In this document: positions 1 through 32,000 of the stretch, in pieces | How positions within the stretch are numbered: position 1 is the stretch's first letter | Layout of the letters: every line of letters begins with the position of its first letter | DNA from: an uncultured Erysipelotrichaceae bacterium | Lineage (GTDB): Bacteria; Bacillota_I; Bacilli_A; Erysipelotrichales; Erysipelotrichaceae | Length of the DNA stretch: 32,000 bases | Reading direction: 5' to 3' | Assembly (NCBI GenBank): GCA_942492995.1 | Contig: OW818653.1 | Location: 1,140,001-1,172,000, forward strand | Program-made: the position numbers and the translations under genes | Notes under the pieces: generated by a model | Database searches by the model: none | What the model saw: the letters and a program-made list of their open reading frames with translations, nothing else | Told to the model about the DNA's origin: nothing

Positions 1-1
1 A

Positions 2-760
2 GCTGACTTAAATCTTGTGCTTTATGCAGGACATGGTGAATTCCCACGTGTCATCTACGCTCCAGGAAGATTAGCATCTGGCGTAGAACTTATGGCACGC
101 TCATTCGCAATAGCGGATGAATATCAAATACCAGTATTTATGTTAAGTGATCAATATTGGTTAGAATCACTTGCTCAAACTAAACCAATCACAATCCCAA
201 CAACGTATTCAGAAAATAAAGTCGTAAAGACAAAACGTGATTATAAGCGATATGCACTTGATGAAAGTGGATTATCACCTAGAGGAATACCTGGATATGG
301 TGATGGTTTTGTAAAAGTAGACAGTGATGAACATGATGAAGAAGGTCTATTAACTGAATCATTTGATATGCGTGTAAAAATGCATGAAAAGAGACTTAAT
401 AAGTTTAATTTAATGAAATCCGATATTTTAGAACCGATCATAGAAGGTTCAAAAACTAAAGAGACTTTAATTATTGGTTGGGGTTCTACATACGGTGTTA
501 TATCTGAAATCGTATCTGAAAATCCTAATTTAACCCATGTTCATTTTGAACAAGTCTATCCATTACCAGAATCTGTAGAAGAATTATTAAACAATGCGAA
601 GAAGATTGTGATTATCGAGAATAACGCAACCGGACAATTCGCAAATCTACTTCAGATGACATATGGTATAAAACTCAAAGATCGTATATTGAAATACAAT
701 GGAGAACCATACCATGTGGATGAACTTGAACTCAAACTAAAGGAGAAACTACATGACTAA
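2..760 (+). CDS. 2-oxoacid:ferredoxin oxidoreductase, alpha subunit (C-terminal part; 5' end outside window)
   Basis: The reading frame is open from base 2 to the window edge. The sequence ...GRLASGVELMARSFAIADEYQIPVFMLSDQYW... and the C-terminal domain resemble KorA/OorA-type alpha subunits. The gene overlaps the downstream TPP-binding beta subunit gene by 8 nt. Confidence 0.8.
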   Translation, partial: ADLNLVLYAGHGEFPRVIYAPGRLASGVELMARSFAIADEYQIPVFMLSDQYWLESLAQTKPITIPTTYSENKVVKTKRDYKRYALDESGLSPRGIPGYGDGFVKVDSDEHDEEGLLTESFDMRVKMHEKRLNKFNLMKSDILEPIIEGSKTKETLIIGWGSTYGVISEIVSENPNLTHVHFEQVYPLPESVEELLNNAKKIVIIENNATGQFANLLQMTYGIKLKDRILKYNGEPYHVDELELKLKEKLHD

Positions 761-1601
761 CTTTAACTTTAATTTTGATATCGATATGGCATGGTGCCCA
801 GGCTGTGGTAACTTCCCTATTCGCGAAATGATCATAGAAGCACTTAATGAATTGAACTTAGATCCTACACAAGTTGTATTCTCATCTGGTATTGGCCAAG
901 CCGCTAAAATGCCTCAATACATTGATTCCAACTACTTTAATGGACTACATGGACGTGGATTATCTGTCGCAAGCGCAATCGCAGCTGTAAACCCAGAATT
1001 AACGGTAATTGCGGAAGGTGGGGATGGCGATATGTATGGTGAAGGTGGTAATCACTTTATTCATAATATACGTAGAAATCCTAATTTATTGCATATCGTA
1101 CATGACAATATGGTCTATGGTTTGACAAAAGGACAAGCTGCCCCAACATCTCCAATAGGGCTTGTTACTCCAACACAAATTGATGGTGTATACAACGAAC
1201 CAATTAATCCTATGGCATTAGCTCTATCACTTGGTGCTACATTTGTCGCAAGAGGATTCAGTGGTGATAAACAAAAAACTAAAGAATTAATTAAACAAGC
1301 GATTCTACATAAAGGATATGCAATATTAGATATCTTCCACCCATGTGTTACCTATAACAAGATTAATACATTCGCTTGGTTCAAACGTAATACGTATTGG
1401 TTGGATGAAACACATGATAAATCAAACATTGATGATGCGTTCAAATTAGCATTAAACACAGAAAAATTAGCGTGTGGTATTCTTTATCAAACAAATACAC
1501 AATTGGATTACCATAGTCGTAACCCTTTCTATCAAGGTAATCTAACCCCATTGTATAAACGTAAAAGAGACTTAAAGAAAGTCCAGCAATTACTCGATTA
1601 A
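753..1601 (+). CDS. 2-oxoacid:ferredoxin oxidoreductase, beta (TPP-binding) subunit
   Basis: It has the N-terminal WCPGCGNFPI motif and the TPP-binding GDGD...GGNH motif (AEGGDGDMYGEGGNHFIH). It is translationally coupled to the alpha gene. Substrate specificity cannot be read from the sequence. Confidence 0.85.
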   Translation: MTNFNFNFDIDMAWCPGCGNFPIREMIIEALNELNLDPTQVVFSSGIGQAAKMPQYIDSNYFNGLHGRGLSVASAIAAVNPELTVIAEGGDGDMYGEGGNHFIHNIRRNPNLLHIVHDNMVYGLTKGQAAPTSPIGLVTPTQIDGVYNEPINPMALALSLGATFVARGFSGDKQKTKELIKQAILHKGYAILDIFHPCVTYNKINTFAWFKRNTYWLDETHDKSNIDDAFKLALNTEKLACGILYQTNTQLDYHSRNPFYQGNLTPLYKRKRDLKKVQQLLD

Positions 1602-1605
1602 TAAG

Positions 1606-1630
1606 AAAGCTGATTCAATGAATCAGCTTT
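1606..1630. terminator. bidirectional intrinsic terminator between convergent genes
   Basis: AAAGCTGATTC-aat-GAATCAGCTTT forms a perfect 11-bp hairpin. It is flanked by an A-rich run upstream and TTTTATT downstream. Confidence 0.7.
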
Positions 1631-2733
1631 TATTCTGTTATAGGTTGTTCTTCATCTCCAGATTTATACAATACAATTTTACCAGAATCATGTAAACCTT
1701 TTAATATGGCAAGCGTGATAGGGAACGATAATAAACCCGCAACCCCAAATAGATTTGTCCCAATAAACATCGCGAACAATGTGACGATTGGATGTAAACC
1801 AACTTGATCTCCAACTACTTTAGGTTCTATCACATTACGTATGACTGTCACAACAATGTAGAGTATAAACAATCCAATCCCTAAACCAGTATTCCCTTCC
1901 ATAAAGTTAATAATAACCCATGGAATCATAATACCACCTGTACCCATAATCGGTAACACATCAAATATCGCAATCAAGAACGCTATGATAATCGCTTTAT
2001 CAATACCCAAGATACTAAGACCAATCGCAAGTTCTAAATACGTAATCGACATAATGATAATGTATGATTTAATGTATTTCTTTATTGTTGAACCTAAGAA
2101 CTCTTGAGCATTAAACAATAACGCACGATGTTTAGGTTTCAATTGATTCAATAAGAATGTCACAATTTTTTGATAATCCGTTGTAAAGAAGAATGAAGAG
2201 ATTACAGTAAACAATAGATTAACTAAAAGTGATGGAATCTTAGAAGCGGAATTGGTAATCCAAGATACTGAGAATTCAGAGATATTGGATATAATATTTC
2301 CAAATGTTTGTAAGATATTATTGTTATATTCGACAATTGATTCATAGATTAATGGATCTAATTGTTGAGCTAGTAATAAGAGATTATTTAAGCCATCTTT
2401 TAACCAAGGATAAAGTGTATTTTGATATAAATCAGGTAATGTTTGAAATAATGTTTTGATGTAGTTGAACAATTCAACTCCAAACCACAATAATAAACTT
2501 ATAAATAATGTATAAAACAATAAAATAGTAAAGAATGACACAAACTTCAATGGTATTTTAGTCATTTGATTTAATTTACGAATTAAAGGTTTTAATGTAT
2601 ACGCAATCACAAACCCTATGACAAATGGAAGTATGAGCGGAATGACATAATTAAGTACAAAAAATATACTTAAGCCAATTAAAACAACATATACGATATC
2701 AATGATTACTTTTCTCTTTTTATCGGTCGTCAT
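1630..2733 (-). CDS. AI-2E family transporter (YtvI/PerM-like integral membrane protein)
   Basis: The protein is polytopic and hydrophobic, with the conserved C-terminal block ...PIMGTGGIMIPW...VVGDQVGLHP... typical of the UPF0118/AI-2E family. I moved the start to ATG 2733 (MTTDKKRK), which is preceded by an AAGGGGA Shine-Dalgarno sequence. Confidence 0.7.
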   Translation of the reverse strand: MTTDKKRKVIIDIVYVVLIGLSIFFVLNYVIPLILPFVIGFVIAYTLKPLIRKLNQMTKIPLKFVSFFTILLFYTLFISLLLWFGVELFNYIKTLFQTLPDLYQNTLYPWLKDGLNNLLLLAQQLDPLIYESIVEYNNNILQTFGNIISNISEFSVSWITNSASKIPSLLVNLLFTVISSFFFTTDYQKIVTFLLNQLKPKHRALLFNAQEFLGSTIKKYIKSYIIIMSITYLELAIGLSILGIDKAIIIAFLIAIFDVLPIMGTGGIMIPWVIINFMEGNTGLGIGLFILYIVVTVIRNVIEPKVVGDQVGLHPIVTLFAMFIGTNLFGVAGLLSFPITLAILKGLHDSGKIVLYKSGDEEQPITE

Positions 2734-2811
2734 ACATATCCCCTTATGCATAAAGTTTAACATAATGTCATTAAATTCGATATTAATCTGATGTTAAGAT
2801 GAATAAACAAT

Positions 2812-2847
2812 AAAAAAGTAGACTAAACAATTATATGTTTAATCTAC
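2812..2847 (-). terminator. intrinsic terminator downstream of wrbA
   Basis: On the minus strand, GTAGATTAAACA-tataat-TGTTTAGTCTAC forms a hairpin followed by TTTTTTATT. Confidence 0.7.
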
Positions 2848-2855
2848 TCAATTTC

Positions 2856-3455
2856 TTATTTACTTAATTTACCTGCAATATCAAGTAAACGTCTTACTTG
2901 ATGTTCAACAGCAGGTCTAACATTTTCAACCATCTTACCATCTTGTCCGATCGTAACACTTGTTCCATAAGGATTACCACCCGCTAGACCAACACTCGCG
3001 TCAGTATAACCAGGAGTTACGACAACTGCACCCCAGTGATACATACTTGTATACAAATTCAATAATGTAGCTTCTTGACCACCATGTGGGTTTTGAGCAG
3101 ATGACATCGCACTTACTGCTTTGTTTACAGTCTTACCAGTTGCCCATATGCCACCTTGAATATCAATAAATTGTTTAAATTGTGAAGGAACATTCCCAAA
3201 ACGTGAAGGAACTGAGAATAATATTGCGTCCGCCCAAGTGATATCATCAGATGTAGCGATTGGTGTATTTTTTGTGGCTTCTTGATTCGCTTTCCATGGA
3301 GCTTGTGAATCAATAACAGATTGTGGTGCTAATTCTTGAATTTGACGAACTCTAACTTCTGCACCTAATTTTAATGCTTCTTCTTCAGCCCATTTAGAAA
3401 GCTGTACGTTTGAACCATAAGTACTATAATATATAATCGATAATTTTGTAGACAT
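2856..3455 (-). CDS. wrbA: NAD(P)H:quinone oxidoreductase, WrbA type (flavodoxin-like fold)
   Basis: It is colinear with E. coli WrbA: IIYYSTYGS..., ADAILFSVPSRFGNVPSQFKQFID..GG.W, SSAQNPHGGQE. An AAGGAGA Shine-Dalgarno sequence lies upstream of the ATG. Confidence 0.85.
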   Translation of the reverse strand: MSTKLSIIYYSTYGSNVQLSKWAEEEALKLGAEVRVRQIQELAPQSVIDSQAPWKANQEATKNTPIATSDDITWADAILFSVPSRFGNVPSQFKQFIDIQGGIWATGKTVNKAVSAMSSAQNPHGGQEATLLNLYTSMYHWGAVVVTPGYTDASVGLAGGNPYGTSVTIGQDGKMVENVRPAVEHQVRRLLDIAGKLSK

Positions 3456-3472
3456 TTAGAAATTTCTCCTTC

Positions 3473-3489
3473 TTACTTTTTGTAAGTAA
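3473..3489. promoter_or_regulatory. operator box 1: perfect inverted repeat TTACTT-N5-AAGTAA (YodB/HxlR-family type)
   Basis: TTACTTTTTGTAAGTAA lies between the putative wrbA -10 box and its Shine-Dalgarno sequence. A 15-nt core (ACTTTTTGTAAGTAA) is repeated exactly at 3534-3548. Confidence 0.5.
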
Positions 3490-3493
3490 TTAG

Positions 3494-3522
3494 AGTATAC
3501 GATATGAACATATCCTGAACAA
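3494..3522 (-). promoter_or_regulatory. putative sigma-A promoter of wrbA (TTGTTC-17 nt-TATACT)
   Basis: On the minus strand the -35 TTGTTC is at 3522-3517 and the -10 TATACT is at 3499-3494, with a 17-nt spacer. The promoter is bracketed by the two operator boxes. Confidence 0.45.
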
Positions 3523-3531
3523 GCAATATGC

Positions 3532-3548
3532 TCACTTTTTGTAAGTAA
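3532..3548. promoter_or_regulatory. operator box 2: TCACTT-N5-AAGTAA (one mismatch from box 1)
   Basis: TCACTTTTTGTAAGTAA lies just upstream of the putative -35 of wrbA and shares an identical 15-nt core with box 1. Confidence 0.45.
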
Positions 3549-3550
3549 AT

Positions 3551-3589
3551 AAAAAAGCATCTAACGTAGTGTTAAATGCTATAGATGCT
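3551..3589 (-). terminator. possible terminator at the 3' end of the HxlR gene
   Basis: On the minus strand, AGCATCTA...(18-nt loop)...TAGATGCT is followed by TTTTTT. The large loop makes this a weaker call. Confidence 0.35.
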
Positions 3590-3869
3590 TATCCGCAAAT
3601 CCTTGTATCGATTCAATCGATTGATTCAAATCATGTCCCAATGGTGTTAACTGATAACGACTATTCACATGTTCAATCAAACCCTCTGCTTCAAGTTCTT
3701 TTAAACGCTCTGTTAATACCTTATCACTACATGTTTCTAGACAACCAGCAAGTTCAGTAAATCGCATAGGTTGATCTAAAAGACATCGTAAAATGAGGCC
3801 ATTCCATCGCTTCCCGAGCCATTTAAATACTTTTTCATATTTAGGACAAAGTTTATAATCTACTTTCAT
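3579..3869 (-). CDS. HxlR (MarR/DUF24) family transcriptional regulator
   Basis: The N-terminal CPKYEKVFKWLGKRWNGLILRCLL....RFTEL signature, including the redox-sensing N-terminal Cys position, and the 96-aa length are typical of HxlR/YodB-type regulators. Confidence 0.85.
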   Translation of the reverse strand: MKVDYKLCPKYEKVFKWLGKRWNGLILRCLLDQPMRFTELAGCLETCSDKVLTERLKELEAEGLIEHVNSRYQLTPLGHDLNQSIESIQGFADKHL

Positions 3870-3964
3870 ATTGTAAGTATATCATAATCTTATATTTTCC
3901 CTAATATTATGCATTATAACTGACAAGCATCCAAGCTTATGTTAATTTTATACAAGGTAAAAAA

Positions 3965-4441
3965 ATGTTCAATCAAGCAATTCAATTAATTAAAACACGA
4001 AAATCATTAATGCAGATTATCCTGTTTTTTATTATATTTATGATTATTTACACATTCATTGATCGTAATAATATTAGCTATACAAAAATGTCACAAACTT
4101 ATGGTGATTATCTTGTATACTACAATATATCTCTCAATATTCTAATGTCTTTATTAAGCGCAATATTGTTAATTCTTAGTACCGCAATGGCAACTATTAA
4201 AGGTAAAGAATCAATCAGTTCTAATGTATCCTTCATCTCTGTATTCTTTGGAATACTAACCTATGGATGCACACCATGTGTCATAGCGTTTTTTGGGTCA
4301 ATTGGTATTGCGTTCTCTGTAGCGGTTCTACCTTTAGCTGGATTACCCTATAAAATTATTTCTCTAATTTTAATACTAATTGGATTGGTTTGGACGTATT
4401 ATGAAATAGAACATGGAAAGTGCAAGGTAAAGAAAATATGA
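3965..4441 (+). CDS. small 4-TM membrane protein with an intramembrane C-T-P-C motif (function unknown)
   Basis: There are four hydrophobic segments, and GCTPCV lies inside predicted TM3. The gene is divergent from the HxlR gene and overlaps the next gene by ATGA. Confidence 0.5.
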   Translation: MFNQAIQLIKTRKSLMQIILFFIIFMIIYTFIDRNNISYTKMSQTYGDYLVYYNISLNILMSLLSAILLILSTAMATIKGKESISSNVSFISVFFGILTYGCTPCVIAFFGSIGIAFSVAVLPLAGLPYKIISLILILIGLVWTYYEIEHGKCKVKKI

Positions 4442-4758
4442 AACTAATTCGCTTATTCGCATGGATTTCAAGTTTAGTAATGACTTTTATGATCATCTTC
4501 TCCTTATTAACCGGTAACTTCTTTGAACAAGGTTCTATATTAATGGGACTTGTTTGGGGACAAATGAGTTTAGTTGATTTATATGTTGGTTTCTTCTTGG
4601 TTTATCTTTGGATCTATTATAAAGAAACTCGATTTCTACCAAAAGTAATCTGGGCGATATTATTGATTGTGACAGGAAGCCTAGCAACCGCATTATATAT
4701 TCTTATTGAAAGTTATCGTGCGAAAACAATTGAAGAACTATTAACACAAAAAAAATAG
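4438..4758 (+). CDS. DUF1475-like small membrane protein
   Basis: I chose the start at ATG 4438 (MKLIRLF), which overlaps the upstream stop as ATGA. The pattern ...WGQMSLVDLYVGFFLVYLWIYYKE...GSLATALYIL resembles DUF1475 as I recall it. Confidence 0.5.
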   Translation: MKLIRLFAWISSLVMTFMIIFSLLTGNFFEQGSILMGLVWGQMSLVDLYVGFFLVYLWIYYKETRFLPKVIWAILLIVTGSLATALYILIESYRAKTIEELLTQKK

Positions 4759-4773
4759 GAGTGATCCTATTTT
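4752..4773. terminator. bidirectional terminator between convergent genes
   Basis: AAAATAGGA-gtga-TCCTATTTT forms a hairpin flanked by A and T runs. It overlaps the stop codons of both flanking genes: the TAG of the plus-strand gene (4756-4758) lies in the stem, and the first base of the DegV stop is 4773. Confidence 0.6.
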
Positions 4774-5600
4774 TAATTACCATCTTTTAATATGTATTGG
4801 ATAGCGACACATCCAGGACCACCTTGTGTGATCATTACTGGAGATAATTCTAATACATCGATTTCAATTCCTTGTATACGTTCTTTAATACGTTTGAATG
4901 CTAATTCCGCAACTTCGATATTAAACGCATGTGAGATATAAATCTTATGCGACATAGAAACACCATTTGCGATCATGCGTTCTATAATTTGATCTATAGC
5001 ACTTGTCCAAGTTCTTCCTGATCCAAACTTTTCTAATCTTTCACTACCTTCTACATGTATTACAATTGGTTTAAGTTTTAAGAATCCACCAAGTGTTGCG
5101 GCTAGAGTTGTAATTCTACCACCACGTTTTAAATAATCAAAATCTGTAGGCATTAGGAATGATTGACATGATGTTAGACATTTATTCATTCTTTCTAAAA
5201 TCTCTTCAACATTTTTATCTTTAGATAATGATGCGGCTAGTTCGACAAGATATTTCTGAGTACCAGCCAATGTCTTTGAATTAAAAAGTGTTATACCTTC
5301 AGTATGCATTGAATTTAAAATACCAAGCGCTGAATCATAAGTAGCACTAAGTCCTTTAGTCATCGTAATATGTAATGCATTTTTTGTTTTTTCGTATACT
5401 TCCATGACATCGCCAATAGCAGGTTGTGATGAATTAGGAATCGCATCTTTTACCATTTTGACAAAATCAGCTGATGCCAATTCAAAGTAGTCTCTATAAT
5501 TTTTACCGGATATTGCGACCTGCAAAGGTAATAGTTCTATATCTAATTCGCGAGCTTGGTCTTGACTCATTAAAGAGCCTGTGTCTGTGATTATTTTCAT
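4773..5600 (-). CDS. DegV family fatty-acid-binding protein
   Basis: MKIITDTGS....A.ELDIELLPLQV....Y.D and the 275-aa length are typical of DegV. An AGGAGA Shine-Dalgarno sequence lies upstream. Confidence 0.85.
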   Translation of the reverse strand: MKIITDTGSLMSQDQARELDIELLPLQVAISGKNYRDYFELASADFVKMVKDAIPNSSQPAIGDVMEVYEKTKNALHITMTKGLSATYDSALGILNSMHTEGITLFNSKTLAGTQKYLVELAASLSKDKNVEEILERMNKCLTSCQSFLMPTDFDYLKRGGRITTLAATLGGFLKLKPIVIHVEGSERLEKFGSGRTWTSAIDQIIERMIANGVSMSHKIYISHAFNIEVAELAFKRIKERIQGIEIDVLELSPVMITQGGPGCVAIQYILKDGN

Positions 5601-5682
5601 GATTTCTCCTATAAAAGTATTCTAACATAGTTCGGTCAAAATTGAATGAATTATCCACAATCTTTGGTATGATATACACAAG

Positions 5683-6300
5683 ATGAAAAGCACACATTTG
5701 GTTGAGTTAAGAAAATATGAATTAGTCGATGATTCGAGTCAAGAAATCATTTTTGGATTGAACCAAGAATGGTACAAATCAAAGTGGCAAAAAATGGCTG
5801 GATGTGGTCCAACCGCAGCGAGTAGTCTAATCTATTATCAATTGTCAAACGATATTACGCTTAATAAAGACTCCGCAATCCAATTAATGGAAGTATTATG
5901 GGAATATGTAACACCTGGAATGGGTGGAGTATATAAACGGTCTATGTTTACAGATGGATTAAAGCGGTATTTTGATAAAAATGAGATACAAGCAAAGATT
6001 GAATCAATCGAAATTACAAAAAATAAAAAGACTCGTATGAGTCTTAAAGATACAATCGATTTTTTAGAAAATGGATTAAGTAATAACTCACCCATCGCAT
6101 TTCTAAATCTAGATAATGGCGATGAAGAGAAACTAGATGAATGGCATTGGGTTGTGATAAGTGGAATTGATATTCATGAGGATCATAATCAAGTATTTAT
6201 AAACATTATCGATGATGGTAAGCTATTTGCGATCGACCTTGATTTATGGTTAAGAACAACTAAAAAAGGTGGCGCATTTGTTTACTTTACTATGATTTAA
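5683..6300 (+). CDS. predicted cytoplasmic papain-fold cysteine peptidase (C39-like domain)
   Basis: Candidate catalytic residues appear in C39-like order: Q-x4-C (WQKMAGCGPTAAS), then His (DEWHWVVISG), then Asp (INIIDDG). There is no signal peptide and no fused transporter. Confidence 0.45.
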   Translation: MKSTHLVELRKYELVDDSSQEIIFGLNQEWYKSKWQKMAGCGPTAASSLIYYQLSNDITLNKDSAIQLMEVLWEYVTPGMGGVYKRSMFTDGLKRYFDKNEIQAKIESIEITKNKKTRMSLKDTIDFLENGLSNNSPIAFLNLDNGDEEKLDEWHWVVISGIDIHEDHNQVFINIIDDGKLFAIDLDLWLRTTKKGGAFVYFTMI

Positions 6301-7351
6301 TTTTCTTAAGTAATAAATCTGAATCAAAGCTATGCAATAAGGCTTCATCTTGAGTGATGAGGTCTTTTTTTAATAGATCCAACAACATAGAATCCATACT
6401 AATCATTCCTTCAGAACTTGAAGATGCGATTGTGTTTTTTAATTGGTGTGTTTTAGCTTCACGTATTTGATTACGAACCGCTAGACTGTTGGTCATTACT
6501 TCAAAGACCGGTGCTAATTCACCATTCTTTAAGTGAATAAGTTGTTGAGATATTACTGCTTCAAGAACCATCGATAATTGAAGACGAATTTGTTGTTGCT
6601 GGGATGCTGGAAATACATCCACAATTCGATCAACCGTGTTAGCTGCTCCAAGCGTATGCAATGTCGAAAAGACGAGATGTCCAGTTTCCGCTGCTGTTAT
6701 CGCTAATGAGATTGTTTCTAAGTCACGCATTTCACTAATAAACAATACATTCGGTGCTTGTCTTAGTGCTGATTTAAGCGCTGAAGAACTTGAATCACAA
6801 TCACTTCCAACTTCTCTTTGTGTGACGATACTCTTCTGATGACGGTGAAGATATTCGATTGGATCTTCGATTGTCACAATATGACCTGAACGATTCTTAT
6901 TAATTAAATCTAGGATGACTGCTAAGGTTGATGATTTACCCGCACCTGCTGGGCCACTAATGATAACCAATCCTTTAGTAAGTTCAGAGAAACGTGTTAT
7001 TTCAGTAGGAATACCCAAATCATTCGCAGTAGGAATATCAAACTGTACAAGACGAATAACTGCCGCAAGTGAATTACGTTGATGATATACATTTACTCTT
7101 AATCGTGCTAAATGAGCTAAGGAAAATGAAAAATCATCATCTCCTTTTTGGTCTAAACGTTCCATATTACGATTACCAGCAAGTCGATATAGTTCATCCA
7201 CTACCATATGACAATGATCAGGACCTAACACTTCATTGTCTATACGTGAAACATTATTTTTTACTTTAAATGCGATGGGTGAACCAGCTACGAAAAATAT
7301 ATCAGACGCATCCAGTTCCACAGCTTTTCTAGCAATCTCTTGAATATTCAT
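6290..7351 (-). CDS. pilT: PilT-type (retraction-type) type IV pilus ATPase
   Basis: It is colinear with P. aeruginosa PilT: MNIQEIARKAVELDASDIFF, Walker A GPAGAGKSST, IEDPIE, ALRQAPNVLFISEMRD, His box TGHLVFSTLHT, and AVRNQIREAKTHQL (the AIRNLIRE motif). I set the start at ATG 7351, 5 nt after a GGAGG at 7361-7357. The upstream stop is at 7353-7355. Confidence 0.9.
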   Translation of the reverse strand: MNIQEIARKAVELDASDIFFVAGSPIAFKVKNNVSRIDNEVLGPDHCHMVVDELYRLAGNRNMERLDQKGDDDFSFSLAHLARLRVNVYHQRNSLAAVIRLVQFDIPTANDLGIPTEITRFSELTKGLVIISGPAGAGKSSTLAVILDLINKNRSGHIVTIEDPIEYLHRHQKSIVTQREVGSDCDSSSSALKSALRQAPNVLFISEMRDLETISLAITAAETGHLVFSTLHTLGAANTVDRIVDVFPASQQQQIRLQLSMVLEAVISQQLIHLKNGELAPVFEVMTNSLAVRNQIREAKTHQLKNTIASSSSEGMISMDSMLLDLLKKDLITQDEALLHSFDSDLLLKKIKS

Positions 7352-7352
7352 A

Positions 7353-7778
7353 CTATCCTCCATATACGGGATCACCGTCTTGTGTATAATCTTGGTTATT
7401 TCCAGAAGTTAATTTCCATTCAATTACTTCTAATTCTATCTTCTCATTATTGATAACTTTCAATACAACATTAAGACTTAAATTCTGACTTACTTTAGAA
7501 ACATGAATTATTTGTTTCTCACGATCATATTCCCAATCTTTTATATCATCGAATCCATTAACTTTCTGATTTAAACTATTTTCAATGTTTATGATTAGTA
7601 TATCCATATCCCTTTGAATTGTATAACTCTCAGTTAATAGAGTATTTCCACGTTCAATTGAATGTCTAATGTTTAATGTATTTAGATAACTTAACGTAGA
7701 AAAACTAATGATTAATACCACGATTAATACAGTAAATAATGTAGGAACACCAAACAACGTAATACTGTGTTTTTTCAT
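7353..7778 (-). CDS. small bitopic protein (141 aa), pilin/ComGG-like topology without a prepilin motif
   Basis: I set the start at ATG 7778 (MKKHSITLFGVPTLFTVLIVVLIISF), which is preceded by an AAGGTGG Shine-Dalgarno sequence. It has a short basic N-terminus and a single N-terminal hydrophobic helix followed by a soluble domain. It lacks Gly(-1) and Glu(+5). Confidence 0.6.
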   Translation of the reverse strand: MKKHSITLFGVPTLFTVLIVVLIISFSTLSYLNTLNIRHSIERGNTLLTESYTIQRDMDILIINIENSLNQKVNGFDDIKDWEYDREKQIIHVSKVSQNLSLNVVLKVINNEKIELEVIEWKLTSGNNQDYTQDGDPVYGG

Positions 7779-7780
7779 AC

Positions 7781-8158
7781 TTATTCTACCACCTTTACAA
7801 CATCCCAAGATAATAGTTTTTCACTGTTTAGTGTGAATAAATTTAAAGTATACACATCATATATCCCATTACTCGTCATCTTAATGTGCAGTTGATAATA
7901 ATCAATAGATTCTACTTTATTACCATTTGAATCGAAATTAAGTGTCCAATCATTTGTGTATATTTCTTTCGAATTCTTACTCTGAATATCCTCGGAAATC
8001 ATTACCATCGTTTCTGACATTTTCATCATTGCTTCATTTGACTGATGTTGAGTCATAGAACGTACAAAAATCATATTAGTGACACTTAAACTCACAAAAA
8101 GAATAAGTATACATAACACCATTTCCATCATAAAGAGTCGTTGTGAGTTTTTTTTCAT
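7781..8158 (-). CDS. small bitopic protein (125 aa) with a degenerate prepilin-like N-terminus
   Basis: The N-terminus MKKNSQR-LFMMEMVLCILILFVSL has a Glu at the fifth position after the basic stretch, as in class III signal peptides, but Arg stands where Gly(-1) is expected. It has an ATGA overlap with the upstream gene. Confidence 0.6.
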   Translation of the reverse strand: MKKNSQRLFMMEMVLCILILFVSLSVTNMIFVRSMTQHQSNEAMMKMSETMVMISEDIQSKNSKEIYTNDWTLNFDSNGNKVESIDYYQLHIKMTSNGIYDVYTLNLFTLNSEKLLSWDVVKVVE

Positions 8159-8601
8159 TGTGCGTCTCTTTTACTTCTTAACGTATAGTTTAGTTCAGTC
8201 GTATCATCCTTATCGTTTAGATATATAACTTGAACTCTATCATTAGATAAATTAAAACTTAGATTATTTAGTTTAGCTATTCTTTGACCGGAAGTTTCTA
8301 ATTTATAATCAACTTCTGAAACTTGTTCAACTAAGAAACCATCTTCTTCATAGATTAATGTAAAATACCCATCATGGTTTATTAAAATATAATCTTCATT
8401 GATTATCAACTTATCACTCGTATCAGACTGATTAAATCGATGATTAAAGTACAATAAAATCGTTCTTTGGTTCATTGATATCTCTGATTCAGTCGTCATA
8501 GATTGATAAAAGTTAGCCCCTAAATAGATGGTAAAAACCATGATAAAAACAAACCCACTTAATACAATCCATTGTAAGAATTGATTAGATATTCGTTTCA
8601 T
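8155..8601 (-). CDS. small bitopic protein (148 aa), unknown (pseudopilin- or PilN/O-like topology)
   Basis: MKRISNQFLQWIVLSGFVFIMVFTIYL forms an N-terminal anchor followed by a soluble domain. It has ATGA overlaps with the neighbouring genes at both ends. Confidence 0.55.
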   Translation of the reverse strand: MKRISNQFLQWIVLSGFVFIMVFTIYLGANFYQSMTTESEISMNQRTILLYFNHRFNQSDTSDKLIINEDYILINHDGYFTLIYEEDGFLVEQVSEVDYKLETSGQRIAKLNNLSFNLSNDRVQVIYLNDKDDTTELNYTLRSKRDAQ

Positions 8602-8894
8602 TGGTTTAATCCTTTTCTAAATACAGTCACATCAGGTCTAATATTGGACGCAAAGCTCTTAAAACTTATGTAGTATAGTCTTTCATCTATGATTAATCCG
8701 TAATTATCAATTAGATAATCAATTTTAGCAGGATAGAATCCTTCTTGTGCATAACAAAGATTCAGAGATCGTTGAATCGCTGACTCTACTTGTTCTATTT
8801 GATATTGTGTATTCGTTTGTTGGATTAGATTCGCCAATGGAATACTTAATATCAATAGAGATAGTGTTACACCAATAAAGATTAACTTTTTCAT
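8598..8894 (-). CDS. small bitopic protein (98 aa), unknown
   Basis: MKKLIFIGVTLSLLILSIPL forms an N-terminal hydrophobic helix. Its ATG directly abuts the TAA stop of the GspF-like gene (TAAATG). Confidence 0.55.
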   Translation of the reverse strand: MKKLIFIGVTLSLLILSIPLANLIQQTNTQYQIEQVESAIQRSLNLCYAQEGFYPAKIDYLIDNYGLIIDERLYYISFKSFASNIRPDVTVFRKGLNQ

Positions 8895-9920
8895 TTAAAA
8901 CCCAAGTGTTTGCATCGCTTGTAATAATGGAACAAGCAATGATAGTAAAACAGACCCAACTCCTAATGCTAGAATAACTAAAATGATTGGTTCTATGCGA
9001 TTAAACGCTTTCTCTAAAACACGATCAGATTCAATCTGTGTTGTTTCACTAACTCTTTTCAATGTATTCTCTAAATTACCTGATTTATACGCTAAGCGTA
9101 TTGTATTCTGTGTAAAAGCTGGATAGATATCCGTCTTTAATATTAAGTCGATAATCGTTTCTTGATCACCTAATTGTACAGATTTTAATTTTCGATAAAG
9201 CTCTCTTTTTGGTAGATAATCAAATATTAAGTCGAGAGCAGAATGGTTATTAACGCCCGACTCTACCATTAATTCAACAAGATACGAGAAATAAGCTAAA
9301 TCAGTTTTATATAAACTTTTTGGTATTAGATTTAACACATGATCAATAACATCATTTGATTCTGGATGATTGTACTTATGAATTGTAATATAGATAGCCC
9401 AAAGTACAAAGATAACAATGAATATAATTCCGATGCTTGAGATGACATTAATACCATTCAATAAAATATTTATCCAAACTGGATACGAACCACCTAAGTT
9501 GATAAATATAGATTGGAAGATTGGTAGCACAACAAAGCTTAGTACATTTAATACAATAATCAATATCGTAAATAATACGAAAGGTAAATAAAGTAAATCC
9601 ATTAATTCTTTACGATAATTTGCTTTACGTTGATAAAATATCGCTAAATGCTTAAGAATTGATTCTTGTTTCCCTATCTCACTTGCAACATCCATGCTTG
9701 AAATTAATAGTTTATCGAACTGTTCTGTTCTTCTGATAGATTCTTCAAAACTATTACTTTCACGATAATATGAAAGAATCAGTTTATAATCGATTTCTGA
9801 GTGCTGTTCTGATAGTAAAATCAATCCATCCTCAAGTGGTAAGCCATTCTCAAAAATCATGGCACATTGCGTACAAAATACACTGTGAATATTATCATCA
9901 TACATTCTTAATTTTGCCAT
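8895..9920 (-). CDS. GspF/PilC/ComGB-like type II secretion system F-family platform protein
   Basis: The 341-aa protein has two cytoplasmic helical T2SSF-like halves (F..L..M.E.G..L..AL..) separated by TM segments, plus a C-terminal TM ending in ...LLVPLLQAMQTLGF. An AAAGGGG Shine-Dalgarno sequence lies upstream. Confidence 0.75.
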   Translation of the reverse strand: MAKLRMYDDNIHSVFCTQCAMIFENGLPLEDGLILLSEQHSEIDYKLILSYYRESNSFEESIRRTEQFDKLLISSMDVASEIGKQESILKHLAIFYQRKANYRKELMDLLYLPFVLFTILIIVLNVLSFVVLPIFQSIFINLGGSYPVWINILLNGINVISSIGIIFIVIFVLWAIYITIHKYNHPESNDVIDHVLNLIPKSLYKTDLAYFSYLVELMVESGVNNHSALDLIFDYLPKRELYRKLKSVQLGDQETIIDLILKTDIYPAFTQNTIRLAYKSGNLENTLKRVSETTQIESDRVLEKAFNRIEPIILVILALGVGSVLLSLLVPLLQAMQTLGF

Positions 9921-9932
9921 AGTGTTACCCCT

Positions 9933-10862
9933 TTAATAATAATCCTGTTCTTGATATTCACCATTATATGAACCCATAGAATCAAATGTCGGGTCTACTC
10001 TCTTCCAAACCTCTGCTTCAAAATAAATACTGGGATTAATCCAACCAATATCTTTAATATATACATCAACCCACGCATGATATCCTTGTTCAACATAGCC
10101 TGTCACAACTCGTGTTGGAATGTGTTGGACTCTTAACATCGCAGTCATAAGTGAAGCGTAATCAAAACAAATTCCTTTCTCTATTAAATATGTTTCATCA
10201 ATTATTGGTAATATAAACTTCGTCTGAGCGACCTCAGCTTTGTCATAATCATACTCGATATTATTAATAATATACTGATAAACTTCATATACTCTTTCTA
10301 TTTCACTATCCGCATCAACGGTTAATTCAAATGATTTCATAATCGCTTTTGTCTCTTTATTGTAATCCACAATTTGATTGGGATAGAGATACGATGACGT
10401 TTCATCAATTAATGTGACATCTATTTTAGTTGATGCACTTACAACATAAGAACTTCCTTCTTTATTCTTTAACAATCGTATCGAATACACTCCATCACCC
10501 ATTTGCATCGGTATAATTACATACTGATTTGGGACAAGAGAATACGTATAAACAGTATCATTCATAGAAACTTGTGCTTTAAGATCTACATTGCTATCTG
10601 GCGCAAGTATACTAATATAACCAAATTCCGCATTCGAATAATCGATTTCATACCCATTAGATTCAAATACTAATTTACCAGGTTGTGTTGGCCATAGAAT
10701 CTCTTCAAAGGTATATTTCTTAGAACTCTCACCAACTGATGGATACTTTTCAAATACATTTAGATTTTGCGCTTGGCATCCAGATAAAAACAATAGAAGC
10801 ACAATTAATACGCACCTTATCTTAATTGTAAAAGTATGTTTGAGATTGTTTGAGATTGTCAT
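9933..10862 (-). CDS. transglutaminase-like (papain-fold Cys-His-Asp) lipoprotein
   Basis: It has a lipobox, LLFLSG-C (Cys29). The C-terminal core carries Cys (KGICFDYASLMTAMLR), His (GYHAWVDVY) and Asp (KRVDPT) in transglutaminase-core order. No Shine-Dalgarno sequence precedes the ATG. Confidence 0.75.
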   Translation of the reverse strand: MTISNNLKHTFTIKIRCVLIVLLLFLSGCQAQNLNVFEKYPSVGESSKKYTFEEILWPTQPGKLVFESNGYEIDYSNAEFGYISILAPDSNVDLKAQVSMNDTVYTYSLVPNQYVIIPMQMGDGVYSIRLLKNKEGSSYVVSASTKIDVTLIDETSSYLYPNQIVDYNKETKAIMKSFELTVDADSEIERVYEVYQYIINNIEYDYDKAEVAQTKFILPIIDETYLIEKGICFDYASLMTAMLRVQHIPTRVVTGYVEQGYHAWVDVYIKDIGWINPSIYFEAEVWKRVDPTFDSMGSYNGEYQEQDYY

Positions 10863-10878
10863 TTTATTACTTTATTTC

Positions 10879-10887
10879 ATTATAGCA
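10879..10887 (-). promoter_or_regulatory. candidate extended -10 promoter (TGCTATAAT) for the transglutaminase-to-pilT cluster
   Basis: On the minus strand, TGCTATAATGA lies immediately after the terminator of the giant gene and 16 nt before ATG 10862. An identical TGCTATAATGA follows the terminator at 15956-15992. Confidence 0.35.
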
Positions 10888-10889
10888 TA

Positions 10890-10920
10890 ACAATAAAAAA
10901 AGAAGCCCGGAGGCTTCTTC
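10890..10920 (-). terminator. intrinsic terminator directly after the giant adhesin gene
   Basis: On the minus strand, GAAGAAGCC-tccg-GGCTTCTTT forms a GC-rich 9-bp stem followed by TTTTTTATT. It starts right after the TAA stop. Confidence 0.8.
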
Positions 10921-13900
10921 TTATAATCTAATTAATGTTTCGAATGAATCATCGATACCTTCAGGTATTGTTGCTGAATGAATAACTTTACCATTTAATT
11001 GGAAGTTAACAGTAACGCCACCACAATGTTTCGCTAAACGTTTGAAGAATTCGATTTCGATTGTTTGAACTTCAACTAAGTCTTTATCACTTAATTCCAC
11101 AACCATTGTCTTTTCATCTGGTTTAGCTAAACGTCTACGAACTACTTTCTGATTATTTGCTTTATCTGTTAAGATGTATTTCATATTAGGTCTTAAGAAC
11201 GCTAGTAACCATAATAGTAATCCAGCAAGTAGAGCTAGTAACCACCATAACCAGTCGTTATTCACGGCTGCTAGAGGTGTTTCAGGTTCTACAATAATAA
11301 TTTCTTCTGTTACATCTATTGTGATTTCTCCAATATTTGAATCATCTGTTCCATCATTTGCGATGAAAGTGAAACTATCTGTACCTTCGAATCCATCATT
11401 TGGAGTATATGTAAATGTTCCATCAGGATTGAATACGATTGTGCCATTTGTAGGATCAGTCACTAAACTAAATGTTAATGCGTCTCCATCTGGATCTGTA
11501 CCAGTTGCAGCACCATCGACAGGTTCTTCAAATGGAGTAGATAATGTATCATCTACAACAACTGGAGCACCATTAGGAGCTGGTGGAGGAGGAAGTGTTG
11601 TTACAGTAATTGTTACTGTAGCATTCGAAGTGTGAACACCGTCGAATACTTCAAATAAGAAACTATCACTGGTAGTAGCACCACCATTATGCGTATAACT
11701 AAATGTACCATCTACGTTTACAACTACACTACCGTTTGCTGTACCTGATAATAAACTAAAGCTTAATGGAGCTCCTTCAGGATCACTACCAGTTAATGTT
11801 CCACCCACAGTTCCACCTGTTAATACAGTTAGAGCTTGAGCAAATGCGACTGGAGGAAGATTGACTACTGGAGCCGCCAATACAGTTACAGTAACTGTTG
11901 CGGTAGAAGTTAGTTGACCATCTGTAACACTGAATACGAATGTATCGCTAAGTGTAGCAGAACCGTTATGTGTATACGTATATTCGCCTGTTGGGCTAAC
12001 AGTTGCTGTACCGTTAGTTGCAGGAGTTAATAAACTAAATACTAATGTATCTGCAGGAACATCCAAATCACTAGCAGTAACTAAACCATTACTTGAACCA
12101 GCATTCGGAACGATGAAGGCTAATGGATTTGCAACAGGAGGATCATTTACAGGTGTAACATCTATTACAACTGTAACGACATTCGAGTCTAGTAATCCGT
12201 CAGATACAAGGTAATCAAAGGAATCTAAACCAACATAGTTTTCATTTGGTGTGTAGGTAAACGAACCATCCACATTGAATAATAATGAACCAAATAACGT
12301 ACTTGTTTGAATACTTGGAGTTAATGAATCACCATCAACATCAGAATCATTTATCAAGACACCAGGAGCAGCGATAACTAATGCTGTATCTTCAGGTGTA
12401 TCATAATTGTCACCTACAGCAACTGGAGCATCATTAATTGGGTTAACTGTAATTGTTACAGTAGCGTAAGCTCTTAACTTACCATCACTAACGCCAAACA
12501 TGAAGCTATCTGGACCATGATAATCAGCATCTGGTGTATATGTACGACTTGCGCCAGTACCACTTAATGTTCCATGTAATGGAGCTTCAGTAATACCATA
12601 AATCAACGAATCGCCATCAACATCACTAGCTACAAAGTTAATTAATATTGGAGTATCTTCATCTGTAATAACTTCATCATCTTCAGCTACTGGACGATCA
12701 TTTAACGGAGTAACATCGATTGTGATTGTAGCAGATGCACGATAGAAGCCATCACTTAATGCGAATGTAAAGCTATCAGGACCAGTATAATTCAAGTCCG
12801 GAGTATATGTACGATTTGCACCAGTTCCAGTTAATACACCGTGTGCAGGACCTGTTAAGATACCAAACACTAATGTACTACCTTCAGTATCACTACCTGT
12901 TAAAGTAATAGGAAGTGGTGTTTCTTCTGGAGTTGTCAAATCTTGAGGATCAGCGATAGGACGATCATTAACAGCAGTAACAGTAATTGTTACAACTGCA
13001 GTATCAGTTTTTTCGCCATCACTCACTTCAAATGTAAAGCTATCAGGACCAAAGTAATTTGCGTCTGGAGTATATGTACGGTTTTCACCAGTACCACTTA
13101 ATACACCATGTAATGGACCTGTTTCAATATCGAATGTTAATGTTGTGCCTTCTGGATCACTACCCGTTAATGTAATTGGTAATGGAATATCTTCAGGCGT
13201 ATTTAGAGTTTGAGGATCTGCATCAGGAGCGTCATTGAAATCTAACACTGTAATTGAAACTGTTGCAGGAGCACTAAATGTTACACCACCATCATCACTG
13301 ACTCTGAATGTAAAGCTATCTGAACTTGTTTCACTTCCATCATGTACGTATTCAAATACGCCTAATCCATTTAAATCAATTGTTCCATTTGCTGGAGAAC
13401 CAACTAATTCGAATGTTAATGCATCGCCATCATCATCTTGACCTGTTACTGATCCATTGTATGTTCCACCTTCAAGTACATCGAAAGCTTTTGGATTAGC
13501 GACAGGATTATCTTCTTCTGAAGTAATATTTAATGTGACTAATGCGGTAGCAGTTCCACCATTTCCATCGGTTATACGATAGACAAATGAATCTGTACCA
13601 TGGAAATTAGCATATGGAGTATATGTGAACGAGCCGTCTGGATTTAAAACTAAGACTCCATTAACTGGTTCTGATCCAATTACTAATGAAACACTTAAGC
13701 CATTATTTTCAACATCTGAATCATTAGATTTAACACCAGGTGCTGCAACAACTAATTGAATATCTTCAGTTGTAGTATATTCATCTGGATTTGCGATTGG
13801 TAAATCGTTTATTGGATTTACTGTTACAAATACTGTAGCAATACTTCCACCATTAATTGTATATGTAAACTGATCTGGTCCAAAGTAATCAGCAGTTGGA

Positions 13901-15423
13901 GTGTACTTAATTGTACCATCAAGATTTAAAACTGCTGTTCCATGAGCTGGAGAACCAACTAATGTAACCATTAAAGGACCGCTATCGATATCTGTATCAT
14001 TCGCTATTACATTAATGTCAATTTCAACATCTTCATCAGTAGTAGCAACATCATTTACTGCAACTGGAGCATCATCGATTGGATTAACAGTTACGGTAAC
14101 TGTAGCAACACTTCCACCATTCAATGTATATGTGAATGTGTCAACTCCAACGAAGTTTGCGTTTGGTGTGTACTTGATTGTACCATTAGGGTTTTCAACT
14201 GCTGTTCCATTAGATGGAGAAGTAACACTTGTAACTTCTTTTAAACCTGCATCGATATCTGTATCATTTAATAATACGTCGATATCAATAGCAACTTCTT
14301 CATCAGTTGAAGTAACATCATCTACAGCAACTGGTAAATCATCTAAATTTGCTACATTTATTGTAATTGTTGCATATGCAGAATTTGCATATCCATCATT
14401 TACTCTAAATGTGAATGAATCTGAACCAAAGAAATTTAAATTAGGTGTATACGTCAAATTAGGTAACGTTCCACTTAGCACACCATTTGCTGGTGTACCA
14501 ACATCGACAAAGCTAATAACTTGCGAAACATCCGCATCAGATCCAGTTAAAGTAATTCCAATTGGAACTTCTTCATTTGTATTTAATGTTTGAGGATCCG
14601 CAACTGGAATAGCATTTATTGTATTAACTAAAACAGCTGCACTTGACGTTAATATTGTTCCACCTGATGTTGTACCTGTAGCTGTATTATTTACAGTGAC
14701 AGGATCCATAGATGACTGATCAATATTATGAACATAAGTGTAAATTGCTGGAAGTGTAAATACACGTGGACTTGATAGATCCATTGGATCAGTTACTGTC
14801 AAAGTACCATCTGCATTTATAACATCTGGATTCTTAACATTTATTGCTGGAGTTAAAATACTTAATCCAGTATTTGTAAGATCTGTTTCACCAAATATTT
14901 GAATTGTAATCTTGAATGGTGAAATTGTTTCTAAAACTGCTTCATTGATTGTAAACGATGTTGTATAGGTTTCAGTAATTGTTTGATCCGCAACATCAGT
15001 AAAAGTATCAATAACAGCTTCCGAATAGATTGGACTTCCACTTGGATGAGCAATTAGTGATCTAACACTAAAGTCAGCAGGTGTTGTTCCAGTTAATTCA
15101 TACGTAACTGTGTACGTCAAACTAAATGTAATGTCTGTAGTTTGAGATACATCGACCGTATAAGTTACATTCTCATTTCCATCGACTGCTAAATTAAGTA
15201 CTGGTTTATCAACTGTTTTGATTATACCCCAGTATGTGTTAGCAATAACACTACCCGTAACATCTGGTTTGTTTACACCAACTGCTAATGATGTAGGTGT
15301 TAATACTGTTGGTAAGACACCTCCATCGCCTGGTTTAGCATAAACGTTTAAAAATGGCGTTCGATCGACAAGTAATAGAGCTATTATCAATATTCTCGTC
15401 AATCGGTTGAGTAAGTTCTTCAT
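10921..15423 (-). CDS. giant (1500 aa) surface repeat protein/adhesin: signal peptide, N-terminal beta-rich region, 12 cadherin-like (tandem-95/VCBS-type) repeats, C-terminal TM anchor, cytoplasmic tail
   Basis: A GGGAGG Shine-Dalgarno sequence at 15436-15431 precedes the start. The Sec signal is MKNLLNRLTRILIIALLLV...VYA/KPG. The repeats carry the motifs [AL]PVA.D, D.D.D/DGD and G.F.YTP...F.G.DSF.Y...D. The TM helix is WLWWLLALLAGLLLWLLAFL. There is no LPXTG. Confidence 0.9.
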   Translation of the reverse strand: MKNLLNRLTRILIIALLLVDRTPFLNVYAKPGDGGVLPTVLTPTSLAVGVNKPDVTGSVIANTYWGIIKTVDKPVLNLAVDGNENVTYTVDVSQTTDITFSLTYTVTYELTGTTPADFSVRSLIAHPSGSPIYSEAVIDTFTDVADQTITETYTTSFTINEAVLETISPFKITIQIFGETDLTNTGLSILTPAINVKNPDVINADGTLTVTDPMDLSSPRVFTLPAIYTYVHNIDQSSMDPVTVNNTATGTTSGGTILTSSAAVLVNTINAIPVADPQTLNTNEEVPIGITLTGSDADVSQVISFVDVGTPANGVLSGTLPNLTYTPNLNFFGSDSFTFRVNDGYANSAYATITINVANLDDLPVAVDDVTSTDEEVAIDIDVLLNDTDIDAGLKEVTSVTSPSNGTAVENPNGTIKYTPNANFVGVDTFTYTLNGGSVATVTVTVNPIDDAPVAVNDVATTDEDVEIDINVIANDTDIDSGPLMVTLVGSPAHGTAVLNLDGTIKYTPTADYFGPDQFTYTINGGSIATVFVTVNPINDLPIANPDEYTTTEDIQLVVAAPGVKSNDSDVENNGLSVSLVIGSEPVNGVLVLNPDGSFTYTPYANFHGTDSFVYRITDGNGGTATALVTLNITSEEDNPVANPKAFDVLEGGTYNGSVTGQDDDGDALTFELVGSPANGTIDLNGLGVFEYVHDGSETSSDSFTFRVSDDGGVTFSAPATVSITVLDFNDAPDADPQTLNTPEDIPLPITLTGSDPEGTTLTFDIETGPLHGVLSGTGENRTYTPDANYFGPDSFTFEVSDGEKTDTAVVTITVTAVNDRPIADPQDLTTPEETPLPITLTGSDTEGSTLVFGILTGPAHGVLTGTGANRTYTPDLNYTGPDSFTFALSDGFYRASATITIDVTPLNDRPVAEDDEVITDEDTPILINFVASDVDGDSLIYGITEAPLHGTLSGTGASRTYTPDADYHGPDSFMFGVSDGKLRAYATVTITVNPINDAPVAVGDNYDTPEDTALVIAAPGVLINDSDVDGDSLTPSIQTSTLFGSLLFNVDGSFTYTPNENYVGLDSFDYLVSDGLLDSNVVTVVIDVTPVNDPPVANPLAFIVPNAGSSNGLVTASDLDVPADTLVFSLLTPATNGTATVSPTGEYTYTHNGSATLSDTFVFSVTDGQLTSTATVTVTVLAAPVVNLPPVAFAQALTVLTGGTVGGTLTGSDPEGAPLSFSLLSGTANGSVVVNVDGTFSYTHNGGATTSDSFLFEVFDGVHTSNATVTITVTTLPPPPAPNGAPVVVDDTLSTPFEEPVDGAATGTDPDGDALTFSLVTDPTNGTIVFNPDGTFTYTPNDGFEGTDSFTFIANDGTDDSNIGEITIDVTEEIIIVEPETPLAAVNNDWLWWLLALLAGLLLWLLAFLRPNMKYILTDKANNQKVVRRRLAKPDEKTMVVELSDKDLVEVQTIEIEFFKRLAKHCGGVTVNFQLNGKVIHSATIPEGIDDSFETLIRL
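11308..14610 (-). repeat. 12 tandem coding repeats of 87-98 codons (~260-295 bp period) inside the giant gene
   Basis: In the translation, repeat starts fall at aa 272, 363, 452, 541, 639, 732, 821, 910, 999, 1095, 1189 and 1286, and the array ends near aa 1372. Recurrent DNA strings such as GGACCA(A/G)..TAAT..GC.TCTGGAGTATATGTACG are visible in several units. Confidence 0.85.
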
Positions 15424-15443
15424 ATAATTTCCTCCCTTTTGTT

Positions 15444-15547
15444 AAAAAACCGGTCTAATGCATAGTGCAATTGACCGGTCATGATATCTCGAGGATACTT
15501 TAGACGTCGAACTTTGTGTCCCAAGCTTTCACCTGGTTTACCTTTTT
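15444..15547 (-). promoter_or_regulatory. c-di-GMP-I (GEMM-I)-like riboswitch, copy 1 (gene-proximal), with intrinsic terminator
   Basis: The minus strand reads AGGTAAAC-CAGGT-GAAA-GCTTG-GGACACAAAG-TTCGACGTCTAAAG-...-CATGACCGGTCAATTGCA-cta-TGCATTAGACCGG-TTTTTT. The core is colinear with the Vc2 aptamer core. The terminator U-tract ends 8 nt before the Shine-Dalgarno sequence. Confidence 0.75.
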
Positions 15548-15590
15548 ACTAAGATTAAATTTTTATAAGTCTACGGATGTCCAAGATACG

Positions 15591-15695
15591 AAAAACCGGA
15601 CAACCGCATTAGTTTGCAGTTGACCGGTCATGATATCTTTTGATATTTTAGACGTCGAACTTTGTGCCCTAAACTTTCGTTTAGTTTACCCATAA
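15591..15695 (-). promoter_or_regulatory. c-di-GMP-I (GEMM-I)-like riboswitch, copy 2 (distal), with intrinsic terminator
   Basis: The minus strand reads GGGTAAAC-TAAAC-GAAA-GTTTA-GGGCACAAAG-TTCGACGTCTAAAA-...-CATGACCGGTCAACTGCA-aactaa-TGCGGTTGTCCGG-TTTTT. The unpaired core is the same as in copy 1, and the stems differ from copy 1 by compensatory changes. Confidence 0.75.
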
Positions 15696-15778
15696 AAACA
15701 TATGTAATAATAAATAATGATAAAACAGATTTAATTAATAATTATTATCAATATTATTACCCGTTTTATTGTAAACAT

Positions 15779-15807
15779 ATAATAAACCCACTAAATACGT
15801 CTTGCAA
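15779..15807 (-). promoter_or_regulatory. candidate sigma-A promoter for the riboswitch leader (TTGCAA-17 nt-TATTAT)
   Basis: On the minus strand the -35 is at 15807-15802 and the -10 is at 15784-15779, about 80 nt upstream of riboswitch copy 2. The region is very AT-rich, so chance matches are likely. Confidence 0.3.
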
Positions 15808-15946
15808 CACTAATGCTACTTATAATATCAATTATTTTTTGTGTTATTACATATACCAGTCCGATATGTCATAAAAAGCACTCATTACAGTTTATTATTA
15901 GTATTTTTGTATTAGAATCACTTATATCTCTTATTCTTATATACTC

Positions 15947-15955
15947 ATTATAGCA
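15947..15955 (-). promoter_or_regulatory. alternative candidate extended -10 promoter (TGCTATAAT)
   Basis: On the minus strand, TGCTATAATGA lies right after the upstream operon terminator. The same 11-mer occurs in the same context at 10877-10887. Confidence 0.3.
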
Positions 15956-15992
15956 AATAAAAATCTCTATTAAACACACATAATAGAGATTT
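15956..15992 (-). terminator. intrinsic terminator of the ketone-body operon
   Basis: On the minus strand, AAATCTCTATTA-tgtgtgtt-TAATAGAGATTT is followed by TTATTT. It lies 25 nt after the stop of the permease gene. Confidence 0.7.
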
Positions 15993-16016
15993 TATTAAAT
16001 TTTGATTATTTAAGAA

Positions 16017-17366
16017 TCAATAAATTCCAAGAACTGCAAGAATAATAGCTGGAACAGTAGCGATAATAGGCATAATCAATGAAACTACCATAATATCGAT
16101 ATATGAATCTTTATGAGTCATACCTGTATTATTTAATAGAGTTAGAACAGCACCATTATGTGGTAATGTATCTAGACCTCCAGACGATAGTGAAGCGATA
16201 CGGTGGAATGCTTGAGCTGAGATACCAGAAGTTTTTGAAAGTTCCAAATACTTAGCACCTAAAGCTGCTAATGCAATACCCATACCACCAGAAGCGGATC
16301 CTGTAGCACCAGCTAATAAGTTAACTGCTACAGATAGTGAAATTAGTGGATTACCAGGGATTGATAATAACATATTTGTTAATTCAGCAAATCCTGGAAC
16401 AGCGCGTACAACAGTACCGAAACCAACAGCAGCAGATGTATTTAGAACTGCACCAATAGCACCTTGTGAACCAACTGTTAAGCTTCTTAATAATAGATCT
16501 CTCTTCTTGAAATTGAATAGTGAAACTAGAGCAATTCCTGAAAGTAAAGCATAAACGATGAACTCATTAGTTGAACGACCAGCGGCGATTTGTTCTTCAG
16601 TAAATTTGATGAACATTGGTAATGTGTTAAGAACAGTAATAACAACAACTAGTGGGATAAGAGCAACAAATACATTTGGTAGAACTTCATTTTCTTTGTT
16701 CTTAGCGGCATGAGCTGCATCTGGTTCTGTATAGAATAAACCATTTGTTTCATGTTTTTTACGTTTCCATTCTAAGTAGTATAGACCACCAAAGAATAGA
16801 ACAGCAGTAGCGGTTAGACCCATGATTGGAGCTGCAGTAGCAGTTGTTCCAAAGTAAGGCATAGGAATTAAGTTTTGGATTTGTGGAGTACCTGGAACAG
16901 CTGTCATAGTGAATGTGAATGCACCTAAAGCGATAGCTCCAGGAATAAGTTTACGAGTAATGTTTGCTTCTTTGAAGATTGCTAATGCTAATGGATAGAT
17001 TGCAAATACAACAACGAATAATGAAACACCACCTAAAGTAAGAACTGCACATGAGATAACGATAGAAGCGATAGCGAATTTAGCACCTAACCATTTTGTT
17101 AATACGATAGCGATAGACTTAGCAGCGCCAGTCGTTTCCATCATATTTCCGAAAATAGCAGATAACATAAATGCTGGGAACCAAGTCTTAACGAAGCCAA
17201 CAAGACCTGTCATATATGGACCCATATATGTAGCGATGATATCTAAGCCACCTGTTAAAGCGACGACTGCTGCACATAGTGGAGCAACCCAAACGATTGA
17301 ATAACCCTTTAAAGCTAAATACATTAATAGGCCAAGACCTAAGAATATACCGAATAAACTTAACAT
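16017..17366 (-). CDS. GntP-family permease (predicted 3-hydroxybutyrate/short-chain hydroxy-acid:H+ symporter)
   Basis: The 449-aa polytopic protein has C-terminal blocks GSASGGMGIAL and LPHNGAVLTLL, which parallel the GntP motifs (GSATVA..., SHVNDPGFW). It is the last gene of the bdh/ato operon. The substrate is inferred from context only. Confidence 0.65.
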   Translation of the reverse strand: MLSLFGIFLGLGLLMYLALKGYSIVWVAPLCAAVVALTGGLDIIATYMGPYMTGLVGFVKTWFPAFMLSAIFGNMMETTGAAKSIAIVLTKWLGAKFAIASIVISCAVLTLGGVSLFVVVFAIYPLALAIFKEANITRKLIPGAIALGAFTFTMTAVPGTPQIQNLIPMPYFGTTATAAPIMGLTATAVLFFGGLYYLEWKRKKHETNGLFYTEPDAAHAAKNKENEVLPNVFVALIPLVVVITVLNTLPMFIKFTEEQIAAGRSTNEFIVYALLSGIALVSLFNFKKRDLLLRSLTVGSQGAIGAVLNTSAAVGFGTVVRAVPGFAELTNMLLSIPGNPLISLSVAVNLLAGATGSASGGMGIALAALGAKYLELSKTSGISAQAFHRIASLSSGGLDTLPHNGAVLTLLNNTGMTHKDSYIDIMVVSLIMPIIATVPAIILAVLGIY

Positions 17367-17395
17367 TTCTTTCTCCTTTTAAGTTGGAATACAGA

Positions 17396-18157
17396 CTAAG
17401 CTGCTGTCCAACCTCCATCGATAGTCATTGTTGAGCCAGTGATCATAGATGCTTCATCAGCACATAAGAACTTAACTACATTAGCAACTTCGGAAGGTTG
17501 TAATAATTTCTTAACAGCTGCTTTTTGAAGCATGATCTTAGAAACTACTTCTTCTTCAGAAATTCCATGAGTTGCTGCTTGAGCAGCGATTTGTTTGTCT
17601 ACTAGTGGAGTTTGCACATAAGATGGGCAAATAGAGTTAACAGTGATACCGAATGGTCCACCTTCTAGAGCGGTAGTCTTTGTTAAACCAGCTAAGCCGT
17701 GTTTAGCAGAAACATAAGCGGATTTAAATTCTGAAGCAACTAATCCATGGATAGAGTTTAAGTTAATAACACGTCCCCATTTTTGTGCTTTCATATAAGG
17801 CCATGAATAACGAGTAAGCAAGAATGGAGCAGTTAACATTAAGTTAATCATGAAGTCCCATTTGTCTTCAGGGAAGTCTTCAATTGGTGAAACTGTTTGA
17901 ATACCAGCCACGTTAACAAGAATATCAACTTTTTCAAATAGACGAACTGCAACATCGACTACATTTTTGCAATCTTCGCGTTTGCTTAGATCTGCAACAA
18001 CATATTCAGAACCTAATCTCTCACAATGTGATTTTAGTTGAGCTTCATTAATGTCAACCATTACCACCTTTGCTTGTTCAGCCGCAAACATTTCTGCTAT
18101 AGCTAAACCAATACCACTGGCGGCACCTGTAACGATGCACACTTTGTCTTTTAACAT
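17396..18157 (-). CDS. bdhA: 3-hydroxybutyrate dehydrogenase (short-chain dehydrogenase/reductase)
   Basis: It has the TGAASGIGLAIA Rossmann motif, the catalytic YVSAKHG (YxxxK), and a C-terminal block ICPSYVQTPLVDKQIAAQA...G that closely parallels known BdhA enzymes. The ato/thiolase context supports the call. Confidence 0.8.
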   Translation of the reverse strand: MLKDKVCIVTGAASGIGLAIAEMFAAEQAKVVMVDINEAQLKSHCERLGSEYVVADLSKREDCKNVVDVAVRLFEKVDILVNVAGIQTVSPIEDFPEDKWDFMINLMLTAPFLLTRYSWPYMKAQKWGRVINLNSIHGLVASEFKSAYVSAKHGLAGLTKTTALEGGPFGITVNSICPSYVQTPLVDKQIAAQAATHGISEEEVVSKIMLQKAAVKKLLQPSEVANVVKFLCADEASMITGSTMTIDGGWTAA

Positions 18158-18214
18158 TATTGTCCTCCTTATGATGTACTTTGTTAAAAGTATATGATTA
18201 ATAGATTGTATCTA

Positions 18215-18874
18215 TTAAACTTCGATGTTCTTTAAGTCTTCTGCGATAATCAACTTAGGTTCAGTTGCTGCTTGGACTTCTTCTACTGTAAACTCAGGAT
18301 TAATTTCTTTTAATACTAATCCCTTATCTGTAACTTCTATAACACCCATTTCAGTCACAATTAGATTTACTTCATTTGCGGCTGTTAATGGTAAGTTACA
18401 TTCATTAAGAATCTTTAAACTACCTTTAGCGGTATGTTCCATTGCGACGATTACTTTTCGTGCTCCGGATATTAAATCCATTGCACCACCCATACCTGGA
18501 ACCATTTTCCCTGGGATCATATAGTTCGCAATGTTACCCTTTTCATCAACTTGAAGTGCCCCTAGAACAGTTAAGTCTACATGGCCTCCTCTGATGATTC
18601 CAAACGATGTAGCACTATCGAAGAAGATACCACCCTTTTTAATTGTGACAGGCTTACCACCAGCATTAGTTATATAAGGATCAATATTCTCTTCACTTGG
18701 TGTAGGACCTAAACCAACGAAACCATTTTCAGATTGGAACATAACTGCTTTGTCATGTGGAACATAGTTCGCAACGAGTGTTGGTAGTCCAATGCCTAAA
18801 TTAACAACATCTCCATCATGTAGTTCTTTCGCAACACGTTGAGCAATATATTCTTGTACAAATTGCTTATCCAT
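18215..18874 (-). CDS. atoA: acetate/3-oxoacid CoA-transferase, subunit B
   Basis: It is colinear with E. coli AtoA: IA.RVA.EL.DGDVVNLGIGLPT.VANY, the catalytic SENG motif (FQSENGFVGLGP), and PGKMVPGMGGAMDL. Confidence 0.9.
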   Translation of the reverse strand: MDKQFVQEYIAQRVAKELHDGDVVNLGIGLPTLVANYVPHDKAVMFQSENGFVGLGPTPSEENIDPYITNAGGKPVTIKKGGIFFDSATSFGIIRGGHVDLTVLGALQVDEKGNIANYMIPGKMVPGMGGAMDLISGARKVIVAMEHTAKGSLKILNECNLPLTAANEVNLIVTEMGVIEVTDKGLVLKEINPEFTVEEVQAATEPKLIIAEDLKNIEV

Positions 18875-18875
18875 T

Positions 18876-19526
18876 TTAGCGCGTTCCTTTCACGATGTAA
18901 TTCACAAACACACCTGGTGTTTCTGCAATGTCTGGATTTAATGCTTCTTCAGAGTATTCAAGCACTTCAACAATTGTTTTAGTAGCTGCGCCAGCCATTA
19001 CTGAGTTAAAGTTTTGAGCTGCACCGTGATAAACTAAATTACCATATTTATCGGCTTTTTGAGCGAAGATTAATGCGAAATCTGCTTTTAATGGTTTTTC
19101 TAATAAATATTTAGTTCCATCAATCTCAATTACATCTTTTCCTTCTTGAACTTTTGTACCAACTCCAGTTCTTGTAAGGAATCCACCAAGTCCATAACAT
19201 GCACAACGAATTTGTTCAGCAAGTGTACCTTGTGGGGTTAGAATAACTTCAGTCTCGCCTTCTAACATTTGTCTTCCAGTTTCTTTGTTTGTTCCAATGT
19301 GTGAGGCAATTACTTTACTGAATTGTTTATTCACAACAAGTTTTCCAACTCCACTATCGACAAATCCACTATCATTACAGATCAGAGTAAGGTTCTTAGT
19401 GCCTTTTGCGACTAATGCGTCAATTAGGTTAAGAGGTGCTCCAACACTAAGAAACCCTCCGATCATCAAAACATCACCATCTTTTATTTGCGAAACTGCT
19501 TCTTCAATACTAATTAGTTTATTCAT
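18876..19526 (-). CDS. atoD: acetate/3-oxoacid CoA-transferase, subunit A
   Basis: I set the start at ATG 19526 (MNKLISIEEAVSQIKDGDVLMIGGF), 8 nt after the thiolase stop. It is colinear with AtoD/ScoA. The longer ORF-track start would overlap the thiolase gene. Confidence 0.9.
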   Translation of the reverse strand: MNKLISIEEAVSQIKDGDVLMIGGFLSVGAPLNLIDALVAKGTKNLTLICNDSGFVDSGVGKLVVNKQFSKVIASHIGTNKETGRQMLEGETEVILTPQGTLAEQIRCACYGLGGFLTRTGVGTKVQEGKDVIEIDGTKYLLEKPLKADFALIFAQKADKYGNLVYHGAAQNFNSVMAGAATKTIVEVLEYSEEALNPDIAETPGVFVNYIVKGTR

Positions 19527-19534
19527 AGAGTTTC

Positions 19535-20713
19535 CTATCTTTCGACAATCATCGATATTCCTTGACCACCGCCGATACAAAGTGTAGCTAAACCTGTTTT
19601 CGCATCACGTTTGATCATTTCATGAATCAAGCTAACTAGGATGCGTGCTCCACTTGCGCCAATTGGATGTCCAAGGGCAATTGCACCACCGTTTACGTTA
19701 ACAATATCGGTATTTAAATTTAAATCCTTAACAACACTTAATGCTTGTGCTGCGAATGCTTCATTTGCTTCTACTAAATCTAAATCATTTACTGTCATAC
19801 CAGCTTTAGCTAAAGCCTTGAGAGTTGAAGGAATTGGTCCACAACCCATAATCTCAGGAGCTACACCAGCTGACGCATATGACTTAACAACAACTAATGG
19901 TTTTAAACCTAATTCAATTGCTTTTTCTTCACTCATAACGACGAATGCGGCTGCACCATCATTAATTCCTGAAGAGTTCGCTGCTGTAACAACGCCATCT
20001 TTTTTAAATGCTGGACGTAATTTAGCTAAGCCTTCTAATGTTGTATTCGGTTTAGGATATTCATCTGTATCAACAACAACCGCATCCCCTTTTTTCTGAG
20101 GGATAACAATTGGAACGATCTCATCTTTAAACTTGCCATCCGCGATTGCTTTAACAGCACGGTTTTGACTTGTTACAGCGAACTGATCTAATTGTTCACG
20201 TGTAAATCCATATTTTTCTACAATATTCTCAGCTGTAATTCCCATATGATAATTATTAAATACATCCGTTAAACCATCAAATACCATCGTATCGACGAGC
20301 GCCGCATTACCCATACGTTGACCCCAACGTGCACTAGGTACAACATACGCAGATTGACTCATATTTTCTGTTCCACCAGCAACGATTATTTCTGCATCGC
20401 CATTGGAAATCGCTTGAACAGCAAGCGCAACTGTCTTTAAACCAGATCCACAAACTTTATTTACTGTGAATGATGATACTTCAATTGGAAGACCTGCATG
20501 AATTGATACTTGACGTGCTACGTTTTGGCCTAAACCAGCTTGAAGTACATTACCAAAAATTAATTCATCAACTTGACTTGCCTGTATATTAGCTCTACTT
20601 ATGGCTTCTTTAACGACTGCTGTACCTAATTCAACAGCAGATACATCTTTGAATACCCCACCAAATGAACCAATTGCGGTACGAACGGCTGAAACGATCA
20701 CAACATTTCTCAT
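19535..20713 (-). CDS. atoB: acetyl-CoA C-acetyltransferase (thiolase II)
   Basis: I set the start at ATG 20713 ([19 protein letters not shown]), which is preceded by AAGGAGA. It has the active-site blocks [17 protein letters not shown] and CIGGGQG. The gene symbol is assigned by context with atoDA; the protein could equally be named thl. Confidence 0.9.
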
Positions 20714-20804
20714 TTTATTCTCCTTTTTCACAAAATTATATTTACTAAAGCGCTTACACTATTATTTAACTCTATCGTCAATTGTTTGTGAAATACTAGA
20801 ATTT

Positions 20805-20830
20805 TATAACTTGTATAAGTAAAAGTTATA
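20805..20830. promoter_or_regulatory. candidate LysR-type binding site (inverted repeat TATAACTT-N10-AAGTTATA)
   Basis: A perfect 8-bp inverted repeat containing T-N11-A-type symmetry sits in the divergent intergenic region between the LysR gene and the thiolase operon. Confidence 0.4.
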
Positions 20831-20861
20831 GGTTATCATAAATTCAAGGACATTAACTACT

Positions 20862-21788
20862 ATGGATATCTCACAACTTAAGTATTTTGTATGTATTGTT
20901 GAAAGCGATTACAATCTTTCAAACGCATCAAAGAAGTTACACATCTCGCAACCAGCATTGACTCAATACATTAGAAAGTTCGAAGATGAAGAAGGAATTG
21001 AGCTTTTTACACGCTTAAGTGGCCGCTTAAATGGACTTACAGTAAGTGGTGAAAATTTCTATTCAAATGCGAAAATAGTAATTGAACAGTACAATACACT
21101 TTATAAAGAATTACACGAAAATTCGAGCAGTATTAAAGGAACCGTCACAATCGGAATTCCTCCTTTAGTGTTAACTGTTCTATTTACTGAGTATCTTTCT
21201 AAGATAATTCGATTGAATCCTACTATCAGATTTAACATTGTCGAAGAAGGTGCGTATGAACTTCGTCGAAAACTTCTTTTACATGAAATTGATTTTGTCG
21301 TTATCTTACAACCAACTAATTTGAACAACCAAATCTATGCGGAAGATATTATTCATAGAGATCAATTAACTGCATTTATGTGTGAAAAAAACGTACTCGC
21401 TAAAAAAGAAAAGATTACTTGGGCTGATTTAAATCATGCGAGTTTAGCTATTTTTAATGAAACTTTTATGATTCATCACCAATTAATTAAGAAATTTGAA
21501 AACGAAGATATAAAACCTAATATTGTATTATCATCATCACTATGGGATTTCTTACTCGAATCAACGCGGTCGTCTGATTATATTACAATCCTACCTGCTC
21601 CTATTCACAATCATATTCGTAGTGATGGAATTATCGAGAAAATATTTGATAATCCTATTTACTGGCATGTCGTATTAGCTTATCCAATTAAATCCCATTA
21701 CAACAGAATTGAGCGATATGTTCGCAAGAGTATGTTGGATTTCTTTGTGGATGGTAAAGAAATTAAACCGATAAATCAGAGCGAATAA
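20862..21788 (+). CDS. LysR family transcriptional regulator
   Basis: The N-terminal HTH (MDISQLKYFVCIVE......AS..LHISQPALTQYIRKFE.E.G..LF.R) and the ~300-aa length are typical of the family. It is divergent from the catabolic operon. Confidence 0.9.
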   Translation: MDISQLKYFVCIVESDYNLSNASKKLHISQPALTQYIRKFEDEEGIELFTRLSGRLNGLTVSGENFYSNAKIVIEQYNTLYKELHENSSSIKGTVTIGIPPLVLTVLFTEYLSKIIRLNPTIRFNIVEEGAYELRRKLLLHEIDFVVILQPTNLNNQIYAEDIIHRDQLTAFMCEKNVLAKKEKITWADLNHASLAIFNETFMIHHQLIKKFENEDIKPNIVLSSSLWDFLLESTRSSDYITILPAPIHNHIRSDGIIEKIFDNPIYWHVVLAYPIKSHYNRIERYVRKSMLDFFVDGKEIKPINQSE

Positions 21789-21807
21789 TTGCTATGAAAG
21801 GGTAAAT

Positions 21808-22791
21808 ATGGATTACTCACACTTTACTAAAGAAACGCTTATACTACGAATCAAACAGCTTGAAAGATTAAACTTTGAGTTATTAAAGGAAAATGATGAT
21901 GACTTATCGTATGCTTGGACAGGTAGTCTTGGTAAATGGTATCTAGATTTTTCATCTGGATACGCTGTATTTAATGCACAAAAAGTACTCGCATTAGGTT
22001 ACACTATGGACGAAATTCCTCATCCTACACCTTACACTTTTTTCACTTCCTTAATTCATCCAGATGATTATGATAAAACAATGAAAAGCATGTTAGATAA
22101 TATGCACAATATATCCCCAGTTTACGAAATTGAATATCGCATTCGCGGAAAAGATGGAACCTATAAGTGGTTTTATGATCGAGGTCGTGTTACTCAACGT
22201 GATGAAGAAGGACATGCGACATTTGCGGCAGGAATCGTATTTGATATTACTAATAAAAAGGAAGATGAATTACGATTGTTGAAAGAAAGCCAGGACTTCA
22301 AACGAAGTTCATTGACCGATCCTTTAACAAATATTATGAATCGACGCGCTATTTTAGATGAGTTATCCAAACGTATGAATAAACATATTTATAATTTTGA
22401 ACATCTATCCATCTTAATGTTGGATATCGATGATTTTAAATTTATTAACGATCAATATGGTCATATAAAAGGTGATGAAGTACTCGTAAAAGTCACCCAA
22501 ATAATTATTGAAGTAATTCGTGGAATTGATACCGTTGGGCGCTATGGTGGTGAAGAGTTCTTAGTTATATTTCCGAACACTGACTTACAAAACGCACATA
22601 ATGCGAGTGAACGTATTAGGATGAAAATTGAGAATACAGAGTTTGCTGGAATCGGTAAAATCACTGTTAGTGGTGGTTATACTGAGTATATAAATGAGTC
22701 GATTGAAGAATTAATTGATATCGCCGACCAAAACTTATATCAAGCAAAAAGAACTGGTAAAAATAAAGTAATAGGTAATTTTCTTAAGTGA
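21808..22791 (+). CDS. PAS-GGDEF diguanylate cyclase (intact GGEEF active site and RxxD I-site)
   Basis: It has a coiled N-terminus and a PAS/PAC domain (YRIRGKDGTYKWFYDRG....G...AAGIVFDIT). The GGDEF domain reads DPLTNIMNRR...DIDDFKFINDQYGH..GD. The I-site RGID lies 5 residues before GGEEF. There are no TM segments. Confidence 0.9.
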   Translation: MDYSHFTKETLILRIKQLERLNFELLKENDDDLSYAWTGSLGKWYLDFSSGYAVFNAQKVLALGYTMDEIPHPTPYTFFTSLIHPDDYDKTMKSMLDNMHNISPVYEIEYRIRGKDGTYKWFYDRGRVTQRDEEGHATFAAGIVFDITNKKEDELRLLKESQDFKRSSLTDPLTNIMNRRAILDELSKRMNKHIYNFEHLSILMLDIDDFKFINDQYGHIKGDEVLVKVTQIIIEVIRGIDTVGRYGGEEFLVIFPNTDLQNAHNASERIRMKIENTEFAGIGKITVSGGYTEYINESIEELIDIADQNLYQAKRTGKNKVIGNFLK

Positions 22792-22848
22792 AAATTACTT
22801 TTATTATTAATATATTTAATTTATTTATTAATTTTATCAATTTTTTTA

Positions 22849-22876
22849 TTGACATATACTATTTTTGGATTAAACT
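22849..22876 (+). promoter_or_regulatory. putative sigma-A promoter (TTGACA-16 nt-TAAACT)
   Basis: A consensus -35 TTGACA lies at 22849-22854 and a -10 TAAACT at 22871-22876. A GAGGA Shine-Dalgarno sequence and ATG 22894 follow. Confidence 0.5.
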
Positions 22877-22893
22877 GTAGTTGAGGACAACCT

Positions 22894-23166
22894 ATGAAAA
22901 GAAAAATCCAGATACATATTGATACAGATGAGCATAAGTTTCATTTACCTAAAGTAAGTTTCAATAATGCGATCCGTCTTGTGAAGCTTGGATTATGGGG
23001 TTCAGGCTTTTCAAAAGATGCCGAGTTGAATAAATTTATTAAAGACAACAAGCAGCTTATCATTCAATTTTTAGAAACCATGGCCATGGAGTTGATTGAT
23101 GAGGAAGCATTTACGTTAGTCGATGTTAACACTAAAGATGCGATCATAAAGATCGACATTATCTAA
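22894..23166 (+). CDS. hypothetical 90-aa protein, paralogous to the C-terminal domain of the gene at 23553-23918
   Basis: KRKIQIHIDTDEHKFHLPKVSFNNAIRLVKL...FTLVDVNTKDAIIKIDI aligns by eye with KQKLRVIVDSANGDTVRINVPISLIKAGVNL...GEIVDIQTSDGDNVKVFV. Confidence 0.5.
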   Translation: MKRKIQIHIDTDEHKFHLPKVSFNNAIRLVKLGLWGSGFSKDAELNKFIKDNKQLIIQFLETMAMELIDEEAFTLVDVNTKDAIIKIDII

Positions 23167-23175
23167 GGAGGAATT

Positions 23176-23544
23176 ATGCGTAAAGAAGTTATAGGAACAT
23201 GTCCAGTATGTCAAAACACACTACAAGCGACACGATTAAGTTGTAATGTATGTCATACAGAAATTACAGGTGAATTTGAATTATCTCGTTTTAGTTACTT
23301 AAATAAAGAAGAACTTAATTTTATCGAAACATTTATCCGTGTGTATGGAAATATCAAGGAAATGGAAAAAGAACTTGATGTTTCATATCCAACGGTTAAG
23401 AAAATGTTAGAACAAGTTGTTGTAAAAATGGGCTTTGAATCGAAAGAAACAAGAGAACCTAGTATGAATACTGAAGATATTTTATTGAAGATAAAAAACA
23501 AAGAAATTAGTGTCAATGATGCACTAATACTACTTAAAAAGTAA
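23176..23544 (+). CDS. DUF2089-family protein (N-terminal zinc ribbon plus HTH-like domain)
   Basis: CPVCQNTL....L.CNVCHTEITGEFELSRFSYL..EELNFIE.FI...GNIKE.EKEL.VSYPTVK matches my recollection of DUF2089. An AAGGAGG Shine-Dalgarno sequence lies upstream. Confidence 0.7.
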   Translation: MRKEVIGTCPVCQNTLQATRLSCNVCHTEITGEFELSRFSYLNKEELNFIETFIRVYGNIKEMEKELDVSYPTVKKMLEQVVVKMGFESKETREPSMNTEDILLKIKNKEISVNDALILLKK

Positions 23545-23552
23545 GGAGAAAT

Positions 23553-23918
23553 ATGAACACAAAAGAACAAATATTACAGATGGTTAAAGATGGAGATATA
23601 AATATCGAAGAAGCTTCTAAGCTTTTAGAGGCATTTGATTCAGCTCCTGTACAAGCATTAAAATCTAGCAATTCTAAACAAAAATTAAGAGTAATTGTCG
23701 ATAGCGCAAATGGTGATACAGTACGCATTAATGTACCAATTTCACTTATTAAAGCAGGTGTTAATCTAGCAACACAATTAAATGTTAATGGTCAACCAAT
23801 TGATATGAAAGGTGTAGATATGGATTTAATCTTGAAAGCTATTGACGATGGCGCAACTGGTGAAATCGTTGATATACAGACATCTGATGGGGATAACGTT
23901 AAAGTATTTGTCGAATAA
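23553..23918 (+). CDS. SHOCT-like/LiaX-N-like domain protein (121 aa)
   Basis: The N-terminus KEQILQMVKDGDINIEEASKLLEAF is the SHOCT-like helical hairpin motif, followed by a beta-rich domain. A GGAGA Shine-Dalgarno sequence lies upstream. Confidence 0.6.
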   Translation: MNTKEQILQMVKDGDINIEEASKLLEAFDSAPVQALKSSNSKQKLRVIVDSANGDTVRINVPISLIKAGVNLATQLNVNGQPIDMKGVDMDLILKAIDDGATGEIVDIQTSDGDNVKVFVE

Positions 23919-23971
23919 TTATTATTTATAACTATCGATTTAAAATCATAAATTACGAATATTTTATAACT

Positions 23972-23998
23972 AAACAATACAGAAATGTATTGTTTTTT
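23972..23998 (+). terminator. intrinsic terminator after the DUF2089 triad
   Basis: AAACAATACA-gaaa-TGTATTGTTT is followed by TTT. Confidence 0.75.
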
Positions 23999-24015
23999 AC
24001 GATAAATCGTATTCG

Positions 24016-24044
24016 TTGAAACTAAAATAGAATGGGACTATGAT
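24016..24044 (+). promoter_or_regulatory. putative sigma-A promoter of ldh (TTGAAA-17 nt-TATGAT)
   Basis: The hexamers lie at 24016-24021 and 24039-24044. An AGGAGG Shine-Dalgarno sequence at 24051-24056 precedes ATG 24062. Confidence 0.5.
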
Positions 24045-24061
24045 GAGACTAGGAGGTCATA

Positions 24062-25006
24062 ATGAAAACGAATAAAATTTCTATTATTGGGTCAGGTTTT
24101 GTAGGCTCCACAACCGCTTTTGCGATTATGGACGCTGGTCTTGTAAGTGACATTGTACTGGTTGATATTAATCATGATAAATCAGAAGCTGAGGCAATGG
24201 ATTTAACGCATGGAGCCGCATTTGTCAAAACCGTTAATATAACTGCTGGTATATTAGAAGATACTGTTGGATCTGATTTAATTATTATTACTGCTGGTAT
24301 TGGTCCAAAACCAGGTGAATCTCGTTTAGATATTTTAAATAAAAACATCCCAATATTTAAGGATATCGTGCCTAAACTTGCTCAATATAGTCCTGACGCA
24401 CTATTCTTAGTTGTTTCTAATCCTGTCGATATATTAACGTATATTACATATAAATTCTCTGGATTTCCTTCGCATCGAGTTATTGGATCTGGTACAGTTC
24501 TAGATACATCACGTTTTAAATCGATCTTATCTAAACAATTCAGTATTGATGCTCGTAATATTCATGCCTATATTATTGGTGAACATGGTGATTCCGAAAT
24601 AGCGGCTTGGAGTACAATCAAGATAGCTGGAATGAGTATCGATGAATATTGTAAGATTGATAAATTAGATTACAATGAAGAATTTAAAACATTTATTACG
24701 GACGAAGTTAAACACGCTGCATACGAAATCATAAATCGCAAAGGATACACAAACTATGCGGTCGCATTGGCAGTACGTAGAATCACTGAAGCGATTCTAG
24801 GTGATGAACAATCGATATTAACTGTTAGTGGTCTGCAAAATGGAGAAAGCAGTTTAAATGATGTATATATTGCGATGCCTAGTATTGTTGGTCGTAATGG
24901 AATACGTAAAATACTACCAATTCCACTTTCAGATGATGAATTTAAAAAGTTAAATGATTCTGCGAATTTATTAAAAGAGATCATTAAGAACTCTAATCTA
25001 GATTAA
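24062..25006 (+). CDS. ldh: L-lactate dehydrogenase
   Basis: It has [16 protein letters not shown] (NAD binding), [17 protein letters not shown] and IGEHGDSE (catalytic His block). The length is 314 aa. Confidence 0.9.
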
Positions 25007-25019
25007 TAATCAAAATAAA

Positions 25020-25049
25020 AGGACATTATTGCGAATGCAATGATGTCCT
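25020..25049. terminator. bidirectional terminator between ldh and the heliorhodopsin gene
   Basis: AGGACATTATTGC-gaat-GCAATGATGTCCT forms a 13-bp hairpin flanked by AAAATAAAA and TATTTATT. Confidence 0.8.
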
Positions 25050-25054
25050 ATTTA

Positions 25055-25834
25055 TTATGGTTGCATTGCTCCAAATAGTACGAGCCACGCTAATATAGAT
25101 TTAGCAGCTAAACTTAAGATAATATAAACTCTTTCACCATATAAATAATCTTTCCATTTGCCAACTTTAAGGTACTGAAGAATCATATTAATTGGGAACG
25201 TATTGAATGCGACGAAATATGAAACAATAATTGCCCAAACAAACCAAGGTACCATATCAAAGTTACCAGTTCCGGTCATGTAAAACAGAATTGCAGCCCA
25301 AGGTGCGATACCAGCAATTGATCCCCAAATAAATGGTAACCAATTAATCTTACCTTTTTCAGCACTAGAATTTAAGAGTTCCATATCCAAACCAAATAGA
25401 TTCATTGATGCATTAACTACGAATATTAACAACAAGGATACAACATCATAGATACCGAATAAAGTCGCAATAAGTACAATCATAATGGATGAACTTAATG
25501 CATACTCATACCAACGATATGGATTAATTCCCTTACGTAAGTTCGCTTCATATTTTTTCGAATTTAACGCAATAAATCCATGTGCTAACGCAGAAATAAA
25601 TAAGAATGATGCGACAAGTAATCCAAACGGTAAATCAAATAATTCTTTACTAACTACTTCAAGAGATCGTGTTTCAACATTGAATTGTTGATAGAATTGA
25701 ATAATTGTTGGTTGAAATTCCGAGATTTTTTGAATTACTGTTGTTGCCAAAAATACCATTGCGACTGCTTGTATAAAATGAATCCCACCCATGATAAGAT
25801 TAAAATTCTTTAATTTTTTAAATACATCCTGCAT
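25055..25834 (-). CDS. heliorhodopsin (7-TM retinal protein, inverted topology family)
   Basis: It is colinear with heliorhodopsin 48C12 as I recall it: NFN.I.G..H..Q (His23 equivalent), SALAHG (His80 equivalent), RWYEYALSSSIMIVLIA (counterion Glu), VNASMNLFG, GIAPW, and GERVYIILSLAAKSILAW with the Schiff-base Lys (K245, codon 25100-25102). Confidence 0.85.
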   Translation of the reverse strand: MQDVFKKLKNFNLIMGGIHFIQAVAMVFLATTVIQKISEFQPTIIQFYQQFNVETRSLEVVSKELFDLPFGLLVASFLFISALAHGFIALNSKKYEANLRKGINPYRWYEYALSSSIMIVLIATLFGIYDVVSLLLIFVVNASMNLFGLDMELLNSSAEKGKINWLPFIWGSIAGIAPWAAILFYMTGTGNFDMVPWFVWAIIVSYFVAFNTFPINMILQYLKVGKWKDYLYGERVYIILSLAAKSILAWLVLFGAMQP

Positions 25835-25920
25835 TATAGTCTCCTTTTATGTAATGTTATATATCACATGTATTTTTATATGATATAGATAATCATTATC
25901 AGTATAGTAAATGTTAGCTT

Positions 25921-25952
25921 AAATAAAAACAAGTTATATACTCATAACTTGT
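25921..25952 (-). terminator. intrinsic terminator after the aldo/keto reductase gene
   Basis: On the minus strand, ACAAGTTAT-gagtat-ATAACTTGT is followed by TTTTATTT. Confidence 0.7.
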
Positions 25953-25960
25953 TAAGTTTG

Positions 25961-27085
25961 TTAATATTTTGGCACTTCTAATGTAACACGCTTTAAATCT
26001 CTAATGATTTGTATACTTTGTGGGCATAATGGTTCACACGCACCACATTCTTGACACATATCCGAACGCTCAGACGCATTCATATCCTTCCAATATCTTC
26101 TAATCGCTTGAGGCGCATTCCCATAGATCGAGAAATCATTCCAAATTTTAAAGTTTCTAGGAATATTTACACCATGTGGGCAAGGCATACAGTATTCACA
26201 CCCTGTACAACCATTCTTTGTACGTGATTGGATAATTTGTGTTACTTGATTAACACATTCCATTTCTTCTTTACTTAATGCCGAAAAATTATTAAATGTT
26301 TCGCAGTTATCAAGTACATGTTCCATGGTACTCATACCACTTAAGATAACTTTTACATTTGGATGGCTCGCTACCCAACGTAATGCCCAAGAGGACAATG
26401 ATTTATCTGGATGAACAGCTTTAAAGTATTGCGCAATATCGTCAGGTAAATTTGCTAGATTACCACCTTTAATCGGTTCCATAATAATCAAAGGAATTCC
26501 TAATTTTTCTGCTAATGCATATCCTTTATCACCAGCTTGGATATTTGTATCAATATAGTTATATTGGATCTGACAGAAATCCCATTTACGAAACGTAATA
26601 ATCTTTTCAAACACATTAAACTCATCATGAAATGAAAATCCTAGATATTTAATCTTTCCTTCTTTTTGAAGTGCTTCAACTTCTTCTAATACACCTTGTT
26701 TAAGAAGTGTTTCCCATTTCTCATTATCTAATGCATGGAGTAAATAGAAATCTACATAATCAACTTGTAACTTAAGTAATTGTTCATTAAATAGAACACG
26801 TACATCTTCTTTTTTATATACTTTCCATACCGGTAGTTTTGTCGCAATTGTGAATTGATTACGATTATATTTCTTCAAAACTTTACCAACAAACGATTCA
26901 CTTTCACCACCATGATATGGATATGCAGTATCAATGTATGTCACGCCTTCAGAAATCGCTTTGTCGATCATTGATTCTGATTGTATTTCGTCAATCATTC
27001 CATTCGCTAATGTTGGAAATCGCATACATCCAAATCCTAATAATGAAGTATTAATTTTTAAATTTTCAAAATAACTTGTTTTCAT
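25961..27085 (-). CDS. aldo/keto reductase fused to a C-terminal 2x[4Fe-4S] ferredoxin-like domain
   Basis: I set the start at ATG 27085 (MKTSYFENL), which is preceded by AAAGAGG. The AKR blocks are LGFGCMRFP, IDTAY.YHGG.SE and KLP.W. The C-terminus has CTGCEYCMPCP and CQECGACEPLCP, both CxxCxxCxxxCP motifs. Confidence 0.8.
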   Translation of the reverse strand: MKTSYFENLKINTSLLGFGCMRFPTLANGMIDEIQSESMIDKAISEGVTYIDTAYPYHGGESESFVGKVLKKYNRNQFTIATKLPVWKVYKKEDVRVLFNEQLLKLQVDYVDFYLLHALDNEKWETLLKQGVLEEVEALQKEGKIKYLGFSFHDEFNVFEKIITFRKWDFCQIQYNYIDTNIQAGDKGYALAEKLGIPLIIMEPIKGGNLANLPDDIAQYFKAVHPDKSLSSWALRWVASHPNVKVILSGMSTMEHVLDNCETFNNFSALSKEEMECVNQVTQIIQSRTKNGCTGCEYCMPCPHGVNIPRNFKIWNDFSIYGNAPQAIRRYWKDMNASERSDMCQECGACEPLCPQSIQIIRDLKRVTLEVPKY

Positions 27086-27156
27086 GCATCGAACCTCTTT
27101 ATAATTAATTGAAACGCACAAACTTGTTATAGTCAAGGATGTTATGAGGTAATTGA

Positions 27157-27591
27157 GTGGATTTATTAATTGATGCTAAAATAAGAATGATTGAAGAAGA
27201 TTTAAGTTGTTTTGCGTATTTAAAGATTGGTACGTATATAAGTCAATATGGTGGTATAAAACCATTATTACAACCAATTAATATTGATAAAGATTATTTC
27301 GAAGATGCCTTTGTGATTGATAAAGTCATCGGAAAATCTGCAGCTTTCTTATTAATCTACAGTAAAGTAAAAAAGATTCATGCATTTATTATGAGTGAAC
27401 ATGCGAAGAATTTATTGGATTTGCATAATATTCCATATTCATATGATGACCTTGTACCATATATTCAAAACAATCTTATGACTGGAATGTGTCCAATGGA
27501 ACAGAGTGTAATCAACATTGATGATCCTAAACTTGCACTTGATGCATTGAATGCTAAAGTAAGTGAATTGATGAAACAAAAAGGGCTTTAA
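27157..27591 (+). CDS. DUF1893 (TM1506-like) domain protein
   Basis: It has a GTG start after a GAGG Shine-Dalgarno sequence. The pattern GIKPLL...DKVIGKSAAFLL......S..A..LL....I.......V..I.N......CP.E resembles DUF1893 as I recall it. Confidence 0.5.
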   Translation: MDLLIDAKIRMIEEDLSCFAYLKIGTYISQYGGIKPLLQPINIDKDYFEDAFVIDKVIGKSAAFLLIYSKVKKIHAFIMSEHAKNLLDLHNIPYSYDDLVPYIQNNLMTGMCPMEQSVINIDDPKLALDALNAKVSELMKQKGL

Positions 27592-27600
27592 GCCCTTTTC
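27578..27600. terminator. bidirectional terminator between convergent genes
   Basis: AAAGGGC-tttaa-GCCCTTT forms a hairpin flanked by an A-run and TTC. It overlaps the TAA stop at 27589-27591. Confidence 0.6.
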
Positions 27601-27803
27601 TAATTCTCTTTCTCAGGTAATACAATCCAACATACTAAATAAGCTAATGCACCTGTCCCAAACATTAAGATTGGGATTAGAAACAATATACGAATAATAG
27701 TCACATCAATTTTAAATGATTCTGATAAACCTGAACAAACACCACCAATAACTGCGCCATCTTTGGAACGATAAAGTGAAAATTTCGGATCTTTATATGC
27801 CAT
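27600..27803 (-). CDS. PspC domain-containing small membrane protein
   Basis: LYRSKDGAVIGGVCSGLSE.F.ID.TIIRILFLI matches the PspC domain signature and is followed by a TM helix. Confidence 0.8.
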   Translation of the reverse strand: MAYKDPKFSLYRSKDGAVIGGVCSGLSESFKIDVTIIRILFLIPILMFGTGALAYLVCWIVLPEKEN

Positions 27804-27837
27804 ATAATACCCTCCTATTATAGTTTATCCTATCATT

Positions 27838-29790
27838 TTATCGATAAGAGAAATAGTCATTTTGTAATATACGGTACGAAATATCCGAATTTTGTTTAAC
27901 TATCTTACTAATTCGAATAATTTCTTCATTTGTTAAAGTATTATTTATATCAAACGGACTAAAACGAGCACTTGATACAGAGTATGCGCCATATTGATTA
28001 TTCCAACTTAATGAAGCGTATGGAACAACTCTTTCTTGGTTTGTATCAAACATATCAACCCCAAAATAGAATCTTGGATCATAATCTAAATCAAATAGAT
28101 TCGCAATCGTTGGGACTAAATCAAATGTCGAAGAAACAGTAGATAAGCGTTCACCTTTAACTTCTGAATTATAGATAATCATAGGTAACATGTTAATGTT
28201 AAACCCTTTAGCACGTTCATTGTATGGATCACCATAATCCAAGAATACTTGTTTATCTGTTTTTAATGGGAAATGATCTCCATACATAATAATAACTGTA
28301 TCTTCTAATATCCCTTGAGCATCTAGTAAATTAATCAGAGTTTCAATTGAACGATCAAGCTCCATTGCCTTGGACTTATAACGTTGTACATTAAGTGGTA
28401 AATCAGGATACAATGCATTGATTTCATCTAAATAACGATTCCCTAATGTACTATCGATATCATAGGGAAAATGAGTTGATGAAGTAATTATGTACGAGAA
28501 GAAGCGTTGTTTATCGCCATACACTTTAAATGCTTCTTCCATTAAATTCACATCACTTGGCCAACCTTTTAATGTCTTAATCTCTAAATCATCGTTGTTA
28601 TAAAAGTACGTACTTCCTAATTTTTGATGTAATTCAGTCCGTTGGTAAAATTTATCAGAATAATTATGATACGAACTACTAAAGTATCCTGCATCATTAA
28701 ATAGATTGAAAATACTTCTGTTGTACGTATTGTTTGTGTATGTATTAGGTGAACATATCCCCGTTCTTGGTACAAGTGATGTTAATCCTATAAACTCGCT
28801 CTCACCAGTTGCGCATGAATATTGTGGCGAAAAGAAATGATCAAAGAAGAAACCATCCTGTGTGAGTTTATATAGTGTTGGAGTTAATTGCTCATCAATA
28901 CCCATATAATCAAACGCCTCTACCATGATATACACAAGATTCTTATCTTTGAATATTCCTGTATATTCGTTTTTAGGAGTAATCGTTCGATTCATTAAAT
29001 ACTCATCAATAACTTTTAATGTCTCATTTGATTCGTTATTCATCTTCTCAATCCAAACTGTATCATCAATAATTCGCTCATAACTTGGCTCACTAATAAC
29101 TACTACTTCTTCAGGAATAATCTCAATTATTTCTTCAGTCTCTTTAGTCCCAAGTAATAGATTTCGTGTATCTCGTATGATAAATCTCGATAAACCTAAT
29201 TGATTCAAACTTAGATCTGGAATGTAAGGATTATTATATAGTTCCACCACTTTTATTGGTAATGATTCTTGATTAAACCAATTTAATGATAGTAAACCTA
29301 CACCGTGCAAAGATAAAACTAACACAAAAGAAATACCAAATTTTATCCAGTTTGTTTTTGACTTATCATTTGTACGATTTATAACACTAAAAATTGTGAA
29401 TACAATTGCTGGCACAAACACTGTCATATTGACTAATTTTATATATTGCGCAAAATCATTTGCGTAATCATTTACACGAGATGCCATTGAGAAGAATAGT
29501 CTAAATGAGTAATTCGCATTCATATATAAACGATAACTAACTTGAGTTAACGCAATAAACGCTAAAAAGTACAGACTAAAATTCAGTATGATTAATTGAA
29601 ATTTCTTGGGTAATAATTGTGAAACGAGAAAAATCCCAAGTGAAACACTTAGGCTAAATATTAGTATCCGTACGACATGAGAATCATAAAGATTAAACTG
29701 ATTAAACCATCGGAATAAAAGTTCAATAGCTATAAAACACAAAACGTAAAGAAAACCGAGAAAAGTTTGAGACTGTTTAAATTTATTCAT
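27838..29790 (-). CDS. ltaS: LTA synthase (LtaS) family sulfatase-fold membrane protein
   Basis: About five N-terminal TM helices are followed by an extracellular sulfatase-like domain (MVEAFD, CATGESEF with the nucleophile-region motif, SSTHFPY, GDHFP). The length is 650 aa. The gene symbol is given at family level only. Confidence 0.8.
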   Translation of the reverse strand: MNKFKQSQTFLGFLYVLCFIAIELLFRWFNQFNLYDSHVVRILIFSLSVSLGIFLVSQLLPKKFQLIILNFSLYFLAFIALTQVSYRLYMNANYSFRLFFSMASRVNDYANDFAQYIKLVNMTVFVPAIVFTIFSVINRTNDKSKTNWIKFGISFVLVLSLHGVGLLSLNWFNQESLPIKVVELYNNPYIPDLSLNQLGLSRFIIRDTRNLLLGTKETEEIIEIIPEEVVVISEPSYERIIDDTVWIEKMNNESNETLKVIDEYLMNRTITPKNEYTGIFKDKNLVYIMVEAFDYMGIDEQLTPTLYKLTQDGFFFDHFFSPQYSCATGESEFIGLTSLVPRTGICSPNTYTNNTYNRSIFNLFNDAGYFSSSYHNYSDKFYQRTELHQKLGSTYFYNNDDLEIKTLKGWPSDVNLMEEAFKVYGDKQRFFSYIITSSTHFPYDIDSTLGNRYLDEINALYPDLPLNVQRYKSKAMELDRSIETLINLLDAQGILEDTVIIMYGDHFPLKTDKQVFLDYGDPYNERAKGFNINMLPMIIYNSEVKGERLSTVSSTFDLVPTIANLFDLDYDPRFYFGVDMFDTNQERVVPYASLSWNNQYGAYSVSSARFSPFDINNTLTNEEIIRISKIVKQNSDISYRILQNDYFSYR

Positions 29791-29800
29791 TACTCCCCAT

Positions 29801-30253
29801 CTATTTCTGATTCATTACAACACTTAATAATACTAATGTTTGATATCCTTCAAGATCATCATCTTCGCCACAATCAAATGTAAATGTATATCCATCTAAT
29901 TCACCATAAATCGTATACGAATTATCCTGATTTGTCTCCATTTTGTTTGTTGCATTTCTAAATACATTCTTATAGAAATCAATGACAAGTGAAGGTTCAT
30001 CTTTGGAATAAAACATAACCGTAAATGATTGATTAAGCTCAACAACACTAAATAAATGACTATCGGGGTATATTGGAACTAAATCGCTCGGAAACGATTC
30101 TGGCAGAGTAACTACAACTTCTTCATCATCTTCCACATCTATAACAGGCATTTCTTCTACAGGTTCTTCTTCTTTAGAACATGCGGTCAAACTTATACCT
30201 AAGATTAACAATACAATGACTAATAACAATTTAGAAAGTATGGATTTATGCAT
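29801..30253 (-). CDS. lipoprotein, function unknown
   Basis: It has a signal peptide with the lipobox ISLTA-C and an acidic linker (EEEPVEEMPVIDVEDDEE). It sits immediately upstream of ltaS in the same orientation. Confidence 0.65.
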   Translation of the reverse strand: MHKSILSKLLLVIVLLILGISLTACSKEEEPVEEMPVIDVEDDEEVVVTLPESFPSDLVPIYPDSHLFSVVELNQSFTVMFYSKDEPSLVIDFYKNVFRNATNKMETNQDNSYTIYGELDGYTFTFDCGEDDDLEGYQTLVLLSVVMNQK

Positions 30254-30346
30254 AATAACTCCTTTCAGTTTGAACTATCCGGAATAACAACATTTTAATC
30301 CCTTCTATTTAAATCATAGGCTCTATAAAGCTTTTCGTCAATTAAT

Positions 30347-31375
30347 GTGAAAAATGATAGAATAGGATTAATGAAATCTCAAAACTACCCCTGGATTGAT
30401 CGTGTTAAGTATTTAGTATCATTTTTGGTATTAATCATCCATTTTAGACCTTTATCCGACTATAATCCGATTGTTGATTTTAGTTCTGCACAGATTGTTG
30501 CTAGAATTGCCGTACCCTTCTTTTTTATAAGTGCAGGTTATTTTATTGGCGTTAATGGTTTAGAGAAGAATGTAGTCATGAAATCAATTAAAAAGAACTT
30601 CAAACTGTATATCGTTTGGACAATAATTTATCTTCCTATATCCATTATTATATTTATGCCTCAATATCCAAATATCCTATTAAATTTAACTGTATTAGGT
30701 GTTTATTTTCATTTATGGTTTATTCCAGCACTTATATTCTCTTTAATTGCTTTGTATTATTTAAGTAAATTCCTCAAGCCTCTCACAATCACACTTATTG
30801 CGTTTATCTTTTTTGTGATTGGTGTCTTTGGGGACGCATACTACGGAGTTTTACAAAACGGTTTATTTCTTGATGGTATGAATAAATATTTAGATGTATT
30901 TACCACTACACGTAATGGTTTATTCTTTGGACTATTGTTTGTATCACTTGGTTACTTCATCCAAAAGTCAGAAATTACGTCAAAGATTAATGTGAAAGTC
31001 GCATGGATTGGTTTTATTGTTAGCTATTTACTCATGTTTGTAGAAATGGGATTATTGATGACTTACACTAAACCATTTGAATATAATATGTACTTCAGTA
31101 TAATACCTACTACTTTCTTCTTATTTGCGATTTGTTTAAACTATCCGTCAGATGATAAATCAATTGATATACGTAATAAGGCAACACTAATCTACTTCTC
31201 ACATTTTATTGTTTACTTTGTATGCTTTGGATTAATCTCTATTTTAAAATTGGATTTCCTTCTACGTTCAAGCTTAAGTCGATATTTAATCATAGTATTC
31301 TTCTCAATACTCTTCGCGAATTTTGTGATTAAACAAAAAAAGAGAAATAAAAAATGGGCTAATTATTTAGTTTAG
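30347..31375 (+). CDS. acyltransferase family 3 membrane protein
   Basis: WIDRVKY.....V...H and ARIAVPFFFISAGYF, together with about 10 TM segments, are typical of Acyl_transf_3. The start codon is uncertain (GTG 30347 or ATG 30371). Confidence 0.7.
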   Translation: MKNDRIGLMKSQNYPWIDRVKYLVSFLVLIIHFRPLSDYNPIVDFSSAQIVARIAVPFFFISAGYFIGVNGLEKNVVMKSIKKNFKLYIVWTIIYLPISIIIFMPQYPNILLNLTVLGVYFHLWFIPALIFSLIALYYLSKFLKPLTITLIAFIFFVIGVFGDAYYGVLQNGLFLDGMNKYLDVFTTTRNGLFFGLLFVSLGYFIQKSEITSKINVKVAWIGFIVSYLLMFVEMGLLMTYTKPFEYNMYFSIIPTTFFLFAICLNYPSDDKSIDIRNKATLIYFSHFIVYFVCFGLISILKLDFLLRSSLSRYLIIVFFSILFANFVIKQKKRNKKWANYLV

Positions 31376-31381
31376 CCCATT
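31340..31381 (-). terminator. intrinsic terminator of the minus-strand gene, embedded in the 3' coding end of the convergent plus-strand gene
   Basis: AATGGGCTAA-(9 nt)-TTAGCCCATT forms a perfect 10-bp stem. On the minus strand it is followed by TTTTTATTTCTCTTTTTTT. The two genes overlap by 9 nt. Confidence 0.6.
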
Positions 31382-32000
31382 GTATATACGTAGTATTGAT
31401 TCACACTCATTCTTCATTAATTTTACATTCTGATGGTTTCTCGAATTATCTACTTCATTTACGTGATGAAACTGGAAGTTCGATTTTTTTATGTTCGTAA
31501 AATCGATTGACTCGAATACTGTTAATAACTCATTTATTATTTCAATATCATCGTCGGATATTGTTTCATTTAATCCAGATGTTATAAATAAACAGTCATA
31601 CGCACAATGTGAAATATTTTTGATATGCATGACAACTTTTAATAAATCATCTAACTTATCCTTTTCACCTTTATTAAATGGTATAAAATTCTCTTTCATC
31701 ATCGTCTCTAGATTCGCTTTAACCATATCGACATCATTAAATATACTTGCTAGTATAAACTCCGTATTAGTCGAAAGTTCTCGATTCTTTAATCCATTTA
31801 AACTATGTTTAATCGCATTGGTTGCTTGTAGTTTAACGAACTCTACACGTTTACGACCAATCTTCTGATAATAGAACAATGAGAATAAGAAGTTAAAAAC
31901 TAACGCAATTACTACCCCAAGACCCAATGCGACAATTCTCAATCGGAATGTCAGTAATACACTTGGTAAACCTAGATCATTTGTCTGGATCAACTGAGTC
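31367..32000 (-). CDS. C-terminal part of a FUSC/aromatic-acid-exporter (ArAE)-like membrane protein (5' end outside window)
   Basis: The frame stays open to the window edge. The last TM (LRIVALGLGVVIALVFNFLF) is followed by a ~160-aa cytoplasmic helical domain, as in YgaE/UPF0421-type proteins. The family assignment is tentative. Confidence 0.4.
   Translation of the reverse strand, partial: TQLIQTNDLGLPSVLLTFRLRIVALGLGVVIALVFNFLFSLFYYQKIGRKRVEFVKLQATNAIKHSLNGLKNRELSTNTEFILASIFNDVDMVKANLETMMKENFIPFNKGEKDKLDDLLKVVMHIKNISHCAYDCLFITSGLNETISDDDIEIINELLTVFESIDFTNIKKSNFQFHHVNEVDNSRNHQNVKLMKNECESILRIYNGLN

Follow-up and report, generated by a model that had tools for sequence, protein, structure and literature searches.

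The locus described here raises the question of whether a compact gene cluster whose only motor is a PilT-type ATPase can be a type IV filament (T4F) machine in its own right, or whether it depends on a system encoded elsewhere. It occupies positions 6290-10862, on the reverse strand, of the window, a stretch of 32,000 nucleotides from an uncultured Erysipelotrichaceae bacterium. The initial annotation had left two readings side by side, in which the cluster either borrows PilB, PilD and pilins or is a streamlined derivative of the type IV filament superfamily. The cassette appears to be related to type IV and competence pili without having been described so far, and it is the second reading that is backed by the conservation of the unit, its own platform, cassette-bound ATPases, the loss of the glycine at position -1 and pilin-like subunits, although a comG operon found beside the cassette in one genome limits the case.

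The cassette consists of seven co-directional, translationally coupled and intact open reading frames, in the order TG-F-s1-s2-s3-s4-T: a transglutaminase-like lipoprotein, a platform protein, four small bitopic proteins and a PilT-family ATPase. Re-reading of the junctions bears out the tight packing first described, with gaps of at most 12 nt. The TG stop (9933) lies 12 nt from the platform ATG (9920), the TAA of the platform gene (8897-8895) abuts the ATG of s1 (8894-8892), and ATGA overlaps follow at 8601-8598 and 8158-8155. The TAG stop of s4 ends at 7353, one base ahead of the ATPase ATG (7351-7349), near which a GGAGGA is found at 7361-7356. Among the open reading frames of the window that were scanned with profiles, there is no PilB, PilD, PilM or canonical pilin, in agreement with the earlier account.

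The ATPase T (6290-7351, 353 aa) matches the PilT/PilU model TIGR01420 with 395 bits (cut-off 319), but the PilB, GspE and ComGA models with only 106-125 bits. Its best solved relatives are PilT structures (PDB 2gsz and 2ewv, 293 bits, full length), whereas PilB and GspE structures are matched at about 75 bits and in the core only. The protein holds a Walker A motif GPAGAGKSS, the His box TGHLVFSTLHT and the motif AVRNQIRE, of the AIRNLIRE type noted originally. By these matches, T is assigned to the family of hexameric PilT ATPases and is not PilB-, GspE- or ComGA-like. The platform F (8895-9920, 341 aa), previously recognized by its GspF/ComGB-like size, contains two T2SSF repeats (PF00482) and matches the GspF, HofC, PilC and ComGB models over their full length, with GspF scoring highest and all of them far below the equivalog cut-offs.

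PilT is canonically a disassembly motor, which counts against a self-contained machine and is the first argument for a different explanation. According to this alternative, the cassette would be an accessory module: another platform, minor-pilin-like primers and a PilT retraction motor would work with an extension ATPase (ComGA or PilB), a prepilin peptidase and a major pilin from other loci, for example by making a Com or T4a pilus retractable or specialised. This is a possible explanation, if a clearly less probable one, and the presence of a platform in the cassette itself speaks against it. The genomic distribution of the motor does so too: for ATPase homologs with 54% identity or more, seven contexts were read, and in each the gene lies within the same kind of cassette, so that the motor appears to be dedicated rather than shared. 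The best reading is that the only dedicated motor of the cassette belongs to the PilT clade.

Conservation of the seven-gene block in relatives, which the initial annotation had proposed to check, extends across families of Bacillota. Among 60 loci from species-level GTDB genomes, found through s1 and mostly from Bacillota, the order TG-F-s1-s2-s3-s4-T is kept in 47; in seven others a contig end interrupts the block, and in three TG sits behind T. Starting from ATPase homologs with 54-87% identity, the block was met again in six further contexts, including that of the cultured Hungatella effluvii. Within 10 kb of the cassette, no PilB, PilD or PilM was detected at any locus except L027, and the family listings of 166 flanking proteins include no Peptidase_A24, PilM or PilN, which again argues against an accessory role. 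The exception points in the opposite direction. With the ATPase profile of the cassette, L027 alone yielded another T2SSE-type ATPase; there, a canonical comGA-GB-GC-GD-GF operon abuts the cassette directly upstream. At least one host thus has the cassette alongside a Com system and, presumably, the ComC-type peptidase that goes with it. This is in line with an accessory module, and T4F systems are known to share prepilin peptidases and other parts (PMC6668835).

The same data bear on the notion that the cassette descends from a Com or T4a pilus operon and is now a decaying, functionless remnant. The degenerate class III signals and the failure of s1-s4 to match any pilin HMM above its cut-off could be taken as signs of decay. 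However, none of the seven frames is broken and their junctions are coupled, different families keep the same genes in the same order, the s1 family counts more than 1,000 divergent members, and the Glu of s3, the Gly of s4, the Cys-His-Asp triad of TG and the ATPase motifs are invariant. A remnant is therefore highly improbable, being effectively refuted by the conservation data.

The four small proteins had been described as having either pilin/pseudopilin or PilN/O topology, and of these the first is favored. The protein s1 (8598-8894, 98 aa), with the motif CYAxEGxYPA, is the most conserved of the four; its family comprises 1,291 representatives at 50% clustering, whose members carry the annotation "hypothetical". 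Its AlphaFold2 model (pLDDT 91) has the lollipop shape of a pilin, with helices at residues 2-51 and 58-65 and two strands, and its top Foldseek and PDB-profile matches are type IV pilins, all non-significant. The DUF4860 protein s2 (8155-8601, 148 aa; PF16152, E = 4.6e-7) is modeled (pLDDT 88) as a helix of residues 2-59 followed by eight strands, a GspJ-like minor-pseudopilin fold for which Foldseek ranks EpsJ, GspJ and XcpW first among the full-length matches (probability 0.93-0.99, TM 0.42-0.56, E about 0.2). Structure prediction, suggested at the outset as a check, thus yields a pilin-style s1 and a GspJ-like s2. For s3 (7781-8158, 125 aa), five of the top seven PDB-profile matches, including the first three, are type IV pilins aligned over the N-terminal helix (E = 0.04-2); matches to ComGC and ComGF are weak and below the cut-offs. 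The pilin likeness of s1 and s3 is statistically weak (PDB-profile E = 0.04-0.12, Foldseek E >1). Taken together, models and profiles suggest that the small proteins look pilin- or pseudopilin-like rather than PilN/O-like.

The N-terminal signals of these proteins are peculiar. As first read, s3 holds a Glu at +5 and an Arg in place of Gly(-1), with no class III signal, and the pattern is that of the family: the Glu is found in 61 of 61 orthologs and the Gly in only four. Prepilin peptidases need Gly(-1). Because most members lack it, s1-s4 probably escape maturation by a PilD-type enzyme, and the 57 s3 sequences without it stand against an accessory module relying on a peptidase encoded elsewhere. 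On the other hand, a few s3 orthologs hold a canonical G|LFLLE site, and an invariant Gly in s4 could serve as a peptidase site. The latter residue, not reported before, precedes the transmembrane helix of the bitopic s4 (7353-7778, 141 aa) in the sequence 'LFG|VPTL' and is present in 58/58 orthologs; s4 has no Glu(+5), the position being hydrophobic in every ortholog, and ends in a conserved DGDPVYGG motif. The resemblance of s1-s4 to minor subunits, with s2 GspJ-like and no abundant major pilin, would also suit an accessory module. Polymerisation is not known for pilins that keep their leader, which weighs against a self-contained filament.

Among described systems, the Com pseudopilus (comGA-GG with comC) comes close. 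Both are found in monoderm Bacillota as a compact single operon, in which a platform of about 340 aa comes before a first subunit of 98 aa and several others of 120-150 aa, without PilM/N/O or secretin, and both products are probably short wall-spanning fibres. In contrast to Com, the cassette encodes its motor last instead of first, and this is of the PilT clade (125 bits with the ComGA model, cut-off 300). It has four small subunits instead of five (ComGC-GG), which pass none of the models for ComGC, ComGD, ComGE and ComGF and for the most part have no Gly(-1), and TG is its integral first gene; in L027, moreover, it co-exists with a genuine comG operon. The type II secretion system (GspE-F-G-H-I-J-K) shares with it a platform gene followed by successive pseudopilins, the GspJ, EpsJ and XcpW resemblance of s2, GspF as top model for the platform, and one subunit with Glu5 (s3, like GspI) beside one without (s4, like GspK). 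Yet the cassette lacks GspE, GspC/L/M, a secretin and GspO, and has monoderm hosts, a PilT-type motor and a degenerate leader cleavage site.

Type IVa pili have in common with the cassette a PilC-like platform and a bona fide PilT-family ATPase with AIRNLIRE-type motif and His box. Their PilT, however, is accessory to PilB and dispensable for assembly (PMC6916266), whereas the cassette locus has no PilB, PilM/N/O, PilD or major pilin, and its pilT stands in one operon with the platform and subunits that belong to the cassette. Precedents for a single motor do exist: in Tad pili one ATPase, CpaF, drives both directions (PMC11300603), and PilT promotes MSHA pilus extension (PMC9815625). Tad differs by its CpaF/TadA-clade ATPase, TadB/C platforms, Flp pilins and TadV peptidase, and MSHA retains an extension ATPase of its own, MshE.

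The lipoprotein TG (9933-10862, 309 aa) combines a lipobox LSG|C with a Transglut_core domain (PF01841, 77 bits; also PF04473) and a Cys-His-Asp core. Among solved structures, it is closest to 3isr, a putative cysteine protease. The residues C232, H262 and D290 are invariant across 36 orthologs, suggesting an enzyme under selection. An obligatory surface enzyme with intact catalytic residues fits a further explanation, in which no filament is made: the PilT motor and its platform would be a membrane-embedded extraction or remodelling machine working on a static scaffold of uncleaved, pilin-like proteins. Together with TG, such a machine would process, cross-link or release surface proteins, such as adhesins anchored by transmembrane helices or sortase, or open peptidoglycan. 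The leader peptides, which appear uncleavable by PilD-type enzymes, agree with it. Against it stands the invariant Glu(+5) of s3, a position linked to the packing of pilins against one another or to their extraction. A fibre is indicated, moreover, by the pilin-like build of s1 and s2 and by a gene order resembling gspF-G-H-I-J-K, and a machine of this kind is unlikely.

The surroundings of the cassette provide a partial parallel for such a machine. LapG is a transglutaminase-like protease that frees a giant adhesin under c-di-GMP control, and the window likewise combines genes for a giant repeat adhesin and a cysteine enzyme of transglutaminase fold with control by c-di-GMP. The adhesin (10921-15423, reverse strand, 1500 aa) is a tandem-95 protein by NCBIfam, with 12 repeats each of the Pfam domains Big_9, Cadherin_4 and Cadherin_5, a signal peptide and a C-terminal transmembrane helix; its tail of about 95 aa is conserved and, from the inferred topology, would lie in the cytoplasm. 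It is preceded on the same strand by two tandem c-di-GMP-I aptamers (Rfam RF01051, gathering score 35) at 15612-15700 (63.2 bits) and 15463-15552 (61.5 bits), a pair also found ahead of the adhesin orthologs of L004, L007 and L015. Control is exerted by a riboswitch on the adhesin mRNA and not by LapD. Furthermore, TG is of the Transglut_core/DUF553 type and not of the LapG BTLCP family (PF06035 is not among its Pfam matches), and it stays with the cassette even at loci without an adjacent adhesin.

The initial annotation had proposed that the cassette handles this adhesin, for which support is divided. The tandem-95 adhesin adjoins the cassette in 14 Erysipelotrichaceae-type loci, counting the window, but is absent from the Clostridia-type loci, of which some have other adhesins, sortase or GGDEF genes nearby, and many cassette loci have no adhesin in the vicinity. 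The link between cassette and adhesin is therefore lineage-specific. Judged by plain occurrence, certain genes return repeatedly beside the cassette, namely those for various adhesin families, a sortase, GGDEF/HD-GYP proteins and BTAD regulators; the recurrence of adhesins, sortase and c-di-GMP enzymes would suit a non-filamentous machine, from which the loci lacking adhesins detract.

Between the adhesin gene and TG there are also two signals absent from the earlier account. An intrinsic terminator (AAGAAGAAGCCtccgGGCTTCTTTTT followed by a T-run, 10897-10922, reverse strand) ends the adhesin transcript, and beyond it lies an extended -10 element, TGCTATAAT (10879-10887, reverse strand), read from the sequence as a putative promoter of the cassette. 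An equivalent hairpin followed by TG(C/T)TATAAT is found in L003, L004 and L015. These conserved elements would separate the cassette from the riboswitch-controlled transcript; the riboswitch pair controls the adhesin gene, and control of the cassette is not demonstrable.

The mechanism proposed for a self-contained filament is as follows. The hexameric T would dock on F and drive insertion and/or extraction of s1-s4, which may form a short pseudopilus or tip complex spanning the cell wall. Because the order F-s1-s2-s3-s4 mirrors gspF-G-H-I-J-K and comGB-GC...GG, s1 would be the main subunit, s2 the GspJ-like one, s3 the Glu5-bearing one and s4 a Glu-less, GspK/ComGG-like one. The extracytoplasmic TG, with its triad intact, may act on the wall, the subunits or surface proteins. 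What we observe directly is which genes the cassette holds, their order and conservation, the families and motifs of their products, and the models of s1 and s2; filament formation, the direction of the motor, independence from a peptidase, the substrate of TG and the link to adhesion are in each case what we infer. On balance, we modestly favor the view that the cassette represents a distinct, self-contained and previously uncharacterised T4F branch, found mostly in monoderm Bacillota. In its hosts, which include many Gram-positive gut and freshwater bacteria, its role is probably in surface attachment or the handling of adhesins, with regulation linked to c-di-GMP.

The cluster that the initial annotation described as type-IV-filament-like consists of seven packed, co-directional genes on the minus strand, all of which were read as open reading frames in the order claimed. 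A transglutaminase-like lipoprotein of 309 amino acids (TG, 10862-9933) comes first, followed by a GspF/PilC/ComGB-type platform protein of 341 amino acids (F, 9920-8895), four small bitopic proteins of 98 (s1, 8894-8598), 148 (s2, 8601-8155), 125 (s3, 8158-7781) and 141 amino acids (s4, from an ATG at 7778 to 7353), and a PilT-family ATPase of 353 amino acids (T, from an ATG at 7351 to 6290). Reading of the junctions bore out the two ATGA overlaps and the TAA/ATG abutment, the widest intergenic gap of 12 nt, and the ATPase start codon, which has a one-base spacer ahead of it and GGAGGA upstream.

Upstream of this cassette lies the gene of a 1500-aa tandem-95 adhesin (10921-15423, minus strand), preceded by two tandem aptamers of the c-di-GMP-I riboswitch (RF01051; 63.2 and 61.5 bits against a threshold of 35), which stand ahead of the adhesin and not of the cassette. 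Between the adhesin stop codon and TG are found a strong intrinsic terminator (10897-10922) and then an extended -10 box, TGCTATAAT (10879-10887). Since this terminator and promoter module is kept in three cassette-bearing loci of other genomes (L003, L004 and L015), the cassette is most likely its own transcription unit. Control of the cassette by the riboswitches is disfavoured, both because the conserved terminator and promoter intervene and because relatives without an upstream adhesin have no riboswitch; the tandem aptamers occur only where the adhesin lies upstream, namely in the window, L004, L007 and L015.

The arrangement of the seven genes is widely conserved. In all six contigs to which ATPase homologs of 54-87% identity could be followed, one of them from the cultured Hungatella effluvii, the homolog ends a block TG-F-s1-s2-s3-s4-T. 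A scan based on s1, in which each GTDB species was represented by a single genome, gave 60 loci, 47 of which hold all seven genes in the same order; 7 more are cut by contig ends, and in 3 TG is relocated behind T. Conservation in relatives, which had been left as a point to check, is thus confirmed by both routes, and these data exclude a decaying remnant. The s1 profile alone matches 1,291 representatives (50% clustering) among 1.84 billion proteins. The orthologs of s1, s3 and s4 that bear source names are all called "hypothetical protein", while those of s2 are named "hypothetical" or "DUF4860 domain-containing". In one locus (L012, ~8500-10000) s1-s4 and T are present and TG and F were undetected upstream; the sister locus L015 does contain TG and F, and the gap in L012 could reflect disruption, masked sequence or an assembly problem.

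The hosts belong mainly to the Bacillota and include Erysipelotrichaceae, Lachnospiraceae (among them Anaerostipes, Agathobacter and Fusicatenibacter), Oscillospiraceae, Peptococcaceae, Ruminiclostridium, and MAGs of other Clostridia or Eubacteriales, together with bins labelled only Bacillota or bacterium. Besides H. effluvii, the cultured carriers are Anaerostipes amylophilus and Lachnospiraceae bacterium 29-84. Three MAGs (L055, L060 and L063) have labels outside the Bacillota, two of them Coriobacteriales (Actinomycetota) and one Synergistaceae (diderm). Their cassettes are complete; they may have been acquired from Bacillota by horizontal transfer, or the contigs may be misbinned. In L060 and L063, a large hybrid histidine kinase is encoded directly upstream of the cassette.

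The assignment of the ATPase to the PilT type is upheld. The protein scores 395.1 bits against the PilT/PilU model TIGR01420 (cut-off 319.1), covering residues 11-349 of the 361-aa ORF, whereas the PilB, GspE and ComGA models give only 106-125 bits, those of PilB and GspE covering just the core (residues 119-254). The same division is seen against the PDB, where the match to solved PilT structures extends along the entire protein (265-293 bits) and that to PilB and GspE reaches ~75 bits on the nucleotide-binding core only. Its translation holds a Walker A motif GPAGAGKSS, the His box TGHLVFSTLHT and a C-terminal AIRNLIRE-type motif, AVRNQIRE, and its 353 residues leave out the N-terminal extension of PilB. 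The platform, expected to be of the GspF/ComGB type, indeed carries the T2SSF domain (PF00482) in two stretches (77 bits) within its 341 residues and aligns end to end with GspF, HofC, PilC and ComGB models. It cannot be assigned to a single subfamily, as it stays below every equivalog cut-off (GspF 99.6 against 424, PilC 88 against 700, ComGB 80.6 against 240). The cassette likewise fails the other Com pilus equivalogs, with ComGA at 125 against 300 and ComGC at 15.9 against 75. Its order F-s1-s2-s3-s4 parallels both gspF-G-H-I-J-K and comGB-GG.

The small proteins were compared in alignments of about 45-60 orthologs each. The protein s3 starts with a short basic leader and a hydrophobic helix, and a Glu exactly five residues past the pilin Gly(-1) position is invariant (61/61). 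Gly itself occurs at -1 in just 4 of the 61; the window has Arg there, and the remaining orthologs Arg, Asn, Tyr, His, Ser and others. One Oscillospiraceae ortholog reads SRSG/LFLLELMIV, a textbook class III signal. When the s3 profile was compared with the PDB, type IV pilins took the first three places and five of the first seven (PilA4, PilA, PilE1, PilA and MshA), with E-values of only 0.04-2; the two PilA alignments cover the N-terminal helix and pair the conserved Glu. The sole hits among the pilin models, ComGC and ComGF with s3, stay below cut-off (E ~0.01). In s4 a Gly just ahead of the transmembrane helix is invariant (58/58), in the atypical context FG/LPTL and never with Glu at +5 in the 58 orthologs; such a Gly without Glu(+5) is the pattern of GspK/ComGG-type subunits. 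The C-terminus of s4 also bears a conserved motif.

The alignments of s1 and s2 hold no Gly(-1) site, and that of s1 no Glu(+5) either, whereas an Asp occupies an equivalent position in 16 of 62 s2 orthologs. The earlier claim that none of the four has a class III signal holds, but it did not mention that s4 has an invariant Gly. Conservation among the four is highest in s1, with the motif CYAxEGxYPA; its AlphaFold model (pLDDT 91) has one long helix (2-51), a second, short one and two strands. Small type IV pilins rank top in its Foldseek search, non-significantly (E above 1), and its best sequence-profile match in the PDB is TcpA (E = 0.12). For s2, the DUF4860 member, the model from a 71-sequence alignment (pLDDT 88) shows a 58-residue N-terminal helix (2-59) followed by eight strands, and the sole full-length matches of high probability are the minor pseudopilins EpsJ, GspJ and XcpW (probability 0.93-0.99, TM 0.42-0.56, E about 0.2).

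The initial annotation had allowed for either a pilin/pseudopilin or a PilN/O topology. A single helix with a beta domain and the Foldseek ranking suggest that the predicted architecture of s1 and s2 is of the pilin/pseudopilin type, the match statistics being weak. Alignment proteins of the PilN/O or GspL/M type are rejected for these two, given the one helix of 50-58 residues, the full-length GspJ-type matches of s2 and the top-ranked, non-significant pilin matches of s1. No pilin HMM (N_methyl / IV_pilin_GFxxxE or others) reached any cut-off with s1-s4, although models of the same kind do detect the true ComG pilins of another locus, L027. Sequence-profile searches of the PDB with s2 and s4 gave noise only, and profile-profile comparison among the four matched the transmembrane helices alone. 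Judged by sequence, the four fall outside strict pilin membership, for want of Gly(-1) and of a pilin HMM match; they may nonetheless work like pilins.

The absence of extension machinery from the window was confirmed, as the scan of its ORFs recovered no PilB, PilD, PilM, PilN/O, or major or otherwise recognisable pilin. Peptidase_A24, PilM and PilN are not among the families listed for 166 flanking proteins, nor are the PilB, PilM/N/O, PilD and major pilin of a type IVa pilus among those listed for the flanks of ~40 non-redundant loci. When the cassette ATPase profile was run against all locus ORFs, a second T2SSE-type ATPase appeared in L027 only. In this uncultured Erysipelotrichaceae MAG a complete canonical comG operon (4322-7745) lies directly upstream of TG, with ComGA, ComGB, ComGC, ComGD and ComGF recognised by NCBIfam models. 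It follows that the cassette is separate from Com, and that Com and presumably its peptidase can co-exist with it in one cell. The two may be neighbours by chance, through a coupling of their functions, or as a relic of an origin by duplication.

This adjacency also fits a different explanation, in which the cassette is an accessory module drawing its extension ATPase, peptidase and major pilin from elsewhere. PilT is canonically a retraction motor, the subunits resemble minor pilins and the Gly of s4 is invariant, all of which agree with such a role. An accessory role is possible but rather doubtful.

With some confidence, we favour instead an autonomous type IV filament-type machine of mostly monoderm hosts. 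The streamlined derivative proposed at the outset is supported by the conserved order, the dedicated platform and the PilT-clade motor, though it is unproven. In such a machine, a PilT-clade hexamer would work on the platform F and drive the pilin-like s1-s4 into a short pseudopilus or tip complex that spans the wall, out of it, or both; TG, outside the cell, would have the wall, the subunits or surface proteins as its target. Leader cleavage of the PilD type requires Gly(-1), which 93% of s3 sequences have lost, and this speaks against maturation by such a peptidase. Operation with a single motor has a precedent in Tad/CpaF (PMC11300603), and PilT can promote extension of MSHA pili (PMC9815625). 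A fuller version of this autonomous machine can be put forward only tentatively: lacking a PilB/GspE-type motor and a prepilin peptidase, it would use the PilT-clade motor for assembly as well as retraction of a short fibre, whose subunits would keep their leaders or be matured in some other way, and TG would link the machine to the cell wall or to large adhesins.

TG itself holds a lipobox and a Transglut_core domain (PF01841, 77 bits against a cut-off of 23), and its triad Cys232, His262 and Asp290 is invariant in 36 orthologs. Its nearest solved relative is 3isr, a putative transglutaminase-like cysteine protease. Unlike the LapG-type adhesin protease, it lies outside the BTLCP family, its hits being Transglut_core, DUF553 and Transglut_core3 only, and no LapD-like partner gene is found in the 32-kb window. 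TG is a putative surface enzyme for which cutting and cross-linking are both possible. That the machine is not a filament at all, but extracts or remodels surface proteins, is improbable.

The proposed link to the adhesin turns out to be lineage-specific. Counting the window, 14 Erysipelotrichaceae-type loci have beside the cassette a tandem-95 adhesin with a C-terminal transmembrane helix and a conserved tail, which lies upstream in 7 and ~1.8 kb downstream in the other 7. It is absent, however, from the remaining Erysipelotrichaceae loci and from all Clostridia-type loci of the flank survey, and in the window the terminator and promoter separate the two units. The C-terminus of the window adhesin (10921-11220, minus strand) ends in a transmembrane helix and not in an LPXTG motif. 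The tail past this helix, of ~95 aa and without a Pfam match, would be cytoplasmic from the inferred topology; it is well conserved in cassette-upstream adhesins (123-287 bits) and only weakly in downstream ones (21-27 bits).

Clostridia-type loci carry other surface proteins: a giant Cna_B/FctA/SpaA protein directly upstream (L064), a 12-repeat SpaA protein (L061), a VWA and GBS104-type tip pilin (L036), and an ice-binding-like adhesin (L059). Sortases occur in the flanks of three loci, GGDEF or HD-GYP proteins near at least seven cassettes (L004 and L044 among them; four are downstream neighbours), and BTAD/Trans_reg_C regulators account for twelve BTAD hits. As raw counts, the adhesins, sortases and c-di-GMP genes may point to surface attachment and c-di-GMP signalling. 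A PAS-GGDEF diguanylate cyclase (21808-22791, plus strand) lies ~6 kb from the tandem riboswitches of the window, and is a possible local source of their ligand.

Several other neighbours deserve mention. A 205-aa protein (5683-6300, plus strand) with a weak Peptidase_C39_2 match (E = 0.002) and a papain-like signature CGPTA...HW is encoded convergently to the ATPase gene, overlapping its 3' end by 11 nt. Its conservation at this place is confined to the closest relatives (L001, L007, L009, L012 and L015), which led to its rejection as a cytoplasmic leader peptidase. The same IS3-type element (HTH_28 and rve ORFs) abuts the cassette upstream in L001 (5185-6434), at the place that the adhesin holds in the window, and downstream in L004 (11090-12336), which suggests that mobile elements reshuffle the neighbourhood. 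Two overlapping plus-strand ORFs encode proteins of 158 aa, with no family (3965-4441), and of 112 aa, matching only the C-terminal part of DUF1475 (4420-4758); as the split is also present in L001, it looks like a conserved two-gene arrangement and not a frameshift. This Erysipelotrichaceae-like low-GC genome also encodes a heliorhodopsin (25055-25834, minus strand; PF18761, E = 1.5e-93), and since several related MAG names refer to freshwater or groundwater samples, a light-sensing lifestyle is possible.

Searches of the literature for DUF4860, for pilT with transglutaminase-like genes and for related themes found no description of the cassette. The generic type IV filament model of Denise et al. 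demands a recognisable major pilin (PMC6668835), and may have missed the cassette, as the pilin HMMs tried here miss s1-s4. Its parts are known, since PilT, GspF/PilC, pilin-like proteins and transglutaminase-like enzymes all come from known superfamilies. What is new to the searchable literature is their combination: a PilT-clade ATPase as sole dedicated motor, its own platform, four subunits with a degenerate class III signal, an obligatory TG and a gene order that would be fixed across hundreds of lineages.

Type IV filaments are commonly understood to follow two working rules, namely that assembly relies on a motor of the PilB/GspE class and that a prepilin peptidase cleaves after Gly(-1). 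If the proposed reading is true, a PilT-only motor with Gly-less subunits would test both. DUF4860 and three protein families that now lack annotation would also gain a function; one of these, s1, has by itself ~1,300 divergent members. Among the hosts are abundant gut Lachnospiraceae and Oscillospiraceae as well as freshwater Erysipelotrichaceae, and the recurrence of adhesins, sortase and c-di-GMP enzymes nearby suggests a new player in the attachment of commensal Gram-positive bacteria.

Follow-up and report, generated by a model that had tools for sequence, protein, structure and literature searches.

Bacillus thuringiensis has adhesins controlled by c-di-GMP riboswitches (PMC4933901, PMC7423583), c-di-GMP acts through several riboswitches in Clostridium difficile (PMC6200980), and a catalogue of c-di-GMP-I doublets counts 347 of them (PMC9481103). 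In Pseudomonas fluorescens, c-di-GMP-dependent adhesion is governed by cleavage of a surface protein (PMC3032545). As for membrane attachment, a survey of fibrillar-adhesin-like proteins without a known anchor reported transmembrane (TM) regions in about 20% of them (PMC8286594). Fibrillar adhesins under c-di-GMP control are a known kind, and the adhesin encoded in the window (the whole analyzed stretch of 32,000 nt from an uncultured Erysipelotrichaceae bacterium) would be a variant of this kind, with a C-terminal TM helix followed by a conserved tail module. We consider it probable that this protein is a "periscope"-type fibrillar surface adhesin of a monoderm Erysipelotrichaceae, switched by c-di-GMP, anchored by the TM helix and carrying a conserved cytoplasmic domain. 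That the host is monoderm is supported by the assignment of the relatives to Erysipelotrichaceae or Bacillota assemblies, and by the LtaS-like gene present within the window. The adhesin gene is organized as follows (coordinates are those of the window).

10921..15423 (-): adhesin ORF, 1500 aa and stop codon
15337..15423 (-): signal-peptide-like N-terminus, aa 1-29, ending at VYA/KPG (inspection and a hydropathy peak at aa 11-29)
14617..15336 (-): N-terminal head, aa 30-269 (240 aa), presumed ligand-binding tip
11308..14616 (-): stalk of 12 tandem-95 / Big_9 / bacterial-cadherin-like repeats, aa 270-1372
11254..11307 (-): acidic juxtamembrane linker, aa 1373-1390, with the conserved motif ETPLxx(L/V/P)
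11194..11253 (-): Trp/Leu-rich TM helix WLWWLLALLAGLLLWLLAFL, aa 1391-1410, Kyte-Doolittle maximum 2.47
10924..11193 (-): cytoplasmic tail, aa 1411-1500 (90 aa), basic, with a conserved 87-aa domain starting from M1414

The ORF of 1500 residues, as originally predicted, is genuine and encodes a predicted surface adhesin, with the ribosome-binding site GGGAGG at 15431-15436 (-), 7 nt 5' of the ATG. The signal peptide proposed for its N-terminus has the n-, h- and c-region pattern (K2/R7/R10, ILIIALLLV and the end VYA, respectively; all by inspection only), and the leader is kept among relatives, the cleavage itself being a prediction. Twelve tandem repeats had also been claimed, and both Big_9 from Pfam (E=1.4e-191) and tandem-95 from NCBIfam (594 bits, cut-off 90) yield 12 stretches; a self-HMM places the boundaries at aa 270-1372, the Ig-like units being 87-96 aa long. 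Acidic DxDxD/DGD loops and DSF motifs are found in these repeats, and the net charge of the ectodomain is -161 (186 D+E vs 25 K+R). These features support an acidic repeat protein that belongs with the fibrillar adhesins and is predicted to be exported by a Sec-type route. The head, previously described as DUF11-like, matches no Pfam family at E<=1, and no adhesive domain could be recognized in it. A different head (33% identity) occupies the equivalent position in L009, while in subfamily B this position holds a VWA and a GBS104-like Ig domain (P0017); VWA is also called in the head of L010.

No LPxTG-type motif was found by a regular expression over the protein, Pfam gave no SLH, LysM, choline-binding or GW matches in it, and no sorting-signal HMM matched the linker or the TM helix, in line with the original prediction. 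Aside from the N-terminus, the sole strong hydrophobic peak is at aa 1391-1410, exactly where the TM helix had been placed, and AF2 models a helix here. It is followed by a conserved stop-transfer motif (F/I)(L/I)RPN, and the flanking charges are -5 on the outer and +6 on the inner side. Hence the lone C-terminal TM helix is supported as the only detectable anchor, with the tail on the positive-inside (cytoplasmic) side, and the membrane-tethered adhesin of the original prediction is retained, though not its tie to the neighbouring ATPase and platform genes (see below). Such anchoring had been called unusual for monoderm adhesins, which is overstated, given the survey figure cited above and a giant protein of Anaerorhabdus with a TM anchor.

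The tail is a small conserved intracellular domain, previously undescribed. In the AF2 model (pLDDT 81) it forms, after the helix of the TM segment, a 7-strand beta-sandwich with a short helix, and its charged residues are balanced (15 vs 13 in the comparison of D+E with K+R). No match to the tail was found in Pfam, NCBIfam, PDB sequences or by Foldseek, the best structural similarities being non-significant (3rj2, E=0.04; the PLAT/C2-like domain of alpha-toxin, E=0.09). The pN/pS values of 0.08-0.28 indicate purifying selection. The single Cys of the protein, emphasized earlier, is indeed in the tail (residue 1467), but it is not conserved: relatives have KHLGN, KNMGN or KREQGQ at the equivalent site. 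Since the TM helix and the tail are conserved, selected and foldable, they constitute a module rather than a chance hydrophobic stretch.

An exhaustive HMMER search for this C-terminal module among 1.84 billion representatives produced 19 true matches (19 clusters), one being the window protein itself, and all sources, where assigned, are Erysipelotrichaceae or Bacillota assemblies. In full-length proteins and in fragments reaching the upstream repeats, the matches end at the extreme C-terminus, while the three shortest ones (63-108 aa) contain little beyond the module. Fragments of the module alone aside, the linker, TM helix and tail were seen solely at the far C-terminal end of large tandem-95 proteins, whose heads vary and whose repeats number from 5 to 18. 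The linker motif is kept in both subfamilies as ETPLAA, ETPLVAL, DTPLSPL or ETPQAPL. A small adhesin family is defined by this module. The ORF is unbroken through the TM helix and the tail in the window, L001, L005, L007, L008, L009, L010, L015, L016, L017 and L020. L003 and L004, representing one related lineage, have an in-frame TAG in place of a Trp codon inside the TM helix, and thus an intact anchor is not indispensable in every strain.

The regulatory elements around the adhesin gene, and a candidate source of the ligand, are as follows.

15612..15700 (-): c-di-GMP-I aptamer 1 in the adhesin 5' UTR (Rfam RF01051, 63.2 bits vs gathering score 35, full length 1-87)
15589..15629 (-): intrinsic terminator of riboswitch 1 (hairpin of -22.2 kcal/mol, z=-6.0, then a U-run)
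15463..15552 (-): c-di-GMP-I aptamer 2 (Rfam RF01051, 61.5 bits, full length)
15442..15480 (-): intrinsic terminator of riboswitch 2 (hairpin of -16.7 kcal/mol, z=-4.9, then U6), with the same overlapping design as in riboswitch 1
10897..10922 (-): intrinsic terminator 3' of the adhesin stop codon (11-bp stem, T-run, -15.2 kcal/mol, z=-4.5)
10879..10887 (-): extended -10 element TGCTATAAT before the downstream gene cluster (consensus match only)
21808..22791 (+): PAS-GGDEF diguanylate cyclase, outside the adhesin locus (Pfam GGDEF 7e-43, and PAS_3)

The hint at c-di-GMP in the original prediction was right, with the effect being at the RNA level, through tandem riboswitches. The 5' arm of terminator 1 is the 3' strand of the aptamer P2 stem, and in the ligand-free minimum-energy fold of riboswitch 1 the terminator is formed and P2 is lost. 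Both riboswitches are predicted, from thermodynamic folds only, to be ON switches. At low c-di-GMP each terminator would form and transcription would stop, while bound c-di-GMP would lock the P2 stem, which holds the 5' arm of the terminator; with such locking at each aptamer, both switches must read through, and a steep ON response may be expected. Riboswitches precede the adhesin in all eight loci having an intact adhesin gene and an available 5' region: two each in the window, L005, L008, L009, L015 and L016, and one each in L010 and L017. The PAS-GGDEF protein is a possible source of c-di-GMP for these switches.

Once expressed, the adhesin would be exported by Sec, with the leader cut after VYA, and would remain in the membrane in type I orientation (N-out, C-in). 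The very acidic stalk, probably stiffened by Ca2+, would carry the head through the wall and beyond, with a length of roughly 45-50 nm if each repeat spans about 4 nm. The cytoplasmic beta-sandwich may lie against the inner leaflet, stabilizing the anchor against pulling force, and may offer a docking surface to some cytoplasmic partner, both roles being purely inferred.

Downstream of the adhesin there is a unit of seven genes.

9933..10862 (-): transglutaminase-like lipoprotein, the first gene of the unit (Pfam Transglut_core 1.5e-21)
8895..9920 (-): PilC/GspF-like platform protein (two Pfam T2SSF matches)
7353..8894 (-): four small proteins of 98, 148, 125 and 151 aa with N-terminal TM segments
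6290..7375 (-): PilT/PilU-family ATPase (TIGR01420, 395 bits vs cut-off 319)

The first protein has a lipobox LSGC (Cys29) and the triad Cys232/His262/Asp290, and the platform protein matches the GspF, PilC and ComGB models below their cut-offs. Among the small proteins, the second one matches DUF4860 (Pfam), the third one has a conserved Glu in the N-terminal helix and weak ComGC/ComGF matches, and the fourth one has a conserved motif LFG|VPTLFTV; the four are atypical, and pilin-like at most. Only in subfamily A does the unit neighbour adhesins with the tail, and there the order adhesin, transglutaminase, PilC-like, four small proteins, PilT-like is observed in every examined locus, including L020 and L016, the latter with 44% tail identity and different downstream flanks. 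Tail-bearing adhesins of L010 and L017 are away from any such unit, as are the genes of L014 and L018, of which only the 3' end is available. Conversely, L022 has the unit with no adjacent giant protein, while in L021 (Anaerorhabdus furcosa) and L023 it adjoins another giant protein, ending in a plain TM anchor in L021 and extending off the contig at its C-terminus in L023. Hairpins equivalent to the adhesin 3' terminator are found in L002, L003 and L016, and the extended -10 element reads TGCTATAAT in the window, L002 and L003, and TGGTATAAT in L016. With this terminator and, behind it, a conserved promoter element, the adhesin and the downstream cluster appear to be separate transcription units, and the seven genes are likely self-standing.

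The conserved linker allows for another, unlikely, reading, in which the linker, TM helix and tail serve for processing: the exported adhesin would be cut or transpeptidated at ETPLxxL, e.g. by the neighbouring transglutaminase-like lipoprotein, which is extracytoplasmic and of the papain fold, so that the stalk comes free or is cross-linked to the wall, and a stub of TM helix and tail stays behind. Such a scheme would be similar to LapG/LapA, with the P. fluorescens cleavage as a precedent, and it agrees with the position of the motif, which both subfamilies keep close to the outer face of the membrane, the intact triad of the lipoprotein and the retention of its gene beside subfamily-A adhesins, even in the distant L016 and L020. 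However, subfamily-B adhesins have the motif and the tail without an adjacent transglutaminase-like gene, this gene travels with the PilC/PilT unit and not with the adhesin (L022), a folded and selected 87-aa domain exceeds the needs of a sorting signal, and the sorting-signal HMMs are silent.

Still less likely, the tail docks on the PilT-family ATPase or the PilC-like platform, and the machine pulls, positions or extrudes the adhesin. The constant gene order in subfamily A and the other giant proteins beside the unit in L021 and L023 are consistent with such coupling, and the original prediction had the tail as an inside handle tied to these genes. This tie is at best weakly supported, given the strong terminator and the conserved promoter element between them, the tails away from the unit, and the unit of L022; nor does the tail show sequence or fold similarity to known partners of type IV filament ATPases. 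For the TM-anchored adhesin that we favour, coupling to the transglutaminase, PilC-like and PilT-like unit is possible, yet not required by the evidence.

It is very improbable that the tail acts as a c-di-GMP receptor in the manner of PilZ, adding post-translational control to the riboswitches. The adhesin gene belongs to a c-di-GMP regulon, and a conserved RR(R/H) cluster is present in the lower-confidence segment before the beta-rich domain, but none of the 14 tails matches PilZ (Pfam, E<=10), the tail family shows no conservation of RxxxR or DxSxxG, and Foldseek gave no PilZ structure.

Finally, an artefactual or recently fused ORF, with the tail really being a separate 87-aa protein, as the only word-index matches to the tail might suggest (P0001 and P0002, both of 87 aa and starting at the Met equivalent to M1414), is essentially refuted, since more than ten independent assemblies have an unbroken frame, M1414 has no Shine-Dalgarno sequence ahead of it, and both short calls have a trivial origin, in an N-run frame shift in L001 and in the in-frame TAG of L003/L004.

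The 1500-aa tandem-95 protein is probably a c-di-GMP-induced, Sec-exported fibrillar adhesin, tethered by a single type I transmembrane (TM) helix that is backed by a conserved cytoplasmic beta-sandwich; most likely the sandwich would stabilise the anchor under load and provide a docking surface. Fibrillar adhesins with tandem-95 repeats and c-di-GMP riboswitch control are already known as a kind. What is new is the conserved anchor family, made of a TM helix plus a cytoplasmic domain, its consistent pairing with c-di-GMP-I riboswitches, and the fact that it often lies next to a transglutaminase / PilC / PilT unit that is still uncharacterised.

Features of the adhesin locus (window coordinates, strand in brackets)
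15612-15700 (-): c-di-GMP-I aptamer 1 (RF01051), Rfam 63.2 bits against a gathering threshold of 35, model positions 1-87 of 87
15463-15552 (-): c-di-GMP-I aptamer 2 (RF01051), Rfam 61.5 bits against a gathering threshold of 35, model positions 1-87 of 87
10921-15423 (-): adhesin ORF, a single 1500-codon frame
10897-10922: adhesin terminator, directly after the stop codon, -15.2 kcal/mol
6290-10862 (-): 7-gene unit, a conserved gene set with the four entries below
First gene of the unit: transglutaminase-like lipoprotein, lipobox Cys29, with Cys232/His262/Asp290
PilC/GspF-like platform: T2SSF twice, E=1.5e-21
Four small proteins: N-terminal helices, ComG-like sizes, one matching DUF4860
PilT/PilU-family ATPase: TIGR01420, 395 bits against a cut-off of 319

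The ATG of the adhesin is preceded by a GGGAGG ribosome-binding site 7 nt upstream. According to an HMM built from the adhesin's own repeats, the stalk comprises 12 units of 87-96 aa apiece (aa 270-1372). The original prediction of twelve tandem repeats of the cadherin-like kind agrees with the database models: Big_9 (PF17963) matches in 12 stretches (Pfam, E=1.4e-191, 622 bits, cut-off 23.6), which are overlapped by Cadherin_4 and Cadherin_5 matches (Pfam), and tandem-95 (NF012211) also matches in 12 stretches (NCBIfam, 594 bits, cut-off 90), both far above the cut-offs. The N-terminal region, described there as DUF11-like, shows no DUF11 match, and 0 Pfam families were found at E<=1 when the head (aa 30-269) or the N-terminal 242 aa were scanned alone.

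Besides the N-terminus, the only strong hydrophobic peak of the protein is the segment WLWWLLALLAGLLLWLLAFL (aa 1391-1410, nt 11194-11253), the same place where a C-terminal TM helix had been proposed. The net charge is -5 in the 20 residues before the helix and +6 in the 30 residues after it, the ectodomain is acidic (186 acidic versus 25 basic residues), and the charge of the 90-aa tail is balanced (15 versus 13 acidic/basic residues), a pattern characteristic of a type I membrane protein, N-out and C-in. The claim that LPXTG, SLH, LysM, choline-binding and GW modules are absent also stands: LPxT[GASN], NPxTG and related motifs were not found in the adhesin, the adhesin matched neither Gram_pos_anchor (Pfam) nor an NCBIfam sorting domain, the linker and TM helix scanned separately against NCBIfam gave no sorting-signal match, and no SLH, LysM, choline-binding or GW domain is listed by Pfam at E<=0.01. 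Moreover, 90 residues follow the helix, unlike the short basic tail of sortase substrates. The single Cys noted earlier is present (residue 1467), but it is not conserved in the relatives.

Surface proteins of Firmicutes anchored by a C-terminal hydrophobic tail, such as Listeria ActA, are likewise exported by Sec and held by one C-terminal TM segment instead of sortase. These proteins stop a few basic residues past the helix, unlike the adhesin family, which adds a conserved 87-aa cytoplasmic domain, predicted to be folded. The known anchors of tandem-95 and other fibrillar proteins are LPXTG, SLH, T1SS/T5SS/T9SS signals and some others, while the C-terminal module of the window adhesin, that is, the linker with the ETPL motif, the TM helix and the tail, has no matching model in Pfam or NCBIfam. 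For roughly half of all predicted fibrillar adhesins, an anchor has yet to be recognised (PMC8286594).

An exhaustive HMMER search with the tail profile among 1.84 billion representatives yielded 20 matches, 19 of them convincing (P0003 being the window's own protein), and the twentieth, P0021, a spurious repeat protein. A separate index, looked up by exact sequence, gave no record of the 1500-aa adhesin, although the representative library has it as P0003. The tail match ends at the last residue in every full-length protein (850-2000 aa) and in fragments still reaching the upstream repeats, and the three short matches (63-108 aa) are pieces that cover only the module. In the alignment, an acidic/hydrophobic strand is followed by (E/D)TP(L/Q)xx(L/V/P), a Trp-rich helix, (F/I)(L/I)RPN(M/I/L)(K/R)Y and RR(R/H), and the distal part contains (D/E)L(N/D)DK, YK(R/Q)L(A/V)K, (I/V)P and L. 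Two subfamilies are distinguished, A with 'KRLAKH' and B with 'KQLVKREQG'. All relatives with an assigned source are Erysipelotrichaceae or 'Bacillota' metagenome-assembled genomes. In pairwise comparisons the tail is under purifying selection (pN/pS 0.08-0.28).

The AF2 model from a 9-sequence alignment (pLDDT 81) shows the TM helix and, after it, a beta-sandwich of seven strands that includes one short helix; it supersedes a poor model from 3 sequences (pLDDT 62), whose Foldseek matches were meaningless. For the 9-sequence tail model, Foldseek gave no significant structural neighbour in PDB, the best, non-significant matches being beta-sandwiches (3rj2, E=0.04; the PLAT/C2-like domain of C. 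perfringens alpha-toxin, E=0.09). Profile searches with the tail gave chance-level matches only in Pfam and PDB sequences at E<=10, and the NCBIfam search at E<=0.1 was empty. The module is a concrete conserved alternative anchor, so far found only in Erysipelotrichaceae or Bacillota assemblies, and as a family model it could improve the annotation of these environmental and gut-associated bacteria. If the tail signals or bears force, this would be a rare bacterial adhesin with a functional intracellular domain.

The region N-terminal to the module varies freely, both in the head and in the repeat count, which ranges from 5 to 18 among family members. The head in L009 (one of the related loci on other contigs) differs from that in the window, neither being recognised; in subfamily-B relatives with the same anchor, including the one in L010, a VWA domain occupies the head position, and the related protein P0017 has an additional GBS104-like Ig domain. 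In the closest genome, the L005 orthologue (L005:5167-9942) is 92% identical to the window adhesin but longer by exactly one 89-aa repeat, which has been inserted between two repeats (window aa 1092). This difference is typical of stalk-length variation of the periscope type, as described for periscope adhesins (PMC9704523), and variable heads and repeat numbers are features that the family shares with periscope and fibrillar-adhesin-like proteins in general (PMC8286594, PMC9704523). The leader MKNLLNRLTR...LLLVDRTPF(L/F)NVYA (window 15337-15423 (-)) is unusually well kept in subfamily A, even where the next head domain is wholly different (L009). A 170-aa subfamily-B remnant in L011 (1258-2136; also in L012 and L013), containing the last repeat, the TM helix and a truncated tail, lies beside a transposase (rve) gene and looks like a decayed copy.

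The two aptamers in the 5' UTR of the adhesin gene, together with their own overlapping terminators, span window 15442-15700 (-). Downstream of each aptamer lie a strong hairpin and a U-run, and the 5' arm of the hairpin (GACCGGUCAA...) is the 3' strand of the aptamer's P2 stem. Pairing of P2 and of the terminator is mutually exclusive, the terminator winning in ligand-free thermodynamic folds. Such a layout corresponds to a classical transcriptional switch, predicted from the folds to be of the ON type: at high c-di-GMP, relief of the terminator would turn the adhesin on, and two switches in series may make the response sharper. Wherever an intact adhesin gene has its 5' region on the contig, riboswitches lie upstream (8/8 loci): two per locus in subfamily A (window, L005, L008, L009, L015, L016) and one in subfamily B (L010, L017), which makes the pairing a simple, testable regulon. 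A PAS-GGDEF diguanylate cyclase is encoded at window 21808-22791 (+), at a distance of 6.4 kb from the adhesin under riboswitch control, and L020 and L021 likewise have GGDEF genes close to the 7-gene unit.

The window shares a monoderm surface adhesin gene with a c-di-GMP riboswitch in its 5' UTR with B. thuringiensis Cap/CbpA (Bc2 RNA) and the C. difficile c-di-GMP riboswitch regulon, and the ON state at high c-di-GMP, predicted here, suits a sessile lifestyle, as in those systems. In those two species the adhesins carry LPXTG, are attached to the wall by sortase and have collagen-binding or Cna-type domains, whereas the window adhesin has tandem-95 repeats, no LPXTG, and an anchor consisting of a TM helix and a cytoplasmic domain. 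Since c-di-GMP-I doublets (347 reported, the tandem arrangement being common; PMC9481103) and riboswitch-controlled adhesins in B. thuringiensis, as well as C. difficile virulence factor genes under multiple c-di-GMP riboswitches (PMC4933901, PMC7423583, PMC6200980), have already been reported, the control of the adhesin is a further case of a known scheme.

The adhesin terminator is followed by an extended -10 element, TGCTATAAT, and both recur in L002, L003 and the distant L016. In all subfamily-A loci examined, the 7-gene unit lies directly behind the adhesin, including L020 and L016, the latter having 44% tail identity and different downstream flanks. In subfamily B, adhesins with the same module have unrelated genes downstream (L010, L017; partial genes of L014 and L018). 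The unit also occurs without a giant neighbour (L022), after a YDG/MBG protein of 3129+ aa that ends in a plain TM anchor (L021, Anaerorhabdus furcosa), and before a protein of 3165+ aa (L023). It is widespread in Erysipelotrichaceae-like genomes (L016, L020, L021, L022, L023), where its neighbours are often giant surface proteins and GGDEF genes, and the adhesin is its frequent but dispensable, separately transcribed neighbour.

The unit contains the ATPase and the platform expected of a type IV filament system, and in its PilT-family ATPase, PilC/GspF-like platform and four small N-terminal-helix proteins it resembles the Com pseudopilus and the Streptococcus sanguinis T4P. One of the small proteins has a conserved Glu and weak ComGC/GF similarity, and one has a conserved LFG| motif. 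Unlike those systems, the unit starts with a transglutaminase-like lipoprotein, its four small proteins have no canonical prepilin signal (G-1, E+5), and it encodes neither a PilB-type assembly ATPase nor a prepilin peptidase, the latter having no Pfam family match among window ORFs of at least 80 aa either. Literature searches on DUF4860 and on PilT with transglutaminase found nothing on this gene cluster, and its frequent adjacency to the module family gives a way into a machine that resembles type IV filaments but has no canonical pilins.

In L021, a 169-aa protein (L021:9409-9918) with a signal peptide, an acidic EDEQTPEA stretch, a TM helix and a ~100-aa tail is encoded directly upstream of the transglutaminase gene, where the adhesin module lies in the window, and has the same architecture. 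As a candidate 'stalk-less' homologue of the adhesin it was rejected, the hhalign probability being 0.2%, with no similarity. A 205-aa ORF with a weak Peptidase_C39_2 match (window 5683-6300 (+), E=0.002) is convergent on the PilT-like gene; L005-L009 and L015 have an equally long ORF, likewise placed and oriented, whereas L016 has none.

Like the window adhesin, LapA of Pseudomonas fluorescens is a giant repeat adhesin, and its presence at the surface depends on c-di-GMP, as is predicted for the window adhesin. The cysteine protease LapG is transglutaminase-like, and a transglutaminase-like fold is also encoded beside the window adhesin. With this neighbour and the motif retained in the linker, one could suppose that the adhesin is processed next to the membrane at ETPL, possibly by the transglutaminase-like lipoprotein. 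We consider this unlikely: the unit occurs elsewhere in different company and subfamily-B adhesins are followed by other genes, so the transglutaminase-like gene belongs to the PilC/PilT unit. The LapG family (BTLCP) is different from the window transglutaminase-like protein, LapA is a T1SS substrate held in the diderm outer membrane by an N-terminal plug, and c-di-GMP is sensed there by the LapD protein. The window adhesin, by contrast, is controlled at the RNA level, has a C-terminal TM helix and belongs to a monoderm; its score with the BapA/Bap/LapF model (NF045619) is 60 bits, under the cut-off of 180.

It had also been proposed that the tail is physically coupled to the PilT / PilC-like unit. 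The membrane anchor and the functional tail from that interpretation hold up. Given the subfamily-B adhesins with the same module and other genes downstream, coupling of the tail to the ATPase or platform appears distinctly improbable. The same low likelihood applies to the 87-aa domain being a device that couples the c-di-GMP-induced adhesin to the atypical PilT / PilC-like / transglutaminase machine, or else to some other partner in the cytoplasm. Were it true, a wall-spanning adhesin could be pulled on, moved, clustered or shed under control from inside the cell, and this would amount to a monoderm version of integrin-like inside-out control, or to a motor-driven adhesin. A message crossing the membrane is an idea shared with the P. 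fluorescens Lap system (PMC3032545).

That the tail itself binds c-di-GMP, the ligand of the riboswitches upstream, is very hard to credit. As a PilZ domain (PF07238) it was rejected: there was no match at E<=10 for 14 tails, RxxxR and (D/N)xSxxG are not conserved, and Foldseek found no PilZ structure.

A gene-fusion artefact is essentially refuted. In the word-index search with the C-terminal 122 aa, the only two matches were 87-aa proteins starting at the Met equivalent to M1414, as if the tail were a separate 87-aa gene, which the DNA rules out. The called frame of L001 is shifted by a run of N, the underlying sequence being unbroken from the TM helix into the tail, and in L003 and L004 the TGG codon of Trp1405, in mid-helix, is replaced by an in-frame TAG (L003:121-150, L004:1-30). 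In the window, L005, L007, L008, L009, L010, L015, L016, L017 and L020, an open frame runs from the repeats to the tail end. As the frame is continuous in these relatives, no Shine-Dalgarno sequence precedes M1414, and both short entries are explained by the N-gap and the TAG, the tail belongs to the adhesin.

The TAG allele comes from two separate metagenome samples, in which the tails differ at two synonymous sites, and its tail remains conserved, with a pN/pS of 0.087 versus L009. From this allele it follows that in nature the anchor is sometimes lost, or else read in another way. Either a natural allele that releases the adhesin, a recently formed pseudogene or a case of read-through may lie behind it.

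Upstream of the adhesin locus, window 16017-21788 likely encodes a ketone-body or acetoacetate utilisation cluster, with thiolase-like, two CoA-transferase-subunit-like, short-chain-dehydrogenase-like and GntP-like ORFs and a divergent LysR-like regulator. These names come from reading the translations; the GntP-like permease alone was scanned, its match being below the cut-off. The same genes also flank the adhesin in L005 and L015. Finally, window 25055-25834 (-) carries a heliorhodopsin gene (Pfam PF18761, E=1.5e-93) in this Erysipelotrichaceae genome.

Follow-up and report, generated by a model that had tools for sequence, protein, structure and literature searches.

The mRNA leader (∼350 nt) of a 1500-aa surface adhesin gene in an uncultured Erysipelotrichaceae bacterium contains two similar elements in tandem, which raises the question of what RNA family they belong to, whether both act as switches and in which direction they would act on the gene. 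The locus lies in a stretch of 32,000 nt, here called the window. It is highly probable that the leader harbors two class I c-di-GMP riboswitches, each complete and independent, which are placed in series and are both of the transcriptional ON type. This reading rests on computed results, namely family membership, the ligand-contact nucleotides, the overlap of aptamer and terminator, the relative stabilities of the competing folds, the presence of the tandem across six taxa, and a nearby GGDEF gene.

Aptamers and gene context of the adhesin leader

A cmscan analysis of the whole window against 4227 Rfam families showed that RF01051 (c-di-GMP-I) was the only family at its gathering score, with two matches on the minus strand. 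The leader and the gene that follows it comprise the following features.

15779–15807, minus strand: likely leader promoter (−35 TTGCAA at 15807-15802, 17-nt spacer, −10 TATTAT at 15784-15779)
15612–15700, minus strand: upstream (promoter-proximal) c-di-GMP-I aptamer (RF01051, 63.2 bits, E 2.5e-10, model positions 1-87)
15463–15552, minus strand: downstream (gene-proximal) c-di-GMP-I aptamer (RF01051, 61.5 bits, E 6.5e-10, model positions 1-87)
15431–15436, minus strand: Shine-Dalgarno (SD) sequence GGGAGG, read from the sequence, 7 nt before the ATG at 15423-15421
10921–15423, minus strand: putatively regulated gene, 1500-aa surface adhesin (Pfam Big_9, 622 bits in 12 stretches; Cadherin_4, Cadherin_5)

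Both matches cover the full model of 87 positions and exceed the gathering score of 35, in support of the preliminary description, which had proposed this check with RF01786 (c-di-GMP-II) as the contrast. RF01786 gave no match in 15300-16100 even at E ≤ 1, which argues against class II membership, and a permissive scan of the same region (E ≤ 1) revealed neither a third aptamer copy nor another RNA family. An aptamer followed by a terminator occupies 15700-15591, and a second such arrangement, likewise on the minus strand, occupies 15552-15444; no ORF lies between them. The two units (∼113 nt each) are 84% identical. Their 5′ ends lie 148 nt apart (G15691 vs. A15543) and their terminators 146 nt apart, owing to loop indels of +1 nt and −3 nt, a correction to the constant offset of 147 nt given earlier.

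The sequence strings quoted in the preliminary description were located on the minus strand, and the resemblance it had drawn to the core of the Vibrio cholerae Vc2 aptamer (PDB 3IRW; PMC6140456) holds in both copies. Each shares with Vc2 the two-hairpin fold, the ACxCAAAG junction, the equivalents of G20, A47 and C92, and a GAAA tetraloop with its receptor; aligned to the RF01051 model, the receptor of the two copies is CUAA(A/G)...(C/G)AUG, and that of the upstream aptamer reads CUAAA/CAUG. The GNRA tetraloop is predicted to dock into the receptor of the second hairpin, as in type 1 GEMM. They depart from Vc2 in the pair that closes next to G20 (U-A and not C-G), in a GGC/GAC junction, in a short P1 and in the use of a terminator as the expression platform. 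The changes in the P1a hairpin between the copies were found to be compensatory as described earlier (C-G to U-A and G-C to A-U), along with two one-sided wobble changes. The P3 loop of the downstream aptamer, CCUCGA, is pyrimidine-rich. The minimum free energy (MFE) structure of the nascent transcript was identical to the Rfam aptamer structure for both copies. An outer P1 helix of 3–4 bp is able to form in the window (UAGU/ACUA in the downstream and GUUU/AAAC in the upstream copy, judged by eye and uncounted); in the relatives' upstream copies it is weak or of doubtful conservation.

The ligand-contact residues are present in both copies. The equivalents of Vc2 G20, A47 and C92 are G15690, A15663 and C15616 in the upstream aptamer and G15542, A15515 and C15467 in the downstream aptamer. 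They correspond to G, A and C at model positions 11, 38 and 83, which were invariant in 13 related units. The correspondence of model position 11 to G20 follows PMC9262584 and PMC4759541, and the roles of G20 and C92 follow PMC6140456. Since the G20 equivalent is G, the ligand predicted to bind is c-di-GMP and not cGAMP, whose sensors have A at this position (PMC6140456). For comparison, the affinity of wild-type Vc2 for 3′3′-cGAMP is ∼10 µM.

The putative leader promoter was not significant by consensus scan alone. Its −35 element TTGCAA was invariant in 6/6 related leaders, and the spacing and TATTAT were kept in 5/6, the sixth (L008) having TAGACT at the −10 position; the flanks vary. Transcription would start near 15772, leaving about 70 nt ahead of the first aptamer. 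Another promoter candidate (TGCTATAAT) is positioned at 15955-15947. The adhesin consists of a signal-peptide-like amino-terminus, 12 Big_9/cadherin-like repeats, a carboxy-terminal transmembrane segment (WLWWLLALLAGLLLWLLAFL) and a tail of ∼95 aa.

Terminators and predicted switch logic

Each aptamer is followed by an intrinsic terminator.

15591–15629, minus strand: upstream-switch intrinsic terminator (found by terminator scan; −22.2 kcal/mol; present in the leader MFE)
15444–15480, minus strand: downstream-switch intrinsic terminator (folds at −16.7 kcal/mol; present in the leader MFE)

The upstream terminator has the form GACCGG-U-CAACUGCA, loop AACUAA and UGCGGUUG-U-CCGGUU, followed by a U-tract at 15595-15591. 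One of its pairs changes in a compensatory manner between species (C-G to U-A). The U-tract in the window is U5 followed by C; U6 is found in most relatives, U5 in L036 and L046, and U4 in L047. In the downstream terminator, a 3 × 3 internal loop separates an 8-bp GC-rich base (GACCGGUC/GACCGGUU) from a UGCA/UGCA top, which is capped by a CUA loop, and a U6 tract follows at 15449-15444; the base helix of this terminator was invariant in the 13 related units. It was missed by the simple scan because of the internal loop, and its efficiency is uncertain owing to this loop and the weak top (−16.7 kcal/mol). The presence of a hairpin with a U-tract at the end of each copy, noted earlier, was thus confirmed (U5 and U6). 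The accompanying claim of compensatory changes in the terminator arms stood in part: the upstream arms CAACUGCA/UGCGGUUG pair perfectly, but the downstream arms CAAUUGCA/UGCAUUAG contain two mismatches that give rise to the 3 × 3 internal loop.

In both units, a GC-rich hairpin with a U-tract has a 5′ arm that overlaps the 3′ strand of the aptamer. Each arm lies inside the Rfam hit over its entire 15 nt, which comprise the 3′ strand of P2 along with the C92 equivalent (C15616 in the upstream unit), with the strand GACCGGUCAA(U/C)UGC being shared by the aptamer helix and the terminator. Transcripts ending at the aptamer adopted the aptamer fold (−14.7 and −15.5 kcal/mol), whereas the complete units adopted the terminator fold (−28.5 and −31.1 kcal/mol), the terminator conformer being favored by 13.8 and 15.6 kcal/mol. 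When the whole leader was folded in the ligand-free state, both terminators were likewise present in the MFE structure (z = −5.4). These results are in agreement with the mutually exclusive folding and ON layout put forward in the preliminary description. As the terminator 5′ arm is the aptamer's own 3′ strand, the ligand can only disfavor the terminator, and the layout predicts two ON switches in series.

It is envisaged that each aptamer would fold first during transcription. On binding of c-di-GMP through the G20, A47 and C92 contacts, GACCGGUCAA(U/C)UGC would be locked in the aptamer and RNA polymerase would pass the U-tract; when the ligand is absent, the newly synthesized 3′ arm would displace this strand, the terminator hairpin would form and transcription would stop at about 15591 in the first switch or about 15444 in the second. 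The polarity in vivo would be ON. The polymerase would have two checkpoints to pass, with a steeper dose-response than that of one switch, and since both must be passed the basal leak would be multiplied down. The adhesin would then be made only at clearly high c-di-GMP, signifying commitment to a sessile, attached state.

Conservation and alternative readings

The tandem pair was found directly upstream of the orthologous adhesin gene in six related taxa (L005, L008, L009, L036, L046 and L047), of which L005 represents the window's own species, and the RF01051 matches were reproduced in five related loci. Contigs of the same species were identified through the exact sequence of the short-chain dehydrogenase (SDR) protein encoded at 17396-18157 of the window. 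Across the 13 units, 99.7% of the cells in the aptamer helices were paired, as compared with 25–37% in slid controls. Three pairs changed on both sides (13 cells), and the observed covariation score was reached in 0/500 shuffles; the covariation rests on few events because the diversity of the relatives is low, with 82% mean column identity and most pairs never varying. The terminator helix (15 pairs) was 88.7% paired, with one C-G to U-A compensation.

A possible addition to the proposed mechanism concerns translation. The gene-proximal switch may be dual-acting, the freed 5′ half of its aptamer (AAAGUUC...CUAAAGUAUCCUC) pairing with the SD, the start codon and early codons, so that ligand-free transcripts escaping termination would be silenced at translation as a fail-safe. 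The predicted SD pairing probability was 0.93, 0.63 and 0.99 in three species, and the duplexes had energies of −15.4, −14.6 and −17.9 kcal/mol as against about −8 ± 2.5 kcal/mol for shuffled ribosome-binding regions; the upstream copy, by comparison, gave only −8.6, −3.5 and −4.4 kcal/mol. The downstream P3 loops are pyrimidine-rich in 6/6 taxa (CCUCGA, CUUCACA, CUUCCAA, CUCUGG, CUCUCG) and the upstream loops are not, a pattern that may reflect one inherited event as the taxa are related. In L008 and L009, CUAAGGUAUCUUC lies opposite GGAGGAACCUUA with 6 bp, one mismatch and 5 bp. However, the signal was not significant when confined to the region from SD to AUG, the fraction of shuffles at or below the observed value being 0.25 (window), 0.80 (L036) and 0.88 (L046), and part of the complementary sequence belongs to conserved signal-peptide codons and to the core of the aptamer, which is conserved as well. 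Such a fail-safe is a tentative suggestion and on the whole rather unlikely.

It could also be argued that only one copy is functional, the other being a decaying duplicate that has stopped switching. The 84% identity points to an origin by duplication, and the mismatches in the downstream terminator and the short upstream U-tract in the window's strain could be taken as signs of decay. Yet both copies score ∼62 bits over the full model and keep G20, A47, C92 and a hairpin with a U-tract. Further, the upstream and downstream copies are each orthologous across the six taxa, so both have been retained since before the lineages split, and the changes within the species are confined to loops. The loss of one switch is therefore considered very unlikely.

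Two independent ON switches are likewise preferred over a pair of OFF switches or mainly translational elements. GEMM-I OFF switches are known, namely Bc1 and Cd1 (PMC11218506, PMC9262584), and some relatives show complementarity between the SD/AUG region and the 5′ half of the downstream aptamer. Against this, the strand shared between aptamer and terminator means that the ligand can only disfavor the terminator, an alternative anti-terminator is neither needed nor seen, the SD lies outside both hairpins and the anti-SD signal is inconsistent across taxa, which makes this reading extremely improbable.

The c-di-GMP required by the predicted switches may be supplied locally, by the product of the following gene.

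21808–22791, plus strand: PAS-GGDEF diguanylate cyclase with intact GGEEF (Pfam GGDEF 146.6 bits, PAS_3 62.8 bits; RYGGEEF in the translation)

This gene is located ∼6 kb from the tandem and, as judged from its sequence, shows that the host is able to make c-di-GMP. Sensing of 3′3′-cGAMP (GEMM-Ib type) or another cyclic dinucleotide can scarcely be entertained: although GEMM-I variants of altered specificity are known to score on RF01051 (PMC6140456, PMC9481103) and three lower-scoring overlapping matches to same-clan families were omitted by the scan, the selectivity position is occupied by G not only in the two copies but also throughout the 13 related units, contrary to what GEMM-Ib specificity requires, the GGDEF cyclase gene is close by and a cGAMP synthase was not seen within the window.

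Known tandem systems and the neighboring gene cluster

A close counterpart of the tandem is Bc3-5, a triple-tandem c-di-GMP-I riboswitch upstream of cspABCDE in Bacillus thuringiensis CT-43 (Zhou et al., 2016, PMC4759541). In both systems a single 5′ UTR carries head-to-tail repeats of near-identical complete class I aptamers. Every aptamer has an intrinsic terminator of its own, into which the ligand-contact C and the 3′ strand of the helix are drawn, so that each unit is ON, and the targets are cell-surface/adhesion proteins. They differ in the number of units (two here, three in Bc3-5), the period (∼148 nt vs. ∼160 nt), the host, which here is an uncultured Erysipelotrichaceae bacterium, and the target: five proteins, four with a predicted cell-wall anchoring motif, in Bc3-5, as against one cadherin-like/Big_9 adhesin with a carboxy-terminal transmembrane anchor here. 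The Bc3-5 tandems were measurably stricter than single units, with lower background and larger fold change (PMC4759541). A catalog of tandem riboswitches lists 347 doublets and 12 triplets of c-di-GMP-I, the most of any class (Sherlock et al., 2022, PMC9481103). The present locus resembles these doublets and fits the 'pseudo-cooperative' group of same-class tandems with multiple expression platforms (PMC9481103), as each complete aptamer has its own platform; such tandems are proposed to render binary lifestyle decisions more digital (PMC9481103). A stricter, more digital response is what two serial ON switches would be expected to give here, in agreement with the Bc3-5 experiments (PMC4759541) and the review (PMC9481103).

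The preliminary description had placed tandem GEMM-I elements before a collagen adhesin gene in the B. cereus group. This needs correction, as cap/cbpA is preceded by the single riboswitch Bc2 (PMC4933901, PMC7423583) and the tandem is Bc3-5 at cspABCDE. As is predicted for the units described here, Bc2 is a class I c-di-GMP ON riboswitch that acts by transcription termination on a large repetitive adhesin; it differs in being single, and CbpA, which is anchored to the cell wall, is a surface protein of the MSCRAMM type that binds collagen. In Paraclostridium, a gene for a surface-anchor protein (COG4932) is preceded by tandem c-di-GMP-II riboswitches (PMC9481103), and in C. difficile adhesins and pilA1 are under the control of c-di-GMP-II ON switches (PMC6200980). 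In these Bacillota too, high c-di-GMP turns on adhesin/pilus genes, sometimes via tandems, but the aptamer class is that of RF01786, which has no match here. No paper linking Erysipelotrichaceae with c-di-GMP riboswitches was found in the searched literature.

Downstream of the adhesin gene is a cluster (10862-6290) encoding transglutaminase-like and PilC-like proteins, four small proteins and PilT. Two features separate it from the adhesin gene.

10891–10922, minus strand: adhesin-gene intrinsic terminator, directly after the stop codon (AAGAAGAAGCC-UCCG-GGCUUCUUUUU followed by Us)
10879–10887, minus strand: putative extended −10 promoter element TGCTATAAT of the downstream cluster, read from the sequence

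The terminator has 11 pairs, was the one found against 0.2 expected in the terminator scan, and is kept in L008 with a UUCG loop; it is predicted to close the riboswitch-controlled transcription unit. A TG-n-TATAAT element is present at the equivalent place in L008. Because the conserved terminator and the extended −10 promoter part the adhesin gene from the cluster, a nine-gene operon under the riboswitch was rejected. Of the earlier picture of an adhesin beside a pilus-like cluster, what remains is riboswitch control, by position, of the adhesin gene only, the cluster being set apart.

The proteins of this module are a transglutaminase-like lipoprotein, a PilC-like platform protein, a pilin-like 98-aa protein, three additional small membrane proteins and, as the sole ATPase, a member of the PilT family. 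It is syntenic in Erysipelotrichaceae, Oscillospiraceae, Christensenellaceae and Lachnospiraceae, often directly behind a large, lineage-specific surface protein. The tandem was present in 3/31 loci with transglutaminase homologs, all three from Erysipelotrichaceae and one being that of the window's species, and a single GEMM-I in one Faecousia locus only; the L006 and L007 loci end before the leader. GEMM-I control is hence not general to the module. The 98-aa protein lacks a prepilin cleavage site. Its confidently predicted structure (pLDDT 86.5) has a long amino-terminal helix and a small sheet; Foldseek gave no significant PDB match (best TM-score 0.43, PilA4 pilin, E = 3), and the best PDB profile match was a weak one to TcpA (E = 0.33). 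No description of the module was found in the searched literature. A more speculative and doubtful reading is that the adhesin gated by the switch is the partner of a hitherto undescribed machine resembling a type IV filament; the gene-proximal riboswitch may then add the SD-sequestration fail-safe. If true, c-di-GMP would decide when the adhesin cargo reaches a constitutively encoded deployment or retraction apparatus.

The locus is one more example of the commonest known kind of tandem riboswitch, and since no tandem class is more abundant than c-di-GMP-I, it leaves the knowledge of riboswitch architecture unchanged. The six natural variants of this compact doublet are usable for biosensor design or the study of tandem-switch kinetics. 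The adjoining, widely conserved transglutaminase/PilC/PilT module presents the more open question. For the organism, the finding provides a functional annotation, i.e., an uncharacterized 1500-aa cadherin-like adhesin whose synthesis is predicted to be confined to high c-di-GMP by an RNA switch with two checkpoints, and it would extend riboswitch-based c-di-GMP control of adhesion to the Erysipelotrichaceae.

Two c-di-GMP-I aptamers in the adhesin-gene leader

The Rfam scan of the entire 32-kb window against 4227 families at the gathering-score cut-off revealed two matches to c-di-GMP-I (RF01051, gathering score = 35) and these were the sole matches.

Features of the adhesin-gene leader
15955-15994, minus: terminator of the upstream transporter gene
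15955-15947, minus: extended -10 element TGCTATAAT, immediately 3' of that terminator
15807-15779, minus: promoter-like site (-35 TTGCAA, 17 nt, -10 TATTAT)
15700-15612, minus: upstream aptamer (RF01051, 63.2 bits, E 2.5e-10, model 1-87)
15629-15591, minus: upstream-unit terminator (-22.2 kcal/mol, terminator scan)
15552-15463, minus: downstream aptamer (RF01051, 61.5 bits, E 6.5e-10, model 1-87)
15480-15444, minus: downstream-unit terminator (-16.7 kcal/mol, folding)

Both scores exceed the gathering score, confirming the two predicted tandem c-di-GMP-I riboswitches of the preliminary description, whose minus-strand sequence for the region agreed with our direct reading. The offset of the copies, claimed to be 147 nt, was found to shrink from 148 nt, measured between the 5' ends, to 146 nt between the terminators. 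The two ~113-nt units share 84% identity. A permissive scan (E<=1) of 15300-16100 showed no third copy, no additional families and no c-di-GMP-II.

The Rfam alignment showed that in both copies the first hairpin is closed by a 2-bp helix (G-C, U-A), GAAA caps a 6-bp stem, the junction reads G(A/G)C-AC-AA, the 10-bp second helix carries a CUAAA receptor bulge and the third stem is short. The equivalent of the ligand-contacting G20 in the Vibrio cholerae aptamer Vc2, i.e., model position 11 (PMC9262584) and G11 of Bc3 (PMC4759541), falls at G15690 upstream and G15542 downstream. For the intercalating A47 the counterparts are A15663 and A15515, respectively, and for C92, which pairs with the second guanine, C15616 and C15467 (C245 in Bc4). 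A guanine at position 20 is found in c-di-GMP sensors and an adenine in cGAMP sensors (PMC6140456).

Expression platforms and switch logic

In each unit, the strand GACCGGUCAA(U/C)UGC serves twice, as the 3' side of the second helix, with the C92 equivalent in it, and as the 5' arm of the hairpin preceding the U-tract. The terminator closing each copy and the sharing of its 5' arm with the aptamer were both as described earlier. The compensatory pairing claimed for the terminator arms held only in part: in the downstream hairpin, whose arms are not fully complementary, an 8-bp GC-rich base leads to a 3x3 internal loop, and a U6 tract follows the hairpin. The ligand-free minimum free energy (MFE) structure of the whole leader contained both terminators (z = -5.4 vs shuffles). 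For transcripts stopping just past the aptamer, the MFE structure matched that of the Rfam aptamer exactly (-14.7 and -15.5 kcal/mol), and addition of the 3' arm favoured the terminator conformer (-28.5 and -31.1 kcal/mol). Each unit is laid out as a standard transcriptional ON switch, and, within the reach of computation, the predicted ON-switch reading is supported. We infer that both predicted switches are ligand-dependent.

The -35 hexamer TTGCAA is invariant in 6/6 related leaders, and the spacing and -10 TATTAT are retained in five of the six although the flanks diverge, TAGACT replacing the -10 hexamer in the leader of L008 (UBA8511). The predicted transcription start would be near 15772. 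On reading the sequence and examining same-species contigs, TGCTATAAT at 15955-15947 emerged as a possible additional promoter, with which the leader would be ~520 nt.

A translational layer was also considered. The P3 loop of the downstream copy is pyrimidine-rich in 6/6 taxa, and the 5' half of this aptamer with its P3 loop (15490-15514, minus) is complementary to the Shine-Dalgarno (SD) sequence, AUG and early codons (15412-15436), as it is in L008, L009 (UBA4808) and L047 (metagenome); the upstream copy has no such complementarity. Folding into the terminator conformer releases the 5' half, whose predicted pairing partner is then the SD and start region. This pairing was significant against shuffles in L008, L009 and L047, not significant in the metagenome loci L036 and L046, and significant in the window only with early codons counted. 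The downstream aptamer might, tentatively, act as an add-on translational fail-safe, its support being uneven across taxa.

Conservation of the doublet

By exact-protein and pattern searches, the window belongs to an uncultured Erysipelotrichaceae lineage. The nearest public relative is the metagenome-assembled genome (MAG) SMAG_U955 (transglutaminase 94% identical), and in same-species contigs the tandem is identical save for substitutions in loops and the U-tract. The RF01051 doublet lies directly 5' of the orthologous adhesin gene in six loci, with the adhesin open reading frame (ORF) present 3' of the doublet in the three metagenome loci.

RF01051 scores (bits) of the two copies in related loci
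L005, window species (SMAG_U955): 64.0 / 61.5
L008, Erysipelotrichaceae UBA8511: 59.0 / 53.1
L009, Erysipelotrichaceae UBA4808: 56.1 / 55.8
L036, metagenome: 63.1 / 62.3
L046, metagenome: 63.1 / 62.4
L047, metagenome: 67.8 / 65.2

Across related taxa, upstream copies are orthologous to upstream and downstream to downstream copies, indicating that the duplication is older than the divergence of these taxa and that both copies were maintained. Pairing in the aptamer helices reaches 99.7% over 13 units, and three pairs are altered on both sides (covariation score reached in 0/500 shuffles). The terminator helix is 88.7% paired; its GC-rich base does not vary, and one pair shows a C-G to U-A compensation. 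The C/U change in the 5' arm is tolerated in the aptamer too (G-C to G-U).

Among the loci with a transglutaminase homologue (n=31 overall), GEMM-I was absent from the less closely related loci (Holdemania, Oscillospiraceae, Christensenellaceae and others), except for one Faecousia sp. MAG, in which a single riboswitch (L017 5750-5836, plus; RF01051, 79.2 bits) precedes a 762-aa surface protein with VWA, GBS104-like Ig and Flg_new domains and an NPKTG sortase-like motif, ~1.8 kb upstream of a transglutaminase/PilC/PilT module. On a metagenome contig, a single c-di-GMP-I riboswitch (L044 7262-7348, plus; 69.2 bits) with unchanged core sequence sits 5' of a genuine type IV pilin-like ORF (MIKTKLGFTFVEVIIAIAIF...).

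The adhesin gene and its surroundings

Genes and signals around the leader
15423-10921, minus: adhesin gene, 1500-aa product
10922-10897 plus Us, minus: strong terminator-like hairpin directly 3' of the adhesin stop codon
10887-10879, minus: extended -10 element TGCTATAAT, 3' of the adhesin terminator
10862-6290, minus: pilus-like cluster (transglutaminase-like, PilC-like T2SSF, four small membrane proteins, PilT-family ATPase)
8598-8894, minus: 98-aa protein gene, most conserved small protein of the module
21808-22791, plus: PAS-GGDEF diguanylate cyclase, GGEEF motif intact

In the adhesin, a signal-peptide-like N-terminus is followed by 12 repeats of the Big_9/cadherin-like type and by a C-terminal transmembrane segment. 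Owing to the terminator and extended -10 element following it, both kept in L008 (9850-9892), the riboswitches control, by position, the adhesin gene, which is probably monocistronic; the downstream cluster is probably driven by its own predicted promoter. Read-through from the adhesin gene into the cluster is possible. The PAS-GGDEF gene, whose product is a candidate local supplier of the ligand, lies 6 kb from the riboswitches and adjoins a LysR-type regulator gene. The window also carries a heliorhodopsin gene (25055-25834, minus; Pfam PF18761, 313 bits).

Across loci, the module comprises the transglutaminase-like protein, PilC-like T2SSF, the 98-aa protein, two or three small membrane proteins and the PilT-family ATPase, with no PilB, prepilin peptidase or canonical pilin in the window and loci L005-L034. 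Its synteny is kept in ~28/31 loci from several Bacillota families (Erysipelotrichaceae, Oscillospiraceae, Christensenellaceae, Lachnospiraceae), often preceded by a large lineage-specific surface protein; the literature searched gave no description of it. The 98-aa protein and its 130 homologues, named, where at all, only 'hypothetical protein', have no Pfam domain and share the invariant motif LCYAQEGFYPA..DYL..YG. Its AlphaFold model (pLDDT 86.5) showed a 50-residue N-terminal helix and a small sheet; the best matches were pilins (TcpA, PilA4, PulG), all non-significant, and the G/FTLxE cleavage site is absent. The module is a modest lead towards undescribed type IV filament-like machinery.

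In a systematic survey, tandem c-di-GMP-I riboswitches (347 doublets and 12 triplets) exceed those of every other class and are interpreted as making responses sharper and more binary (PMC9481103). In Bacillus thuringiensis, three near-identical ON units, Bc3-5, each with its own terminator, precede five cell-surface proteins, and with units doubled or tripled, background was lower and induction larger than with single ones (PMC4759541). The tandem earlier ascribed to the collagen adhesin of the B. cereus group merged two loci, as cap/cbpA has one riboswitch, Bc2 (PMC4933901, PMC7423583), whereas Bc3-5 is the tandem. The literature searched gave no report linking Erysipelotrichaceae to c-di-GMP riboswitches. 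The doublet belongs to a known, abundant kind and its architecture is not new; its value is mainly annotational, in pointing to a predicted c-di-GMP-gated adhesin in an uncultured lineage.

Follow-up and report, generated by a model that had tools for sequence, protein, structure and literature searches.

The window, by which we mean the whole 32-kb stretch of DNA that was analysed, carries at positions 25055-25834 of the minus strand the ORF picked out in the original prediction, an ATG-started frame of 259 aa that encodes a heliorhodopsin (HeR), one of the light receptors built on retinal. Six nucleotides 5' of the ATG, a ribosome-binding site AAGGAG can be read in the sequence (25841-25846, minus strand), and its GGAG is kept in five of seven aligned relatives. 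Upstream, on the same strand, a gene at 25961-27085 fuses an aldo-keto reductase (AKR) to a 4Fe-4S dicluster domain (Pfam Aldo_ket_red, 1.6e-40, and Fer4_9); its likely start is the ATG at 27085, and the longest ORF begins at a TTG at 27136. Downstream lies a convergent L-lactate dehydrogenase gene, ldh, at 24062-25006 of the plus strand (Pfam Ldh_1_N and Ldh_1_C; NCBIfam L-LDH, 406 bits).

The identity of the protein, first proposed from shared motifs, is borne out by the Pfam HMM search that had been called for: family PF18761 is matched with an E-value of 1.5e-93 and 313 bits against a cut-off of 26.7, end to end over profile positions 1-242 of 242, and the NCBIfam equivalog NF038020, 'heliorhodopsin HeR', gives 288 bits, its cut-off being 100. 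Among proteins of solved structure, it matches the heliorhodopsins TaHeR (1.4e-56) and 48C12 (1.8e-48). All six sequence blocks quoted beforehand are found in it: NFNLIMGGIHFIQ at residues 10-22, SALAHG at 81-86, RWYEYALSSSIMIVLIA at 107-123, VNASM at 140-144, GIAPW at 175-179 and GERVYIILSLAAKSILAW at 233-250. The register of the functional Lys, Glu and His residues, which a proper alignment might have displaced, holds in HMMER alignments to TaHeR and 48C12 and in the residue map built on them. The retinal Schiff-base lysine K245, whose codon does lie at 25100-25102 of the minus strand, aligns without gaps to K241 of 48C12 and K238 of TaHeR and falls within the predicted TM7 helix (230-255). 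The counterion E110 (codon 25505-25507, minus strand; E107 of 48C12) sits in TM3 (helix 107-125), and both residues are invariant among 40 homologues. H19 in TM1 and H85 in TM2 (codons 25778-25780 and 25580-25582, minus strand) correspond to H23 and H80 of 48C12. Using the residue list of PMC7049168, we find that 13 of 13 Schiff-base-region and polar-cavity residues are conserved with respect to 48C12, including the three serines that stabilise the counterion (S81, S114 and S241, for S76, S111 and S237) and a polar cavity made of H19, H85, N104, Y111, N12, E234, R107 and Y95 (H23, H80, N101, Y108, N16, E230, R104 and Y92, in the same order). The gene is under strong purifying selection, with a dN/dS of 0.019 at a dS of 0.59 and of 0.050 at a dS of 1.68, values comparable to those of the ldh and thiolase genes. 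The exact protein sequence returned no record on look-up; public data hold more than 6,000 HeR relatives. The ORF thus encodes a canonical bacterial heliorhodopsin, and the gene is an intact, ordinary member of its family.

The predicted structure agrees with this assignment. The AlphaFold (AF2) model (pLDDT 77.6) has seven helices (2-34, 70-100, 107-125, 131-156, 166-189, 197-221 and 230-255) and a beta-hairpin between helices A and B, with strands at 43-52 and 57-67. Foldseek superimposes it on the solved heliorhodopsins 6IS6, 7CLJ, 6SU3 and 6SU4 with TM scores of 0.77-0.86, against at most 0.64 for type-1 rhodopsins. Lysines and arginines number 12 in the N-terminus and the BC, DE and FG loops (four, two and three in the loops, respectively) versus three in the AB, CD and EF loops and the C-terminus, a positive-inside count that agrees with the inverted topology expected of the family, in which the N-terminus would be cytoplasmic. 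The lateral fenestration motif (F168, F210 and G175) is intact.

The gene was thought to be bracketed by its own hairpin terminators and hence to be monocistronic. Both hairpins are real, though neither is its own. The downstream one (25014-25056, core stem 25020-25049, found by a terminator scan) is a strong bidirectional intrinsic terminator: its folding energy is -16.9 kcal/mol on the strand of HeR (z -4.8), where it has a UUUUAUUUU tail, and -21.6 kcal/mol on that of ldh (z -7.9), so that it serves both convergent genes; its GGACAT...ATGTCC stem is kept, around different loops, in two related loci (L081 and L082). The upstream one (25919-25953, minus strand, stem 25928-25953 and T-tract 25919-25927) ends the AKR gene. 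This hairpin, weak at -8.9 kcal/mol (z -2.1) and with UUUUUAUUU after it, would shield HeR from read-through and is kept in relatives, with a compensatory swap from T-A to A-T in L090. Within the 126-bp spacer between the AKR gene and HeR, we infer from alignments a candidate sigma-70-type promoter at 25875-25902 of the minus strand, composed of a -35 hexamer CTGATA (25897-25902), a 16-nt spacer and a -10 hexamer TATAAA (25875-25880). The string TATCATATAA at this place is invariant in eight aligned loci, and the hexamers are degraded in L090. A consensus scan missed the candidate because the last base of its -10 is an A; the TATAAT that the scan offered instead, overlapping the start codon, was rejected as the HeR promoter, since hit counts were no better than in shuffled sequence. 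Natural variants speak for an independent unit as well: in L086 and L087 an opposite-strand gene is inserted between the AKR gene and HeR, and in L090 there is no ldh at the downstream position. Together with the flanking hairpins and the conserved upstream intergenic block, these variants support monocistronic transcription. Operon-like neighbours are lacking in 59 of 68 related loci, a same-strand gene lying less than 60 bp from HeR in only nine. Co-transcription has been predicted for only 38.6% of HeR genes, the other 61.4% standing alone (PMC11109279), so that the organisation seen here is routine and does not distinguish this gene. No structured RNA was found near HeR in a scan of the window at Rfam gathering thresholds, which returned only two c-di-GMP-I riboswitches, 10 kb away.

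The spacer holds one further feature. A 19-bp palindrome at 25882-25900, GATATAGATAATCATTATC on the plus strand, resembles the binding site of Fur-family metalloregulators, for which we took the classic 19-bp consensus to be GATAATGATAATCATTATC and the Bacillus subtilis 7-1-7 consensus to be TGATAATnATTATCA. It agrees with the former at 17 of 19 positions, and a 7-1-7 site embedded at 25887-25901 agrees with the latter at 14 of 15; the motif word is ATAATGATWATCTATATCA. The palindrome is the single such site in 32 kb, where 0.09 would be expected, and dinucleotide shuffles of the spacer equalled it in 0 of 20,000 trials for the 19-bp form and 15 of 20,000 for the 7-1-7 form. The core ATAATGAT[T/A]ATCTATATCA is invariant in six loci with diverging flanks and is the best-conserved intergenic block. 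The relatives of group B bear two overlapping 7-1-7 sites; L002, L088 and L086, which are sister lineages, have only a degenerate form of the box. The Pfam scan revealed no Fur-family gene within the window. Judging from the site, it is possible, though we would not bet on it, that in this Erysipelotrichaceae genus HeR is repressed by a Fur-family metalloregulator bound at 25882-25900, so that it would be produced only when iron is scarce or, with a PerR-like regulator, during oxidative stress. A role of heliorhodopsins in iron and photo-oxidative stress has been proposed on genomic grounds (PMC8612252). In the literature that we searched, no paper joins 'heliorhodopsin' with 'iron limitation', 'Fur box' or 'ferric uptake regulator'.

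The host is a low-GC bacterium (33%) whose nearest relatives are Erysipelotrichaceae MAGs, and a metagenome scan added L090 as the sole further close relative. Heliorhodopsins have been reported largely from monoderms (PMC8612252). The expectation of a monoderm host is upheld here by the closest loci, labelled Erysipelotrichaceae or Bacillota, and by a homologue of the lipoteichoic-acid synthase LtaS at 27838-29790. Recent horizontal transfer of HeR within the clade was considered and ruled out, because HeR and its neighbours show similar dS. Relatives with 79% identity come from MAGs labelled HGW, which we take to stand for deep groundwater; light sensing in situ is therefore not guaranteed.

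How would such a protein obtain its chromophore and what would it do? As had been noted, the window contains no member of the crt, blh or brp families (all ORFs of 90 aa or more, scanned against Pfam). Given this and the intact fenestration motif, which a preprint proposes as a carotenoid site (10.1101/2025.11.27.691015), retinal is probably scavenged from outside the cell. The statement that the physiological role of heliorhodopsins is unsettled has become partly out of date, regulatory partners having been shown for three of them: glutamine synthetase for AbHeR (PMC9529153), a photolyase for TfHeR (PMC9769723) and an ABC transporter for OcHeR (PMC11109279); in addition, a viral HeR transports protons (PMC9448325). 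We consider it very probable that the locus encodes a canonical HeR that is transcribed alone and acts, with scavenged retinal, as a light switch regulating a partner. Transcription would start in the 126-bp spacer, 3' of the AKR-gene terminator, and end at the bidirectional terminator shared with ldh, possibly gated in this genus by a Fur-family metalloregulator on the palindrome over the promoter. The protein would insert with its N-terminus in the cytoplasm, forming seven helices and an extracellular AB beta-hairpin. By analogy with characterised heliorhodopsins, K245 would carry all-trans retinal, E110 would be the counterion, and H19 and H85 would belong to the proton-accepting cavity; like the bacterial ones, the protein is most likely no ion pump, and may instead be a slow-cycling switch that uses the positive charges of its cytoplasmic loops to make a partner protein more or less active. 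This partner would be encoded outside any HeR operon. The upstream gene is set apart by the 126-bp gap with its terminator and the downstream gene is convergent. No photolyase, glutamine synthetase, NAD synthetase, ABC transporter, MerR, TerC, DUF2238 or DUF2177 gene adjoins HeR, nor is any of the ten HeR neighbour classes of PMC11109279 adjacent. A conserved partner gene was also sought across 80 loci with 10-kb flanks and crude gene calls, and no neighbour family was shared beyond lineage-level synteny; the largest neighbour clusters were ABC ATPases, response regulators, MarR and SDR proteins, at scattered positions.

The neighbours nonetheless suggest other readings. One is that HeR works with the upstream AKR/4Fe-4S protein, the AKR being either a light-regulated redox enzyme or a retinol/retinal oxidoreductase that makes the chromophore from scavenged retinoids. 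Wherever HeR identity within the clade is 86% or more, the gene directly 5' of HeR on the same strand is indeed AKR-Fer4; in five Christensenellaceae loci, the same-strand -1 position is taken by another kind of Fe-S redox protein, a fusion of flavodoxin and Fer4, and SDR oxidoreductases, a recurrent HeR neighbour class (PMC11109279), flank HeR in four of our loci. However, a terminator that relatives conserve and a distinct promoter block stand between the two genes, the insert of L086 and L087 parts them, and once HeR identity drops under about 80% they are no longer neighbours. Anaerobes abound in Fe-S oxidoreductases, which makes a chance adjacency likely. The best NCBIfam match of the AKR, methylglyoxal reductase, reaches 68 bits against a cut-off of 550, and we know of no retinoid activity in this AKR subfamily. 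We therefore hold a joint AKR-HeR function to be improbable. Still a little less credible to us is that HeR, instead of sensing light, is a light-harvesting, two-antenna rhodopsin taking up an exogenous xanthophyll at its lateral fenestration, or a proton transporter like the viral V2HeR3. The protein bears the carotenoid-site motif of the preprint cited above (the aromatic pair F168/F210, the small residues S172/P214 and G175), and proton transport has been shown in one viral HeR (PMC9448325). Yet the antenna idea comes from that docking-based preprint, no bacterial HeR tested so far pumps (PMC11109279, PMC9769723), the extracellular half has, like that of 48C12, a hydrophobic interior in which the same residues are conserved (PMC7049168), and the protein belongs to the 48C12/TaHeR-like majority, outside the viral subfamily.

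The original prediction had also raised, and flagged as unproven, a link between light and surface attachment, in which HeR would signal to a nearby soluble PAS-GGDEF cyclase and c-di-GMP would switch on an adhesin. Its components are indeed there: the cyclase at 21808-22791, with its GGEEF site intact and an I-site of the RxxD form, and a 1500-aa Big_9/cadherin adhesin at 10921-15423, preceded by tandem c-di-GMP-I riboswitches (Rfam; 15463-15552 and 15612-15700). The position of the cyclase near HeR is kept in L082, L084, L086 and L090, and in the distant L033 and L040 a multi-TM GGDEF gene lies directly 5' of HeR on the same strand. GGDEF/EAL genes occur occasionally near heliorhodopsins (PMC8612252). 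Across HeR loci, however, the link finds almost no comparative support. The cyclase is encoded on the strand opposite HeR, four genes and 2.3 kb apart; it is missing from the otherwise syntenic L088, and in L082 the adhesin is not at the corresponding position. Among 80 other loci, GGDEF genes turn up within 10 kb of HeR in only nine, a density of about one per 93 kb that we estimate to lie roughly in the ordinary range for Bacillota. The synteny that does exist is explained by vertical inheritance, all neighbours having similar dS. The PAS domain gives no sign of membrane association or of a LOV-type photosensor, the latter having been ruled out by the lack of an NCRFL motif and of any cysteine in the PAS region. 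In the literature searched, 'heliorhodopsin' and 'c-di-GMP' occur together in only two papers, incidentally, and no paper joins 'heliorhodopsin' with an Erysipelotrich- name. Signalling from HeR to the adhesin thus seems unlikely to us, and a stand-alone light switch acting on a partner encoded elsewhere is the reading that we retain.

The gene call by itself matters little, for the NCBI pipeline would automatically name the protein 'heliorhodopsin HeR'. What the locus provides is a clean comparative case, in which HeR keeps its place throughout a genus-level clade and is constrained like core metabolic genes while its potential partners vary: the PAS-GGDEF and ldh genes are each absent in one relative, and the AKR gene, although always present, is split from HeR by an insert in two. 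That HeR is fixed while neighbours vary argues against simple guilt-by-association for these neighbours. If the putative Fur-type control were true, it would be, as far as the literature searched shows, the first transcriptional input to be defined for a heliorhodopsin, and the family would gain an experimental link to iron and photo-oxidative stress. The operator would give a handle on when a non-operonic HeR is expressed, a question general to most heliorhodopsins.

Set against known systems, the candidate operator is of the Fur rather than the PerR type, having a G at position 2 and a C at position 14, and its overlap with the candidate promoter would suit a repressor site; it differs from Fur-box systems in that no iron-uptake gene is nearby and the site is limited to one genus-level clade. 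With TfHeR, AbHeR and OcHeR, the protein shares its family and the Lys/Arg-rich cytoplasmic loops that have been tied in them to partner binding, and the host of TfHeR belongs, as here, to Bacillota. In those three, however, HeR and its partner belong to one predicted operon, whereas the HeR studied here is insulated on both sides. The likeness to 48C12 (Pushkarev et al., 2018; structures 6SU3, 6SU4 and 6UH3) amounts to 47.5% identity over 242 aligned columns, with the same length class, a fold TM score of 0.77-0.85, identity at the whole Schiff-base and cavity set (K, E, three Ser, two His, N, Y, N, E, R and Y) and a match at the fenestration residues I176 and F207. The two differ in the length of the AB loop, in N145 for I142 and in M217 for Q213, the latter a common variant (PMC7049168), and also in that 48C12 comes from an actinobacterium and ours, known from sequence, from a low-GC member of Bacillota. 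TaHeR (6IS6, 7CLJ and 7U55) is the best solved-structure match by the E-value given above (1.4e-56), with 44-46% identity and TM scores of 0.79-0.86. Although it is archaeal, from Thermoplasmatales archaeon SG8-52-1, and its AB loop is seven residues shorter, it has in common with our protein both N145, within an MNL motif, and the TM7 block KWK..Y..GE.VYIILSL..KS.

We show that this Erysipelotrichaceae-like monoderm carries a canonical heliorhodopsin (HeR) gene that is insulated and under selection, and the original prediction was correct on its identity and organization. The 780-bp ORF (25055-25834, minus strand) starts with an ATG preceded, 6 nt upstream, by a ribosome-binding site read from the sequence (AAGGAG), and encodes 259 amino acids. 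Against the Pfam Heliorhodopsin model the protein aligns from end to end (E 1.5e-93, profile 1-242/242), and it scores 288 bits with the NCBIfam equivalog 'heliorhodopsin HeR' (cut-off 100), so that its name is already assigned by standard annotation. The best sequence matches among solved structures are TaHeR (6IS6, E 1.4e-56) and 48C12 (6SU3, E 1.8e-48), the latter 47.5% identical over 242 columns of a HMMER pairwise alignment. Through this alignment we transferred the 48C12 residues that define the family (PMC7049168). The Schiff-base lysine and its stabilizers are retained (K241 of 48C12 corresponding to K245 here, E107 to E110, S237 to S241, S111 to S114 and S76 to S81), as are the polar cavity (H23 to H19, H80 to H85, N101 to N104, Y108 to Y111, N16 to N12, E230 to E234, R104 to R107 and Y92 to Y95), E149 (E152) and the hydrophobic barrier (L8, L99, L231). 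The HMM search and the alignments to TaHeR and 48C12 confirm the predicted identity: the lysine, glutamate and histidines said to be present (K245, E110, H19, H85) are in register with 48C12, the K245 codon lies exactly at 25100-25102, and all quoted sequence blocks are found in the protein.

Modelled with AlphaFold2 from 40 homologues (mean pLDDT 77.6, pTM 0.71), the protein shows seven helices and a beta-hairpin (43-67). In Foldseek superpositions the model reaches TM-scores of 0.77-0.86 against TaHeR and 48C12, and at most 0.64 against type-1 rhodopsins. E110 is part of helix 3 and K245 of helix 7; alignment and model therefore agree on their register, and the shift out of TM3 and TM7 that would have spoken against the prediction is not seen. 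The N-terminus and the BC, DE and FG loops are richer in Lys/Arg (12 versus 3), a bias that fits a predicted N-in, inverted topology.

The gene had been described as bracketed by its own hairpin terminators. Both hairpins are real, but neither belongs to HeR alone. The downstream one, a 13-bp stem at 25020-25049, begins five bases past the HeR stop codon and is stable on the HeR strand (-16.9 kcal/mol, z -4.8, tail UUUUAUUUU) and on the opposite strand (-21.6 kcal/mol, z -7.9); since ldh (24062-25006, plus strand) converges on it, it is a bidirectional terminator common to both genes. Its GGACAT/ATGTCC stem is retained in L081 and L082, two close relatives among our numbered HeR loci, with different loops. 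The upstream hairpin (stem 25928-25953 and T-tract 25919-25927, originally placed at 25921-25952) is AT-rich and weak (-8.9 kcal/mol, z -2.1), and it is conserved in relatives, with a compensatory T-A to A-T swap in L090. Because it lies past the stop codon of the gene for an aldo-keto reductase fused to a 4Fe-4S domain (AKR-Fer4, 25961-27085, minus strand), it is the terminator of that gene. Natural variants support the independence of HeR: an opposite-strand gene encoding a 163-aa SWIM-like protein separates it from the AKR gene in L086 (3251-3742) and L087, and L090 has no ldh downstream (2686-2711). Together with the flanking terminators, these variants make the predicted monocistronic state very probable. 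This state is nothing special for the family, as a neighbour on the HeR strand lies less than 60 bp away in only nine of 68 related loci with both HeR neighbours visible, and co-transcription is predicted for only 38.6% of HeR genes (PMC11109279).

Comparison with L081 (98% amino-acid identity) gives a dS of 0.59 and a dN/dS of 0.019 for HeR; with L082 (88%), the values are 1.68 and 0.050. In the same comparisons dN/dS is 0.009 and 0.017 for ldh and 0.042 and 0.058 for the AKR gene, and it is 0.111 for the PAS-GGDEF gene. Judging by these estimates, the constraint on HeR matches that on core metabolic genes, and the similar dS of HeR and its neighbours argues for their vertical inheritance together. 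The gene order (LysR, PAS-GGDEF, a 90-aa ORF, DUF2089, SHOCT-like, ldh, HeR, AKR-Fer4, DUF1893, LtaS-like, acyltransferase) is retained with some losses in those clade members whose HeR is 86-98% identical (L081-L090), and below about 80% the neighbourhood is unrelated. Relatives at 79% come from HGW MAGs, presumably deep groundwater. Among the more distant loci (L001-L080), a HeR subfamily at least 68-70% identical spans Bacillota, Chloroflexota (Dehalococcoidia, Anaerolineae), Thermotogota, Patescibacteria and others in unrelated neighbourhoods, a pattern that points to very strong constraint or frequent lateral transfer, perhaps to both. HeRs 69-76% identical to ours also lie on contigs, some megabase-sized, that their depositors label as diderm or toga-bearing phyla: Thermotogae (L050, the 3.98-Mb chromosome OY763325.1), Thermotogaceae (L045, L053), Fusobacteria (L007, 861 kb), Sumerlaeota (L064), Desulfovibrionaceae (L067) and Verrucomicrobiota (L054). 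If these labels hold, they bear on the 'monoderm-only' rule.

The original prediction considered a link between light and surface attachment, by way of c-di-GMP and an adhesin, worth testing although unproven. The components of such a link are real: the PAS-GGDEF cyclase has a GGEEF site and an RxxD I-site, and tandem c-di-GMP-I riboswitches (15463-15552 and 15612-15700, minus strand; Rfam RF01051, 61.5 and 63.2 bits) occupy the leader of a 1500-aa Big_9/cadherin-repeat surface protein (10921-15423, minus strand). Their tie to HeR, however, is vertical synteny only, and it is broken in L088, where the PAS-GGDEF gene is missing (about 6868-7001). No LOV signature is seen in the PAS domain. In L082 other genes follow the GntP-like permease in place of the adhesin, and on this comparison the adhesin cassette is variable. 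A GGDEF gene lies within 10 kb of HeR in nine of 80 more distant loci (about one per 93 kb), a frequency that looks ordinary for Bacillota as judged without a genomic background comparison. The only layout seen that would suit a membrane-level link is a multi-TM GGDEF diguanylate cyclase gene that directly precedes HeR in the same orientation, 140-155 bp away, in L033 (8755-9852, plus strand) and L040 (3-842, plus strand); both belong to one Christensenellaceae/Eubacteriales lineage and count as one event. Overall, we consider the proposed link very improbable. Beside the LysR gene (20862-21788, plus strand) runs a divergent ketone-body or short-chain acyl-CoA module (17396-20731, minus strand; thiolase, two CoA-transferase subunits, a 3-hydroxybutyrate dehydrogenase-like SDR and the permease), which is conserved in L082.

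A different regulatory candidate lies in the 79%-AT spacer upstream of HeR. A palindrome at 25882-25900 matches the classic 19-bp Fur box at 17 of 19 positions, and the 7-1-7 form matches at 14 of 15 (25887-25901). It is the only 19-bp match in the window with up to three mismatches (0.09 expected); among 20,000 dinucleotide shuffles of the spacer, none reached two mismatches or fewer to the 19-mer and 15 reached one or fewer to the 7-1-7 form. The box overlaps a candidate promoter read from alignments (CTGATA, 16 nt, TATAAA; 25875-25902, minus strand). The block ATAATGAT[T/A]ATCTATATCA is invariant in six loci, ours, L081 (4668-4686), L082 (9937-9955), L083 (3938-3956), L084 (949-967) and L090 (about 55-75 bp upstream of the HeR start at 1907), in a spacer otherwise only about half conserved. 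In L090 the block persists and the putative -35 and -10 hexamers do not, which speaks for selection on the block as such. Against this, L002, L088 and L086 have a degenerate box (three to four mismatches to the 7-1-7 form) and more distant loci have none (best at least five mismatches), the window holds no Fur-family gene, and the motif was picked after the sequence had been seen. In the literature searched, no paper pairs 'heliorhodopsin' with 'iron limitation', 'Fur box' or 'ferric uptake regulator'. A genuine Fur-family operator is thus a tentative reading, and somewhat doubtful. A second Fur/PerR-like 7-1-7 site (TAATAATTATTATCA, 15736-15750, plus strand, one mismatch) just upstream of the riboswitches is probably fortuitous, given its almost exclusive A/T composition and the chance expectation of such sites at up to two mismatches.

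By analogy with the family, K245 would bind retinal, the photocycle would be slow and without ion pumping, and signalling may proceed through protein-protein contacts at the Lys/Arg-rich cytoplasmic loops, for which there are precedents in the pairs of AbHeR and glutamine synthetase (GS), TfHeR and photolyase, and OcHeR and an ABC transporter (PMC9529153, PMC9769723, PMC11109279). As predicted, a Pfam scan of every window ORF of at least 90 aa found no phytoene synthase, phytoene desaturase, lycopene cyclase or carotenoid oxygenase. Together with the intact fenestration/carotenoid-site motif (F168/F210/G175; preprint 10.1101/2025.11.27.691015), this would favour a scavenged chromophore. The same scan found no photolyase, GS, ABC transporter, MerR, TerC, DUF2238 or DUF2177 beside HeR. 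Five Christensenellaceae loci (including L025, 9175-9957) carry a same-strand flavodoxin/4Fe-4S ferredoxin fusion at position -1, which a different Fe-S oxidoreductase, AKR-Fer4, occupies here; the parallel may be fortuitous in anaerobes or point to a recurring association with redox proteins. Only the Fur-like candidate operator and the presence/absence variants of HeR neighbours go beyond routine annotation, and the latter (L088, L090, L086/L087) offer useful natural controls when partners are proposed. Our HeR otherwise adds one more member to a well-known family and shows the organization usual for it. Among the mapped residues it differs from 48C12 only at Q213 (M217), a variant that is frequent (PMC7049168), and at I142 (N145), where TaHeR has the same residue as our protein.
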